Below, piece by piece: positions 1-64,000 of a stretch of DNA of 64,000 nt. The stretch spans positions 118,730,001-118,794,000 of the forward strand of contig OZ296648.1 in NCBI GenBank assembly GCA_965655095.1. The letters are read 5' to 3'. Within the stretch, counting starts at the first letter, position 1. Every line of letters starts with the position of its first letter. The stretch comes from Haplodiscus bocki (lineage: Eukaryota). The notes beneath the pieces are model-generated. The model searched no databases. It was given only the letters and a program-made list of their open reading frames with translations, and was not told where the DNA came from. Made by a program: the position numbers and the translations under genes.

Positions 1-675
1 ATGCAGACAAAGTGGCTAAATAGAACAATGGTGTTAAATACCTTCTTGTCACTCTTGATGTATTATCACGAAAACTCAGCCAATGCGAACTAAGGGTGCG
101 GACGAAACTGCTAAAACTTTTGGTCGCTTGATCACCAAAACTAAGCCATTGAAAGTATGGTCTGATGAAGGAAGCGAGTTCAAAGCTTTCAGAAAGTTCT
201 ATGAAAGCGAAGGCATTGGCATCTACACCACAAACAGTAAAGCGAAATCGGCATTTGCAGAGCGCAATTTTCGATGTGTCATAACATCATCTACAAACCT
301 TTGGAGCATAAATGGTCTTATCGCTACATAAACGAATTGCAGTCTTCCGTTAGCACAATCAATTCTCGAATCAATCGCGTAACATCATTGGCACCGAACA
401 AGGTCTCGGCGGAGCATGTAACAATCTTGGTTTCACGAACAGCTCAACAGTCGAGTAAACTGGTCAGAAAACCAAACTTGAAACCAGGAGACGTAGTTCC
501 AATAGCGAAGGATGATATAACGTTCAAAAAACGGTTCAAACAACATTTCACTGACGAAGCCTTCCAGATTACCAAACTTGCAACCTTCAACCGACCAACT
601 TGTATGCTGGTTCATTCTAAAAGAGAAAACATTCAGGGGATGTCTTACGAGCCAGAGTTGACAGAAACTCGGTAG
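1..675 (+). pseudogene. Retroviral-like (rve, c-integrase) DDE integrase of Maverick 1
   Basis: Fragments NNGVKYLLVTLDVLSRK, KVWSDEGSEFK, KSAFAERN, YINELQSSVSTINSR and LKPGDVVPIAKDDITFKKRFKQHFTDEAFQI match the Polinton integrase core and C-terminus; frameshifted. Confidence 0.92.
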
Positions 676-677
676 AA

Positions 678-1535
678 ATGGATTAGTTTGACATATATTT
701 AGAGTCAACCGGTTCAATGCGAAATTGTCGACAAAACTAAATGGCATGCTTTCGCAACGTGCTCGCAGAACCTTTACAACTAGGCGGAGATTATAGAGTG
801 GCTTTGGCAGAAATAATTTTCCTTACAAGTGTCAAGAATGTTACCACCAGAGTACTTCGTATAGTTACCGAAAACTCCTTTCCATAATTCACCATCAACT
901 GGCAATACAAGCTCAGGAGGCGTAATGTTGAAACGTGAAGATTGATCAAACAATGCAACTTTTCCTGATGGTGACTACAAAACTGTCAAGGCTGTTGTCA
1001 CGCGCTTACATGTTGCGGTTGCTAAGAGCACGAGGCCCATTGTTACTTCTGGCACTGAAGAAAACTGTGTGGATTTCAACTTTGCAGATGATTATGGAAT
1101 AAGTCTTGGTGACAGAAGTCCGTTCGGTGTATTAGGGTTCAAGGGAGTGCCGGAGCCCAACCGAGGTGGGCGTTTCATTGGTAACACTGACAAAGTGAAG
1201 AAGCAAACACAACCAATGAAGGGCGATTATCCGGCAGATATTACAGCAGGAACCAGCATTTTCTTCGTTAACTGTAATATCATCGAATGCCAGCAAATAG
1301 CTGGATTTAAAGCACCTGTTCTCCGTCTCCTTGATACAGAAAAACGCCTAACAAACCGTAACCTACAAATCAAGTCTGCAACGAAACATAAGTCGTTTCT
1401 AGAAATGCAGTTTTGAAAAGCTATTTTTGGACACAATCAGGGAGATATTTATTCAATTAGTTGGTGTCTGGAGACTACTTCCCATTTGTTGGAACCGGTC
1501 GTGTTGCTATAACATTGAAATTCCGCAAGCTCTAA
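678..1535 (+). pseudogene. Minor capsid protein (penton) of Maverick 1
   Basis: N-terminal MD*FDIYLESTGS...FRNVLAEPLQLGGDYRVALAEIIF and C-terminal YPADITAGTSIFFVNCNIIECQQIAGFKAPVLRLL...LPFVGTGRVAITLKFRK are typical of Polinton pentons; position is directly after the integrase. Confidence 0.85.
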
Positions 1536-1537
1536 AA

Positions 1538-1911
1538 ATGCAGTATTACTATTCCCGGCAAGCTGTCTCGCCTGAATTTTCGGGCCACACGAGAGAGGAA
1601 GCGGTTTAGGATCCTTAGCCGCCGTAGTTGGACTTTTAGCGTTACCTTTTGCAAAAAAAGTTCTATCAGCTGTCAAATCAATAAGGAAGGAATACTTTGT
1701 TCAAAGTTTGCCAGAATTGATGGATGTTGCCACCAAAAAAAGTCTCCCAAACAAACAGCAAAAATCAGCTGTCAAAAGAACAGTGAAAAAGCAAATCGGA
1801 GGAGGTGCAGTTGTCAAAAAGAGTACACATGTAAAAGGAAACCGTCGACGAAAAAAGAAGCTACAGAGAAATCGGTCAAATTTCTTTTCACGATTAAAAA
1901 ATATTACATAA
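1538..1911 (+). pseudogene. Small basic Maverick protein (putative core/virion protein)
   Basis: Starts MQYYYSRQ, then (frameshift) RGSGLGSLAAVVG..LPFAKKVL and a K/R-rich tail with QIGGG; located between penton and major capsid as in other Polintons. Confidence 0.65.
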
Positions 1912-3192
1912 TATTTTACCTGTTGAAGCATCACACGTATCATTTGATATTTTTGAGCGTCCCCATCTTTTGATTACCTTCAATACATCATTGGAGCAGA
2001 AAATTGGTCCAGTAAATGATCCAAATAGACCAACAATGAAGTTCCAAGTGGTGGAGATCGAACCAATTTCATCGATCTACAGAACATCTATCTCGAATTG
2101 AAATGTGGGATTCTTTGACCTAATGGTTACATACGATGCAAATAATGCTGCGGCAATTGATTCACCATTCTTTGTTAATAATTCTCTATATTCTCTTGAC
2201 TGTGAGTGTAGTATTACTGCGAATGGCATCAAAGTCTCTGCTAATAGCTATTACGCTCGAAAGGCTTTCATTGAAAAAGAATTTTCACACAACGAAGAAC
2301 CGAAAGATACTTGGTTGAATTGTCGGATTTTGCTATGAAGAGCAGCATGCTGACTTTACTAAAAACATTTTTCACTACAAGGACAGCTGAAACGTGGTGT
2401 CCGCAGAGGTCTCTTCCAGTGGAAGAATTGCGTCGGACTTTTTCTGATGTGACAAACACCTGATAAGTTGAGTTCCACTGAGAATTTCGTTCCCCAGAGA
2501 TCGACTTGACTATGCAATAATTGTTACGATGATGAAAAAAATTAAAATCGAGATTATACCAGTCAGTTTGTACGTTCGAAAAATGTCAGTAGGTGACAAC
2601 GTTTACTCAGCTATTGAGACTATAGTAACTAAAACATCTCCTCTTTACCGTTATATTGAGATCATACTCAAAACGATTCTCAATTGCACAGGGGTGCTGA
2701 GTTGAGGTCACGAAGATGTATTCACCAGGGAGTCCATTCCATGGTTTGCAATAGCTATGACAACAAACAAGGCCTTTCTGGGAGCCAAACGCGGATATCT
2801 TTTCCTTTTCGAGAATCTCAATCTGAACAGCCTTGCAATTTATCGTATTTGTTATCCTGTTGCCTGAACTCCACTCCAAGCAAAGAGTGATAAGAAACTC
2901 TACCTTGATTCACTCGAAGCTCTAGGTTTCGGAAAGATGGTCATGGAGTTCCTTATAGCGACTATGCTGATCACTGTATTTCAGTTTTCGACCTAACTAG
3001 CACACAACAAGCATCCCATGATTATCTTTACCCACAACTTACAAATAGTTCCCTTTCTATTAGCTTAAAGCTTTCAGGACAACTAACAAACAGTGTAGAA
3101 GTAAGTGAACGGTCTTCTACTATTTACATTGACTCTTGTCGAAGTTTTCCAGGAATATCTTCTTGAACACAAAGCTTGAAACCAAGCGTTGA
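1905..3192 (+). pseudogene. Major capsid protein (double jelly-roll, hexon-like) of Maverick 1
   Basis: ASHVSFDIF...FQVVGDRTNFIDLQNIYLEL, FVNNSLYSL..ECSITANG, YARKAFIEKEFSH, SLYVRKM, VFDLTSTQQASHDYLYP, ERSSTIYID motifs across frames. Confidence 0.88.
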
Positions 3193-3690
3193 TGGATAGT
3201 ACCACAATTTTACAACAGATTACGAGTTATAGCTACTTGAGACATAGATTCGTGGGGGTATTCTCTGCAGATACATTTCCTATACCGCAACGAGAACACT
3301 TTCATTTTTGTGAACTCCGAAATTTCTGATGAGGAAAGAAAGCATTGGCTCTTAACATGTAACAAAGGCGGAATCTACCTTTTCGTTGACCCGTTGGGCT
3401 TACGTCTGAATGCGTTAACCAACAAGCGCCTAACCTATGCAGATTTCAGTTGTGAAGAACTAATTCAAAAACCTCTCCAACCGTCTTCATCGAACTTATG
3501 TGGACTTTATTGTACATACATTGCTCATTATGTTTTCAGTGGTTACTACCCTGTAATGCCGCTAATCGATGATGAACGCTATTCAAGATTTATAAAAATT
3601 TTAAAGTTTATTTTTATGTTCGCTCCCGTTGAATTTACGAAGTTTTCAATATCTTTTTTTTTCAATAGTTTTCAATATCTTTGCTTTTGA
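3192..3690 (+). pseudogene. Adenain-like cysteine protease of Maverick 1
   Basis: FVGVFSAD, VNS...KHW...LFVDPLG...LQPSSSNLCGLYC: His/Asp/Gln/Cys arrangement of Polinton/adenovirus-type proteases; one frameshift near 3300. Confidence 0.9.
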
Positions 3691-4850
3691 ATACAGGATG
3701 AATCCAAATGAAAAGCTAGAAATTCATTGCTTATAGTACCAAAGCCAGAAATGAAAATATCAACAATTCTATAAAGTAAGGCTGCATGTTGACCATCAAG
3801 TATCAGGTTCAGTCTACTGAGAAAAACTGGAGACAAGTCCAAGTCGCTGGTTTGCGGTGATCTTTCATTTCTGTTTCCCACTACGGGGACTCGATTGTTT
3901 ATTCGTTTTGTGTTTTTGAAAAACGGGATCCTGTTGTCTGGATTCCTGTTTTATGTTACAGGTCGATCAAGTTTTTCAATCGTATCACCGTTCAACTTTG
4001 AATACCTGAAAGTGTGTATCAGAGACGAAAAAGTTGAGTATAAACTTGGCACAGTGTACCTTCTTCAGAGAAGATGGTAATTTTTTTGCTCAATGTCAGA
4101 GTATTCGCTTTCTTCAGAGTGTCAACCAAAAGCATAAAAGATGTCGTTTTTAAAATCTTCCTTCACACGTCGTTCTTCAAGAGGAATCTGATAACGAAAG
4201 TTTTTCAAAAATTTAATGAAGAAATCGTGCGTTTGTCTGTACATAGCCCCAACCCTTTTCGGAAATTGAAAAAAACTTAATTCACAATTGGTAACATTCA
4301 CGAACGATCTTACGGTATCAGAAAGAAAATGCTCTTGGCATGAAAGAATGAATTGATCAAAGAAGATGTATGTTCACAGGCAAATTGAAATTTTATAGAG
4401 TTACTGCCAGAAGGACAATCTGGAAATTTTTGAGAATTGTTTGTTAGATGGCTTCTCTCGCTTGATAGTTGGCATTACATCCTCCTCTTTGGGTGCTGGT
4501 TTCGTTCTAATATTCTCTTTATTAATACTAATAGTGAACTGATGGAACTCAGAATCAGCGAGTGAGTCGTTGATCCAGATATTACTCATCGTCAACTTTT
4601 TTTTTTGAAAAGTTCCAGAAAGAAGTAGTTCCCCGTGTTGAGATAAATTTTGGCTGTAACTCGTATTAGACGCCTCTTATTTCTCGAAATATCGATATAG
4701 CTATACCCGAAGTCTTTGTCAGTAGTGGCAGAGAATGGACGAATCCATTTTTGAGCAGTTAGGCGAATTGGAGCGGGAAACTGTTTTCTAAGAAACGTAA
4801 GAAGTTGAATTACAAGCTGTTGAAATGGAACCACACAGGGAATGCTTTAT
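3672..4850 (-). pseudogene. Decayed antisense orphan ORF(s) of Maverick 1
   Basis: Protein-like fragments on the minus strand (ORFs 4592-4834, 4401-4595, 3672-3881) convergent with the protease gene; no family recognised. Confidence 0.4.
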
Positions 4851-5418
4851 GTATAAAGGTCAAACTTTATTGTTAGAAAGGAACATTTTTCTACCAGCAG
4901 TGATAATAATTGACCAACAAAATTGAGAAAAAAAATAGGTCAAATTACTGTGAAAATAGCAACGTGCAGGGACTTGTTTTACTACTAGTAAACAGTTTTC
5001 TTCTGTCGCCCACACAAAAACGATGATTGTGAATAATTGAGATGATCAGGACCATAATTCGTTTCACGACTGATAGACATATTTATAACCACTTAAAATT
5101 GGGTGTCTAGACAATACATGTAAACAAAGTGTCTAATGTCTAGAGATTACATGTAAAGTAAACAAAAACTAATTCCAATTTGTCACCTTTCTAACTCCCT
5201 TTTCGGTAACTGGTTGAATATCAACGAATCGTCAAATTGACAACTGGGTGTCTGTATATTTTTCTTTTTATAGGGATTTTACGTTTTCGATACTACAAGG
5301 AATCTAACTTCAGACGTTCAAATTGCTTACATTTATTATCAATAGAAGGAAACTAGGGATTCAAACCTTCACCAGCTGTTTTGTTCCTATCATTATGCAT
5401 TTTACGAAACTTGAGTTA

Positions 5419-5956
5419 ATGAGTCGGAAAAACTTGATTGTCAGAGAAGAGAAATCAGATCACGAGTGGGGCGTCAAAAATTCCATATCCGTACCTGGAG
5501 ACATTTTGTCTGTTGAACAACAAGAGCGTGGCACCTAACCTTGTCAGCAATTTGGGAACTGTGAGCTTTGTAGATAAAAATTTTCATGTACGTACAAATG
5601 TTAACCATTTCGAATTACCTGCTAGTGTTCGCGGAGTCTTATTCCGTTTCGATTGTGAAGACATACCCCTATCTGAGAAGCAGTTGGGTTAGTTGTCGGA
5701 CTTAGAAACGCTAGAGTGGCTTTGGGAGATAGTTGGCAACCCGCAATTTCCACGTGTGGAAGAAGTATTGCCACCGTGTCCATTTTCAACACGTAATCAA
5801 GATATTAATGACAGCACAGAATTTAATCAGCTTGAAACTCTTGTGAAGTCAAGGCCCTACTCTCCCGAATATCCTCCAGCGCCAAAAATTAAGAAATTGG
5901 AATACCATCCAACGTTTACACCAGAAGGAAAGATAGCAGATCCTTCCGAACTTTGA
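5419..5956 (+). pseudogene. Decayed hypothetical Maverick ORF upstream of PolB
   Basis: Same-frame ORFs 5438-5692 and 5693-5956 separated by one stop; protein-like composition; no family recognised. Confidence 0.45.
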
Positions 5957-8317
5957 AATATATTTTGTTTGATGAAAACATTCATGATTGTCTTCTACAT
6001 TTTCTGATATTCCACAGAAATTTTTTATATATATATTTTTTAATTCCCCAGCGTGACTATTTTCCAATTTGAGGATTAATAGTGTAAAAGCAGTCAGTCT
6101 TAGTCCTCCGCTAAAACAAAAAAATGCAAGCACTCAGGCGTAATTTACAATAAGCGGATGGCAGTTAAATCAGCATAAACACTTCAAATAAATCGTTCGT
6201 ATGAAGCTGGTCATAGAAGAGTAGCAAAAGTGGCCATCAAAAAACAAAAACCATCAGTAAATGTTGTCGTTCGAACAAATAAGAACGAGAGGTATTTGTT
6301 TTGCCATCAAGATGAAAGACGCTATCATAAACATTCAGAACTTCTTCAATAGTTACGCATTTGATGACATGACCTACTACCCTCTAGCGTAAGTCAACAA
6401 AACGGACGATTGTAAACAAAAGGGGAAACAAAAGGTTTTTCAATTTCAGTTCAGTAAGCTCAGCAGCGCAAAAAAAAATGATAAACTGTGATATTGGCAG
6501 CAGAACTTCTAACAAGCGAAACTTATTTCGGCATCTCCGCAATTTTCATTACATTCAAAGGTCGAAGTCAGAGCAGAGAAATTACATGGAATGTCTTTTC
6601 AAAAGTTCCCCTTTCACAGTGGTGAAAAAACACGTTGAAGAAATCATAATACATGAAGCGGATACTGCATTTTTTGCAAGAGTCTCTTCTGTGATACAAA
6701 AACTTTCAATAAACACTTTCAAGAATTTACTTCGTTGTCTCCAGTTACACGAAGCCAAATTTCGTAACGCAAACTACCTCAAGCTTCTGCTTTCGGTGGT
6801 ACAGTGCAGACCTACTTCTTGGAAGCGGACGACGATTAAGATTTCCTACAGTTCATGGTAAACCGGAAGCAATTTTTTTGAGATTGTAGAGGAAGCAGTT
6901 CAAGCAGAACCGAAAAAAGTGCAGCTATCAGCGAAAGTCAAATTGGAAGAACCCGCCTTTGAAGATGAAGACACCACTGATCTCACGATTCACGTGATTC
7001 TCATAATGGAAACAGTCTACTTGGGTGAGACTCACAGAGGAAGCTTTTTTCACTATGTTGGTCAATTATTATCGAGTCTGTTCAGTTTTACTTCCCATGT
7101 AAGTTGGTGCGTGCTGAAAGAGATCAATGGTCTTTACGTAAAACTCGTTTCCCACATGCCAATGCGAGGGTCATCCTACCTTGCACTGCCAAGTGACTTT
7201 CAATGTTTGAATCGCCTGTTCAACGTAAGGAATCGGGATGATAACAATTGCTTCCTTTATTGTTACGTGGTAGCGTGGCAATTAGTTTATGCTCAGAGTC
7301 TGAATGAAAATGTGGGTCGGCGAATGAGAACAAACCCAGAAACGTATTCTCCTTCTAATGGATTGTCACATGAACCAGTTGGTGATTTCGAAATGCAGAT
7401 GGCTTTCAACCAAATTCCAAGGTTTGAAAGCCTGAACAATTTTCGAGTACCATATTGCGTTGTCAAAGGAAAGATCTCATTCCACTGCGATTATCGAAAC
7501 GACAGGAATTACCATTCATCTTAGACCTTCTTCTTCTTAGCGATGGTCAAGCGTACCATTATGTTTTGATCAAAAATTTTATTCAGCGATTTGAACCAAC
7601 AAGTTCCACGATCCAGTATCAAAAAATGCCTTGATTGCTTTCATATTTGCTACAAAGCTGAAATTTACGAACGGCATGTTCAGACTTGCATGCTAAACGA
7701 AGCAGCCACTATAAAACTACCAGACGAAACGAAAAACGACCTACAATTTCAAAATAACCAGTCCAGGTAGTTCGCACCTTTTGTTATGTATTTTGACTTC
7801 GGGTTGCTTATCAAACCTGTAGGAACATGTTCCAACACTTCTGATAAATTCAAACAAGTTTATAGAGAGACAATAACCTTGTGGAATATGCTTCGTTGTT
7901 ATCGAGCACAACAATCCTGAACCTGTCTTTTTCAAAATGGAAAGATTTTGTATTTATATGCAAAGTTCTGTTGAAAACTTGCGAAAGCATTTATGAAATG
8001 AAGCGGCTACATCGAAAGTACAAAGGATGACCTCAGTTTCGTTCCGATCAGTGCTAGTTTTGTGAAAAAGAGAATTAGCTGAAGGCGACAGAGTTTTTGA
8101 TCACTGTCATGCCGGCGGAAAGTTCTTGGTTTTCGGACACAGTGAATGCAACCTTAAATGGGGCACAGTAAACTACATTCCGATATTCGCTCTTAATCTT
8201 TCGAATTATGATTTAAATTTTATTTGCAAAAATCAACACCTTTCCCAGAAAAAAGTAAAATACAAGTTATTCATAGAATCGATGAAAAATACTTTTGGCC
8301 TTCGATTGGTATTAAAG

Positions 8318-8763
8318 TTGTGTCTTATACCGACAGTGGAGGCGTTGGAAAACATGTCTCTGAATATTTGTTTCGTCGGTTTTTATAGATTTATGGTTTC
8401 ATCTCTGGACAAACTGGTGATTTAGTTACTTGCAGAGAACTTCAGTTGATTGGATAACCACTTTCCTCAACATTGTTCTGAAGACTTGCATCAAAAGGGA
8501 TTTTATCCCTACTATTCTTTCGATTCGCAAGAGAAATTCATTGTGCCTTATACCGACAGTGGAGGCGTTGAAAAACATGTCTCTGATTATTTGTTTTTTC
8601 GGTTTTTATAGATATATGCTTTCATCTCTGGACAAACTGGTGATTTAGTTACTTGCAGAGAACTTCAGTTGATTGGATAACCACTTTCCTCAACATTGTT
8701 CCGAAGACTTGCATCAAAAGGGATTTTATCCCTACTATTCTTTCGATTCGCAAGAGAAATTCA
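8318..8763 (+). repeat. Tandem duplication, 2 x 223 bp, inside PolB
   Basis: 8318-8540 and 8541-8763 are colinear with about 8 mismatches; paired ORFs both end SSLDKLVI*. Confidence 0.95.
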
Positions 8764-9910
8764 AGAAAAATCCTTGCCCAGTGTAAAAAAATGGACGAAC
8801 TCCCTCCAAGATGGTCAGGTGTCATTTAGTCCAGAGTATTTTCAACATGCAACAAAAGTTTCGCAAAAGTTGGGGTGCGAAACTCTCGATGATTACCACG
8901 ATCTTTTCCTAACAACGGACACTTTGCTACTTGCATGTGTGGAGGAGCAATTTCGAAAAGTTGCTTACTCTACTTACGGATTGGATAGTGCTCACTATTA
9001 CACGTGTTCTGATCTTTCGGGCGATGCTTTCCTAAAAGTTAGTGAGGCAAGAGTGGAATTGCTCACAGACCGTAGTCATTTGGAGATGGCTGAGAACTTG
9101 ATCAGACGGGGCGTCTCCTCAGTGTTTTCAAAGCGCTTGGCTACAATGAACAACAAATACCTGGAATGATTTGACGAGACAAAACCAACAACATATGGTC
9201 TCCTCTTGAATGCAAATAACCTTTATGGTGGAAATATTCAAAAATTTCCACTTCCTTTGAGTGAGTTTGAGATCGTGGATGTTGAACTCAGCTCAATTCT
9301 ATTGACTGCGAATGACTCAGGAATTGGCTTCGTGTTAGAAGTCGATTTGGACTATCCTGATGACCTTCACACTAAGCGCGAAGACTTTGCACTGGCTCCA
9401 ACCAAGGATAAAATTGATCGGATTATGCTGTCCAAGTATCAGATGGGCCCATTGGACCAGGCAGGCATTAGATGCTTGTACAGACTTTATTCGCGAAGAA
9501 AAATTACACGTTTCATTACCTTCTACGTGGATCTCGGTCTCAAAGTTAGTAAAGTACATCGAGTCCTTCAATTCAAACAGAAGCGGCTGGAGCCGTACGT
9601 CAACTTGAACACCAGAATGCAAATCGAGTCAAAGAACAAGTTCGAAGAGTCATTTTGTAAGCTGATGGACATTATTTCTGTGGAAAAACTTCCAAAGAAG
9701 CGAAACGGGGTCAACGTGACACTAATGAAAACAAGAGAAGCTGTCCTTGATAACTCCAACAAAGGTTTGATGAAATCAATCAATATATTCGATGAAAGCC
9801 TGGTAGCAATTACAAGAAGTAGAGGACAAATTTACTGGAATACGCCAACACTCGTGGCCGCTTGAATATTCGATCCCGCCAAGTTCCATTTGTATGATTT
9901 CCATTACAAG

Positions 9911-10086
9911 GTAAGCATAACATAACAAAATCGGGACCTCTAAAACGAAGTGACCGGTCTATTTTGCACATATATAGTTTGAATCGAATATCCTTAGGTG
10001 TCCAAACGAAATGACAAAAACGTTCGGAAGCCGACGGTAGGGTTTTCAAAAGGGTCTCATTTGAATAAAAATTCTTTTGTTTTCAG
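9911..10086 (+). other. Spliceosomal GT-AG intron (176 nt, phase 0) in Maverick PolB
   Basis: AAG|GTAAGC donor and TTCTTTTGTTTTCAG|GTA acceptor; removal restores the frame and the conserved KFHLYDFHYK-VMKKTFDCSLLFSDTDS segment. Confidence 0.85.
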
Positions 10087-11129
10087 GTAATGAAGAAGAC
10101 GTTCGACTGCTCGCTTTTGTTTTCAGACACTGATTCGCTATTCTATGAGATCAGAAGACAGAATTGCTATGAGAAAATAGCGAACAACCCCATGTTACAA
10201 AACGATTTCGATTGTCCTAATTTTCCAGTTGCCAACCTTCTTCATTGTGACACGAACAAGATGAACACACTCAAAGATGAGATGGCAGAGAAAGTCTTCC
10301 AAGAATTCGTTGGTATCGAAACCAAGATGTACCCAATAGCTAATGAGAACCAGCAAAAGATGTCGGCAACAGGCGTATCTCGATTCGCTGAAACTTCACT
10401 GAAACTTGATGTATACCAGCGTGTTCTGCTAAGTGGTCACCACATGAGATCTAAAGATTTCGCTCTTCAGAACATCTCCTTCAAACCATTTGAAACAAGA
10501 AAATATCATTGAATGCTTTTGATTACAAGCGTTCCTTAGAGAACGATTGCATTCATTGTCTTCCTTTCGGCCACTTCATAATAAGAGACTGGCAAGTGCG
10601 TAGAGCAATCCTTGAGATGATGACTGTGGAGATAAAGAGCGACAAGAAACCCCAGAAAGTAGTCCAACTGAAAGAAGCAACCATCAAGTTGAAACGCATG
10701 TCTGCCGAGAGATATTCACCCTTCCTGACCCTGGCATGCGTCAATGAGTTTACTCGGAAATTGAACTTGAAGAAGTCATTGACCTCGATGAAGAAACAAC
10801 ATCATTTTCAACTCCTAGACAAAGAAACCCTTTGTTTAACGACGGAGCCGAAATAGATTCCTTTAGGGACTTTGATTCAGACTACGAGGATGTAACAATC
10901 TTTTCTAGTATCTCAAATGACCTTTCACTGCCCAGATCCCCCGCTCTTTTTGATGCTCCCCAGCCCAAGAAAAGAGTTGTGTTAGTTTCAAGTGATATCG
11001 AATAAATATTGATGGTAGAAAAGAATTCGCGCAAAGTACTATGCAAACGTTTCATTCATAAACGTTGAACAAAATCTTGAGGCCTTTTCACGTAGATAAT
11101 ATTTCCCCACCCCCTGGAACTGAGCCTTT

Positions 11130-11690
11130 AAAGAAAGCCTCTGCAAAAGTGATAAAAAAAATAGCCCCTGCCAAAGAGCGCACGAAAAAAGCGCCTGAGA
11201 AGGCGCACGGAAAAAACTCTCGCGAAAAAGCGCCCGGAAAAAGCCCCGCGAAAGAACGCACGGAGAAAGCCCCTCGCAGAAGAGCACACGGAAAACAACC
11301 CCGCGATAAAGCGCACTGAAAAAACGACGGAAAAATCCCCCGCAAAAGAGTGCACAGAAAAAGCCGCCGCGAAAGATCGCACAGAGAAAGCCCCCGCGAA
11401 AGAGCGCATGGAAAAAGACTCTGCAGAAGAGCGCAAGGAAAAAGCCGCTTCGAAAGAGCGCACGTCGAAAGCCCCCGCGAAAGAGCGCTTGGAAAAAGCT
11501 CTGGTGAATTAGCGCACGGAAAAGCCGCTGCGAACGAGAGCACGCTAGAAGCCCTTGCAAAAGAGCGCACGGAAAAAGCCCTCGCGAAAGAGCGCACGGA
11601 AAAAGCTCCCGCGAAAGAGCACACGAAAAATGCACCCGCGAAATAGCGCACCAAAGAAACCCACGCTAAAGAGCGCATAGAAAAAGCTGT
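11130..11690 (+). repeat. 27-bp minisatellite (~20 copies), consensus GCGAAAGAGCGCACGGAAAAAGCCCCC
   Basis: Directly visible periodicity; one frame reads AKERTEKAP repeats; explains the cluster of overlapping ORFs on both strands. Confidence 0.92.
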
Positions 11691-12454
11691 TCACGGTCAC
11701 GGACTCTTTCGAATCACCATTGGGTAACAACATGAGAAAAACTGAAAGCCTGCTCTGGACCTATCTTAATCTACCGACACTTTGAGGAGAAGGTTCGAAG
11801 AAAAAACAATGGAAAAGTTCAGGCCTTACACAGCACCTTTCGAGTCATTGCCTGTACAAGATCCCCAGGTTAATACCGGTATACTGTGCGGTTCCGGAAA
11901 CACCACAAGGGTGACTTTTGGTAGCAAAGACCTGCCTTTTTTTCGTAAGCGTACCGACGCACCTAAAAAGAAGTTGATAATTACGTGGCACTAATTCTTG
12001 ACAGCAATCTTATAATTATCGTCAAAAAAATATTAAAAGAGAGCTGGCCTTTGTTCAAAGCTTTGGTAAAAGTCCAAGCTGTTCATTGCTTGCTAAAGCG
12101 TTGCATGGGGGCCATTAGATCCTCGAAGTTCACTTAGTCGAACCTTAATATAAGATCTTCTCTATTTCGCTCAACGTTTGCTCCCTCTGGAATGGACAAT
12201 TTTCAGTCTTTGGTTAGTCACGACCTCAAAATATATTGAGTTTTAGGTTCTGCTTTATAGAAAATTTGAAGATGTTTCAATCTTGGCAGTTTTTTTCATG
12301 TGTTGAATGCGCTATCTTTTAGTAAAAACAAACGGTATATACTTCATTTGCTTCGATAATAAAATAACAGCCGCCAGACAGAAACACGAAACAAAAATTA
12401 ATGCAAAGTTCACAACGAAACACCAGCCTTTAGACAAAGTGAGTTCAAAAGCGA

Positions 12455-13230
12455 CTAACTTCAAGTTTTTGCAGAGCTTTGTACAGTGCACAAGTTTAAT
12501 GAAGACCGTTTGTGGTCTCCCTGAACATTTAGAACGCAGTCCTTGATTCCTGATAACTTGAAAACATTTTTAGCCAGGGGCGGTCCTTCCGTACCAATTC
12601 CTTGGGGCGAAGGATTGATGAAGACTTTGATGTGTCCACATCTTCCTCTGATCCTGAACGGAGCAGTACTGATATTTTTGTATCCCCAGCTACCCCTCGC
12701 CAAGCGGAATTTTTTCAGAAAGGCTACAATAGTTGGACTGCTTACAGCCTGCGCTTGTGTCTTCCGGGTTTAATGACTCATGCCGATCAGTCCCTCCTCA
12801 GCTCTGACTGCCACAATGGCTTGGTATCCTACTCGCGGTCTTCCATTACCAGTCACGCTGCACTGCTAGTGTCTTCAGAATATCTTCGCGGTAACCTGCA
12901 AACAATGAAGAATCAATAGAACGGAAGTTCGTCATAAGGAGCGCCTCCATTCCATGCCGCTCTTATATTTGGGGTGGGGAGCAGCATTTTGTCGCAAGGT
13001 GCTTATGGTATATGAAACTTGTGTTTTTTTTTCAACCATCATCAGTAACCGTAACCTTGGGATCTCTATGGCTGCATAAAACTATACTTCAACATGGCTT
13101 CACAATCCCATTATTCTATATGCCCTCAAAATTAAACCTCTTATTAGTTGAAGGCAAAAGTTTAACTTACCCAGCATTCTTTTTTTCTGGAGATAACTGA
13201 AATCGATTCTTGATTTTTCTGCTTTCTGGA
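12455..13230 (-). pseudogene. Divergent ribosomal protein uS5 (RPS2)-like gene, copy 1, with a putative intron at 12896-13170
   Basis: Minus strand: YREDILKTLAVQ/VTGNGRPRVGYQAIVAVRAEEGLIGMSH*TRKTQAQAVSSPTIVAFLKKFRLARGSWGYKNISTAPFRIRGRCGHIKVFINPSPQGIGTEGPPLAKNVFKLSGIKDC aligns by eye with eukaryotic uS5 (DEVLKIMPVQK..RFKAFVAIGD..G..G...VRRGYWG...TVPCKVTGRCG....PAPRGTG......AGI.DC). G|GTAAGT donor at 13170 and TTGCAG acceptor at 12896. Confidence 0.75.
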
Positions 13231-16200
13231 ACTATTGGCAGTAGTTGTAGTGATGAGTAGTTGTATTTGAACTGCTTGATTTTTTGTCTGAGTCTTCCTC
13301 CACTGATAATCCATTGTTCTGAGTAGCTAGATTTGACGTTTAAATTATTTAAAAGTTAGGTTAGAAGTGCTGGCAATAGTGTGTACATATCGACTTCAAA
13401 GAAGAAGCGCATTCCAATAGAGTGAGATTAGCAGAAACGGTGATGGACGCTTGTTCTTCGCTTAGGTCGATTAGTGATCAAACTTGAAATGCCAGCAGTC
13501 TAGCCTTGGCTACATGTATATATTGTTCACGAGCCAAGATTCCACCGCGAAGTACGTTTTGGTTTAGGGATTCTTCCACAGAAAGGTTGAAATGATCTTA
13601 GGATTGACCGCGAGAAATCTTGTGAATCCCTATACTACTCGTACCACTTACTTAATTGAGCTAAAACTTAAACGATTTCCTTAAATTTTGCTAAGGTCGC
13701 CCGACTTGTCGCTTTTGAGCCTACCTTTTCCAATTGTTTGCTCAGAGTTCCACGAAACGAATACCAAACTATACTATCGCATTTTTAAGGAACAATTTGT
13801 AAATTGTCGTGTATTTAGTGTACAAAATAGCTGACTTTAGAACGTGTGCTCGTTTGGTTCAAGAATAATTGTTTGTTAGCATACAAGAATAAATGGCAAA
13901 CATTGCGAGGATTTTTTCTGAACTTTGAGAATCGTTGAAATTGGACCGCGTTCAAGTGTCTCAACGTAGTCCAAACGTTGCTATTCTCCTGATTTTCCCG
14001 AAGTTTTTGGATTTTTAAATTCTATTTCAACTTTTTAGCTGCGTTTTTGAACCAGTACAATACAGAAACCAAATTACTGGTGACTACCGTTTATTTCCGC
14101 TACAGTACTCCTTGTAACTTTTTCATTAGCCTAAAGGATGTATTTTGACGCCACAAGTTATGCTGAAAGTACCAAATATCGCATTCTTCCTTTATCCTCC
14201 GTTTGCCTTTCACTTACTTTTCGACAAGTTCGGCAAATCAATAGAGAACGGAAGCAAAAATGTAGCGCGCTACAGCAGGAAGTTCCAATTTTGTTGAGTT
14301 TTGGTTTTCGGTGCGTTTGTTCGATATAGATATTTTGTTCGACTTTTGCCGTAGTTCCGGTCTCCCGCCTTCTTTTTCTGCTTTTTGGCTATACTTACAA
14401 TAAAAGCATTATGAGAGGACATATTTTGCACCTTTCCAGAAAAGCTTCAACTTTTTCGCTATGAATGGTCGATTTTATTGGTTTTTGATAATAAATTTAG
14501 CAGGTTTTGCAATTTTTCCTTTTGCCTTCCCAATTAGGTACGCCTCAACCGAAATCAAATAGAAATTGCTTATTTTGAGAAGTTGCTGGCACTTAAAATT
14601 GTATCCGATAGTGTGAAATCGCAGTTGCTACTGCTCTAAGCAAATTTGTTAAATTCAGTTTTTACACCACATTTGTTTCCGACCAAACAGAGCATCTTCG
14701 CTCACCAGGGTGCTGTTGTTTTGTGTGCTGTTGAACGAAAAACTAAAACCTTTATATGTACGAGATGCACATTTTTCATAAATACATTTTTTTTGCTGTT
14801 TTTGAAAGAAAATTGGAAATGAAAGTCTGTCAAATTTCAACTGACGAATGAGTATCAATTCATTTGGTTAGTTTAGGAAAATTCGCAATGTTCTGACAAG
14901 CCTTTTTCCGGTAATGATCGATCGTGCTGCTACGAGTTCTCGAAATACTGAAGGAATTTGAGTGGCTAGCTTTGTGTAGGCCCGCTTCACCTCTTTGTGA
15001 GCGAATGAACCCGAGTATATCAGTATGTACTTCTTAACGTATTTATCAAACCCTCACTTTCGGATAAACTTACTAAACTTACAAATTTTTTCATGCTTTG
15101 TTCGGCTGCTCACTTCCACATCCCTCACTCAATTGTGCTTCTAAAAATCCTACCTGATTGTTAAAAGTTGAATTATTCCAATTGAGTGGAAGAATTCCCC
15201 AATGAAGGTCATTTTCACTAGCAAAAATTGCTTTACTTGCTCGCTTTACTTGTTTTGTTGGGTAACTATAAAGGGGATAAACCAGTTAGCGGGAATTTAA
15301 AATTCAATAGCGTCTTGTTGGTTCGGGGTTTCGCCCAATTTACATTACTAGACCGGGGTTGGGGCCTCGTGCCGAGACCTTTAGTGACACATACAAAACT
15401 GTAGTCAGTCAGCATGATCTCTTGAACCTCTTGATTCGGCTAAATTTTGCATGTGACCCTGAATCGATGACACAAGCAACTCAGCCTGCTGGCATTTTGG
15501 CTAAAGATTCGTTCTTTCATTGAGAATTTTGAATTATTGTACCTGATTTTATTATTTTTTCGAAAAAACTTTGATTTACAGTCAAAAATCTCTGGAATGA
15601 ATTGTTTTTGACGGTCGGTCATGAAGTGAGCTGGAAACCTGTGTTCCGTGGCCGTCCCGTTGCAAGAAATTTGATTGTCTCATTTTATGAAAAAGATATC
15701 TCATTTCGACTTTTTCGAAAATTTTCACCGGAGAAGTTTCGGCAATAAGATTACAAAAGCTCAATTATCTCTTGAATTTTCCGTCCTAAGTTTAATTGAG
15801 CGTTAAGAAGTGAAGCACATAGTCTTTTCGGCTGCTTTTTGTCAGAAAAATTTTGACGATTTTTTTTCAGTGATAAGTTTGATCACTTTTGCCAAAATGT
15901 TGGGGCAATTAACTTTTCCAATTAAAAATTTTCCAAGTATTTTTTGAAGGCAACACAAGTTGTTTTCGGGAATTCATTTTTCAGCTTTGGTTTTTTCCCG
16001 AAATCGCGTCCGTCAAAAGCCTAAAGAAGTAGGTCCCACTCGCTCTTCAGCTCAATTGAAGCCATCTGTAATTTTTTTCCTTTTTTTCGTGCTCTTTCTC
16101 AATTTTTTCAGTCTAATTCTGGAGTATGCTATACATTTCATTTGCATTCTTGTTCGGTTTTATTTCAACGCAATAAAAGGTTCTGGTGCCATTTGTATGT

Positions 16201-19200
16201 GTCCATAGATGACATGATTGTATGTCAATAAACGATACCATAAAGGTGCCAACCGACATTAAGGGTCTTTCTTTGTGATGAATTTTACGTTTCACTTTCT
16301 TTGTCGGGACAATCGTGAAAATCAGTCAATCATTTTCCCAGCAAGCTTGCCTTTTTTTTGAAAACGTTGATGTTTAAAAAATCGCTGAATCATGATAACA
16401 GTTTTCATTGTCCAAAAATTGGTCCTCTACAGTGGCAATTTTGTGAATTTATGTTCTGACATAGTACTTCGTTTATATCCCCTCAGTCAGTAGTGTAGAT
16501 TTTCGTGTGGCACATTAACTTGATTACTTTTTAATACTCTAGTGATCAACTCGAAATTTAATGCTGATTCTAGTTACTGCAGCCTTTTGTTGAAGTTTTA
16601 CATTGAATTCTGACATACTTTCACAAGAAGCAAACCAGTGGTGCAATGCTGGTTACTTCCCGCTACATCAGCTCTGAGCTTGGAAAACAAACTTTGTGGT
16701 CTGAGCGTCAAGCTTAATCTTCTAAGCCCAGTTTTTATTCAAATGCGTGTCGTGTGCTTCGAAAGTAATGACTCACTCTTTCCCAGCAAGACTCAATCTG
16801 TGTGTTTCTCGGAAATGTTAAGTTTTTCAGATTGGCTTCAAAGGCATTTATTGAGAGTCTTCAACTCTTTAGATGGAAATTGTCACTACCTTGGTGCTCC
16901 TCTGAAGCATGCTATCGAATTAGATGGTATTTCTGCCATGAGTATTTTGCTCCATGTATTGATCAGGCAGGGCTTTTCATGGTGAAATACAACTTTTAGC
17001 TTACATTTTGTCCGAAAGTCAACACTTTTTTTACCAGTGGATCAAGTAATTGGCGACTCAAAACCTGAATGTCTCTCAGCTAAAAGTTTTGCATAGAGTA
17101 ACATCGCAAGCTGCAGGCTGCGGAGATGCGTCATCAGATTTGTTTTTTGTAGTAGTTGTCATAAAATCTTCGGTCGGATCAAAAGTTTCATCATTTTTGT
17201 AAATGTTGCCTTTTCAATTTTCAGTATTTAAAGCACGAAATTCAAAGATATGCTGCAAAAATTCTGCTCATTCAAGTATTTTAGCTTCTACGGACAAGTA
17301 GTACGTAGTAGTTGGGCCCAGCCGACCATTACACGTTGCTTAGATAATTCGTTTCCTTGTTTGAGGTAAACCGTCCTACATTCATTTTTGTAGGAAAACG
17401 AATTAGTCCTAAACCTTTGCGGTGGTTTTTTCGAACGAAGCCAATGAAACAAGTTGACGATGACCACTTGCATGTGACTTCTGACCACGAGGGCGTTATG
17501 CAACCTTAACAAAACGGGGTTAAGGCAGTTGAGTACATCGTTTTTAGAATCTTCGTTCAATTCCACGTCATGTGCTCAAACATGACTGTTTGTTACGCTT
17601 CGTTGGGAACTTCTACGCTTCAGTGAAGTTACAGAACTGTTACTTGTTGTTTGATAGAGTCACTCTGATGAGTCTCTGAGCCCGTTCCAATTGGCCCTAG
17701 GGCAATGGAGACGGCGAACGGTTGCAAAGTTCCAGACACAAAAAATCAATGTCATCCTTTGAATTGGGTTCCGCTGTTGTAATGAAAGCGCATCACTATA
17801 ATTGGATAGAAGGGCTCCAGCTTGTGAACGCAATCCGACAACGTTTCTCAACCGCGTGTGAGCGAACGAAAGCGGAACGCATGTGCCATGCATTGGGTCG
17901 ATAAAGCTTTAAAAATGACGCTGTCACCGTTTACACATCCCCACGGGATCCCACGAATGACAACAAAGTTGCCTAGTTGAAAGAAAACTCTGGACTTGAA
18001 GTTTTGTTGATGCTCGGAACCTTTACTCATAACTTCAAATCAATTTGTCGTGTGGTGACTTGTGATTGCCTCGGTGAATTTATAACACTGACGTTCAGCG
18101 TTAACGAAAGGCGCTTGGATTGGGCTACATCGTAATGTTTCAACAAAATTCAAAGGTGCGTCAGCCTACTAACAGCCGACTAACTGAAGGGCCTCCATAA
18201 GTCATCGCACTCAGTGGGAGCGGAGCGCAGCGTAGTTGAGCGAGTGCGAGGACGAACGGGCCGTAACAGCAGTTGAACCACGCTCACCGACAGTAGGCGG
18301 GCAGAGCTGCCCGCCTTTCGTCGACAATATCTCGAAAACCCCAAAGCCCACGCTGTCCTGACCCTAGATTTAAGAGATTGCGACTAGACGTTGTCAAAAC
18401 GTCAATTTAATGCACGAATTACTTCGGGATTAGTCTTTTTGCACAAAAGCAGCCGAAATATTTCTAAGAAATTTCAAAAAAATATAATGGTGTTTGTTTG
18501 AAAGCCCTACACCGAATAGTGCAAAATTTTGAAAAAGCGTTTTCTTGCAATTTTTTCTGTTTTTTGTGGATTTCATTGAAGAAATGTTTTTGGAGTTTTA
18601 TTTAATCAATAGATGGCCCTGACTTTGTTGTGACAGCTGATATCATCTGTCGACGGAGCGTTTTCAAAAACTATTCCAACATCATTTTTGATTCTATTTT
18701 ACTTCGAAAATGATTGTAATCAAATACGTCGTTGAAATTATAGTTTTAGTTCCCGAAATTGTTTCCTAAACTTCGTTGTTTTACGAAAAAAACGATAAAG
18801 ATGAAAGGTTTGAAGAATGACCAAAACTAAAAACATAGCCGCAAAGTGTTTTGCAGAGGGCCCGTGAATAGCGAAGGCTACGCCACAGATAGGCAATGCA
18901 ACTGTCAAGTTTTATTGCAGGCGGAGCTGATTCCAAGCTGAATTTGGTCGCCGGAGAATCAATTGAATACATGGTGAGAGCTTGGATTTTCTGATATCTT
19001 TTGTACAGATTTTGCCTCTGGAAGCATTTCAGTATCCCAGGTCAACATATCAATTGTCTACAAGTATTTTTGTTGAATACTACAATAAATACCAAAACGA
19101 ACGGAACTTCAAGCAAGGTAGAAAATCTTGTCTTTACGTAATCAAACTTTACATTTTTTCATTGAAATGCGAGCTAAATCACATTTACGTCAAAACTTAA

Positions 19201-21137
19201 GCTACACGCTCAGTAGCCCGCTGTTTACCTACCCGAAGGTTTTTCAATCAGAACCTTAGAATCGTTTAAAGAACATTTCAGTTAACACAGAATTTTGAAA
19301 AGAAAACAGATAAAAGTCAATTTTCATGTAAGTTTGCCGTACGAGTTCACCCAAAAAAAAGGATCATCTTCTATCAAACATTGATTGTGTTCAAAGGTCC
19401 CCTAAGAATCAATCAATGAGTAAATTTTTACTCTGAAGGCCACTGCAAGCATTGGTCTTGATGTAAACACAAGAATAGCATGAATTCATAAATTTCTGCC
19501 AGAAGGCCGTCGGTTAGTTGAACAAAAGACTCTTGACATCCCAATGGGACCGTTGGTCGTCCTACATTCTTTCAACGGACGGCTCAAACCAGTCCAAGTA
19601 TCTGCAGGCCTTCAACGTTGAAAATAATGGCAGATAAAGCGAATTTTCCCACTTCTTTGAAAATTTCCACCGAAACTCCGCCGAAAGAGTTGAATAATTC
19701 CAGCAAAATATCACATGAACTAAGTCTTATTGCTCCCTTGATTAGATAGTAATTGTTAATCACCCAAGCCATATGAGCCTTGAAAACAGCGATAAAGTAC
19801 CATTTGCACGCTAAAAATACGGCATTTTCAACTTTTTTGGCTGTTTTTTGGTGGCCAAAAATTTTCGACAGCTGAAAACTTCGTCAACGAAAACTTCTTT
19901 CGCCTAAAGTTACGCAAAACAATTCTAATGACACAGTAAGTAGCAAGTATTGGGGCGCCGAAGTTGATAATCGAAGTGGGTGAATGAGGGAAATAGGCTT
20001 TTGCTCAACGAAATTGGAACTTTTTTTGATTTAGTAGGGTATCAAATTTTATTGATTCTTCATCGACTCCATTTTTGAAAGCGACCATAGTGTGCATATG
20101 CTACTTGTGCTAATAAAATTTTACGTGTTGCGCTCAATCTTTTCCCCTTTTTCACATTGTTTTCGCTAATGACTGGGCGGAAAAATTGCCGACGCTGAAA
20201 ATTTGGGGCCATGTCAAATGTGACGTTGCTGTTCAGGTTTTCAAAAGACACTGGCCAATACGCTCTAAGATAACTCAGGAGGCGCATAGGGCTGTCACAA
20301 ATCCAGGACAGGAAGAATTAAAGTCATAGGCGCAAAGTGATTTGCGCACGGCTCGCGAGGAGGTGAAGTCACGCCAGAAATGAACTCTGCTCATGTTTGA
20401 AGTTTTAAGCGAGAGAGCAGTAGCGAACAAGCCGTTAGAAAGTTTTGGAAACTTTTCCGCCAAAGTAACAGTGGAAAAATGGCGAGTCTGGTCTGACACA
20501 CTCTATTGTGTTAATTTCTTTTGAGAATCAGTGCACTAGTGTTTCGAACTAACAAAGACAATTGCAGGCCCTAATGAAGATAAAATTGCCAACGAACGTG
20601 TTCTCCGACTTTTCTGCTGAAAGTTTTTAGCCAATACTCCGCAGAAAAAACAACGTCTCTTTCGATAAACCATATTGTCTATTTGTCTCCAGCGAATCGC
20701 TTAACCAATTGGTCAATTCAACCGAGTTTTTTTTCGATATTTGTTTGGCCTTTTTTCGATGTTTTCTCTAATTTTTCAATAAAACTTTCCGGCAGACTTT
20801 GCGAATATTTTTCACTAATTGGTGATAAATACAATAGGTTTTGCAACGATTCCAGTAATATACACACCCACCGTTTTTATATTGTAGTGATGTAATGAAA
20901 ATTCAACGCTTTATCCGAAAATTTTTCGGCGTTTTCATTTTGTTTCATTTTCGTTAACACTTCGAAGCGAGTATTTTTCGGACGCCGAAAAATTTAGATA
21001 TGGTCAATCACGGCCATAATCTTGGATTTTCGAGAGAAATAGAACGCGCCGACCAATACGTTCAGAGATATAACGCTTTTCAGTCAAGAAACGCAGAGGT
21101 TTGCCACAAATCAAGGACTGAAGAATTAAAAAACGTT

Positions 21138-21500
21138 GGCGCTAAGGTGCTAAGCGCAAGACTAACCAAGGCCTTTAACCTTTTTACATCACTGACCACA
21201 TGCCTATGCATTGTCAGAGGGAATGTGGCAAAATCCGGAGAGATTCGGCACAGAACAAACGAAAGACATTCGGCACAGAACAAACAGAAAAGATAACAGC
21301 GGCGTTCTAACATAATTTTCCTTTTTTTGAAAAAATTAGCCAAAAAAGAACGTTCTCTGAAAAGCCAGCGAAAACCAGTCGCTGTTTAGCAAATGCGGCT
21401 TCAGAGCAGTTGGGTACCAGTAATTGGCAAATATGGCTGTAGGTAACGTTATACGAATCTGGAAATATTAACTTCTTAACAAAGATCCGTGTTTTCCATA
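21138..21500 (+). repeat. Diverged copy of the interspersed repeat also at 24460-24807 (-) and 62907-63250 (+)
   Basis: GCGCTAAGGTGC..AGCGCAAG...TACATCACTGACCACATGC...GCAAAATCCGGAGAGATT...AAAAGCCAGC shared with 62907 onward. Confidence 0.7.
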
Positions 21501-22221
21501 TTTTCTGTCAGAAATTTATATCAAAACATTTGTGTTGGAACCCGAAGTCGTATGAACTCTGATGGGGCGCTGAAAGTTGTTTAGGGGGAGCACACCAGGG
21601 GAAATTTTATCCATGTGATGGGAGAAGTTATAAATTATCGCGAAAGACAAGCAATTGAAAGAAAATGCTTCGCATCTGAAGAGTACCTTGGGCAAACCTC
21701 ATTGCTTTGACCAAGCGTACTCTCCCAGCATCTCAGTGGGATTCACGCAACCCAGTTTAATTTTTTTTGTTTTTACAACGGGATAAATTGTCCTTAGAAA
21801 AGACTTCAGTCTTGAGTAAAATTATTTGACAATTTTCGGCTATTATTTTTTGAGAAAAGTTCCTTCGTAGTGAAAACTTGCATCATAAAGCCACTACTGT
21901 ACACCTCGCTTAATCTATTCCTCAGTGCAAGTGATATGCAGATGAACATCTTAATTTGACACGCTGAACGCGGTGGAATCTGCAAGTATATGTTCAAAAA
22001 ATACACGCGGGGAGTACATTAATTTACTTTCATATTAATATGGGCAGAAATTTACAATAGCCGAAGTGCATTGCTGCAGGGGCTATGAAAAAATGATGGA
22101 TGGAAAAATTTTTCAATAAATTAATTATGGCTAGTGTTTCTGAAATAGAATGTTTCTCAGTAAGAAATACAATTATTCTTTTTGGGGTTTTCCAAATTAT
22201 GGATATGATTTCCGTTTTCAG

Positions 22222-22300
22222 CGCATACTTGAAAGCTCAGCACTTATTGCCCAAGAATGGCAGAGCGTTCAACCAACTGGCAATTCTCGCGTGGCATTTG
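22222..22300 (+). CDS. SMG6: SMG6 exon (AYLKAQHLLPKNGRAFNQLAILAWHL)
   Basis: TTTTCAG acceptor, GTGAGT donor; matches SMG6 YLKAQHIAPKNGRPYNQLA. Confidence 0.92.
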
Positions 22301-25300
22301 GTGAGTTGAGTTTGAACGTATCAATATTCACGGCTTCTATCTGCAAGTTTTCTGTTTTCGATGTCTCACTGAATGATGTTTTAGAAACGGCGTTTTGAGA
22401 CAGTCTATTTCTACATGCGAAGTCTGGCAGCCCAGGAAGATTTCAAAGGTAATTATTATTGTATCATCACTGCATTGTCTGTAATGGATAAATTTGAGCG
22501 GTAAAACATATTGGCGAAATAATTCGCAAAGCGCTTTTATTATTATGCGATTTTGACCATTTTCCAAAAAAGATCACTTTACTTAGCATTGCCACATACT
22601 TCAAGGTCTATCGTTGGACATTGAAATATACTGGGTGTACGACTGATTATTGAAGTTTTACTATGGAACCAAAAAAGGGGCAGAATTTCGGTATCAAGTT
22701 AAATTTTTATGACTTCAAAATAAAGCAATTGAAACCACTGAATTGATCCTTTGTTGTAGAAATAGTAACAAGCCAATTTTTTATTACAAATTCTGACTGG
22801 AAGGAAGGATGTGAATTGGAACCGGCTTATCTCCAGTTTTTTATCCTGTCCAAAACTTGCATTTCTTGACGTCATCAGATAGTCGTGTTCTTGTGAAAAC
22901 AGTCGAAAATGAACATTTTGAGACATTTGACAGGTATTTGTTTACTTTAACGTTCTAAAATTTACTATTATGTTGTCACCTTGTTCTGAAAAAGTGAACA
23001 ACAGCGTCCTAAAAGATCATGTTTGACTGGGAATATTTTGAATACCGACAATGTGGCAGCCCTAGTTGAACTTGCATGAAAATTTTGCCTGTTGTATTAA
23101 TGCATGCTGGAATATTTTTTTCACAAAGCATAAAAAATTCAGGGATCTTGTGTGGAGAAATCGTACAAAATTTCCATGCAATATGCAGAATTTGCATGCA
23201 ACATATTAACAAAACATATCACTTCATTTTTTAGGCGAGCGGAGCGAAGCCTGTTAGCACAAGGACACGTCAAAATGATTTCGTTTTTTTTTCCCGTCCG
23301 TGACATCCCTCCGCGTTTCATCTCTTTACATCTTATTTTCTCGGCACCTTTTGGTCAGATTTATCCGATTTTTGTCTTAACACTACGATGGTTTCTCGAT
23401 TTAGCTTATTGCAAATTTTCGGTCGGCAGATTTTTTTCGGCGTGTTTTTAGCGATAAAAATTTCATTTTTCGGATTTTTTAGAGGGCAGAAGAGATATTT
23501 TTGAGTCTTGTCTGTACAGGAAACTTGGAAATGCTGAAGTTTTTGCATTAATCGATGAAGCACCATTCAGTTGAGACCAATTTTTTTCGGCCAGTTTTCG
23601 TCAAAAAACCGGAATTTTTTCGAAACAGATTTGACATTGCCCACTACGTTTCGTAACTTTGACGCTCATTTTCTACGAACGCATTTGTAGGATCCGTTTG
23701 CTTATTGCCAAGCTGTATTGGCAACTTCGTAATTGACCGGGTTCGAAATTTTTGGTGTACGAAACTTCTTCGCGAGCGAGTTTCTGGCGAAAGCAATTGA
23801 AAACCCAGGTTTTTTCAGAGGGCAAGTTATACTTTGTCGAACTTCCTTGGCCTATTATCCCATATATGGCTTCCCAATGCTGGTTAGGAGATGGAACATT
23901 ATGCGTAAGTTGCATTTAATTTCTAACCGAAAGTTTTCTTATTTTTCCACAAGATTTTGACCGAATTTTTCCGGAAGAAAATTGGTTTTTCAAGTTACTT
24001 CCTGCATTATCTCAAGTTTTGTGCGTTCAGCATGCCTCAAAGTTATGCCTATCACCTGAATTGAGGAATAGAATAAGCAATGTGTACAACAGTGGGTTTT
24101 GATGCAAGTTTGGGCTCCGAAAGTTTTCAAGAAATAAGATTCCTTCAAGACTTGTCGACTCTAGAGAGTTTTTATCCTGCTGTACAAACAATAAAAGTAT
24201 ACAGGGCTTCGTGATGCTCATTGCATTGACTGGAGAAGCAGTGGAGAGCTTGTCAGGGTACGCTCAGTCGTAGATAGGTGGTCTGGACAAGGTACTCTAG
24301 ATGTTGAACATTTAAAAAAAATTCCCTTTGCGATGATTTACTGCGACTCTCATCACCTGGAAAAATGTCTCGAGTGTCTCCTAATAACCCTCTGCATCTG
24401 CTCACTGCTTTTGTAACCTTTGGGCTGCGCGAAATTTTTTGGTCGAGCTTTCTGAGAACACCTATCGGGAAAACACGGCTTTTTGGATAGATTTTTATTT
24501 CCAGATTCGTATTTGTTCACTTAACGCCCTAGTTGTCAACGTCTGGAACCTTGCTGCTCTGAGATGGCTTTTGCCAAACAGCGGCTGGCTTTTGCTGACT
24601 TTGAGATGACAAAATATTCTGTTCCAGCTAAATTCTTTTAGAAGTTAGGTTAGTTATCTCAAACTGCTCTTATCTCGATTGGTTGGTGTCTGTCTAATCT
24701 CTCCGGATTTTGCTACATGCTCTATGGCATTCCATAGGCATGTGGCCAGCGGTGTAATCAAGAGTTTGAGTACCTTCACGAGCCTCGCGCTATGAGCACC
24801 TTAGCGCCTATGTTTTCAATACTCTACTTCACATCATCAAAGTAGCACTAGCTATTTGTGACCTCTCCACAAACTGTCAGAAGTAACAAAAACCATCGAA
24901 AGATTGTAATTATGGTCTATGATTACGGTCTCAATTTGGTAATACAAGTTTTGAGCCTGCAACATTTTATTCTCTTATTTTTTTCTGATAGTTTTGTTTT
25001 TCTGTCAAAACTTCGCTCAGAGATTGCTAAAATGTCCTATTTTGACCCAGAGAAACATATATCGCATATGAAACCTTTCAGTGGCACAATAGGAAATCCG
25101 TGAAATGAATAAATGATCACAATGAAAAAATTTTGATTGCACTTAATATTTAGAATTGTGGTTGAAATTTTTCTCATGCTACATGGAAACTTCTGTAGAA
25201 ATTCAAATTTGTCTGCTGCATTCAGATTTTGCATGTTGCACGGAAAAATTTTTGTACAAGTTCACTTGCAGCAGTGAAATTTTCATGCATAAAAAATTTT

Positions 25301-28300
25301 ACATGCATTATGTAAAAACTTGTAAAAATTGTCCGGCTTGTAACTTGTAATACTTTTATGCAAGCTCGACTAGGGAGGTGCTTGTTCGTTTCAACTTTGC
25401 ATACTTGGTGACTCATGAAAACGTCTTGTGTTAAGTTTGACGCTCTATTAAAACATGCTATCACTATTGAAATATGGATCACCAAGTAATCAATGGATTT
25501 CTCAAACATTGTCAATCCAATTTCCTCGATCAAACGCTTGATTGACAGCTGGTGTAGTACTTCTAAAATTGTCAAGCATGTATCCGATCAAAGGTCAGAT
25601 GTCTCGGGATCTTCGATTAGTAATGTTTGTTTTTGATCTCAGCTGACAAGTCAGAATTTGTTGCGAAGTTCCATTTTTCCACTGTGTTGACGTTTGAATT
25701 AGAATTTTTCTCTGAGTAGATGGCGGAATACACTGGTGTAGTGTAAATGATCAAAAATGACCTTTGCAAACTCTGGAAGAAAGAATGTGTATTGAAGCCG
25801 GCTCATGCTTAGTTTGTTTTATCCTTTCCAAACTTGCATTTTTTGACCTCATCTGAGAATAATCATCTGGTGTAAATGGTAAAAAAGGGCTTCTTTTGGC
25901 AGGTACTCGTTCTTTTTCGCGTTGTTTACTTCTGAAACATTGGGCAGCAAAATGGCGTAACCTGAAAAGACTTGATTGACTTATCTATTTTTGAATGAGG
26001 CAGTGTGGCAGATACCAGTTCATTTTCGCATTTTTCACTGTGCAACTTTTTTAAACATAGGGGAGCAAAGTGGCGTAATCTGAAAAGATGATTGATTGAA
26101 GATGATTGACATATCAAGTTTTTGATTGAGACAGTGTGGCAGCTACTTGTCGACCTAACTTCGATTGACAGCTGTTGTGGTAATTCTAAAAGTCAATCAT
26201 ATCTCCGATAATGGCTTCAATTGCCTTTCAGTGTCTTCGATCTCAACAGGCAAGTCAGAATGTGTTGCGAAGCTTCGCATCGCCTGTGTCTTTCGTAAAA
26301 TCTTAAATGTCAGCATGAAAAAAAAATAAATGTATGGATTTTATACCAATGGTCCACTTCAGGTGCGCGAGAAAGTTTGAACTCGATGTTTGAAGATGTT
26401 GCAAAAAAGGTGAAAGCAGCTCATGAGAAAACGGAAGCGAAAGTGAATGCAAGAATCAAAGAAGAGCAAGAGAAGTTGATGGACATGATCAAAGTCAGGG
26501 GCAAAATCACGTGGGTCAAAAACAATCACGAGTTGCCCCCTGGCGACGAATTCGACATGGCCGAGAGATGGCGCAACGTTGCCTCGACTGTGCAACGGGA
26601 AATGCTACTCAGTCTTGCAGACAGTGATGTAAGTTGTTGAAAAGTTTTGTTTCCGATCAAATTAAAATGTCAGAATGACGTAGTTTTGTGTGACCACAGT
26701 AACCTTTATTTGAACGGCGCTGTACCACACATGGTGTATTATAATGTGGAGGTATTTAGGGTTGCCGTTATACGCGGTTTTGTTTAATATCAACTAGTTG
26801 CGCGATATAAATGAGAAGTGACGCGATATCGGAAGTTGGTCGAAAGGGTCGCATATTGTCATATGTTGTATTCCGAAAAAACGGACAATTTTCGAAACAA
26901 ATGTCGGGATGATAAATGGGAAAATCCGTGCAGAAGTCGATGAAAAAAGCTACAATGTACTCTTGATTTACCTCCTCTCCTTACAAGCCTCTTAACGGAT
27001 GATATGCGAAATGGCGGGAAGACAAATACCGCATCTGGGCATCCACACTAATACTAACCGAAAAACACGATATTGATGACTCAGCGTACATGAAAATGAG
27101 CAAACTCTCGAAACTGCTTGAAACTTTTTTCTTTGAAAATGTTGTGGTTTCCTTTTGTTTGCCCTTTGGTCCATTCTATACAATTTATTTCCACCGTATT
27201 TAGCATTTTCCTTTTCTCAAATTTGCCCTGCATCAAAAAAGTTTTTGTTCATCCTAGAAAAACATGTTTTTTTTTGGCGGGTAATCCAAACTTTTTGCCA
27301 ATAATGGTAAGGTATTTCATGCTGAAGGCAAATATGAGAATTTGGCTGTTATCCAAGAGGTACTAAATTGGTGCCAGGGCATTTATGGCAGTTTTGCGAA
27401 TGAATCGAGAGAATCTAATTCTTGCGCCGAAAAGTACTTATTTTTTAGATCGACTGTTCTCTCATTTAGACGTGTTCATTGCAGGCACTTTCCAAACGCA
27501 TGGTTTGTGTAGTTCTTTGCCGTTTTTATTATTCTATAAACTGGATGCTTGAATTGTTTCAACTTATTTCTATCAGACTGGAAGGCTAAGCTGTTGGCCT
27601 TTCTGGAAGACAAAGAGCAAAAGTAAATTCAAGAAAGAGTTCGATTTACCTGGAAAGGTAAAGTATGTTTATACTTCTGCTCTCAATGTTTTTAGATGAT
27701 TGGGATAACTTTTTAGTTTTAACCAATTCAAAAACTTTCAACAATTAATTTATCCCAAAACTTCAATTTTCAACAGAATATCTTTAATCAGATCGTTAAG
27801 TCCTTTAATTTATTGCCAAATGGAGAAAACTTCAAATTTTTGTAGTAAGGTTAATAAATCCAGTTTGCAGTTATCCAACACCGCGCGTATATGAGACGCT
27901 GATGCTCCTAGCAAACGCTTTGTCAAAAAAATTATCCACAAGTTTTTAGTCATAGCCAACAATTCTAATGGAATGGGGCGGTGAGATATCGGACAATTGT
28001 CTACTTGTCGAAAAAGAAAAAAATTTCACAATTTTCGCTTTTTTCACGAATTTTTGGTTGGTTTTTGCAAGTAGTTTGGAATCATGGTTTTATTGATCAA
28101 AATTGATTCATCATACTTAGCCCAATCAATTACAAACAAGAATAACGAACTTTCGTTTTTGAAGGTTCTTTCTATTTCATATTTTTTGACTGGCTCCGAA
28201 AAAAAATCAGTTGTCCTCAATTGGGGACGAAAAGACTATCGAGGTTAAATAGCCAATTTTCGCATTAATCTTTGACATTCGACTAGGTGTGTGGAAAACT

Positions 28301-31300
28301 CGTCGCTTGCGGCGACTCGTCGAAAATGAGAAGCAGAAAACTCGTAAAACGGGTACAATGTAAACTGGTCGCAAAGCAAACGCATCGCAAAAGTAAAAGC
28401 AAAAGGTTCGCAAATTAGTTAGACTGGAAATTAATCACTCGAATTTAATTAGTCGCTGCTAATTTTGCTCACCTTTCGGTTTCATAATTACGAACCCGGG
28501 AACAGGGCATGTCAGCGCCGAAGGTAAGGCTCAAAATACGCGTAAAATGAAGTCCTAAGAGCTAAGAATACTAGTAAAATGTTTGAATAGTTTTGACTTT
28601 ACTGGGAAACTCTGATGTAAAAAACCATTGTGTTTGCTTGTCGGAGAATTTCGGATTATGCAAAAAAGAATACGTTCGATATTTGCCTTTTTCGATTTTG
28701 TTTTGGTGAACGCAAGGAATGCGAAAAAGCTATTTCGTTTCCGCAATTTTATTTCCCTTTAAAGCAATAGCGGGGATGGCAAAGAAGTTGATTTTAGAAA
28801 TATACATTAAAGGGGATTTCACGAAAAATCTTGGAACTGTCAGTTTGGGATGTTTTTTTGTGCTAATCGGAGCGGTAATGTGGAAACAAGGATTTTCGAA
28901 GTCCAACTTTTAAATATTTTTTGCCGCAAATTTGCTATCTTTTCTCGAAATAAGTCTACGAAGTGGAATGATTTTGGTCGAATTTTGTGGCTAATTTGCT
29001 GCCTTCTAAAGGTTGAAAATTTCGAGGCCAAAATCGTGCAATTGGCAGACCTTACGTAAATGTAAAATGAATGATTTTGCTTCCATGTGTAAAATATGAG
29101 CGGAAAGTAGTAAATTAAGAGGGTGTGATTTGAGTTATTAAATTTCCAAAGTAGCAGTGAATTAGTGGAATCAATTGGCTGTCATTTTCGACAAAGTTAC
29201 TTTCCTTTTTGCCATAAATTATCCGCCTTATCTTTGTTGACGAGTTGCTTTCTACAAGTTGCATGCAACGAGTTTTTCTAAATTCTTTTCCGAAGTTCCA
29301 AACTTCTTGTTCCGTCTTCGAAACTTTGCCTTTTATTGGTTATGCCCACAATTGATGAATACAGAGGTGAAGATGCGCTCTGGAAACTTTTACCAGAAGG
29401 CTTGGGAAATCTCATTTCCGAAATCTTTGAGGAAAGAGATGACAACCGTAACGAAGGCTTCATGTGTTTCTTATATAAAGAACCCGAACATTCAGTTTTT
29501 TTTTCGTCGATATACTGAGTTCACTCAGTACAACCAAAAGAAATGCTTATTTTCGATGTCATCAATGTTTCGTGCAGAAGAAATGACTCTGAAAAGGACA
29601 GCCTGCCTTGATTCTAGCGAAAAGTTCATGAAAGTGAGTAACAGAAAACCTTGAATCGCTCCTCAAAATGATGGCTCCTAAACAAAAAACTCGGCGATTA
29701 GAAGAAACTTGCTAACCCCTTTACATATATAGAAGACATTTGTTGCACAAACAAATCTACAGAAAACCCGCATACTTCTCCTTGAGTATGAAGCAAACGA
29801 AGAAAAAACTTGAAGAAAGCATTCGAGTAGGAAACTTTGTGGTGCCTGCCAATATATCGAGTTTTTCGAGCTAACGGCAATTTACAATCGGAAAATATTG
29901 CCCCAATATGCTTTGTCTTAGGCCCGCCGCGAACAAAAACTTGGCTTAGGTAAACAGTGCTCCTCTCGCAAGCTTTATCGAACGCATTCGATCTTTCATG
30001 CTGTAATCCGACTCCAAGGAATCAATTGAACTCGGCGAAATCTAGACCTGCTCGAAAATGGGCGCTGGAAAAACTGCAGGTTTTCAACAAAAACGACACT
30101 CCAGCAAGCTCTGTGTTTCAGCTGTACAGTTGAATTCCACACTCGATAACAAAACAAGAGAGTTTACTACGAGAAAACGAAGTTGTTTTCTGTAGAAATG
30201 GAACTGTATCGATTTTTCTTGCTGAAAATCGGGCGAAATCACATTTTAATCTCTGTTGAAAAAAAACCATGCTCTACGAAGCTCTTCACTGTCGCCGTCC
30301 GATGCTGCATTGGCCTGGGACAATGAACCCCTTCAGAAAAAAACTTGACATGTTTTGGAAAAACTTTTCGAAAATTCAACAAGTTAAAAATGTTTTTAAT
30401 TATTTCCCGTCGAAAACTTACCCAAAAAACGCGTAACCTCTCATTGACCTTCGATATTGTGTATAGATCCCGCGAAGCCCAGTCAATGAGTGAATTGACT
30501 TTCCGAGGCATTGGTGCGTCTTGTCCGATTAATTTTAGTGGAGAGGATGAATTCGTCAAAACGCCAACCAGTTAGTTATACGGCGAGAAATTTGATGCGT
30601 CATTTGCCCTACAAGTCCACCGATAATCAATCAACGAACACATCGAACCAACACAGACATTTCCAGGCCTTCACGATGATGAAAATGCTGCAGAACTTGT
30701 GTTTTTCTACTTCGCAACATTTACCGTGACGACGCCGACTTTGCTCGAACACTTTGACACCAAAGTCCACTTACCTAGGCTGGTTGTTTCGCCAATTCAA
30801 TGACATGGGCAAATCATGCAAGAAGAATGCCTTTTCAGACCTGCAATAAAGATCGCCCGTTTATCTCTGTAATTGCGAATTGCGGCGTATGTCATTTATT
30901 CTACATTTCCGGAAAAGTATTTTCAGATTGCTTCCGCTGATTTTTGTTAACCGAAGTTTTTCTGCGCTCAAAAATTTCGGACACTGTCTTTCACTGCCTT
31001 CCCCACTTTTTTTGAAAAAATCATGTCGATTGTACTAATGGGAAAGAACATAAAGGCTTGGTGCTAGGGTCGTGGCAAGATCTGGGAAAAGTCATCAAAT
31101 TGTTCCATCTGTTTTTATTTGGAACCTCGGTTTGTCAACGAATTTGATCTAAAACTCAGTATTTCGATTTGCATGTATCGAAATTGATAGATTCAGCTTT
31201 TTTGCCCAAATTGTAGAGTCAGATTTTCAACCGCAACCAAAATGTATGTATCACATTGGAGTTTCCTCTTCATTACTCTGCTGAGTATGGGTCGTTTTGG

Positions 31301-34300
31301 GGTGTAGGTTCTCGGATATAGCAATTGGAATTGACACATTTTTTCAAAACAGCCAAAATTAATAATTTTTCAGAGTTCCTGGCTTTAAGGAAATAAGGCT
31401 TCAATTTGACAAAAAAAAAATCAAAGTATTATCCGAAATTTGCTCGTTGTTCAAGTTGCTCCCGAAAGAAACTGTGGAATAATTTTCGCGCTGTAACCAG
31501 AGCTTAGTATCGAGAGCATTGATATATCCTTGTTTTGCCGAGGCCTAATGTGCCACATTTTTAGACATTGTCTCCAGGGTTTAGGAATAAAATTTGACGA
31601 ATAATTTTGAAATAGTACAAAGATTTCGCTTTAATTTTTAGTTTCTTGCAAAAACTTCTCAAGTTACAGGATTAACACTTCAACATATTTGAAATATCCA
31701 AAAAATGATCAAGTTCCTCTAGTAAAAAAAACCAATCGAATTTATTTTGACCGCTAACGATTCTTACTTGTCTTCGCTGTATGCCAATGCCAAATTGGCT
31801 TCATTATCAAACAATGGTTCCAATATAAAGGACTAAAAGACAAAAAGATGTTTACGATAGACGTCAATTCCTCGTTTTTGTATGCTCTGCACAAAAACCA
31901 ATCGATTAATTTTGTGACCGAACCAGACTCTAAGTTCACAGATTGGAGCCTCCTTGTTAGGCTCATACAAAATGCGAGCAGTTTGATGACAGATTTGGTA
32001 GTGTATAAGACTTTGAATGAAAGAAATTCTTCAGAATAGCCAATAATAGTGCGATTTTCAAATGTTTTTCGCTGAACCCAATGAAAGTCTTCGCACGGCA
32101 AAGAACTTTTAGTATGTGCCACATTGGGGTCTCCTAATTGTTGTCATACACCTTTCGGGTGAATTGGATGTCTGAGTGCCAAAATATGCAACTTATATGA
32201 TAATTACCACCCAAATAGCGGAAAACAGCTCAATTTTTGTTTCTTTTCGCAAAAACACCTATCGAAAAATTTTTGAACCGCAACGAAAATTCATTATGTG
32301 GTAGGCTACAGTCCCGTCGTCACGTTTCTGCATAACTCATAAAAATTTGTTGAATATGTAAAGAGATGTTCAAATATGTAAAAAACGACTTGAGATTGAA
32401 ACGGTAAATAATTAAAAATGCTTGTTTTTTTCCAGAGTCAGTATCCAAAGAGGTTTCGCTACGCTAGCCTAGAAATTCTTTCCAGCGGTTTCTGAAACCA
32501 CGTCTAGAAAGCAAGTCGCAAAAAATTTTGTGATGCTCACTTTTACAATTACCACACGCACGAAAATCTATTCGGAGTCGAAAACTATTCACAGATGGAC
32601 AAATATATTTCATGTTGTTGTGCTGATTTGACTTGAAGAAGCTGATTCTTTCTCAAACTTTCATTTTCCCAAATTTTTCGGTAAGAAAAAGCAGGGTAGA
32701 TTTTGGATTTTTGAGTTTTTTCTTCCCTCATGAGATTCTGCGTTTGAAACTAACAGACGTTAAAAATTCAGCAAGAATTATCTCACGCAGATACAAGTAA
32801 AACGACCAACAGTTCACGTGTGGAATGCAGGAATTCTTATTTGAGTTGAGTGCGTGCACTTTCAATATCGTGCAGTTTAATCCGAATTAGCCCCAGAGTA
32901 AAAAAAACTCGCTGACCGCAATACACTTGCGCTCACTGACTTCGCTAGCTTTCAAGTGCAACGCAGAATCGAAGCAGAGCTTTGTAAAGCTGGAATCGTG
33001 ATGACAGCTACGAGTGAACTTTGGTGCAATCAATTGCTTTCGAGAAAGTCACATAAGAAAACGTCAACCAGCCAGCTATTCCGAGTTCTTAATTAGCTAT
33101 TTTCCACTTTCTGAAAACGGACGTCCCTAGCTTGTAGCAGATTTCACCAATTGCGTTTTTAGTTTCATTAACAGTAGATTGTTTCAGTCCGGTCACTGAT
33201 GTTCAGAAATTATGTGTAACTACATACAAGAGGCGCAGTCGCACTGCGATTTTTTCCGTCAAGTCGGCACAGAACTCATAGATCGAACCTACAACAATTG
33301 ATGTTGAAAAAACCATTTTCGAGAGAAAAAAAGTTGTCAATGGAGATCTTGATGGAAGAATTCAAGCCAATCTACAAGAAATAAAACCAAGGATTTATCA
33401 GTGTAAGAGTCATTTAGTATGAAAGCGTCAATTCAGAAGTTGATACAAGAATATTAAGCTGTAGTTTTCGAGAATGTTGATTTGGAATTTCGAGCTTTGT
33501 CTGAACGAAAAACACTTTTTGCCACTTCTAACCTATCAAGATTTCGATTCCGATGTAAAGATCATATTTTAAGATATTTAGAAACGAAATTTCCGCTTCA
33601 AATCAAAAGCTATCGTAATTGACACCTTGATGGGAATAAAATGAAATAGGTAGAGTTGACGGAATAAAAGTTTCAATACCGAGGTGTGTCAAAACTAAAA
33701 CCGCTTTCTGGCAATTCTGGTCCATCAGGATTCCAGAGGGGTACAAATTCAACTATTTCCTTATCAAATATTCTAACTCAAGTAGAAAGCATTACGTTGA
33801 GACTTTGAAGAAAGACATGAAGTTAGTAGTTGTGAGAAAACCCGGGTTAGAAAATCAGGAAGACTCCATATTGAAAAATACTTCTTGACATTTTTGGACA
33901 ATCAGAAGTCAATCGTAAGGGACCGAAACAGTTATTACTACTAAATGTCCTCAAAAGCGGAAACCTTTCTTTTGCGACCTTTCGTTTGGTGGAAGAAAAG
34001 AAGCTGCGGACATGGATGACTGAATGCCGAGATAAATCAAAAGTAATAGTATTCTCTGGAATTTTGGGCCTATCAAGATTCTGATGCGAGAAAAAAATTA
34101 CTGATTTGATTTGTGAACCAATCTCCACAAGTTTGAAATTTTCGGCAGAGACCAAGATGGAAGATACCAAGCTTCTTGTTGGAGAATTATCTTATTTCAA
34201 TATCGAGCTGAAACATTATAAATTGCATTATTCGGAATATCGGACTGTCAGTATTCCAATGCAAAGAACAAAATCGACCATATATCCGTGGAGAATGTTT

Positions 34301-37300
34301 TTCCAACAAAAGCTTTTGATTGAGACCTTCTTAAAAGAAATGAAGCCTGTAGTTATGAGTGACAAATGAGGATGAGTTTGAATATCGAGAAAAAATATTA
34401 TCAAGTTTCTTTTTGGAAATTTCGCACTATCGTGATTGTGATTCAACAATCAAAATCCGCGGTTTTTCACCTCAGTACTCCTCTGCAAGTGTTATGTTTT
34501 AGATTGAGTGCTTGATGTAAGAATTCGAACTTGTAGTGGCTTAGGAATACAAGTTTCAATAATGAGCGAAATGATTGATAATAGCACTTTCTGGATTTTT
34601 CGGACTGTCGAGACTCTGATGCAAGGAACACAAATCGACAATTCCATCGAAAATTTTTCCTAAACTAGACAATTTCCGATGCCGACCCTCATGAAAGAGA
34701 AAAAGCCTGTGGTTTTCGTGAAATATGAATTTGAATATCGAGACTAATCAATAATATTAAACATTTTCTGACAATCGGGATTATGATGAAAGGATCAGAA
34801 TATTTGGTTTTCCTATCAAATCATCCTCCTCAAATGTCAGAGTTTCAATTGAGACCTTGATCGAAGAAATTAAGCTTGTTGTCCAGAAATAAGTCTTTAG
34901 ATATCGATAAAAATCGTTAAAAATAGCAGTTTCTTAATTTTTTGATTATCAGGATTCTGATGCAAGGAACAAAATTGATACTTTTCGAAATAAACAGTTC
35001 ACGACGAGTGGAAAACATCCGACTGAGACTTATATTCGAGATGAAACCTGTATTTTTGCAGAAAAGTGAGTTTCAAATTCAAGGATTTTCAAAACTAATC
35101 GGGCTTTTCGGCATCATTTCAATGTCGATACCACAGAACGATATGATGCAGCCGACATCTTCTCGAAAAAATTATGCATTTTTTCCTATGGATATATTAG
35201 GATAGTGAAAAAACTACTACATATAAACTGGAAAATTTGAATTATTTAATTTAATAAGTAACCTTTAACAGACTTATAAATTTCTTTTTTTTTCGATTTT
35301 TTCAGGAAAATCGAAATTTTGTCAAATTTTCAAGAAATATTTGAAAAAGAGCAATTTGTTTGTTACGTCGGAAAAGAGGTATTTTTTGAGAAAAAAAGCC
35401 CACTTAACAAAAAACCCTATTTATTTGTCAAAAAAACCCTAATTTTTTGCTGTTGAAAAATAGGAACGTGTTAACGAGTTTCTCAAAAGACGTAAAAAAT
35501 ATGGTCAATCGCGAAATTCTAACCCGTCACCTCCGGGTTCCCAACCGCGGTGACACCCGACACATGTACTATACAAGGTACCAATGACTCTGCAGACTTG
35601 TGAACTGTGCGCGTTATGGGCATTTCACGACAAAGAAAAATAACCGACAACTGCTGAATTGAATATTTTCCTTTCGAAAAAAATTTTTTGTCGGAAATTA
35701 ATAATTATTCTTGGTGATGCCTAAACGTTGCAATCATCGCCTATAGTTCACCCTGCACTTTTTATTTTTCGCCTCGTATTTTTAGTATGAAAGTGAAATT
35801 ATTCAATGAGAATAGCTGTTTTCAATTTTTTTTCAGACTAATCAAGCAATTTTATGGGTAAAGTTTAAGTAAAAGCTAATCTTTGAAAATGTAGTTCCAT
35901 TTTCCATGAAATTTTTCTTCGTCTGCGATTCTGGGCCGGGACCTCTTTAGTTCGCAGTTCTTAGAACTATTGCGAAGATAACCTTATTGGTAGTCATGTT
36001 TGAATTTGAAGATTCAGTCAAATAGATCTCTTCCTTTGTTATAATTATGTCTGTTAATATACTCTTTTTAGTGAAAAATTGTTACTCGAAATTTTCATTG
36101 TCTCATAATTGGCGAGAAATGTAATTTTGTACCAATATTTTCAAATCGACTTGTAATAGTTGCTCTTTTGATGAAGTGTGTTGAATGTGTATGTTCAAAT
36201 GATGCGAAATTTTATCCCTCAGTTGACAGTGGCGTTTCTTTTAAATTTGAAAGCAACCAAAATCGAACCCTTAATCTTGTTTTCGTTTCAGCTCAATAGA
36301 CAACTCGTGCTCAGCTTTCTCAACATACATGGCAAGCTCTTCACATCAATTGGGTTAGTCATCATTCCTCATTCATTTCAAATCACCTGCGTCAAACAAA
36401 CCAAAAATTTTGATGTTTTGATCGAAATTCTACATGTTACCCATACTTTTTACCTGTCTTTACTTTTCCTCATTTTCGCAATCGGTGTAGGACCTCGCTT
36501 TTCCATGCATAGAACTATTTGCACCATGTTGTTCCACGTATGGCTTATATCATTATCAACTTCTCATGGTATGACAATGACGTCATCGTTTACCAAGACC
36601 TGAAATTAGGAGAGCTAAGCAGAAAAACAGTTGAACAGAAAGTGAAAAATCAAATATTTAGCCGAAATACAATGAAAGCTAGTGAATACTCAATTGCGAT
36701 TGGCTCTCATTGATTTCGGATAATCTGTCGGCTCAGAATGAACAGCTGCTATACGCAGTCCTTGGAGTTTTGTTCTTTTCACCAAATGCTTGGATTTTGC
36801 GAATTTTCAGTCAGATCTCTTGAAAAGCCGAAACTTTTGCAACATTTTCGACGATCATACCCAGGGGAAGGAGAAATGACAAGCATTACGATGGGTAGTC
36901 ACTCAGTTTAATCTGCTGTTTGGCAGGCTTGTCTATTCCTTAGTCTGATCAAAGAACGCCCCCAGTAAAAACTGATGGCAAAAAATATGCATGTTTATTG
37001 TTGTACTTTCCGATAATTGACTAATCAAGTGAAAGTGATTCGATGTTTTAGGATGGAAACATTCAAGCAGCAGTTTAATCAGACTTCAGAAGAGTTCAAA
37101 ATTCTTCTCAACCACGAGCCTTTGTCGACGCCGGACGAACGGTTTCTACAGCTCATCATCATCAACATTTTCGCCATTTACAACACCGCCAAAAGAGGAG
37201 GTACTACTCTCGCTGTTCGCTAAAGCTAATTTTTAACATTCTCATTCGAAAAAAGAACGTGCATTGAAACCGGCTTGTAGGTTTCAACTAAAAGTAGGTT

Positions 37301-40300
37301 TTAATTGAAAACCAGTTTTTACTCGGCGCTTTAAAATTAGGTGAAGTGCCGGATTATTACAGTGGCTAGTTTCCAGGACTTCAGAAATTTAAATTCTCAA
37401 AGTACTTATGGTGTAACTCGGTTTTTTAAACGCTTTTTCGTTTTCATGGTGTTAGTAGGTTTTTGTTTTTAACGCTTCTTCGTACGACATTTTGGCGACT
37501 TCGTCCCAAATAAGGAACTTCGTGCGACATTTGAAAAATTTTAAGCTACTTGGAAGTACAGGAGGGAGCATACGGATCATCATAGTAGTGGTGACAGCGG
37601 GCAAATCAGAAAAATTTGAATTTTTTCTTCTTGTTCCCTCGTCAGGATACATATAAAAGTTTAAACCCCGGGAGCTTCTTAATTCTTTTATCCCAATTCG
37701 CTGAATACGAATTAAGAGGGACGCTATGGCTGTCCCTGAAATTTTCCGCAGACCTATCCACCAAGGGTGGCTATGATTCAACATTTTTTTCACGGTTCAT
37801 GCGACGAAAATGAAAAATTAAAGTCTTGCACCTGCAAAAGAAGAGTGCTCTTTAACAATGGCCATATGGTACTTTTAATAGAATTAAACCGTACAGAAAA
37901 TGTGGATTTTGCGTTCTTCTATAACAAAAATTTTGGACCGTTGGCTCGAAATTCCATGAAACCCCTTACATGTGATAAAACTTTTTTGCAAAGGCAAATA
38001 CCAATAATTGCTCAAATAATGACTTCCTCAGGCAAAGAATAGTGTAACAAAGAATCCCTCTACTATTTTTCCGGCACTGTGATGCTACCCGGAAGATCCA
38101 TGTAGGAGCAAAGATGGTCTGCTCCGTACTTTTCGGCCGAATATTTTAGCTTATAATAGGCACATCCAAGGGGTTCTTATTTTGGTCTTTCGTCAGAATC
38201 GTTGTTCTGGAGTACTGTTCATGCATTCGTCCGAAACCTTCGTTCAATTTTTAGCACTTAGGAGGTTATTCAGAGTCTCGTTGTTGGTCTGTTCATTGTT
38301 CTCTATCCATCAAATATGTTGACATGTGCACCAAAAATGGAACCCAATTTTTCTTGCGTCTTTCTAAATCATTTTTCATGGAAGATGCTCCGTTTTTCGT
38401 GGAAAGGGTTTTCGATGACTATTAATCAGAAGTCGGTGTTGACATGTGCACCAAAAATGGAACCCAATTTTTCTTGCGTCTTTCTAAATCTTTGTTCATG
38501 GAAGATGCTCCGTTTTTCGTGAAAAGGGTTTTCGATGACTATTAATCAGAAGTCGGTTATTGCACATTAGTAGTGGCGCTTTTAACGCGGTCTACCTACA
38601 CCCAAATCCCGGATTCAAAATTCTTGGGATTCAACCGTTGACTGTTCCAAATAAGGTGAATTCATACATCAAAGCAGCCGCGGAGCGGAATTATTTAGGT
38701 ACAACGATGAACGATAATCGGTCGAGTAAAATAATTAGACTTTCAATTTCATTTCTTGCACTTTCTGTGCTTTTGTCTCAACTTAACATTTGTCACGTCA
38801 GCATGGGCCCGACCACGCCCGAAGAGGTGAATGAGTTGAAATACCATGGCAATAATTGTTCAGAACATTAAGACGGCTATCGTTTGGACGGAGGAACATC
38901 CTTTTAATCTGCTGCTGCTGAAGACCATCTATTTATCTGCTCAGATGTTTACGGCGGGATGAGATGTGAGGAATAAATATGATGGAATTAACATTTGTCA
39001 GGGAAGAATGACACATATCAGCCGGCTACCAATGCATGGAAGATTACAAGTTAAATGTTCAATCGATGGTTTACGTAACCTGCAAATGAGAGCATTGTGT
39101 TGCCGAAAAGTACACATCGAAAATCGTGCTATCAAATTTAGAAATCATGTTCTTGGATTAAGTAGACTAATACAAAAGAAGGGCTTGTTCGAAATTCTCG
39201 AAGACAAAATCAAATATCCTAGTTCCATATGGGTTCTCAGAAGTCGAAGGTGTACCGATTGACCAAATTTCTTCAAGAATCAAGGTGACTACTGGCTCAT
39301 CATCATGGACTGGTAATAACAAGAGTTCAATGTACCATTGATCATCATTAAAAAACACCCAGTATGTTCCAGTCAATTTGTTTAGCCCTGCGATACCGAA
39401 TACAAGATTATGACGAATACTGGACCCTAGAAAGTTGAAGCCTCTTCTAATCATTAAGAACCAGAACCATTTGTCTGAGATTGCAAAGTATCACAATTTA
39501 AAACAAAGACAAGAATCAGTTTGTTTTTGTTTTAACAACGAAAGTCTGAAAATTTTCATCCTACAATTTGTGGTACTTTTGTTTTCATGAAAGTTCTCTT
39601 CATTTTACGCACAACTTCGTGACATCCGATGAAGGCTTCTAATACCCTTCTGGTTGGCGATATTTTTTCATTGGAGGATAAATTAGTAACGTATGAAACA
39701 GACGAAGACCATTTACGCTTCATGATTGGTCTATGTCCGTTCGTTGACATTGATGTTTACCGAGAACAGGTTCCTCTAAAATTGAAATTGATAGTTGTTG
39801 GTTATTCCACAAAAGCAAAGTATACCGGTTAGGTTTTCTCCCAATAACAAGAATTTCTTCTCTAGGTTATTGAGAGCAAATTGTCTGCGGTCACTCGCGA
39901 AAATATAACCCATTTTTTGCTCTGAAATTTTTAGACTTTTCATTCAAGTTGCTTCAGGGATCTAAAAAGTTGTCCAGAAGTTGTCATTGACTTCGAAGGG
40001 TTTAGACAAAAAAATTACCCCGTCATAATCAGAGAAATTTCAATTTGTGCGCCAAACTTTCAGGACAATTCTCTGTCGACCTCCATCCGATGCACAACTT
40101 ACTCCCCAACATGAGAGGAAGGTTACGCGACACCTGCATGGTCTGGATTCGAACGCTGGAGCTCATGACTTTTCTTTCCAGCTCATATTTTTCACAAGTT
40201 TGAACGTTCGATTCCCAAGTGATGTCTTTTATGTTAAAGGACAGAAAAAATGTGATTCGCTACGGAGATAATCTTTCCAAATGATCGACCTACCGACAGT

Positions 40301-43300
40301 TTGCTATCCCAAAGATACAGATTTTTCTCAATATGTAGACACGATCTGCTTCAACCAGTCATTCCGAACAATACTCTGATCACTGCTCGACGAAAAAGGC
40401 TTGGTTTTCTTAGAATTGCTAAATCGACCAGATACAGCAAAATATCCAAGTCAAACGAAAATTCAAAATCTACAGCTACCTCTGTCAGGAAACATGTTTC
40501 TGCACCTATCCGCAAACACTTCCACCGTTGGCGACGGGACCGACCAATAACGCGCACACAAATATTTGCCTCGTTGAAGAGGAAGTGGTAGAATTTGCCA
40601 GTCATAATGTTTTCAACAAAGCCATCATCCAGTTGCGGCCCGAAGAATTCAGTTGCCTGAGAGAAAGTATCAACTCAGCCAACACTCTATTAAACTACAC
40701 TTCTAACTACATCAAAAATCATGTTCAATAACCGACTACAAGTTGTAATCCAGAAGCACAACATTCCGACAACAGGAATTTTGCTGATCAGACCCAACTC
40801 GATAGAATCGACGACTCGCGATTACCCAAACAGATTTCAAAAGATCTAGCAGGTCGACAAGTTGTTTTGAAAATAATCTATATCCCAGCCAGCCTCTTTG
40901 TTTAAAAGGAAAGAAGAATATTGCATTGAAATTAAATCTAGTAATGACTCTACTACCTATATTTTTTTACTTTATGCCAACAGTAAAGTTGAAAACCTTT
41001 TGTGAAATTACATTGTTGTTGTTGTCTGTGTTTGTTGTATAACTTTTCTGATATGAATTCTTGCTTTCCGAAATCGTTTTACCTTGAAATGGTGGAGCAT
41101 ACAGTTGACTCAGTAGACGGTTTACAAATTGAGGACATTGTTTTTCACAATAGTCAAAGTGAAAGAATGTCGTGGAAGTTGTGCATTTCCATCCCATCAC
41201 TAGCCTCAGAAGTTTTGTTCTTCATCCGAGCAATTCTTATTCTCAAGAAAGTATTTACGACTTTGCTAAAAAATGACACTAGATTCACCATCAATTGACG
41301 AAATAGCAGTTGGATTTTCTTTTTTATTCGGAGCAGTTGGCTATGTTTTGCCGAACCCCCAATTTGGAACAGAATAATTTTCACAAATGATCGTCTGTTC
41401 ATGTCCATGGTTGGCCCAAGTCGATCACGAAAAACCCGAATCATTTTTCTGATGCTTGCTTCACCGACAATATTTTATTCAGCCATTGAAAAAACGTATT
41501 ACTTTTAGAAGGATTATCAGCCTTTGTTCCAACAGCTGGCGGAAAAATTAAATACTGAATATTTGTCTTGTTTAGACTTTGAAATGATTGAAAACTGCTA
41601 GTTTGTCTGCTGGTATTCGACGACTTCTGCGAAGAAATTATCAGGGGGAAGAATTTGCTAACATTGCAACAGCGGGAAGGCATAAGAAAATTCATTGTAT
41701 CTTTGTCAAACATATTTTATTTCATCAAAGCAACTGGTGGCGCTCTTTCGACCTGAATACAACACACATTGTTTTGTTCAAGTCTGTTCGGTATATCCAA
41801 CAACTTGACGTGTTTGGAAGACAAATGAATCAAATAGAGCTTTTGCGAAATTGCTGCAAAAAGTCAACATCCGAACCTTACGGTTACCTTTTGATTGACT
41901 TTAATCCCCGAACTAGTGAATCTTTATGCTTATCTTCGAATACAGTTGGACCCTCACCCTCAATTTTCGATTTACCTTCGTCACTAGCCAAATAAACGCC
42001 CTTTACAATTGAACGCGAAAAAGTTGCATATGCTGAGGCGTTGGTAAGAAGGCATCAGGCGAAGGACTATCAAAAATTTTTGAATCAATGAGATGCTGGC
42101 ACAATTAATTTGCTTGGCGAATGTGCTCTAAATATATATAATGGTAGCATTCCCTTCGACGTGAATGAGTTATCAGCGTGCCTCGCGGTAATGAGTTATT
42201 CTGAATTTATTCGCATACGACCTTGATGAGATTTGGTCAATTGATTTAGCGTATGTTGACAAATTCGCTAATTTTAACAACCAAGTCAAGTATTTGTCAT
42301 TAGCGGTAGATGTTCTACCGCGTTACCTGAGAGTTTTCCCAATGCGTACAAAATCATCTCAAGAGAATGCAAAGACTTGCAAAAAATTGTTGGAAAAAAA
42401 ATACCCCAAAAAGTTTGGTCGGAAGAAGGTACAGATTTCAAAGTGGCTTTCCAGCAACTCTGAGAAAAAAGAAATACATACATAGACAACCGAGAGTGAA
42501 ACCAAGTCAGCATTTGCAGAGAGAAACATTCTGTCGCTCCAAAATATTTTCCAAGTTACGAGTACCTGGAGCATAAGTGGACTTACCACTGCATCAACAA
42601 GTTGCAGTCATTTGTTGGTACGGTCAATTCCCGCACCAATCGAGTAACACAATTGGATCCGAACAAAGTGACAAGGAAACACGTGCCGCATTTACGAGCA
42701 TTGGCAGTGGAAAATTCCAAAAATTGTCAAACAACCACTTTTTTAAGTCAGCGATGAAGTACGCATCGCAAAAGAAGATTCACTATTCGAGAAAGGTTAC
42801 AAGCAAAACTTTACAACTGAATTTTTTCAATCAAAGCGGTTCCAACTTCGAACCCGCCAGCATATAATTTGCAAGACAATACTGGAGGAAAAATCCAAGG
42901 AAATTTTTGTGAACTTGAGCTGGTTAATACAAATGGACGAGTTTGACATTTATCTGGAATCAACAGGTTTTTTGAATCTTTATCCCAACAACACACATGG
43001 CGATTTTTCACAATCTGCTAGCACACCCAATTCAACTCGAAGGTGATTGAGGTGTGGCTTTGATTGAAGTCCTTTCCCCAACCAGCAATAAAAACAATAT
43101 ATCAACCGTTGATTACACTGCAAACGTCCCTCAGAAAAAGGTTTCTGAAGCAAATTCCGGTGGATTTCAAGTATCTCGCGAAATTGGGAAAATATTGCAA
43201 CTTTGCCTTCTGGTGTCTACTGAAACGTGAACGCTTTGTTGATTTGTTGAAAATATTGCAAGAGGAAACCCGTTTCTCTAAACTTTTCGACTCGTTCACT

Positions 43301-46300
43301 CAGTAACAAAGAGTATGTAGCTCTGGTGTTAAATGATGACTTTGGAGTCAGCTTCAATGACTGCAGTTTTTTTGATGTCTTATAATTTAATGGTGTACCC
43401 GACAAGCATCGAAAAGGAGCCTATTTTTTGGAGTAATCATAGCGAATACGGTAAACAGACTCAACCAATCACAAATGATTAACCTCCAGATCTGACAGCG
43501 GGGACAGCATGTTTGTTGCAAACACCAACCTCATTGAACAAGAACATGTTGCGGGTGTGAACTCGCCATCACTGAGAATCATTGATACCCACAGAATACT
43601 GTCGAATGGTAAACTAGAAGTGACCTCTTCGGTTTCCATGTTCTTCATTCAGACACTGATTCGCTGCCATATGAAATGAGAGTTGCTGCCACTACATTGA
43701 TTCTTCGCCTATATTTTGACATTTCAAACTACCCAGAAAACCTTTATCTATACAATAGTGACAATAAAATGGTGACGCTGAATTTGGACTCGTCCCGATA
43801 GAATTTATTGGACTGCAGGCTAAACTCTTTTCGATACTGACCCATGAAAAGCAAATGATTTCCATTAAAAAAATTAGTTTGCGCAAAAAAATTTATTACA
43901 TGAAAAATACAAGGAAGTAACATTAACTGGTCAATCGTTCCGTACTATAAACACCAAAATCAGATCAAAGAAACACCAGTCGCACACAATACGTTACAAC
44001 AAGCTGTCACTCCCTACTTTGATGATGACGTTTTATTTTGATTGATGGTATTACTTGTCTTCCCTTCGGACATCATGGATATCGAGATGCTAACATCCAC
44101 CGTGAAATACTTGCTGATAGTGACTGCGGAGGAGATGGTTTACCATACAGCCCCACTTGGATTGAAATGAGGCAACCTTCCACCTGATCAATTAACAACT
44201 CCGAACTCTAATGCTGAAGAAGCAACCAGATTTTCGGACGAGAATTTGGATGAAATTATAGGTTAGACTTCACCGGACCCCTGATTTACTCAAAAAAGTT
44301 ACTGAGACTCAGTTGAATGATGAATTTTCACACTTTCATGCGGAAAGTGAAATAGAATCACCCCACTCGAGGAACACTTTAATCGATGATGAAGTTCAAG
44401 ATACTGATTGGGAAGCAGCAAGTGTCGTTCATCTTGGTTCGAGTGAGAGCGAAGACATACCCATCTACAGTGAAGATGATAAAAACTGGAGGACTTGGAA
44501 CGATATTTAGACTATGGCCATTCGAATGCCGATAAAGAAAGTTCAAACGAGAGATCGAGAATTGATTCGTCGACTACTGACAGCGAACTCAACAAGATTG
44601 TCCATGCTTGTGAGCTGTTATAATACTCTTAAGTTCATTTTTATTGTTCTTGAGCTGGTTCAAGTGGTTTAGTTGTTTTGTGAAAATATAACATTGGATG
44701 GAACTTCATTACCTGCTCCTCAGCCGATGAAAAGATTTTCAGATTTCGTCGTTTCTAGAGAAAGTTTGATCCTTTTACCAAGTTATGTTTGCCAACGGCG
44801 TGACTAAACAATCGAAGACTCCAAAGATGTAGGCATATACTAGTTACATTCGATCAATCTTTCCATACATAGATGCCTACAGTAAGCCAAAACAAGCTAA
44901 AACTAAAAATATCTTCTTATACTAGGTCTGATGATCACTCGTTATCAATATTGATGCCTCGAGTAAGCCAAAACAACCTAAGAGCCCAGATATGCCTGCC
45001 TATACTATGTACATTGCATAAATAGTTCAATATTTTGATGCCCATCATGAGCCAAAACAACCTAAATTTCCAAGTATGTATGCCTATGTTTGGTATATTG
45101 CCTCAATCTTTCACTATTTAGATGCCTATAGTGAGCCAAAACAATCTCACAGTGCAAAAGTATATGACTGTTCTAGGTATAATCCATCAATCGCTTACAA
45201 TATAGATGCCTATTGTAAGCCAAAACAACCTAAGAGCCCAAATATGTTTGCCTATCCTAGGTATATTGCGTCAATGTTTCAAAACATAGATGCCTATAAA
45301 AAGCCGAAACAACCTAAGAGTTCAAATCTGTTCGCCTATACTGTGTATTATCCGTGAATCTTTCAATATATAGGCACCTATAGTAGTCCAAATCAACCTA
45401 AGTGTCCAAATATGTATGCCTATATTAGGTATATTCCATCAATGTTTCACTATATGAATGCCTACAGTGGACTAAAACTATCCAAAAGTCCAAATAATCC
45501 TTGCTTTATAAAAATTTTTGTGCCAATCTTTCATTACATGAATGTCTACTTCTGAAAAATATTACAAGAGTTCAAATATTTCACCCCTGAAAAAGTAACT
45601 CCCTTGAATCTTTACAAATCACTGAACAAAATTCCACTGTACCGCGTTTTCTTTTAATAAGTTCATTGCTAGCTGGATGAAGGAGCGCGAGATCGGCGCG
45701 AGAAGCATGCCAGTTTTTTGCAACAGCTTTTGTTTTTTTTTCTCGGTGGCTCTTGTTTTGTACTGATGCCGTTGTTTTCGTGAGAAAAGCATCATTCGGG
45801 AACCTACTAAGACACTTGTCAGAGAAATATTTTGAGCAACTAGGAATACAATTGAACCTGTCAGGGGACTAAGAACACCAAAACCGCGACGACACCGCAA
45901 AGACGATCAAACAAACACACATTCTAATGTAAAGTTCCAGTTGCAAAGGCAATTTTGCAAGAGTTTCAGTTGCAAACTATTGATAAATACGAATTAGCTG
46001 AAACATACCAAAAGTCTCTCAACGCCTTTGATGGCAGCAAAGAGTGGAAAAGCTAAACTGAATGAATAGTCACTCATTGTTGATGGTGTTAGCGAGACAC
46101 AATCTTGAACTCCTGCTGATTTCAACACAACTTTGGTCAAGCACGAAGTTTGAAGACCTGTACGTCGCGCGGCGGGACATAGCTTGATTGTGAGGTCATC
46201 GTGACAACCATGCATTTCCTGTTCTAAAGTTTTGTTGGACCCTGGTATTACATCAAAACAGGCCACGTTAATTTCGATAATGTTCGTTTCTGCACTTGCG

Positions 46301-49300
46301 GTAGCCTTTGCAATGCCATTTGTTCCGTTTTATCAGTTGTGGAACCGAGACCAATTTTTCCTCTGCAGTTGCCCACAGAAGCAACAGCTCTATAGCGGCG
46401 CCGTTTACCTGACTTTTTTTTCTGTTTCCAGACAGATCATTTTAACTATCTCAGTATTCAAAATGTCCTCAGATTTTGGGGATTTTCGACGCTGGAGTTG
46501 GGGTCATAAGAGATTCATATTTCAGAAAGCCAACTCTACTTTGATCTCTCCTGCATTGACTTTTCAAAGAATCCATCGACATACACATTTTTTGTTCTTC
46601 TTAAAACGTTTTCAGTCCTTCGTTGAAGCAAACCGGGAAAAGGGCAATTCAGCGCCACGCGTAAGGCCTGAGACCTCAATGGGCGTATCATCAAGGTTTG
46701 AGAGTCAGCTATCTCATCGGTAATTGGTTTGCCCATAAAAGTATTTGCAAGCGCCATGAAAGTTTTCAGGAGTGTTGAAGGAATTCAACATTGACCATTT
46801 AAATTTGCAGTTGGTGGCCTATATATACGATATCGAATACAAATTTTGATTTTGAAATGCTTAACAGACATTTTTCAAGATTTCAATGATGAAAGAATCA
46901 GCGTTCGACGATAGTTTTTAGTTTGAACTTCAAAACTGAAAATTCGGCGGGGGAGAATTTGCTCAATCATGGATGTGTTCGCTAACCTCGGAAGTTGCTT
47001 TGGATTTTGAAGATCTACTTTGCTGTAGCAGAAAGATTAGGCATTAGATGGAGTTATTTGAATTCATGTCAAATAGATCATTCAGATCCGACTGAATTGG
47101 CACCAAGATACTCTATTATTGATTGATGGATGTCAAACCGCCTATCGTTTGAATAACGTATCTATTCGACTTATAGCCGCGACCGAATTGTTGGAGAAGC
47201 ATACTTCATTTGAAAAAGATCAAAGCAGCTTACAAAATGAAGTAGTAACGGAGAAAAATTAGTTCACTCGAAAAGGTTTTTTTGCCGATTCTTCGTGAAT
47301 TCCGACAGAATCATTACATCGCTTTTGAAGCAACTATTAATTATCCAAACCTGGTAAAGGGGTAATTCAACTCTTACTTTATTTTCCGTGAAGGGAAAAG
47401 TTGGATGTTGTTTTCCCGCAAATAAAAGGAAAACCCCTTCGAACTGAGGACGCAAAAATAACCCGAAAAATATTACGAGCTGCGGCTATAAAACAAATAA
47501 AGACGTTAATACTAAAAACAATTGTAATCATATGATAAAATGCATGCGTTCTGTTACGAAAATGGATAATATCTATCCGAAATTCTCATGGTTAACTGTT
47601 AAACTTTTTTCGATCGTTCTTCACTAGACGATTTGCAGGATGGAGAGAATTTTTAAAAATGATTGAAAAGTAACTTTTTAGAACAATTGTTCAATTTCTT
47701 GCTTTCAGAAAAGAAACTTAAAAGGCAGATGGCGCGTTTGTCAATTAATTTTTCTCTAACAAATTGAGGGAAGATTCTTGAATAGATATTTTTATCGTTT
47801 AGTTCTACGCCGAATATGCTGCGAAGATGACTGAAGATAGCGCCAAAATCTGTATTTTAAGCATGGTTTTTTCTTCACCCACTACTCATATCTTGATGTA
47901 TGAGATAAAAGCTTATTGTTTTGCTTTTTCATTAAGTCAGACTGTAGAAAAGCTCTGGCACCTTTTCAGTACACCTCTTCTTTTTTCTTTTGAGTGAAGG
48001 AATTGTAGCAAGAGGCAAAAGATTTCAAGCGAGAGAGCCTGACTAAAATTCGGTAGTTCTTGATTGAGTTCGATTTTAAAAAATGAAATAGTTTAAAAAA
48101 TAGTTCTTGGAAAGAAACGGATACCGGTAGATAGTTTAATTGAAATGGAATTAAGTGATCGCTAGTTTCGAAGCCAATGGCATGACAATTGATCGACTTC
48201 TTGCTTCCCTAAAAGTCAATCCGCTACGTTTCAAGAAACAGAAAAGTAATCATTTCCAAAATATTTTATACTTGAATGTACCTCGTAGTCGGAGTAGCTC
48301 GGTAGTCGAATGGTTGAATACTCCGACTTAGCCGAAAGCGTACGTACGCACTGGATCAAATCCAGGGAAAACGAAAAATTTCATCAAAATTTGAATCGGG
48401 GATTTGGGCGTAGGTAGACCACGTTAATAGCGCCACTCCTAATATTCTTCAACCAAAAATTGAAAGTTTTTATCAATAACAGGGTGTCTTCTGATAGCGT
48501 TATAATGTTAAGCGATCTCAAGTTGAGTATCAAAAATTGGTTTTCGTTCGTTTTGGTATAATCAGTACTTTGTAGTTGTTTTGATAGCTGTCACAGGTAG
48601 TGCAATGTGTGTCGCGAGTGTCTGTGAAGCACAGATTCGCTTCTGTGTCATACTTGTCATGAGCATATGTCTTGGAATCCGGATAATACGTCTTTTTTAT
48701 ACCTTATGACTGCAAATTTCTGCTATTCCGGCAGTTTTGCTACAGAACAAAGTTTTTTCATGCCGTGCTCTCAATTGACGTCGTTGGTACAATTGAGAAA
48801 TGAAATCAATTTGTTTTACTTCGACTAGTACATCTATGATTATACTTGCGCAATCAAGTAATAAATCACAGGCTTCTAATCTTTTTTCTCCCGATCATTC
48901 ACCACTTGCACAATTTACTAGATTTCGACCAAAGAGAGGGGGAGTGTCATGCGCTCGAAATTGCGTCCTTCCGTGTCGCACTCGCATACTCTACTGACTG
49001 CCGTTGCCTCTTGGGAATCAGTATTATCACTTGAAATACCAGGGAATGAATTTTTGTGGCGTTTCTTACTTGTATGTAAATGTAGATTATTTAACCGAGT
49101 GCCTTTGGACTTGTTGTCTTTGTTATCTTGGCCGCTTCAAAACTCTTTATTTTGAATGGACTTATTCACTAGTATTCCGTTGGACGAAGTGTTGCGAAGC
49201 GCAGCTTCGCCTCTATGTAAATTTTTTCCTTTCTTCGTTGAAACTCTTCTTGCGCACTAAGTAATGGGAGAATTCAGTCCATCTACAACTCTTTGAACAC

Positions 49301-52300
49301 TTCTAGCCTGATGTTTTTTGCTGGGCAACGGGGATGGCCTGTTTTTCATTTTCTTCTCTAAGTGTTTCAACTTTTAATTGGAAACTGATGTCTTTGTTTC
49401 TGTTGGTCAAGTTTTTTTCCAGGTGACTTTTGATTAGAGTGGGTCAAATCAGCTCAAATACAACTCCTTTCGTCGTAGATTTTCTGTCGAGTATCAGAGC
49501 TCCCCTTCGAGTTTTGTTTCTGAAAAATCTCAACCTTGAAGTGAAAATCGACGATGATTTCATTTTCGTTGTCCACATAAAATTGATTTTCTTAATCAAT
49601 GTTGATCGGACTGGGCATATCAATCTGTGTTTCAACGGGGTGAAGCTTAGAGTTTTTGGCGATTGTTTTTGAGAGGCTGTTTTTGAATATGTGGAAATTA
49701 CTTCCAATTCATCAAATTGAAACTCTTTTCGCGTTCGTTGCTCGGCAAATGTCAATGAGTAGAGGTCTGTATGGCTCCATCCGGAGCTGATTGAACTAGC
49801 TGGGGCCTAAATTTCCTGCAGAGTGACTTGGATGGCGTTTTTCACTTCCATCCAAATAATTGAACATATTTTGCTTGCGTTCTTCGGTCTTTTTTGTTTT
49901 GTCGGTGAATAGTGGTCAGATTGGCTCCACCCAATGTTGATTCGACCAACTGAATGGTAGTGTCTCTGGAGTGGCTTCGAGGTGCTTTTTTTGATTTTGT
50001 TTGCGACGAATATCAACCTGTAATATAAATAATTGAGCTTTTTTTCGCTTCAGTTGTTCGATTGAATGTTTTTGTCAACGACTGGTGGTGAGATTTGCTC
50101 CATGCAGCGCTGATTTAGGAACTTGCTATCTAGAATATCTGTGAAGTAGCTTGAAGGGCATTTCTCAATCTTTATTTGCGAGAAGTTGAGACCTCTGATA
50201 TGAAAAAAAATAAAACCCTTTTTTTAGTTATTGGATATTTTTCTTGTCAATGTCTGGTGGTCAAATCTGGTCCATCCGGCGCTGACCCAAACACTTCGAA
50301 GTTTTTTCGTGTAGAGTAAGTTCGAAGGCTTTTTTTACTTTGTTGGAGAAAAGTTTTTACCTGTAATTTTAAAAATCGAACCTATCTTCGCTATCGTTCG
50401 CTAAAATAGTTTTTGTCATTGATTAGTGGTCCGATTGCATCCACTCAGCTTTGTTTCAAATAACTCACGCCTGGAGTACCTAGGGCTTTATTTCAAATCT
50501 TGCTTGCGCAATATCTTGAATTGTTGTGGAAAAATGGAAGATATTTTTACTTTCCTTGTTTTGTTATACGTTTTTCTCACTGTGTGATAACTGTTTCAGA
50601 GACTGAATTGGAATCCGAGTTCGATTTTCTGATATTTTTAAATACATTTTAAGTGGAATTTTTATTTTTTCAAGTGTTTTCGAAGCCCAGCTTTGCTTCT
50701 GTGGTTAAGTGGCATCTTTTTGTCCGCTTTCTTCAGAATTATCAATCATAATGTTACTAATTTGACTCGATTCCAATTTCCTACTGTGCTGAATTTTTGC
50801 GTTCGAAGTGCTATTTTTGTAAAATTGGTCTGAAAACTTGAACAACAGCGTCCTGAAAGGTCATGTGACATATCAATGTTTAGACTTTGGTGAATTTGGG
50901 ACAGTTGAGGCGTGGTATTCTTTGTTTTTGCGTTGTTTACTTTGCGAATCGAGTAAACATTGGGCTCTAAAATGTCATGAGATAAAAAGACATGACTGAC
51001 AGATTAAATCTTTGAGTACGAAACGCATAGACAAGTAGTTGCCCTATTTCGACCTTTGTGGACTGAAGTTTGATTTACAGGTGTAGCAATCACTTTTCCG
51101 ATCATGGTTTCGATTGTCTTTGAGGATCTTTGATCTGAATTGACAAATCAGAATGTGTTGCGAAGTTCCACTTAACCTCTTTGTTAATTTTGTATACTGC
51201 AAAACATCGAAAACGCAACATGGCGAACTTTTCGTTTTTGGAAAAACAGTGTGCGTCTTCTTTGTAATGCAAAATCTTTGGTGCTGAGTTGTTCGAATCG
51301 TTTGCAGCTGATTTGCTTAAACATTATGCGAAGTTTTCTTTTCTATCTTCACATGCGAACGCCTCCGAGACTGAGAAAACACGGATTTATTTTTGTGGGT
51401 CTTTGTATTATTTATATCTCTCAAAACCTTTACTACTGGTGCTTCACTTTTTTACTAAATATTTTGGTGCTTTCACTATTGCATTATATATAATTGAATG
51501 CAAACTACATTCAAAATAAATTTTCGAGATTCCTTGGTACAAATTTCTCTGACAGCTGTCTTTATTTTGTAGAAGATAATCAGTTGTTACTGGATTCGAA
51601 AGGCAAAGTGCCTCGATCGGAAGCGAACGTAGCGGCCATTAATTTTGGAATGATGATAGCTCAGAACATGGTTGACAAAGTTATGCAAATCTTGCATACA
51701 AAGAGAATTTCACTGCAAGACATCCGTGGGGACTCCGGACACAGCGCAGATCAAGAAGTGGAGGGATTCCTCGATTTCAGGACTCTCATCCCGGCAGTTA
51801 AAGTGATTATTAATTTCTGCCTATATTTATAACGTAGAAAGAGAACGTCCATCCACTCAAAACGCCTAAATCCGATGTTTGATAATGTCATTTGAATGTC
51901 AGTGTCCAAAAATTACGGTTCTGACCGTGAAAATTCTAGCAAATTAGCCGTAAAATGCGACTAGAATAATAAGATTTCTCAAAACGTACGAAATTTGGTT
52001 TTTTTTTGAAAAAAAGATGAATTTTTTTCAAAATCGGTGAAGATGGCAAATTTGCTGTAGAGTGGGTATCAAATGATTTCATTTCTTCTTTATGTCCTAT
52101 GCGCAACATATTCTTCATTCACTTAAACCATTGTCATGTTTCAGCTTTGGGCAAGTTGGATGATGAACAATAAAGACTACTGGAACCCTCTTCCAGACTG
52201 TAATGGTCTTCTGAACGCACACAATGTCTGGACCTCATGGTGTAACTTATTCAACCAAGTCCAGAAAATGAACGCATCCCAAATTCCTCTGAGCTGGGAA

Positions 52301-53458
52301 CAGAACGATGATTCCATAATTGTATTACTCCACGAAACTGTATCGGTGGCTGGTTTCAAACCCATGAATGGGTTCACAGATCAGCCGTTTTTCATTCCCA
52401 AAAATTCCAACAGACTGGCGGCCGAACATTCCTATAGGTTTTTGTTTCTGTTGAATTTCGCAAACTTTTTGGCATCCGAAGTACAGTGTGTGTACCAGAA
52501 TGCTACAACTATGGAGTACGAGGCCTGCTTGCCAGAAATAAGCACGCCAGTCAAAATAAACTCGGCTGAGGAATGCGGAGATATGAAACCCTCCACTCAT
52601 TCACGATGCACTACGGTGAGTTGATATCATTTCAAATTCCACTTCGCTCGGTATAATTTTGTGTAGACGTACTAGTTTTTTGGCAAGTGCAGTATCCAAA
52701 GCACAAACAGGCCTCTTCAAGAAAGTCTTCACGATGTACTAGGCAGAGCTATGGGAGTGGTTTGTCATTGCTGATCGGTTAATAGCCTGCAGCAAATTAT
52801 GTCACTCCACTTTGTGACATGCAGCGGCCAGGGAGGGGTTCGATCTCGAAGACTTATGCTTAAGTCTTCCGTTTTACCAACTAACGCTTCAAATTCATTG
52901 AGCCTTTTTAAATTTTTCTACTTCTAAATACTGTTTATACTGTTGGCGGAATGAAAACCATCACCAAATGAGTTTTGTCCTTTGAAACTATCCTGTAAAA
53001 GAACCCTTTAGAATGTTCCAATTTAAGGAAGAATTTCACATTTAGCTGATATAATCATCATATTTGAAAGAGCCAAATCGGTTCTAATTCAATTTTCGAC
53101 GTAAGGCATAATGATATCATTGTACTTAACAAGGCAACTAGTGAAAAGCTGCATTTTTGTTTCTTGTAAAACGTGTCAGTATTCGGGAAAGGTAGGGTGA
53201 TCTTCCATGTGACAAAGTTGACCCATTTATTAAAAGTTTAAGCAATTTGACTATGTGTTTTTGTAGGAGTCATCCGATGACGGCCTTCTTGCAGAGCTGC
53301 AGTCGACGTTGGCCAATTACAACATGCACTCCCCAAAACAGTTCGCAGATACAAGTGCAGCCGATGGCAGTGGAATATACTACACAGATTTGCAGCTGGA
53401 AAAATTGAGACTAGAATCTCAGCACGAGGCGGGCCTGAGAATGATGGAAACCAAAGAG
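22222..53458 (+). CDS. SMG6: SMG6/EST1A-like NMD factor, partial multi-exon gene: join(22222-22300,22385-22448,26363-26628,36292-36353,37052-37200,51573-51802,52145-52615,53267-53458)
   Basis: All junctions are GT-AG and phase-compatible. The spliced product follows the SMG6 14-3-3-like/helical region in order: AYLKAQHLLPKNGRAFNQLA, VYFYMRSLAA, ARESLNSMFE, SLADSDLNRQLVLSFLNIHGKLFTSIGMETF, RFLQLIIINIFAIYN, LIPAVKLWASWM..WNP, AGFKPM. Confidence 0.9.
22385..22448 (+). CDS. SMG6: SMG6 exon (KRRFETVYFYMRSLAAQEDFK)
   Basis: TTTTAG acceptor, GTAATT donor; matches SMG6 RRKLDAVYYYMRSLAA; ends in phase 1. Confidence 0.9.
23060..25375. mobile_element. Non-autonomous TIR element with CCCTAG...CTAGGG ends and a 2-bp AG TSD (EnSpm/CACTA-like)
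   Basis: Left CCCTAGTTGAACTTGCATGAAAA versus reverse complement of right CCCTAGTCGAGCTTGCATAAAA, plus subterminal TGCA-rich similarity. Flanks are GGCAG| and |AGGTG; removing the insert rejoins the host repeat. Confidence 0.7.
23712..24807 (-). repeat. Near-identical ~1.1-kb inverted duplicate of 62907-64000
   Basis: Positions pair with a constant sum of 87712 (e.g. identical ORFs 24027-24221 and 63491-63685); the few mismatches are concentrated at the ends. Confidence 0.97.
26363..26628 (+). CDS. SMG6: SMG6 exon (ARESLNSMFEDVAKKV...LLSLADSD)
   Basis: CTTCAG acceptor, GTAAGT donor; phase 1 start fits the previous exon; matches AKESLMSLFE. Confidence 0.9.
34060..35150 (+). repeat. Degenerate tandem repeat, ~175-bp unit (~350-bp higher order)
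   Basis: Variants of GGACT(G/A)TC..GATTCTGATGCAAGGAACAAAAT at ~34066, 34241, 34601 and 34945, with weaker copies between. Confidence 0.6.
36292..36353 (+). CDS. SMG6: SMG6 exon (LNRQLVLSFLNIHGKLFTSIG)
   Basis: TTTCAG acceptor, GTTAGT donor; matches LNKRFILSFLHAHGKLFTRIG. Confidence 0.92.
37052..37200 (+). CDS. SMG6: SMG6 exon (METFKQQ...RFLQLIIINIFAIYNTAKRG)
   Basis: TTTTAG acceptor, GTACTA donor; phase 2 in, phase 1 out; matches METF...EFQVLLQH...RMLQLMTINMFAVHN. Confidence 0.9.
38317..38556 (+). repeat. Tandem duplication, 2 x 120 bp
   Basis: 38317-38436 and 38437-38556 are nearly identical (LTCAPKMEPNFSCVFLN occurs twice in the ORF track). Confidence 0.95.
38569..38645 (+). repeat. Left terminal inverted repeat of Maverick 2
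   Basis: AGTAGTGGCGCTTTTAACGCGGTCTACCTACACCCAAATCCCGGATTCAAA is the reverse complement (about 5 mismatches) of 48390-48440; AGTAGT is the canonical Maverick terminus. Confidence 0.8.
39975..40413 (+). pseudogene. DEDD/DnaQ-like exonuclease-fold protein common in Mavericks
   Basis: VVIDFEGF...IIREISI...RHLHGL...FYVKGQKK...C...HC..KA pattern; frameshifted. Confidence 0.6.
41365..42060 (+). pseudogene. A32/FtsK-like packaging ATPase of Maverick 2
   Basis: FMSMVGPSRSRKT (decayed Walker A), ATAGRHKKIHCIFVKHILFHQ, DLNTTHIVLFKS, FGRQ, PYGYLLID. Confidence 0.92.
42205..42930 (+). pseudogene. Integrase of Maverick 2 (N-terminus deleted)
   Basis: EIWSIDLAYVDK...VKYLSLAVDVL.RYLRVFPMRTK, EGTDFK, TKSAFAERNI, TVNSR, FEKGYKQNFT. 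Confidence 0.92.
42933..43632 (+). pseudogene. Penton of Maverick 2 (C-terminus deleted)
   Basis: MDEFDIYLESTG...FHNLLAHPIQLEGD..VAL, PDLTAGT, NLIEQEHVAGVNSPSLRIIDT; clearly homologous to 678-1535. Confidence 0.85.
43633..44620 (+). pseudogene. C-terminal part of pPolB plus acidic tail, Maverick 2
   Basis: SDTDSL, DFSNYPE, EFIGLQAKLFSI, DGITCLPFGH, then an acidic tail similar to 10620-11005. Confidence 0.9.
44790..45555 (+). repeat. 84-bp minisatellite (~9 copies; internal 42-bp half-period)
   Basis: GATGCC..AGCCAAAACAACCTAA anchor at 44872, 44953, 45037, 45121, 45205, 45289 and weaker copies after. Confidence 0.92.
45994..46757 (-). pseudogene. Divergent ribosomal protein uS5 (RPS2)-like gene, copy 2, inside Maverick 2
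   Basis: Minus strand, ATG at 46757. Across frameshifts it reads LNTEIVKMICL../KSGKRRRYRAVASVGNCRGKIGLGSTTDKTEQMA/AKATASAETNIIEINVACFDVIPGSNKTLEQEMHGCHDDLTIKLCPAARRTGLQTSCLTKVVLKSAGVQDC..FSLAFPLFAAIK, colinear with uS5 (LKDEVLKI..GQRTRFKAFVAIGD.NG.VGLG...A...AI..AKLSI...HTVP.KVTG.....V.L.PAPRGTG......L..AGI.DC...NFA.A.F.AI). Confidence 0.78.
48300..48440 (-). repeat. Right terminal inverted repeat of Maverick 2
   Basis: Reverse complement matches 38569-38620 and, after a ~65-bp gap in the left copy, ATTCAACC(A/G)TT(C)GACT; the terminus is ACTCCT (one change from ACTACT). Confidence 0.78.
49745..50520. repeat. Degenerate tandem repeat, ~150-172-bp unit, ~5 copies
   Basis: TTGTCA..GA.T(A/G)GTGGT..GATT.GCTCCA...GC.CTGA variants at ~49747, 49897, 50068, 50241 and 50410. 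Confidence 0.65.
51573..51802 (+). CDS. SMG6: SMG6 exon (EDNQLLL...FRTLIPAVK)
   Basis: TTTTGTAG acceptor in phase 1, GTGATT donor; ends LIPAVK (cf. LLPSVK). Confidence 0.85.
51935..52100 (-). repeat. Short interspersed repeat; second copy at ~58050-58205 (+)
   Basis: Shared AGCAAATTTGCCA...TTTTGAA...ACGTT..GAGAAATCTTA.TATT. Confidence 0.6.
52145..52615 (+). CDS. SMG6: SMG6 exon (LWASWMMNNKDYWNPLP...)
   Basis: TTTCAG acceptor, GTGAGT donor; aligns with SMG6 VWSDWM...WNPPP...VWS..ADFCN...SEVPL...LSGFVPL. Confidence 0.92.
53267..53458 (+). CDS. SMG6: Probable SMG6 exon (ESSDDGLLAELQ...MMETKE), linker before the PIN domain
   Basis: TTTTGTAG acceptor, GTTCGT donor, phase 0-0 and open; poorly conserved linker, so it is supported by structure rather than homology. 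Confidence 0.7.
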
Positions 53459-54949
53459 GTTCGTTTACAGCTTTTTGCTGTCTTGGAATCTCTACTGCGC
53501 AGCGGGAGAAAAAATCCTCCTACAAAAATATAATTGGTCGGTTTTTTTGCAGATCTTTTTTGGAAGTGAAGACTGGTTTAAGATTGTTCGAAACACTCCT
53601 AAAATTCCAATTTTTAGAACGATTATTCAATGGCCTTGGAACAATTCCCTTGCAGCTGATGAAAAGCAACCACGTAAGCAGTCCCCTAATAAGGCCATTT
53701 CTATGAATTGAATGCTCGACTATAATAGTGACTTTTTCAGCCTCACTGCTAAAAAATCGGTTTTTGTAAAAATATTTTCTTCTAGACATGGTATCTGGGG
53801 TTACAGTAGGCAGGAAAATAGGGTTCAGAAGCCACTAAGTTACAAACCCGGTATAGGCTACATATTTTTTCATTTGATGCCGGAAACTATCAAAAATCTA
53901 CTTACTTTCGAAAAAAATTGGGACCTTCCTTCCTAATTTTTTTCAAGAAACCCCCTCCTCATGTATATCTCCCGAAAATTTTCCCAACCGTCAAAACTTC
54001 CTGTTAAAGTATGCTGAGCCTTACGGGCGATGCCGACTTTAGTCTTCCGGGCTTGTTGAGGCCTTAAGCAGAAGTTTATCTTTTTTTCTTTTTCTCTTCG
54101 GAAGCCTCTGTAACGGGCAAACAGCCCGTCAAAACGATCAAAAGTGAATTTCGGGGTGATCAAAAAGTGTGTCTGTTTTTGTTTTTGGAAACTATTCCGT
54201 CCGGATGTGAAATTCATTGTTCGGCCAATATGGTTTAGCTGGTAAAAGTCTCTTTACTTTGGTTCACTTTGAACTACCTCTTGATTATGTCGAATTTTCT
54301 GAAAGTTGTCAATTTTCTCATGATACTTGCTGCTTTTTACGCATTTTGACTGAAAGGAAGAATATGTATTGAAACCGGCTTATGCTGTTTTTTTTTCAAC
54401 CTGTTAAAACTAGCATTTCTGATGTAACCTGAGAGTCGAGTGTAAGCGGTCAAAACGATCTTTTGAGCTATTTGGCAGGTACTTCATTATTTTCGTGTTC
54501 CAAAAAGTGCAAGTTTTAAAAAATGCTCTGCTAAATGAACAACAGCGTCCTAAAAGGCTATCAATGAATTTTATGAGACAATATGGGTGGGTAATTGTTC
54601 ATTTTTGGTACGGGCTGCTTACTGTGCAAATTTTTTGAACAGTTGACTCTAAAATTGCATAAACTAAAACACATGATTGACATCTTTGATCTCAACTAAC
54701 TAGTCAGAAAGCGTTGCCTCTGTGTCAATTTTACGGCGTTCCTTGTCTACTAATGATAGCAGCAGTATGTGTGCAATCAAAATTACCGGTGCTCCAAGGA
54801 AACAGTGTGGCCCGGGTTGTTTACCGCTTTGGATTCCGCACTTCTGGGTGGCAATTCACCAACAAGAAGGTCGGCCATCAACGACATATTTTGCGCTCTC
54901 TATTTGTTGAAGGTGCCTTTTAGAAGAAAGTTTTTTTTCGAAAAGACAC

Positions 54950-56611
54950 TGTCTTCAAAATTTCTAACTTCTCCACTTTCTTAGCCTCTGATAGAAGCGT
55001 GGTCGGAACTAGCTTTGCCTGTTTCTTCTCAAGTACGGGTTGATCTTGACCGCAAAGTTTGTTGGTGATGTCTGGCAAAGTGTTTCCTAATTTTGTATTG
55101 AAAATAATTGTTTTTGCATATACAGGCGGCATATAATCGGGCATAAAGAATGGCTTCCAGTTGCAATCTCACCAAGCATTCTTTTAGCAGCTTCAAAAGC
55201 CTTTGTCGAGAAAACAAACAACGGGCCAAAATCCTTATATTGTGACTCAAGTTGTTTCAGATGTGCACATTGATAGTTTCATTTTTTCCGAGTGAAACAG
55301 ACACTTTATTTTCGCAAAAGTACTTCAAGTAAGCGTCAGCTTCCAGTTGATCATCCTCTTCGCAAGAATCTGGTGACAATCTTATTACCTTGAACAAATT
55401 CACAACTTGATTGAACAGTTCTTCGTTGGTTAACTTTTGGAAAACAACAGGTCCGATATACATAAAGTAATTGAAGAACTCATTTGCTCTGAGGAATGCA
55501 ACTCTTTCCAAATTCTGGATTTTAATAAGATGCTTTATAGCCTCCCGCAGTGCATGTTAAAAAACAATACTTTGCTTCAGCTCCAACGTTGTCCATTCAT
55601 GCTTCTAAGAAGATTACAGAAAACGTCTGCATATACTCGAAGTAGGACGCAATACATGTCAATTCCAGTCCATGAAGGCAGGCAATCAATCAGGTCAGAG
55701 AACCCTGACTTTCCTTTCACTCCGCAAACGTTCAACGTTTCTCCCCTGCTCCTAAGCATTTCTGCAAGCGCCACGTGTTTTGAATATCAGCTGTTCTAAT
55801 AGTGAACTGGTGATGGACGGGATAGTAGCTAGGAGGTTTTCCAATCGTAACACCAGCTGCTGTACAATATTTGCACCCTTAAAAACAGTTGTGCTGATTT
55901 ATATTTAATACATGGCACTTAGTTTTTAAATCTGCAGCGACGAAAACAACTCCGAATCTGATTTCAAAGCGATCTGTTGTATTTGATCCTTGAAGTTTGA
56001 CAGTCAAAAACATTTCATTGTTGAGTTGCGAGGCCTTCATACTCCAATCTCGCTTAGATGTCTTTATACAGCGCTGCTAATACAGTGTTTTTTGGACATT
56101 TAATTGGAGGTAACTGAGCTACAACTAACCAAACCAGCCAAAGTTCACATCATCTAAGTCCGGAACTGAAACACCGTCTGTTCCTAGAACAAAAATGCAT
56201 TGCTGATTTATTTGAAGCATCTGCCGCAGGAAGTTTCTCTGGCGATGCATCATCACACTTTCGCTGTAGCTGCCTTTTTGCGGATTTTTGAGCAATCTCA
56301 AACCAGTTACGTTGAACTACATCTTCGAAAAAACTGTGTGGAATTGAGGTCTCTAATACCCTAATTCCATCAATATATTGTTTCCTCACTTTGTAAACAT
56401 AAGTATAAGGTCGAAGCAACAAATTTGGTCTTGGAGTAAAACCTTTAATCAAAGAGAACAAAGTTTGCGCTGCTACATTACTCAGATGGAACAAGGAACA
56501 AAAACATTCGATGATTGCAAGAGAATTGGTGAAGCTGACACGCTCCAGCGTATAACGGTAAGTTATTTTCCTGACAAAATGAGATTGCGACTTCCACCCT
56601 TTCGTTTCCAT
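54950..56611 (-). mobile_element. EnSpm/CACTA (CMC-group) transposase pseudogene
   Basis: Minus-strand motifs in order: HLSN....LFSLIK..TPRPNLL, GTDGV, LWLVWLVVAQLPP, ADLKTKCHVLNINQHN..GCKYC, GVKGKS..., IDM..VLL, RANEF, TINVH, FGPLFVFSTKAFE. Confidence 0.85.
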
Positions 56612-58206
56612 TCAATGAAGAAAGATAATCAGTGAACTGGGGACTGAAGAACAGTTCTTTATGTACAGATGAAGATGTCCTTTGGTGAGAAATTTGGATT
56701 TCTTCTTTTGCACCAGAATCATGTAATATGATCGTCGAATTTCTGATAATCTGTTGGCGCCTCCACAACTGGATTCCTAGGCTTGAAGCAGGTACTAGTT
56801 GAACGTAAGCATGTGTCAATCAAAAAATGTATCACTGTATTTGACGGTGATATCGTTACCAGGTTTCAGTTTTCTCGTCTTGCTTCTGACCCAATCAAAA
56901 TCACTAGTAAAGTATTCGCAAGTAGGGTCACAGTCTGATTTAATGACTCAGATTGAACCAAGCATTAATATTTTTTTCCGAGTAGACCTTTAAATGATGA
57001 CCCACAGATCAATCACATCCAGCGGAATCTCTCTGAGACAGCCAACAATACTGTTATTGAAAAGATAGGATGTATTTCTCACAATTGTTGAAACATGAAC
57101 CAAGCAGTATCCGCCATAATTGTCAGGTCTCCTCCAAATTGTGCTTGCATACTGCGGTTTGCGTCACAACCAACATAACATTTTTTCCCAACCTCATTTC
57201 TGTTGTCTTTTCTCGGCGAATCGTGCTGACATCAACCGTGAAGCAGTAGCATCGGGTCTCCTTCTCAATTGTCATTTTAACTGCCCAGCCATCGCAATAG
57301 GACAACATATGCCAAGTAAAGTCTGTAGGCTATTTCATTTCTGTAGAGAAGTCAAGCAAAAAATGCGAAATTTGGACTTGAGAGTGTTTGATGGACCACT
57401 CTGCAGCTCCAGAGAGATGCGTCGCCAAAAAGCAGGAACAGCTCTGTTCTGCTCGAAAGGAGAAGATAGTTGAAAGGGCATATTCAACGCCACACCTCAG
57501 AAATAATTGAAGACTCGACATATTCTACGTTCAAAACCATAGCCTTCGAACGGATGCGAGGCATTAACCGCAGAATTTATCATTGTGAAAATTTGTCGAA
57601 AACATATTTAAGGAAAATCGAATTTTAAATTTAGAAAGGCGAAAAAAGAAGATCCGACATACAAGGCTAAGTGGAAGACTATTTGAATCTATTACGTTCA
57701 CTCGCACGGAAAGCAAAAGAAACGAAAAAAAATATTTGGGAAAATATTTTCCTCTATTGCTCAGCCGGTGAATCATGACCGATTTCTGAAGAGGCCCGAA
57801 GACTAAAATCTATGCCATGAGCTAACTTAGTGCGCCAAAATGCTTTTATCGTTCCTGAACGAAGTTTTAAGCAAGACGGCCGGGTACCACCGGGATATTT
57901 TGCGCTCTCCCATTTTTCTAAAGAAGGCTTTTAAAAAGATGAAAACGTTTTTTCTCGAAAATACACTCTTTTTTCATCATAGTTTCCAGTTTTTCCAACG
58001 TTCTAAGTTCTCTGATGTTTTGCTGAAAAACCTCATAAATAGGGCAGAAGACATTTTCAAGACATAAAACTATTGGATTCGCATTCCATAGCAAATTTGC
58101 CACCGTTGGTTATTTTGAACTTCAAGTTTTTTTTTCGGGAAAGCCATCTATTTTTTCGAAAAAGACCCAATTTTTGAACGTTCCGAGAAATCTTACTATT
58201 TGAATC

Positions 58207-58415
58207 TTGGCAGTAATGGCAGTTTTGGCCATTTTGACCAACCTGGCCTTTTTGGCCATTCTAGCCATTTTGGCTACTTTTGGCTTTTTGACCATTTTGG
58301 TCATCCTGCCGGTCTGCCTTTTTGGCCTTTCTAACCACTTTGGCCATTCTAGCCTTTCAGGCCATTTTGACTTTTTTGACCATTCTGGCTTTTTTGGCCA
58401 TTCTGGCAATCTTGG
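58207..58415. repeat. Low-complexity 9-bp-period repeat (TTGGCCATT-like)
   Basis: Repeated TTTGGCCATT/CTGGCTTTT units; the source of the spurious LAILAIL and KMAKMA ORFs. Confidence 0.85.
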
Positions 58416-61400
58416 CAAAAACGTTTCCTTACGCGAGCCAACGTCGTTTTTAGCGGGAGCTCAATTGGAAAACATCGGGTTTTGAAAAAACGCACCTATT
58501 TGAGAAGATTTTGCTTTGCATATGCTGAAGAATATGGCGCAATATAATAAGAAATCAATGTTAGCAGAAATTTTAACTCGTTCAGGAAAAAAGTACAATT
58601 GAAGCCAAGAAAAACTCAAAACCAGAAAGATCTGGGCGGCTGAACAAGCAGCCAGTAACATCAATGGCGCAACTTTAAACAAACTGGCAGCGAGAAGTTT
58701 TCAAGACTTTTCGTTGCCAGTTTGTTTAAAGTACGGGATTATAAAACAAAAAAGGCTAAGTTAAAACTGGTAAGCAGCCTGAAGAAACATCAGTTAGCAT
58801 AAACGGAAACAAAAGCGATTCGTATTACCCAAATCACAAAACGAGTTTTAAAAGAGAGATATAAATTCAGATCAGAATACATACCTGAACCTTTTAAAAA
58901 ATACTATAGAAATGAGATACTATAAAACGAAAGAACAGAGATGAAAGAAAGAATGATTTAGTAGTTGTCACAACCGTGTGTTTCGGGAGATTTAAGCGGG
59001 TTTGCATCACCCTAACCTTTAATCTGCCCAAACGAACGAGGACTTGGCGTTACAATGAAGCTATCAGTTCTGCTTGTGTTTGAGGCCGGAGTGCGCGTGA
59101 TTTTAGACTCCTGATGTTTTTTTTTCATTTCCCGTTTTGTCGCAGCTTGCTCTACCTGTACAGTAAGCAAAGGAAAGGTAATGGTTGTATTTAATCATAG
59201 CAGCGTCCTTCAACATCTTTTTTCTTAAAGGTAAAAAATCAGGGCGAGGGTTACGAGAACCTATATGAGTCTTGATTTTCTCATATTTCCAAAGACTACT
59301 GGCGACAGTTCTTGTATAAGACTCCGTAGCCGGTGCGTCGAGCTGAACCAATTTGTGCCCATAGCGCGGGTTACGGTGGTTTTGGAGTTCTGGGAACGGA
59401 AGCATTTGGTATTAGACCTGTCCACGGTCTTCATGAGATCGATTTTCGAGAAAACAAGATGCATTTTGCAGATAGGCAAGCTGAAGTACGTTGAACGTAA
59501 AATAAAAACGAAAATGTAGGATAACTATGTTGTAATCAATGCTTTTGCAAACTTTTCATACAGCTTTGCATTTTTTACCACAAGTTTCACTACATTGTTT
59601 CAACATTTCAGAACAAAAGTTAACTCCACTACTGCATTTCTAACATCACGATCCACTCCTATCTGCTCTGTCTGGCCATTCGGGACATCCACGTTCGGCT
59701 GAATTTTTTCAACATCTGATGGTCCCAATTGTCTTCGCTTGGTGATTTTCTGGGTGATAATCTCCGAGGAAGATTGTTCCCAGCAAGTAGGTGGAGAACT
59801 AGCAATTTCCTGAACAAAAAGCTTTAAATCTACCAACCACAGGAAATGTATAAGATATTTTTAATCAATTGTAACTATAATATCAGGACAAAGTTTTTTA
59901 AAAGCTTTCAGTATTTGGTACTCGTCACAATTGAATGCCTCATCAGTTTCAACTTCAATTAACATCGAGTAAGTTTTCGGATATGACTGGTTCTTTGTCG
60001 AACACATTAGGAAAAAACGATTCTGACAAATATCCCCCTGATTTCATTTTGTCGAGGCATCTATGCACTTGGTTGTTCAAACCAACTCATTTCACGACAA
60101 CCTTTTCCCACAGGCGCCCTCTACCTCCCAGCTCGACCTTGACATGATTGCCTTTCCAAAGACAATGATGTGATTGACAGGAGTTAAAACTTTCCTCTTC
60201 CAGCATTTAGTTCCATACAACACCCAGCCTCATTATACATACCTTAGTATGTGCTCTGGTATAGAGATTTATTTATTTACGATGGTAGATCGCAGGAATG
60301 TTCATATGCCTACCAACTGAGAAAAAGCGTACCTGCGAATGGATATTTTAGATCTTGTATTCGTCTTTCGCGTTTGACTCAATAACGCTGGCACTATTTG
60401 CACTCCTGTTCACACCTCGATTTTGTCCAGTTCGAAGTTCCTTTCAATTGGATCAAAAAGTGATTTGACAAGAACAAGTAGAACACTTTCTGGAGGAAAT
60501 ATCTTGGAACAAGTAGACAGAACAAGACGAAATGAAACGATTAGTTTAAACCTTCGGTACGACTACAGTTTGAAACAATCCGTAGTTGTTGTAAAAGTGA
60601 AAACTAGATGGAAGAGGTGCGTTTGAATTTGACATTATAAAAGATCCTCGCAGCAGCAGTGCCAATTGAGTTTTTTTATGACCGGTTTTCGTAATAACAC
60701 TGTCCTAAAGCTCGATCACGCCAATGGAGAAATTGCGGTTATCGGCCAAATTCATCCTCAACGGACTACGACTGTAATAAAAGTGAGACGCTGACCAGAA
60801 ATGTTAATTTTCAAACAACTCCGGAAAAATTAATCGGCCAGAGAAAATTCACAAATAATATGTTAACTGTTTTTGCTCATCCATGGGCGTACGTGACCTT
60901 GCCTAGAAGCACCCGTGTTTACATTTGTTTTCGACTGTTCTTGAGATGGAAGGCTCCTATGGTTCTCTACATTTTACAGGGAAAGCTTTTTTTATTTTCC
61001 ATCTTTTGGGTGGCCTGATCGACCCGCTCAGTTGGGACTTGCTACGATCGCATCCCTTTTACATGCGACTTGCTTTTCCTCGGACACGACAGCCTCAGCA
61101 CGCCATGTCTTGACACTTGTTTCCTGGTACCACGTTCTCCGTCTGCTTTTTTGTTTCTTTGTCGTACATCAGCCTATTACCTACCTAGAATTTTGATGGC
61201 TTGGCACCGAGATTTGCAGGAGAAGCCACCTTAAATTCAAATATATAACTTTGCTAGTTGAATCACTACATTATAATTGATTTAAATGAGCCTAATTCCA
61301 GTAATAGCATCGATTAAACACCAAAATCATCGATAGCACTGCTGCCACTAATTCCAAAATAAGAATATATGCCAATAAAAAATGAAGTTAGTAAGATTCA

Positions 61401-62071
61401 AAAAATGAAATTTATTTAAACAATCTAGGAATCATGAAAATATATACATACATTTAACATGAAAATGGAATAAAGTGTAAGGAAAAAAACATCTGAAGTC
61501 ACCAACCGGAATAAGATATGAAGGAACAAGGTCTAAATTATTCCGGTCTAGAAAAAATCTAATTGCCTGAAATCTAAAATCACCACTTGAATGAGATCTA
61601 GAAACTTGGAGACTACAAAGGTTAACAATAGGTGCTTAAATATCAATAACTTGATCAAAGACAAGATGGCGGCGTCGTCGGTATCAAGCAAATTGAATCT
61701 TTCATGGCACCAAAAACTGCTTTTCTGCAGTCTTTGCCCTTCGACTGCGAAAACAGTCGACACTCGCAGGGCTAACAATGGGCAGGTGCACAAACAGGCC
61801 CCGTACTTTCTAGCATTCTAGATGTGTTAGATATTTTGGGGACCAGGAAACAACTAATTAATAACGTCTAAATCAAGTCCGGGAAAACATTTATGGTTAA
61901 TAGTTTCTAAAATTCCATGATATTTTTTTTATTTTCCGATATGTTTGGCTAAGATCGAAAACTTTAAATAATATTCCAGTTTCGGCATACGAGGGGTACA
62001 TAACGCAGACAAATAATAAAGCAGACGGGACTTGTAGACGCTATCCCCGAAATGGTTTCAGACGTTATTCT

Positions 62072-62394
62072 TCAGATGCTATTGCCGCCTACCGGCCATG
62101 TCATTTGACTATTTCGACTTTTTCCGATTCCCAGTGGTGGCCAGGGTTGTTCCACCGGTGGACCACCAATGGCCCTGGATGAAATTCTGAATAGATTGCC
62201 TCCTGACGTTTCCCCACCCGTGGCCAAGTATTGAACATACATGGCCATCAGTGGATTCTGTGGAATTGCTCTGGCTATCAGTGAGATACAATGGAATCTG
62301 GGTACGGGCACCAAAAGCAATTTTGACGGGAAAATTTAATGATGTACCTGAGGACCTGGTAGTCCTCCAGTAGCGATCCCCGTTGCATGAACTC
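62072..62394 (-). CDS. Possible last two exons (62348-62394, 62072-62297) of an unknown minus-strand gene
   Basis: CCCCTTCAG acceptor, AG|GTACAT donor and a 50-nt intron ending CCCAG; splicing gives the open EFMQRGSLLEDYQVLRFHCISLIARAIPQNPLMAMYVQYLATGG...*; AATAAA on the minus strand at 61411-61416. Confidence 0.35.
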
Positions 62395-62906
62395 CTGAAG
62401 GGGGACTCAGCGTTTTTAAAGCTCAAAAACCCGAAAAACAGTATCGCTTAGAAATTTGTTGAAATTATTATGTATTTTTGTTTCATCATCGGGCCGACAT
62501 TGCGAAATTGCGACTTGCATTTTTGAAATTTGCAGCACTTGAAGTAACCATAAACTAACCCTGTTTTGAATTTCTCACACTAATTACGTCGGTCTTGATC
62601 CCCGAAGCCACGTAATTGCGTTTTCATGAAAAATGCATTCATTTTTTGATCAAAAATTGCAGCATTCAAGTATTAAGGTCAGGTTTCGTTTTCAAGTGAC
62701 CCCAAAGTGTTGAACTTCGGCAAAGTTGGTTTCTCGCAAGAATGGAAAACTCGCAGAAAGGTTATGGGAAATATTCAAAGGCACAAAAATGTCCCGACAC
62801 TTTTCTCTGCATCTTTTATGATTACCAAGATTTTCGAAAAGATCCAAAATTATAACGACAATCATAACTTATCGAATATTTGTCCAGTGTGAAAACAAAA
62901 ACAAAA

Positions 62907-64000
62907 GCGCTCAGGTGCATAGCGCAAGGCTCGTGAAGGTACTCAAACTCTTGATTACATCGCTGACCACATGCTTATGGAATGCCATAGAGCATGTAGC
63001 AAAATCCGGAGAGATTAGACAGACACCAACCAATCGAGATAAGAGCAGTTTGAGATAACTAACCTAACTTCTAAAAGAATTTAGCTGGAACAGAATATTT
63101 TGTCATCTCAAAGTCAGCAAAAGCCAGCCGCTGTTTGGCAAAAGCCATCTCAGAGCAGCAAGGTTCCAGACGTTGACAACTAGGGCGTTAAGTGAACAAA
63201 TACGAATCTGGAAATAAAAATCTATCCAAAAAGCCGTGTTTTCCCGATAGGTGTTCTCAGAAAGCTCGACCAAAAAATTTCGCGCAGCCCAAAGGTTACA
63301 AAAGCAGTGAGCAGATGCAGAGGGTTATTAGGAGACACTCGAGACATTTTTCCAGGTGATGAGAGTCGCAGTAAATCATCGCAAAGGGAATTTTTTTTAA
63401 ATGTTCAACATCTAGAGTACCTTGTCCAGACCACCTATCTACGACTGAGCGTACCCTGACAAGCTCTCCACTGCTTCTCCAGTCAATGCAATGAGCATCA
63501 CGAAGCCCTGTATACTTTTATTGTTTGTACAGCAGGATAAAAACTCTCTAGAGTCGACAAGTCTTGAAGGAATCTTATTTCTTGAAAACTTTCGGAGCCC
63601 AAACTTGCATCAAAACCCACTGTTGTACACATTGCTTATTCTATTCCTCAATTCAGGTGATAGGCATAACTTTGAGGCATGCTGAACGCACAAAACTTGA
63701 GATAATGCAGGAAGTAACTTGAAAAACCAATTTTCTTCCGGAAAAATTCGGTCAAAATCTTGTGGAAAAATGAGAAAACTTTCGGTTAGAAATTAAATGC
63801 AACTTACGCATAATGTTCCATCTCCTAACCAGCATTGGGAAGCCATATATGGGATAATAGGCCAAGGAAATTCGACAAAGTATAACTTGCCCTCTGAAAA
63901 AACCTGGGTTTTCAATTGCTTTCGCCGGAAACTCGCTCGCGAAGAAGTTTCGTACACCAAAATTTTCGAACCCGGTCAATTACGAAGTTGCCAATACAGC
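62907..64000 (+). repeat. Near-identical inverted duplicate of 23712-24807 (runs off the window end)
   Basis: Base-by-base reverse-complement match in the segments checked. Confidence 0.97.

Follow-up and report, generated by a model that had tools for sequence, protein, structure and literature searches.

Vertebrate Mavericks, or Polintons, have (AGT)2//(ACT)2 ends, terminal inverted repeats (TIRs), a 6-bp target site duplication (TSD), and genes for pPolB, an integrase, an ATPase, a protease, and capsid proteins. In the accessible part of the work describing them, intact elements are defined by intronless open reading frames (ORFs), and no introns were seen in them (PMC8097293). Nematode Mavericks have a like core gene set and carry intron-bearing genes; according to the available portion of that report, the introns lie in captured cargo and the core is called intronless (bioRxiv 10.1101/2022.07.12.499685). 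The premise of the initial annotation of the locus treated here, that Polinton core genes are usually described as intronless, agrees with both sources as far as their accessible text goes. A large survey, in its available part, used a prokaryotic gene caller since endogenous viruses "do not contain introns" (PMC10120064). Spliceosomal-type introns do occur within the Polinton-like elements of dinoflagellate eupolintoviruses; according to the accessible text they belong to dispersed introner families, most were gained once the element had integrated, they are depleted in coding sequence, and the intactness of the elements is unclear (PMC12166617). Mirusviruses, which belong to another virus realm, have canonical GT-AG introns in core viral genes, taken as a sign of nuclear transcription; as the available part of that study has it, the introns are many, lie mostly in morphogenesis genes, and sometimes hold homing endonucleases, and the lineages rich in them have no PolB (PMC12768974).

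The Mavericks of Haplodiscus bocki described here resemble the vertebrate elements in their ends, duplications, and core genes, but have a GT-AG intron in pPolB, short TIRs (72-77 nt), and other accessory genes. Unlike in nematodes, the intron lies in the replicase. In contrast to eupolintovirus introners, no dispersed copies of it were found, it has become fixed across a clade, and selection on its exons has continued; in contrast to mirusviruses, the intron is single and short, contains no gene, and is located in PolB. Since introns are common in DNA transposons and nuclear DNA viruses generally, the surprise is limited. Nonetheless, a search of openly accessible papers found no description of a fixed spliceosomal intron in a Maverick pPolB. 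The accessible portions of PMC12220804, 10.1101/2023.08.22.554363, PMC8502044, PMC6431247, 10.64898/2026.10.13.758929, and PMC6451197 hold nothing relevant on introns.

The window, that is, the whole 64,000-nt stretch of DNA that was analyzed, begins inside one such element (Table 1). Judged by its TIRs, (AGT)2//(ACT)2 ends, 6-bp TSD, pPolB, integrase, ATPase, and protease, the element is a Maverick/Polinton. The window copy has both end motifs and its own 6-bp target duplication. Four young copies in the same genome are about 18.5 kb long, with AGTAGTA/TACTACT ends, TIRs of 72-77 nt, and four different 6-bp TSDs; two of the four are 99.6% identical. One young copy has open frames for the ATPase, integrase, likely minor capsid, major capsid, protease, and PolB. 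By sequence, this is a recently mobile Maverick clade with an inherited, fixed putative intron in its replicase. Copies with TIRs, 6-bp TSDs, and open exons carry the intron as well. With respect to an intronless core, pPolB is the departure, being interrupted in 30/30 copies; the other core ORFs are uninterrupted in the young copy examined.

Table 1. Features of the Maverick element and its polymerase gene, in window coordinates unless a locus is named
Feature	Position	Strand	Remarks
Left element end	L249:5662		4,339 nt before the window
rve integrase gene, 3' part	1..672	+	decayed
Likely minor capsid gene	678..1529	+	from position and size only; no profile match
Major capsid gene	1901..3189	+	decayed
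Adenain-type protease gene	3192..3603	+	decayed
pPolB exon 1: C2H2 fingers, endonuclease VII-like domain, Exo I-III, Pol A, Pol B	6478..9910	+	decayed here
Tandem duplication, 223 nt, in exon 1 of the window copy	8318-8763		
AGGTAA, 5' junction	9909..9914	+	sequence
Phase-0 GT-AG intron in the pPolB gene	9911..10086	+	176 nt here; 176-207 nt across the family
5' splice site GTAAGC, exon end AAG just before	9911..9916	+	sequence; +1 to +6 conserved
AATAAA inside the intron	10064..10069	+	sequence; candidate poly(A) signal, absent from part of the clade
T-rich tract and CAG acceptor	10067..10086	+	sequence
AGGTAA, 3' junction (acceptor AG, Val codon, A of Met)	10085..10090	+	sequence
pPolB exon 2: motif C (~10120-10137), KxY, TxxG-type motif, acidic tail	10087..11002	+	frame-shifted here
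27-bp minisatellite	11135..11715	.	within the element, after PolB
Ribosomal-protein-S5-like accessory gene	12470..12859	-	decayed
Right terminal inverted repeat, ends TACTACT	13568..13639	.	length taken from the young copies' 72-77 nt
6-bp target site duplication CGTACC	13640..13645	+	matched before the left end

Motif C and KxY were found only in exon 2. The Exo, Pol, motif C, and KxY motifs were located with sequence patterns. Motif names follow the accessible part of 10.1101/2023.08.22.554363. PF03175 was above the cut-off in proteins P0001-P0003 and had no match in the intronless relative P0009. A profile search placed zinc fingers and endonuclease VII among the best 60 of 84 matches. The rve integrase matched PF00665 (E 3e-9), and the packaging ATPase matched PF04665 Pox_A32 just below the cut-off (E 3e-4). 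The adenain-type protease had no Pfam match, its Atlas features reaching 0.97-0.98 to PF00770 clusters; the major capsid, a candidate double jelly-roll protein with weaker support than the protease, had an Atlas score of 0.98, with PF21738 on 30% of one cluster's members and recognition just under threshold. A Pfam search of 24 ORF fragments from the window gave no match, and neither did a PDB sequence search with exon 2.

The initial annotation had reported a 176-nt insert with a GTAAGC donor, a pyrimidine tract and CAG acceptor, a pair of AGGTAA motifs, and an AATAAA, all of which are present. The frame up to position 9910 reads ...KFHLYDFHYK and that from 10087 reads VMKK...FSDTDS, so the insert is in phase 0. 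The distance from the intron/exon-2 junction to SDTDS, 12 residues in the window copy, is equal in 22/22 close intronless relatives. The further remark that the insert is not a multiple of 3 holds for the window copy but not for the family, in which lengths of 3n, 3n+1, and 3n+2 occur in 12/30, 9/30, and 9/30 copies. Similarly, precise removal restores the frame around the junction, as proposed, but not further out: both exons of the window copy, like the neighboring genes, contain stops and frame changes, and because this copy is decayed, its reading frame fits only locally. It is 83% identical to the youngest copies.

The insert belongs to the whole family. A DNA search of the same genome gave 87 candidates, 40 of which were scored, and 30 loci were fetched; these copies are related, so counts of copies are not counts of independent events. 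All 30 carry the insert at the same place, beginning with GT in 26 and ending with AG in 28, and each of the donor positions +1 to +6 agrees with the young copy in 25-28 of 28. This recurrence, like the constant distance to SDTDS in the intronless relatives, goes beyond chance. Alignment of genomic copies, a check suggested in the initial annotation, thus finds a common insert with conserved splice sites, and its identification as a Maverick pPolB intron with spliceosomal marks is borne out. The intron is also present where both exons are open, in copies on C4, C6, and C12. Several other kinds of insert were rejected. An insertion unique to a dead copy is ruled out by its presence in 30/30 copies, an in-frame protein insertion or intein by the lack of any copy readable through in frame (0/30), and a group I or group II self-splicing intron found no Rfam match at E up to 1. 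In contigs from four runs of one study, whose kind is unrecorded, an exact skip of the young copy's intron was seen in 0 of the 15 joints listed, of 53, a count uninformative on splicing. Some contigs of one study are variants with an unlike intron interior between alike ends; their source may be the sample behind the present assembly.

Among 40 more distant stretches of the same genome, 10 have an insert at this site and 30 have none. These stretches include a second, older sister subfamily (24/25 loci mapped, 23 copies aligned), in which the insert measures about 130 nt, the donors, where legible, are of GTTAG type, and the acceptors read TAG|GTG. This subfamily is old and decayed, and GT is gone from many of its 23 copies. 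Its insert and the insert of about 200 nt show no significant similarity (p 0.09-0.46), so the two subfamilies may have gained theirs in parallel at one site. The spliced exon join (window 10085-10092) would itself resemble a donor, AAG followed by GTAATG, or GTGATG in the sister subfamily, and re-splicing at the joined exons is conceivable. The GT-AG ends, extended donor, and pyrimidine tract are those of a U2-type spliceosomal intron, and by eye, host chaperonin genes have like GT...AG signals, including GTAA- and GTTAG-type donors.

Both exons are under purifying selection while the intron drifts. This was assessed in 28 copies, L017 and L021 being excluded as tandem duplicates, with variants called shared when found in at least three copies. 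Shared variants, none of them a stop, give an omega-like ratio of 0.19 for exon 1 and 0.23 for exon 2, in contrast to singleton variants, whose ratios of 1.17 and 0.96 are those expected from decay after insertion (Fisher p 8e-22 and 6e-8 for exons 1 and 2). Per site, shared variants number 0.04-0.06 at codon position 2, 0.23-0.30 at position 3, 0.22-0.36 in the intron, and 0 at the last three bases of the acceptor. Shared gaps that are not multiples of 3 number six in 198 intron nt versus six in 1,440 exon nt, and the four listed for exon 1, all in old copies, may be alignment effects. Since shared variants and gaps show this constraint in the exons, exon 2 has been kept as coding sequence 3' of an untranslatable insert. 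Within the intron, a YTYAAT motif, a branch point candidate, is present in 19/28 copies, and a looser version in 8/23 sister copies.

Relatives outside this genome appear to have the same gene structure. Of 62 homologous database proteins, seven lose homology exactly at FH[YS]K, one belonging to the present family and six to outside families. They continue for 10-49 residues, beginning with Val-Ser (six) or Val-Gly (one), the read-through expected from a GTNAG or GTNGG donor. The ten best matches to exon 2 are ORFs in their own right, 336-360 aa long, which begin at the exon-2 Met or beside it. For the six outside families, the putative intron is thus placed by the ends and starts of predicted proteins rather than by DNA, and in two cases the pairing of exon 1 with exon 2 is through equally long source contigs only. 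Two outside exon-2 ORFs reach a best identity of only 62% and 71% in the present genome, and these two families therefore belong to other assemblies. In a maximum-likelihood tree of 58 rows and 480 exon-1 columns, 22/22 intron-bearing rows fall on one side of a branch with 100/100 support among intronless rows, and a FastTree analysis of 65 rows agrees with this grouping. Seven far outgroups were left out of the former, and L009 (fewer than 200 filled columns) out of the latter. P0025, which is long and 69% identical to a portion of exon 2 but has no junction region, was set aside. Protein identity within the intron-bearing clade goes down to about 64% (about 36% divergence), and a single gain for the whole clade is the simplest and likely reading. 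Exon 2 opens with Val-Met in 16/22 intronless relatives; the exon-2 Met is ancestral.

More distant material was also searched. No relative was found in IMG/VR. Metagenome relatives are distant (29-59% identity), 56-57 of 80 cover the junction in one piece, and none showed an insert at exactly this site. One distant metagenome pPolB of about 30% identity (L228, ~145-250) has a GT...AG insert of about 100 nt, placed four codons before this site and differing from it in phase; it is probably an independent intron.

Taken together, it is probable that the insert is a GT-AG intron common to a clade of Maverick polymerases. A single gain is likely, and so is removal by the host spliceosome, which would join motif C to the rest of the enzyme. 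The fit of the frames, the conservation of the sites, and the selection on the exons make it likely that host splicing is needed for active pPolB. The proposal of the initial annotation that the element depends on host splicing for PolB is accordingly the one best supported by a family-wide insert, conserved sites, a single clade, and selected exons. The element would be transcribed in the nucleus by host RNA polymerase II, the spliceosome would remove the single intron so that the motif C of exon 2 is joined to the rest, and the spliced RNA would be translated into one polymerase of about 1,430 aa. This polymerase would then copy the intron-bearing DNA by protein-primed synthesis, and each daughter would inherit the intron, since a DNA replicon goes through no reverse transcription that could purge it. 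Most likely the intron is a tolerated passenger and not required, as the genome also contains intronless Maverick families with PolB frames of more than 1,300 codons. It may have been gained by insertion at a proto-splice site of the AG|GT type, which would fit the data.

Regulated splicing of the third (last) intron is proven in the Drosophila P element, where retention truncates the key enzyme and limits replication in some cells. The Maverick intron is alike in being a last intron whose retention would truncate a key enzyme, but its regulation is hypothetical. It is unlikely that the intron is also a regulated gate, by which retention or internal polyadenylation would yield a product of about 1,100 aa that lacks motif C and the type or state of the host cell would limit replication. 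Retention would indeed end translation within 10-49 codons in 7/7 intron-bearing proteins, and the intron, the only one found in pPolB, precedes the catalytic aspartates and has been kept over about 36% protein divergence; in a DNA replicon, however, persistence requires no function, the donor is of a strong, common type, and the genome still holds intronless families whose frames are long and open. The polyadenylation hexamer is similarly two-sided. AATAAA or ATTAAA occurs within the last 45 nt of the intron in 23/28 copies, but near the acceptor in 0/23 copies of the sister subfamily, and 45% of composition-matched random sequences hold one of the two. AATAAA alone occurs in 9/30 copies, against 28% of such sequences, and is unremarkable; the hexamer lies about 20 nt before the acceptor, in the most variable part of the intron. 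That there are instead two genes, exon 2 being translated from its own Met (the second codon) and the insert being an intergenic spacer with a poly(A) signal, is very improbable. Gene callers do draw a separate ORF of 336-360 aa from the exon-2 Met in ten clusters, and selection on both parts would fit two genes equally well. Yet homology breaks off precisely at GT and picks up again precisely after AG, no residue being missing in comparison with 22/22 intronless relatives, the exon-2 Met is ancestral by its Val-Met context, the tails read through from exon 1 vary both in sequence and in length (10-49 aa), and both splice ends are conserved while the interior drifts. Still less credible, and almost certainly wrong, is a disabling insertion in non-autonomous copies replicated in trans by intronless polymerases. 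The genome does hold intronless families, and most copies are decayed; nevertheless, a disabling insertion is contradicted by the purifying selection that acted on the two exons in lineages none of which lacks the insert, frames are open on both sides of the insert in divergent families, and the intron-bearing rows form a single clade reaching 64% identity.

The origin of the insert is a separate matter, and it is rather unlikely that an introner-type mobile element or a tandem duplication of AGGT(AA) made it, with the repeat as a footprint. AGGTAA is present at both junctions in 20/30 copies, and duplication of AGGT is a described route of intron gain (accessible part of PMC3443670), as introners are documented in dinoflagellate eupolintoviruses (available portion of PMC12166617). 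The same part of PMC3443670, however, reports flanking repeats of at least 5 bp at 26% of conserved Drosophila introns, and the AGGTAA repeat is absent from the sister subfamily. The direct repeat noted in the initial annotation is therefore real but not diagnostic, and the caution given with it, that it overlaps the splice consensus, was sound: four of its six bases are splice consensus or Val codon, and the next residue is the ancestral Met. The repeat is largely explained because splice consensus and Val-Met codons supply it. The suggested search with the 176 nt uncovered no dispersed introner family, since all 40 scored matches in the genome lie inside PolB copies (33 by coordinates, 7 by sequence; 26 of the 66 candidates were unscored). 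Terminal inverted repeats were not found in four introns (p 0.11, 0.61, 0.14, and 0.035), nor was similarity of the intron to the flanking exons (p 0.11-0.82). These results speak against the introner origin proposed earlier. Folding z was +0.5 for the window intron and -2.0 for a young copy's intron. The gain is old, so introner traces may have been erased, and an introner origin is compatible with splicing.

A replicase intron that is probably spliced by the host has several implications. Screens that assume intronless core genes would score working elements as broken. The intron, going by its sequence, would support nuclear, spliceosome-dependent expression of Mavericks, and the clade provides one intron gain whose place is defined, next to sister lineages of this genome that lack the intron. 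If the intron were a gate after all, host cell state would decide when an endogenous virus copies itself.

Several observations concern Mavericks in this genome more generally. A first-look search with an 88-aa probe gave 8,548 PolB candidates, in many families down to about 40% identity; some families have open frames of more than 1,300 codons, including intronless ones. The closest named database match to the Maverick PolB of this genome is from an acoel (48% identity, partial). The S5-like accessory gene (L033:3266-3769 (-), L253:1399-1857 (-)) matches PF00333 and PF03719 above the cut-off, is open in a young copy, and is present in both intron-bearing subfamilies; no match to it was found in the flanks of one intronless copy. 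Near the left end, a 96-aa ORF (L031:6440-6730 (+)) is hydrophobic near its N terminus, contains an EGF-like domain that stays below the cut-off (Pfam E 0.004-0.006), and resembles viral growth factors. The 27-bp minisatellite varies widely in length among young copies (L033, L036, L041, L045) and is open in several frames. At window positions 41296-44160 there is a second Maverick, of another family and internally deleted, in which the ATPase, integrase, and a partial minor capsid gene are followed directly by the C-terminal part of PolB. Finally, window positions 23712-24794 and 62918-64000 are inverted copies, 99% identical over at least 1,083 nt and 38 kb apart, and are a young repeat of another kind.

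Follow-up and report, generated by a model that had tools for sequence, protein, structure and literature searches.

A uS5-like (RPS2-like) gene is carried by Maverick elements in the genome of Haplodiscus bocki. We analyzed a stretch of 64,000 nucleotides (contig OZ296648.1, positions 118,730,001 to 118,794,000; hereafter the window, numbered from its first letter), in which a reading made from the sequence alone (the sequence-only reading) had noticed a decayed uS5-like gene beside a Maverick and had taken it for cargo of the element. Cargo it is, not as a one-off capture but as the occupant of a fixed slot that is exchanged among elements and holds many, apparently selected, types. We give about an even chance to the reading that the product of this selected, exchangeable cargo mimics host uS5 in trimmed form and targets the 40S pathway.

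Element 1, its uS5-like relic and other repeats of the window

The features of the window used in this analysis are listed below.

1..672, plus strand, decayed RVE integrase, 3' part (PF00665 on young copy)
621..1529, plus strand, decayed putative minor capsid protein (presumed label)
1898..3189, plus strand, decayed putative major capsid protein (presumed label)
3109..3603, plus strand, decayed putative protease (presumed from position and motifs)
6433..10729, plus strand, decayed protein-primed PolB (tblastn with PolB of young copy, itself matching PF03175)
11134..11688, unstranded, 27-bp-unit tandem array, adjoining the cassette in family members, with Lys/Arg/Ala-rich frames
11916..13351, unstranded, variable slot for the cassette, bounded by the repeat array and the conserved sub-terminal region
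12445..12895, minus strand, uS5-like exon 2 (S5 N- and C-domain core) with two frameshifts and one in-frame stop
12896..13170, minus strand, predicted GT-AG intron, phase 1, matched in place and phase by introns of types T4 and T7
13171..13177, minus strand, probable first uS5-like coding exon of 7 bases, ATG at 13177
13352..13639, unstranded, conserved right sub-terminal region, closing with the TIR (about 72 bp, 13569-13639; ...TACTACT)
13640..13645, unstranded, 6-bp target-site duplication, same as the 6 bases before the left end
46027..46597, minus strand, second, more distant uS5-like relic, in another Maverick family (element about 39980-47000)

Element 1 is 17,978 bp long, its left end lying 4,339 bases upstream of the window and its right end at 13639, and it is flanked by a perfect 6-bp target duplication (TSD). 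Its terminal inverted repeats (TIRs) match over 59 bp at 81%, with ends AGT...ACT. The right end had been missing from the sequence-only reading, which had proposed to seek it in sibling copies; it was located by that route and is common to ten loci, the window included. Among ten other loci checked, both ends were found in nine (17.7-20.8 kb), eight of which carry a perfect TSD. The TIR of full-length family copies is about 72 bp, which is short for Mavericks/Polintons. The shared terminus lies about 0.6-1.0 kb past the S5 match with the gene inside, so that siblings neither end before 12.4 kb nor lack the gene, and membership in the element, formerly a surmise, now rests on a TSD-bounded unit. 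Since the gene sits inside this unit and the host RPS2 is an ordinary gene on another contig, a host gene adjoining the element was ruled out.

The backbone of element 1 is 80-88% identical to a young copy, in which a Pfam scan identified PolB (PF03175, E 3e-15), RVE integrase (PF00665, E 3e-9) and an A32-like packaging ATPase (PF04665, E 2.6e-4, just under the cut-off); the ATPase relic of element 1 lies upstream of the window. The frames at 1898..3189 and 621..1529, putatively the major and minor capsid proteins, and that at 3109..3603, a putative protease by its position and motifs, are decayed. These frames are of fitting size and order; the putative protease and major capsid frames gave no Pfam or PDB match, and the putative minor capsid frame gave no match in Pfam.

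Several further observations were made on the elements themselves. A 223-bp tandem duplication (96%) lies at 8318-8763 within the PolB relic, and in a young element a short GT-AG intron (L041:6912-6961) appears to split PolB near its C-terminal part; the core genes of nematode Mavericks are described as intronless (bioRxiv 2022.07.12.499685). The 27-bp array differs in length among copies, the shortest measuring about 0.5 kb and the longest more than 3 kb (window 11134-11688; e.g. L037:7092-9192), and in several copies it is open in more than one frame, giving Lys/Arg/Ala-rich, histone-H1-like repeats. Near the left end of another copy, a small frame with a hydrophobic N-terminus (L057:2923-3228) shows a weak EGF-like match (E 0.004) and resembles a viral growth factor.

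The uS5-like relic itself runs from 13177 to 12445 on the minus strand within the Maverick and contains one intron. All of the uS5 hallmark motifs named in the sequence-only reading were found on this strand, and its intron candidate at 13170-12896 proved exact at both borders (GTAAGT...TTGCAG); two further, synonymously saturated gene types (T4 and T7) have counterparts at the same place and in the same phase. With X at the single stop, the stretch 12464-12865(-) matched Pfam Ribosomal_S5_C above the cut-off (E 1.2e-7), so the proposed search with S5 profiles succeeded for the C-domain, the only domain that the window copy gives. The same stretch matched 91 PDB sequences, the best being eukaryotic uS5 chains (E 1e-14) and the best 60 of the 91 all being eukaryotic or archaeal-type. 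The description of the gene as decayed was borne out by two frameshifts, one early in exon 2 (about 12876-12850) and the other near 12490, and by an in-frame TAA at 12772-12770, and the window copy is dead. Its natural stop probably lies at 12447-12445, so that the gene would extend ten bases past the boundary of 12455 first given. The strong divergence claimed for it is also real, with 30% identity to the host RPS2 over 108 aa; this identity, the gene's own intron and purifying selection are at odds with a processed RPS2 pseudogene, of which high identity to the host mRNA, no intron and neutral decay would be expected.

Element 2, whose ends were not recovered, carries its uS5 relic at about 46027-46597(-) in the same arrangement, as had been noticed before. 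An 84-bp-unit array (44806-45496) lies between its PolB and the uS5 relic, and the layout is that of element 1, but the array unit is unrelated to the 27-bp one. The window also holds an inverted pair of sequences (23712-24816 and 62898-64000) that are 98.8% identical, at least 1.1 kb long and separated by 38 kb; they probably represent a pair of young copies of some other element.

Linkage to Mavericks and exchange of cassettes

With the window protein as query, at least 149 uS5-like matches were obtained in the genome (among 150 scored of 229 candidates). Flanks were sampled for one or two members per tandem array plus the dispersed hits, giving 76 loci including the two of the window, and two host genes were left out. 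PolB lay 3' of the uS5 gene on the opposite strand in 55 of the 74 non-host loci and the right terminus lay 5' of it in 51, which answers, in the expected orientation, the earlier suggestion that genomic copies be mapped relative to PolB and TIRs. A Maverick core gene or terminus was present at 66 of the 74; six of the other eight had other Maverick sequence or belonged to an array that has it, and two (L121 and L134) had no Maverick mark. Among 20 control stretches at round coordinates, none had PolB, a terminus or an S5 match and one had any core match. Loose proximity is weak evidence here because a Maverick fragment also lies about 4 kb from the host RPS2, and the oriented counts are therefore the test. 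In a reverse DNA search, the 40 best right ends of 853 candidates fell at known uS5 loci or arrays in 29 cases and at new places in 11; nine of the new ones had a uS5 relic, the remaining two being interrupted by an insertion and by an assembly gap, respectively. Of another nine uS5 loci that came from other searches, eight had PolB close by. The slot is also present in element families whose PolB is 40-49% identical to that of the main family, element 2 included.

Tandem amplification of the right end was observed at C2:36.53-36.58 Mb (L154, L078, L150-L153), where a full element leads into a head-to-tail series of its right end in units of about 3 kb (cassette plus terminus), with 11 right termini in all and most uS5 frames broken. 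Like arrays occur at C6:2.23-2.31, C7:38.82-38.90 and C1:78.23-78.30 Mb, and arrays account for a large share of the matches.

Fourteen natural frames fell into at least seven types, with 22-53% identity between types and 25-42% to the host RPS2. A phase-1 intron after a first exon of one to two codons is common to T4, T5 (the type of the window) and T7, and T1, T2 and T3 have an ATG at the equivalent place. Contigs from four sequencing runs of one study, aligned to an intron-bearing copy, gave no GT..AG joint among the alignments listed, a result that does not bear on expression either way. The elements bearing T1 and T2 are each young (99.1-99.5% among closest copies) and are 96-98% identical to one another from the left end through PolB; T4 elements are 95-98% identical to the T1 backbone for two and 92-95% for a third. 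Despite this, T1 could be aligned with neither T2 nor T4 over a stretch of roughly 1.2-1.5 kb that runs from the array to the last 200-300 bases, which implies exchange of cassettes. Synonymous sites of the T1 and T2 genes are saturated (pS 0.77), so the types long predate the backbones on which they now sit. A swap by recombination in the flanking conserved blocks would be the simplest reading of this pattern.

Selection, protein structure and origin of the element uS5

Between types, pS averaged 0.76 and pN 0.46, and pS exceeded pN in 82 of 82 pairs, the pairs not being independent. The variants within types were then compared for five types with 36 distinct copies. Private variants comprised 472 non-synonymous or stop and 189 synonymous changes (ratio 0.78), suggesting near neutral decay after insertion, whereas variants shared by two or more copies comprised 43 and 41, respectively (ratio 0.33; shared vs private, Fisher p=2.6e-4). 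The lower ratio of shared variants, the excess of pS over pN between types and the conserved intron together argue that the protein is constrained in active lineages. Some within-type pairs gave dN/dS near 1, as is expected of dead copies. As judged by these comparisons, the uS5-like gene is under purifying selection, both between types and in shared variants.

Intact types encode about 145-165 aa, starting at about yeast-equivalent residue 76 (numbering taken from the ungapped end of the yeast match) and ending past the last core helix, and both the N-terminal extension of eukaryotic RPS2, which carries an NLS as well as the sites for chaperone binding, methylation and ubiquitylation, and its C-terminal tail are absent. 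Pfam S5 N- and C-domains were both above the cut-off in four of seven intact or near-intact types and the C-domain in all seven; the proteins have a pI of 9.0-11.6. Positions near-invariant in 14 cellular uS5 rows were scored in 15 element-type rows, where Gly/Pro/Ala were kept in 68%, basic residues in 29%, polar in 30% and hydrophobic in 24%. R95 was kept in 12 of 13 rows and R97 in 13 of 14, while G142, T153, P173 and A132 were kept in 15 of 15, and K82, D195 and N209 also stood out as retained; K99 (1 of 14), Y143 (2 of 15) and position 148 (0 of 15) were mostly changed. With Gly/Pro/Ala mostly retained and the other classes largely lost, the fold looks kept and the surfaces changed, a degree of surface change rarely tolerated by a working ribosomal protein.

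Structure prediction points to a two-domain uS5 fold for the element proteins. A model of T1 reached pLDDT 92.5 with a 50-row alignment, 30 rows of which were cellular eukaryotic uS5, and superposed on eukaryotic uS5 with TM 0.82 and rmsd 1.6 A, an agreement to be read with those cellular rows in mind; an element-only model (16-row alignment) contained both domains but set them apart (pTM 0.53, rmsd about 15.6 A).

Some of these positions have been characterized in cellular proteins. R95/R97/K99 of yeast uS5 form an internal importin-binding site, and its N-terminal extension, which is methylated, serves as a binding site for the chaperone Tsr4 (PMC13627120); the extension is also reported to block lethal mitochondrial import (as cited in PMC13627120 and PMC12707816). 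The yeast changes Y143C and L148S lower accuracy (PMC5303280), and ubiquitylation of human uS5 at K54/K58 is required for RNF10-driven 40S turnover (bioRxiv 2021.04.20.440649). In human numbering the element proteins begin near residue 102, past K54/K58, which they therefore lack.

Phylogenetic analysis placed 14 element-type rows in one clade (97/96) joined to eukaryotic uS5 (93/88), in a tree that used 30 of 62 rows and has long branches in play. The AU tests rejected none of three sister placements (host-like RPS2, p 0.057; host paralogue, 0.285; bacteria, 0.20). The eukaryotic/archaeal rather than mitochondrial type proposed in the sequence-only reading is thus favoured by the PDB matches and the tree, a eukaryotic type being the preferred assignment, but other placements are not rejected. 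The host RPS2 shares 90% identity with a member of a cluster that also contains Convolutriloba macropyga uS5, against 86% or less for named proteins and nearly all others listed, which makes an acoel host likely. A divergent multi-exon host paralogue (L077:1040-2480; C2:105.18 Mb), about 50-70% identical per exon to a relative's uS5, still has some of the N-terminal extension, and 20 residues are inserted after its 'RGNW'; no Maverick context was found at its locus, and it is a possible donor or sister of the element uS5.

Two word-based searches gave 10 and 23 clusters, some matching types of this genome and three being bacterial-like or ambiguous. One multi-copy clade, formed by P0124 and P0154-P0164, includes several clusters in which the 4-9 members lie on separate contigs. 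It reaches no more than 44% identity to the sequences scored in this genome and groups with type T6; on sequence grounds it likely comes from another genome. An IMG/VR match to P0124 covered just 16 residues and was discarded. BFVD gave no match at E<=0.001, and the ESM Atlas gave S5 clusters alone (scores 0.86-0.90). Eukaryotic-type RPS2 genes on contigs of bacterial genome records (L189-L201, L203) are probably contamination. A search for a uS4 partner returned one PF00163 match, which we take to be Imp3-like instead, and this candidate was rejected.

Proposed function, rival explanations and significance

A mimic directed at the 40S pathway is favoured because both domains, the basic surface and the internal import residues are kept and the regulatory extension is gone. 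The core of a eukaryotic RPS2 may have been captured once, long ago. The uS5-like gene would be transcribed and spliced by host machinery, and its product would enter the nucleus through the retained R95/R97 and bind the uS5 site of late pre-40S or 40S, competing with host uS5 while the element is active. Subunits or intermediates formed in this way would lack the chaperone, methylation and K54/K58 ubiquitylation sites, and host control of 40S turnover or translation might be bent in the element's favour. Cassettes would be swapped by recombination between the flanking conserved blocks, and old types could be maintained by conflict with the host or among elements. A bolder version, possible but doubtful, is that Mavericks build their own class of ribosome, in which host 40S subunits fitted with the trimmed uS5 no longer respond to the destruction signal of uS5 ubiquitylation and have an mRNA entry channel readjusted to element mRNAs; the swappable ancient types would then record an arms race fought over the ribosome, the first such case in an animal virus-like element.

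Other functions have to be weighed against the 40S mimic. The S5 fold may have been repurposed as a general nucleic-acid binder with no ribosome role, either a dsRNA shield against RNA silencing or a basic DNA-packing core protein, as the retained fold residues, altered canonical surfaces and strongly basic character would allow; its N-domain is a DRBM-like fold that viral RNase III and DRBM proteins match weakly (E 0.004-0.15), and the gene adjoins the Lys/Arg-rich repeat frame. We nevertheless consider this unlikely: both S5 domains occur in every intact type while a dsRNA shield needs just one, and a packing protein would not be expected to come in deep, exchanged types. Quite improbable, in our judgement, is a selfish toxin or exclusion factor, a uS5 without its avoidance segment that enters mitochondria or poisons assembly, with the types serving as incompatibility types among elements or hosts. 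Yeast uS5 deprived of the N-terminal avoidance segment goes to mitochondria and causes cell death (as cited in PMC12707816), that region is absent from all element proteins, a toxin has arisen from the cargo of nematode Mavericks (bioRxiv 2022.07.12.499685), and balancing selection fits old types on young backbones; but a first look at the frames of the 1.2-1.5 kb cassette showed no antidote candidate and one genome holds many intact copies.

The heavy change at canonical surface positions leaves room for either of these and argues against plain replacement, in which a fully working uS5 would boost the ribosome supply. That the predicted fold matches uS5 and that a giant virus encodes an eL40 84.6% identical to its host's (PMC11499249) speak for replacement, which is still highly unlikely given an identity of merely 25-42% to the host RPS2 and the loss of both extension and tail. 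Scarcely credible, finally, is a functionless RPS2 pseudogene hitch-hiking in the element. Most copies, the window's included, are broken and private variants are near neutral (0.78), but the frames are open across seven types with saturated synonymous sites, shared variants stand at 0.33, the intron is conserved and the slot is maintained across families with PolB 40-49% identical; the between-type excess of pS over pN and the shared-variant ratio appear to have largely refuted this reading already.

Both cargo slots in Mavericks and virus-encoded ribosomal proteins are known kinds. Cargo of nematode Mavericks includes WASP/wosp proteases and KRMA kinases (bioRxiv 10.1101/2022.07.12.499685), carried as intron-bearing genes in a variable, poorly conserved sub-terminal region and exchanged among elements as here; as described there, that slot adjoins the left TIR and holds proteases or kinases, whereas ours adjoins the right TIR and nearly always holds one ribosomal-protein family, and 'ribosom' is absent from the text of that report. 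The eL40 of giant virus FloV-SA2, a late 60S protein of 53 aa, 84.6% identical to that of the host, comes from the protist-infecting Nucleocytoviricota (PMC11499249) and likewise shows a eukaryotic DNA virus lineage encoding a ribosomal protein, but the present case is a trimmed 40S core protein, about 30-40% identical to the host's, in many types and in integrated animal elements of 18-20 kb. Phage bS21 (PMC6375957; discussed in PMC11499249) offers mobile elements with ribosomal proteins proposed to replace the host's; those hosts are bacterial, and here replacement is a rival reading. Cellular uS5/RPS2 (PF00333 + PF03719) shares both domains, the predicted fold, the RG-x-W motif and R95/R97 with the element proteins, which differ in lacking the Arg/Gly-rich N-terminal extension and the C-terminal tail, in a loop after W that is two residues shorter and in far faster evolution.

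Poxvirus K3L is a trimmed, fast-evolving eIF2-alpha mimic near the genome end, and poxvirus gene accordions amplify in tandem. The element gene resembles these in being, as proposed here, a trimmed mimic of a translation component, near an end, fast evolving and amplified in tandem, but our tandem arrays may be post-insertion duplications and the target of mimicry is a proposal.

A literature search, with most subscription papers, Repbase and supplements outside its scope, found no published ribosomal protein in a Maverick/Polinton, and a term search of the accessible text of a 2026 review of viral ribosome control found neither 'Polinton' nor 'uS5' (PMC13712778). A 2024 paper presented eL40 as the first ribosomal protein of a eukaryotic virus, earlier cases being only an antisense S30 fragment in an animal retrovirus (PMC11499249). 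Ribosomal proteins are thus nearly absent from eukaryotic viruses, and here an animal virus-like element appears to keep one under selection in many exchangeable versions. The protein in question, uS5, belongs to the 40S core, where it is located at the mRNA entry channel and controls accuracy. Its natural variants are on offer for testing ideas on specialised ribosomes and 40S quality control. The cassettes are also a clear example of modular alleles being exchanged among Mavericks, and they advise caution, since apparent 'RPS2 expansions' in genomes of this kind can be cargo of mobile elements.

What the first reader, a model, noticed from the sequence alone, without database searches (positions are those of the whole stretch)
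45994..46757. Maverick-borne ribosomal protein uS5 homolog (copy 2): a Polinton lineage that appears to carry a ribosomal-protein mimic
Seen: inside the TIRs, a ~250-codon minus-strand relic with both uS5 domains (GKRRRYRAVASVGNCRGKIGLG; IKLCPAARRTG...LKSAGVQDC). The order PolB > tandem array < uS5-like is the same as in element 1, yet the two uS5-like proteins differ strongly from each other and from canonical uS5. This copy lacks the RGG-rich N-terminus and the intron seen in copy 1. Established: uS5 lines the mRNA entry channel, affects decoding fidelity, has a dsRBD-like N-terminal fold, and binds PRMT3 and PDCD2/PDCD2L; ribosomal protein genes are known in some phages but are exceptional in eukaryotic DNA viruses. 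Inference: an ancient capture, maintained and rapidly evolving in the element lineage, acting as a ribosome modifier, a decoy for uS5 partners or quality control, or an RNA-binding silencing suppressor. I know of no description of this, but could not search.
Basis: partly seen in the sequence, partly recalled or inferred. Interest (0 to 1): 0.92.

Follow-up and report, generated by a model that had tools for sequence, protein, structure and literature searches.

The report
Dead Maverick-borne uS5 ribosomal-protein paralogue
The flagged stretch is a frameshifted, dead copy of a ribosomal-protein-uS5-like gene lying inside a decayed Maverick/Polinton virus-like transposon, and intact selected relatives sit at the same position in many young Mavericks of a related assembly, so this element lineage really does carry its own uS5 core paralogue, which I could not find described.

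Summary
On the minus strand at 45994-46576 lies a full-length but frameshifted uS5 homologue. The finding's span overshoots the 5' end by about 180 nt. Both Pfam S5 domains score above their cut-offs.

The relic lies inside a 9.9-kb internally deleted Maverick, 38569-48440, with AGTAGT-type inverted termini. That element has lost its capsid genes and most of PolB. The 1.1-kb inverted repeat at 23712/62898 is not this element's TIR.

Database searches found a small distinct family of 185-198 aa, seen only in two ENA assemblies. In 18 loci the intact gene sits between an element terminus and a convergent protein-primed PolB. Four insertions carry an identical protein with unrelated flanks, which shows the gene is element-borne.

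The family keeps only the universal two-domain uS5 core. The AF2 model superposes on 40S uS5 at 1.7 Å. It lacks the eukaryotic N- and C-extensions and adds its own acidic N-terminal segment.

dN/dS is about 0.11-0.16. The uS5-like module is far more diverged than the adjacent PolB, which indicates cassette exchange near the tandem array.

Function is inferred, not shown. No description was found in the searched papers.

The parts
45994..46576 (-). uS5-like gene relic (copy 2). It is full length relative to its family and is broken by 3-4 frameshifts with no in-frame stop. The stop codon is included.
   Evidence: Pfam S5 N and S5_C hits on its pieces. PDB uS5 hits. A frameshift-tolerant alignment to five intact relatives covers their residues 1-186 at 40-45% identity. 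Scores against the family are 260-346, against canonical uS5 104-141.
38569..48440 (.). Element 2: a 9.87-kb internally deleted Maverick/Polinton derivative that contains the relic.
   Evidence: Terminal motif AGTAGTGGCGC at 38569 (+), and the same motif with one mismatch at 48440 (-). 68-nt inverted repeat. Homology with the paralogous locus L012 stops exactly at 48440. Gene order is collinear with an element in L005.
38569..38622 (+). Left terminal inverted repeat of element 2
48387..48440 (-). Right terminal inverted repeat of element 2, about 1.86 kb beyond the uS5-like start
   Evidence: In young relatives the terminus lies about 1.48 kb upstream of the uS5-like ATG.
41404..42076 (+). Packaging ATPase (Pox_A32-type) relic, with 2 frameshifts and 2 stops
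   Evidence: 60% identity to the 229-aa L005 protein. That protein hits Pfam Pox_A32 at 22.3 bits (cut-off 22.8).
42201..42724 (+). rve integrase core relic, with 3 frameshifts and 1 stop
   Evidence: Weak rve hit on a window piece. Matches the L005 integrase, which scores rve 48.5 bits.
42936..43637 (+). Relic of the 284/285-aa gene that follows the integrase (by position, the putative minor capsid protein), with about 6 frameshifts and 4 stops
   Evidence: The assignment as minor capsid rests only on the gene order reported for vertebrate Mavericks (PMC8097293).
43640..44169 (+). C-terminal remnant of protein-primed DNA polymerase B. About 190 residues match, with 4 frameshifts. The rest of the gene (over 1,100 codons) and the three genes before it are deleted.
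44806..45468 (.). Tandem array, 84-nt period, about 7.9 copies, between the PolB remnant and the uS5-like relic
   Evidence: An 83-nt array occupies the same position in L006-L008.
12469..12890 (-). Copy 1 of a uS5-like relic in element 1, given for comparison. Only the S5 domains are recognisable; it has 1 stop and 0-1 frameshift.
   Evidence: Pfam S5_C at 32.3 bits
6388..10853 (+). Element 1 pPolB (broken), followed by the 27-nt array at 11158-11687
   Evidence: Homologues carry PF03175. Collinear with the intact 1435-1468 aa PolB of L003/L004. Array.

Best explanation
SHOWN. The stretch is a pseudogene copy of an element-encoded paralogue of small-subunit ribosomal protein uS5 (RPS2).
- The gene belongs to the terminal accessory module of a Maverick/Polinton lineage. 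It is the first gene inside one terminus and converges on the protein-primed PolB across a tandem array.
- In young elements of a related assembly it is an intact, intron-less ORF of 185-198 codons under purifying selection.
- It keeps only the universal two-domain uS5 core: a dsRBD-like N domain with its glycine-rich loop, and a C domain.
- It lacks the eukaryotic N-terminal extension and C-terminal tail, and it has its own conserved, acidic, apparently disordered N-terminal segment of about 37 residues.
- The copy in this window is dead. It lies in a 9.9-kb deleted, non-autonomous element whose other genes are also broken.

INFERRED.
- The gene was captured once from a host cytosolic uS5, probably an animal one.
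- Its alleles are old and are exchanged between elements as cassettes by recombination at or near the tandem array.
- The intact protein most likely still binds where uS5 binds, at the uS5 site of 18S rRNA on 40S or pre-40S particles near the mRNA entry channel.
- By doing so it would either replace host uS5 in some subunits or interfere with its assembly, biasing translation or ribosome supply in the element's favour.
- The new N-terminal segment would act as a short docking motif for a partner that remains unknown.

My confidence is about 0.9 for the identity and element-borne parts and about 0.35 for the ribosome-site mechanism. The figure given is a blend of the two.
For: Identity:
- Pfam S5 N and S5_C hits on the window pieces and on all intact relatives.
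- P0130 against the PDB: eukaryotic uS5 at E 4e-18 to 1e-14.
- AF2 model: residues 38-187 at pLDDT about 90. Foldseek top hits are 40S uS5 at E 2e-15, rmsd 1.7 Å over 146 columns, 34% identity.

Distinct family:
- Profile scores are 221-297 bits for members and at most 95 bits for canonical uS5.
- Copy 2 scores 260-346 against the family and 104-141 against canonical uS5.

Element-borne:
- In 18 loci the gene sits 1.3-2.2 kb from a convergent PolB. PolB is intact (1435-1471 aa) in 12 of them.
- L005, L006, L007 and L008 share sequence only from an AGTAGT terminus inward, and their flanks are unrelated.
- Maverick hallmarks are present: homologues with PF03175, rve at 48.5 bits, Pox_A32 at 22.3 bits and a weak Peptidase_C5 hit, and DJR-like_dom at 27.3 bits in L001.
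- The AGTAGT end motif is the one reported for vertebrate Mavericks (PMC8097293).

Selection:
- ORFs remain open at 36-74% identity.
- dN/dS is 0.16 (dS 1.13) for L005 vs L010, and 0.11-0.13 for L003 vs L005 and L003 vs L010.

Mosaicism:
- L003 vs L006: PolB is 97% identical at the amino-acid level (dS 0.12), while uS5-like is 61% (pS 0.72).
- L004 vs L011: PolB is 94% identical, uS5-like 42%.
- DNA identity jumps at the array.

Origin: the family profile ranks animal 40S uS5 first (92-95 bits), ahead of fungi, plants and protists (84-89 bits).

Ribosome-site inference:
- 14 columns are nearly invariant across the family plus canonical uS5. They include three glycines of the N-domain loop and the Pro-Ala of the C domain.
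- Both domains are retained together.
- The core is basic, pI 9.3-10.0.
Against: No direct evidence of expression, ribosome association or any phenotype.

- The family lacks the parts of eukaryotic uS5 corresponding to human residues 1-100 and 245-293. Per PMC10216425, those parts include the chaperone-binding and methylated N-extension, so normal delivery to pre-ribosomes may not work.
- The inter-domain loop differs from canonical uS5 (alignment).
- One subfamily, the P0124 cluster, has a near-neutral pI (6.3-6.4) and variable C-termini.
- dS is saturated for most pairs, so the dN/dS values rest on few comparisons.
- The family was seen in only two assemblies of unknown host.
- The animal-first ranking is a small score difference, not a phylogeny.
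Confidence: 0.6

Rival explanations
1. Off-ribosome RNA binder. The protein uses its dsRBD-like N domain and basic core to bind double-stranded or structured RNA. One example would be RNA from the convergent uS5-like and PolB transcripts across the array. This would blunt small-RNA or dsRNA-triggered silencing of the element.
For: The N domain has the dsRBD-like S5 fold. The core is basic. Convergent gene arrangement with an intervening array is found at every locus and could yield antisense overlap. The cassette-like allelic diversity fits an antagonistic host interaction.
Against: The C domain, which is not a dsRNA-binding module, is equally conserved, and the universal uS5 signature columns are kept. 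There are no data on transcripts or small RNAs. The S5 N domain is not known to me as a general dsRNA binder outside the ribosome (own knowledge).
Confidence: 0.2
2. Decoy for uS5 partners. The protein would titrate PDCD2/PDCD2L, PRMT3, ZNF277 or a ribosome quality-control factor away from host uS5.
For: uS5 has an unusually large set of conserved extra-ribosomal partners (PMC10216425). PDCD2 is predicted there to wrap also around the S5 dsRBD. The family has a conserved, disordered N-terminal segment containing aromatic and glycine residues, which could be a docking motif.
Against: The family lacks the whole N-terminal extension that holds the FXXXFG chaperone motif and the RG methylation sites (PMC10216425). 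The aromatic spacing in the family's own N-terminal segment differs from that motif. Any resemblance is therefore only a lead.
Confidence: 0.1
3. Neutral passenger, or independent pseudogenes. The uS5-like sequences would be processed RPS2 pseudogenes or hitch-hiking host DNA without function for the element.
For: The copy in this window and copy 1 are broken. Degraded fragments exist elsewhere (L012, L022, L023). Copy 1 is not clearly closer to the family than to canonical uS5.
Against: Intact ORFs of conserved length, start and end persist across 36-74% identity. dN/dS is 0.11-0.16. The family shares a truncation pattern and a family-specific N-terminal segment. The position inside the terminus is fixed at 18 loci. 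The family is clearly separated from canonical uS5.
Confidence: 0.04

Closest known systems
Eukaryotic cytosolic ribosomal protein uS5 (RPS2 / yeast Rps2)
   Same: Both Pfam domains (S5 N, S5_C). The same fold (rmsd 1.7 Å over 146 columns, about 34% identity). Universal signature columns are kept. The core is basic. Animal uS5 are the top profile hits.
   Different: Only the core is present. The match covers human residues 101-244 of 293, so there is no RG-rich N-extension and no C-tail. The family has a new acidic N-terminal segment of about 37 residues, which is disordered in the model. It is intron-less, encoded inside a mobile element and present in many copies. It is only 30-35% identical to any canonical uS5.
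Virus-encoded ribosomal proteins of phages (bS21, bL12 and others; Mizuno et al. 2019, PMC6375957)
   Same: A host-derived ribosomal protein gene carried by a virus-like genome and kept under purifying selection (that paper reports pN/pS of about 0.1; here dN/dS is 0.11-0.16).
   Different: Those are bacterial viruses. According to that paper they mostly carry peripheral, exchangeable proteins, and uS5 is not mentioned in it. Here the gene is a core, channel-lining small-subunit protein in a eukaryotic virus-like transposon. Incorporation into ribosomes is untested here.
Accessory regions of Mavericks/Polintons and adintoviruses (PMC8097293; PMC8502044)
   Same: A lineage-specific, host-derived gene placed between a terminus and the core modules. 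The AGTAGT termini and the integrase > ... > protease gene order resemble what is described for vertebrate Mavericks.
   Different: Neither paper mentions a ribosomal protein. The accessory genes listed for adintoviruses are venom-like or membrane-active proteins and similar. Here PolB follows the capsid module on the same strand and converges on the accessory gene across a tandem array.

Membership tests
Ribosomal protein uS5 (S5/S2e) superfamily | N-terminal S5 dsRBD-like domain (Pfam PF00333) | tested here: met
   Window piece scores 28.5 bits against a cut-off of 27.1. All intact relatives carry PF00333.
Ribosomal protein uS5 (S5/S2e) superfamily | C-terminal S5 domain (Pfam PF03719) | tested here: met
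   Window piece scores 22.4 bits against a cut-off of 21.5. Relatives carry PF03719.
Ribosomal protein uS5 (S5/S2e) superfamily | Two-domain uS5 fold | tested here: met
   Tested on the intact relative P0130, not on the broken copy. AF2 pLDDT is about 90 for residues 38-187. Foldseek gives E 2e-15, TM 0.72 and rmsd 1.7 Å to 40S uS5.
Bona fide eukaryotic cytosolic uS5 (RPS2 orthologue) | Eukaryote-specific N-terminal extension (RG-rich, chaperone-binding) and C-terminal tail | tested here: not met
   The family profile aligns only to residues 101-244 of the 293-residue mammalian chain. The family's own N-terminus is acidic and unrelated.
Bona fide eukaryotic cytosolic uS5 (RPS2 orthologue) | Stoichiometric component of the 40S subunit | not testable with these tools
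   Needs ribosome proteomics or structures from the host.
Maverick/Polinton element (for the 38569-48440 unit) | [quoted passage not shown] | tested here: inconclusive
   Only a C-terminal remnant is left here. Full-length PolB (1435-1471 aa) is present in collinear relatives, and homologues carry PF03175. Pfam did not score the full-length locus proteins directly.
Maverick/Polinton element (for the 38569-48440 unit) | Retrovirus-like (rve) integrase | tested here: met
   Relic at 42201-42724. The relative's integrase scores rve 48.5 bits.
Maverick/Polinton element (for the 38569-48440 unit) | FtsK/A32-type packaging ATPase and adenain-like protease | tested here: inconclusive
   The ATPase relic is present at 60% identity to a protein scoring Pox_A32 22.3 bits against a cut-off of 22.8. 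The protease gene is deleted here, and in relatives it gives only a weak Peptidase_C5 hit (13.7 bits).
Maverick/Polinton element (for the 38569-48440 unit) | Double jelly-roll major capsid and penton proteins | tested here: not met
   These are deleted from this element. In a related element of the same assembly (L001), a DJR-like_dom hit scores 27.3 bits against a cut-off of 27. The 442/473-aa gene of relatives gave no Pfam hit, and the tools would not accept it for folding.
Maverick/Polinton element (for the 38569-48440 unit) | Terminal inverted repeats with conserved end motif; target-site duplication | tested here: inconclusive
   Inverted termini with an AGTAGT-type motif are present. The same motif is reported for vertebrate Mavericks. 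The flanking hexamers agree at only 4 of 6 positions, so no clear duplication remains.
Maverick-borne uS5-like family (P0121-P0131, P0162-P0171) | Closer to family members than to canonical uS5 over the full length, including the family-specific N-terminal segment | tested here: met
   Copy 2 aligns to residues 1-186 of members at 40-45% identity and scores 260-346 against 104-141 for canonical uS5. Its N-terminal piece aligns to the family segment. For copy 1 this feature was not met: 85-130 against 115-156.
Maverick-borne uS5-like family (P0121-P0131, P0162-P0171) | Position between an element terminus and a convergent PolB, separated from PolB by a tandem array | tested here: met
   Window. 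Relatives.
Virus-encoded ribosomal proteins (sense of PMC6375957) | Encoded in a viral or virus-like genome and under purifying selection | tested here: met
   (shown for the family; the window copy itself is dead).
Virus-encoded ribosomal proteins (sense of PMC6375957) | Incorporated into host ribosomes | not testable with these tools
   No data.

The most novel reading that the evidence does not exclude
A lineage of eukaryotic virus-like transposons encodes its own minimal version of a core, channel-lining ribosomal protein. This protein enters host 40S or pre-40S particles and makes element-serving ribosomes. Its alleles are traded between elements as terminal cassettes in an arms race with the host. 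This would be the first virus-encoded core ribosomal protein known in eukaryotes.
Probability: 0.3. Interest if true: 0.92.

Novelty: new variant of a known kind. Interest (0 to 1): 0.8.

Why it matters
Ribosomal protein genes in viruses are known mainly from phages, and there they are mainly peripheral, exchangeable proteins (PMC6375957). uS5 lines the mRNA entry channel and influences decoding accuracy.

A selected, truncated uS5 core carried by active Mavericks would be a natural experiment. It would show which parts of uS5 suffice for a selectable function. It could also show whether mobile elements of eukaryotes tamper with the ribosome itself.

The finding also exposes a cassette-like accessory module in Mavericks. 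The allelic depth of that module far exceeds that of the replication genes, which bears on how these elements recombine and on host-element conflict.

The family provides about 19 distinct natural sequences and at least 18 loci for comparative work.

Tried and rejected
1. Pfam on about 50 stop-free ORF pieces across the window gave almost nothing. The pieces of PolB, capsid and other genes are too short or too diverged. The element genes were identified instead through relatives.
2. The word-indexed search with the 111-aa C-domain piece found nothing. This is because of its length window and word filter. The exhaustive HMMER search found the family.
3. P0126 and P0127 are bacterial-type repeat proteins, not relatives. 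They were discarded.
4. I first took the 1.1-kb, 99% inverted repeat (23712-24816 / 62898-64000) for the element's TIRs and rejected that. The homology boundary with L012, the terminal motif and the collinearity with L005 all place the ends at 38569 and 48440.
5. An AGTAGTGGC-like site at 21898 was considered as the right end of element 1 and rejected. Similarity to the 1.1-kb repeat family continues on both sides of it. The right end of element 1 remains undefined.
6. L001 could not show what lies beyond PolB, because a 27-nt array fills the remaining 9 kb or so of the fetched flank.
7. Scans of IMG/VR and JGI metagenome contigs, with P0130 and with a four-member alignment, found no relative. 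Alignment A3 was too diverse for that tool.
8. Host identification failed. Rfam and tRNA scans were empty. A flanking host exon gave only distant PDB matches. The ENA accessions appear in no paper.
9. Among the near-identical young copies, differences are too few for dN/dS: 0-3 nt in 570.
10. The putative capsid protein of relatives could not be folded, because locus-derived proteins are not accepted by the structure tool.

Full report
**1. What is at the coordinates**

Translating the minus strand of 45900-46900 in three frames shows uS5-like peptides spread over several frames.
- The stop-free piece window:46251-46436:- hits Pfam Ribosomal_S5 (N domain) at 28.5 bits (cut-off 27.1).
- The piece window:45997-46329:- hits Ribosomal_S5_C at 22.4 bits (cut-off 21.5).
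- Against PDB sequences both pieces hit only uS5 chains.
- The upstream ORF that the finding included (up to 46757) has no family and is not part of the gene.

A frameshift-tolerant alignment was run, and only its scores, counts and outer bounds were kept. It places the relic at about 46024-46576, covering residues 1-186 of five intact relatives at 40-45% identity. It shows 3-4 frameshifts and no in-frame stop. With its own C-terminal tail and stop codon the relic runs 45994-46576, about 194 codons.

**2. The element around it**

The window holds two decayed Maverick-type elements.

Element 1 (window start to an undefined right end) has:
- integrase and the gene after it (about 6-1535);
- further capsid-module relics;
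- a broken pPolB (6388-10853);
- a 27-nt array (11158-11687);
- a minus-strand uS5-like relic (12469-12890, S5_C at 32.3 bits).

Element 2 is bounded by AGTAGTGGCGC at 38569 (+) and the same motif with one mismatch at 48440 (-). These lie within a 68-nt inverted repeat that is 84% complementary. A paralogous locus from the window's own assembly (L012) is 70-78% identical from 44063 to exactly 48440 and unrelated beyond.

Inside, element 2 is collinear with an element in locus L005:
- small ORFs (38845-41365);
- A32-type ATPase (41404-42076; 2 frameshifts, 2 stops);
- rve integrase core (42201-42724; 3 frameshifts, 1 stop);
- the 285-aa gene (42936-43637; about 6 frameshifts, 4 stops);
- then, directly, a C-terminal PolB remnant (43640-44169; 4 frameshifts);
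- the 84-nt array (44806-45468);
- the uS5-like relic.

Three genes and more than 1,100 codons of PolB are missing, so element 2 is a 9.87-kb deleted, non-autonomous derivative.

The 1.1-kb, 99% inverted repeat at 23712-24816 / 62898-64000 belongs to another repeat family, which has a 66% related copy at 21130-21940. It does not bound this element.

**3. Relatives**

An exhaustive HMMER search of 1.84 billion representative proteins with the C-domain piece gave seven hits at E up to 1e-3.
- Five are true relatives: P0121-P0125, best E 4e-15 and 58% identity.
- Two are spurious repeat proteins.

A profile search added P0128-P0131. Scores were 221-297 bits, then dropped sharply to canonical archaeal and eukaryotic uS5 at 95 bits or less. 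Cluster look-up added P0162-P0171. In total there are about 19 distinct sequences, all from ENA assemblies ERZ25074608 and ERZ26859043. The window is 98.7% identical to a contig of ERZ26859043. Nothing was found in IMG/VR or JGI metagenome contigs.

**4. The gene is element-borne**

In 18 fetched loci of ERZ25074608 (L003-L011, L013-L021), an intact 185-198 aa uS5-like ORF lies 1.3-2.2 kb from a convergent PolB.
- PolB is intact (1435-1471 aa) in 12 loci, split or shortened in 5, and cut by a contig end in 1.
- PolB is followed by a 142-aa gene (weak Peptidase_C5), a 417-473 aa gene, a 123-aa gene, a 284-aa gene and an rve integrase.
- L005, L006, L007 and L008 encode the identical protein P0130. 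They share sequence only from an AGTAGT terminus about 1,475 bp upstream of its ATG. Outside that point the flanks are unrelated. L008 and L009 are the same locus.

This settles that the gene lies inside the element, as its first gene next to one terminus. The AGTAGT end motif and the integrase > minor capsid > PW > major capsid > protease order are what Barreat and Katzourakis report for vertebrate Mavericks (PMC8097293).

Other hallmarks:
- PolB homologues carry PF03175.
- rve scores 48.5 bits and Pox_A32 22.3 bits.
- A related element, L001, has a DJR-like_dom hit at 27.3 bits.

**5. What the protein is**

P0130 matches eukaryotic uS5 at E 4e-18 to 1e-14 over its residues 38-185. The family profile ranks animal 40S uS5 first (92-95 bits) and fungi, plants and protists lower (84-89 bits). 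It aligns to residues 101-244 of the 293-residue mammalian chain.

The family therefore keeps the universal two-domain core. It lacks the eukaryotic N-extension and C-tail.

The AF2 model (alignment A4) has pLDDT of about 90 for residues 38-187 and below 50 for residues 1-37. Foldseek places it on 40S uS5 at rmsd 1.7 Å over 146 columns and 34% identity.

Fourteen columns are nearly invariant across the family plus canonical uS5. They include three glycines of the N-domain loop and the Pro-Ala pair of the C domain. The core is basic (pI 9.3-10.0), except in the P0124 cluster (about 6.4). The first 38 residues are acidic.

That N-terminal segment is specific to the family and strongly conserved. 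Fifteen of the first 26 positions of P0130 are invariant among four subfamily representatives. Copy 2 retains it.

**6. Selection and mosaicism**

All full-length members keep the same start and a similar end despite 36-74% pairwise identity. The P0124 cluster has variable C-termini.

Nei-Gojobori estimates:
- L005 vs L010: dN 0.177, dS 1.13, ratio 0.16.
- L003 vs L005 and L003 vs L010: ratios 0.13 and 0.11, with dS near saturation.

The adjacent PolB tells a different story for the same element pairs.
- L003 vs L006: PolB is 97% identical (dS 0.12), while uS5-like is 61% identical with pS 0.72.
- L004 vs L011: PolB is 94% identical, uS5-like 42%.
- At the DNA level, L003 vs L006 is 89% identical from the array through PolB but 64% over the uS5-like gene.
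- L004 vs L011 is 94% identical from just before PolB onward and has no detectable similarity upstream.

The uS5-like terminal module thus has a much deeper history than the replication module of the same elements. The simplest reading is exchange of old allelic cassettes by recombination at or near the array.

**7. Copy 1 versus copy 2**

Copy 2 is clearly a family member. Copy 1 shows only the S5 domains and scores as well against canonical uS5 (115-156) as against the family (85-130). Shared synteny favours one ancient capture with copy 1 on a deep branch. An independent capture at the same place is not excluded.

**8. Mechanism**

Shown:
- identity, fold and location;
- purifying selection in relatives;
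- the death of this particular copy.

Inferred: the intact protein binds the uS5 site of 18S rRNA on 40S or pre-40S particles, replacing or competing with host uS5. The new N-terminal segment would serve as a docking motif.

Arguments for this reading:
- both domains and the universal signature columns are kept;
- the core is basic;
- the predicted geometry is canonical.

Arguments against:
- the loss of the extensions that handle chaperoning, methylation and probably delivery (PMC10216425);
- the absence of any expression or ribosome data.

The rivals are listed with their weights in the rival explanations: an off-ribosome RNA binder or silencing suppressor, a partner decoy, and a neutral passenger.

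**9. Literature**

No searched paper mentions both polinton, Maverick or adintovirus and ribosomal protein S5 or Ribosomal_S5, and the related searches did not list one either. The vertebrate Maverick and adintovirus papers do not mention ribosomal proteins. uS5 does not occur in the phage ribosomal-protein survey (PMC6375957). The library is limited to open-access papers and preprints.

Noticed in passing
window 23712-24816 and 62898-64000 (runs to the window end); related copy at 21130-21940: A 1.1-kb inverted repeat that is 99% complementary, with arms 38 kb apart. A copy about 66% similar lies at 21130-21940. It is not the TIR of the uS5-bearing element. It may be a young inverted duplication or the ends of another large element.
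   Followed up: partly
window 11158-11687 and 44806-45468; L001:12300-21113; L006:10930-12480: Every element has a tandem array between the PolB stop and the uS5-like stop, but the unit differs: 27 nt in element 1 and L001, where it spans at least 9 kb, and 83-84 nt in element 2 and L006-L008. DNA identity between elements changes abruptly at the array, so it may be a recombination point. Its own function is unknown.
   Followed up: partly
L003 vs L006, L004 vs L011: The elements are mosaic. PolB is 94-97% identical while the adjacent uS5-like gene is 42-61% identical with saturated synonymous sites.
   Followed up: yes
window 12469-13330 (minus strand) and 11042-11690: Copy 1 shows only the S5 domains and is no closer to the family than to canonical uS5. 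A possible start resembling the family's lies several hundred bases upstream, which would imply an insertion or an intron. Arg-Gly-Gly-containing peptides appear only in the minus-strand translation of the 27-nt array. The array lies 3' of copy 1, so I could not confirm an RGG-rich N-terminus for copy 1.
   Followed up: partly
window 8318-8763 and 38317-38557: There are two recent tandem duplications. One has a 223-nt unit (96% identical) inside the element 1 PolB. The other has a 120-nt unit (97-98% identical) ending about a dozen bases before the left terminus of element 2.
   Followed up: no
L005:1-9500 and L005:8518-20564: Two Mavericks of the same lineage lie side by side in the same orientation. 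The start of one is within about 2 kb of the uS5-side terminus of the next. This could reflect insertion preference or tandem integration.
   Followed up: no
P0124 cluster (P0124, P0166-P0171): One subfamily has a near-neutral pI, several substitutions and variable or truncated C-termini. It is either decaying or has shifted function.
   Followed up: no
L003:8333-12640, L004:12055-16452: The intact PolB proteins (1435-1468 aa) begin with C2H2-like zinc-finger segments and end in a long acidic tail. Pfam gave no significant hit to the full-length proteins, although shorter homologues carry PF03175.
   Followed up: no
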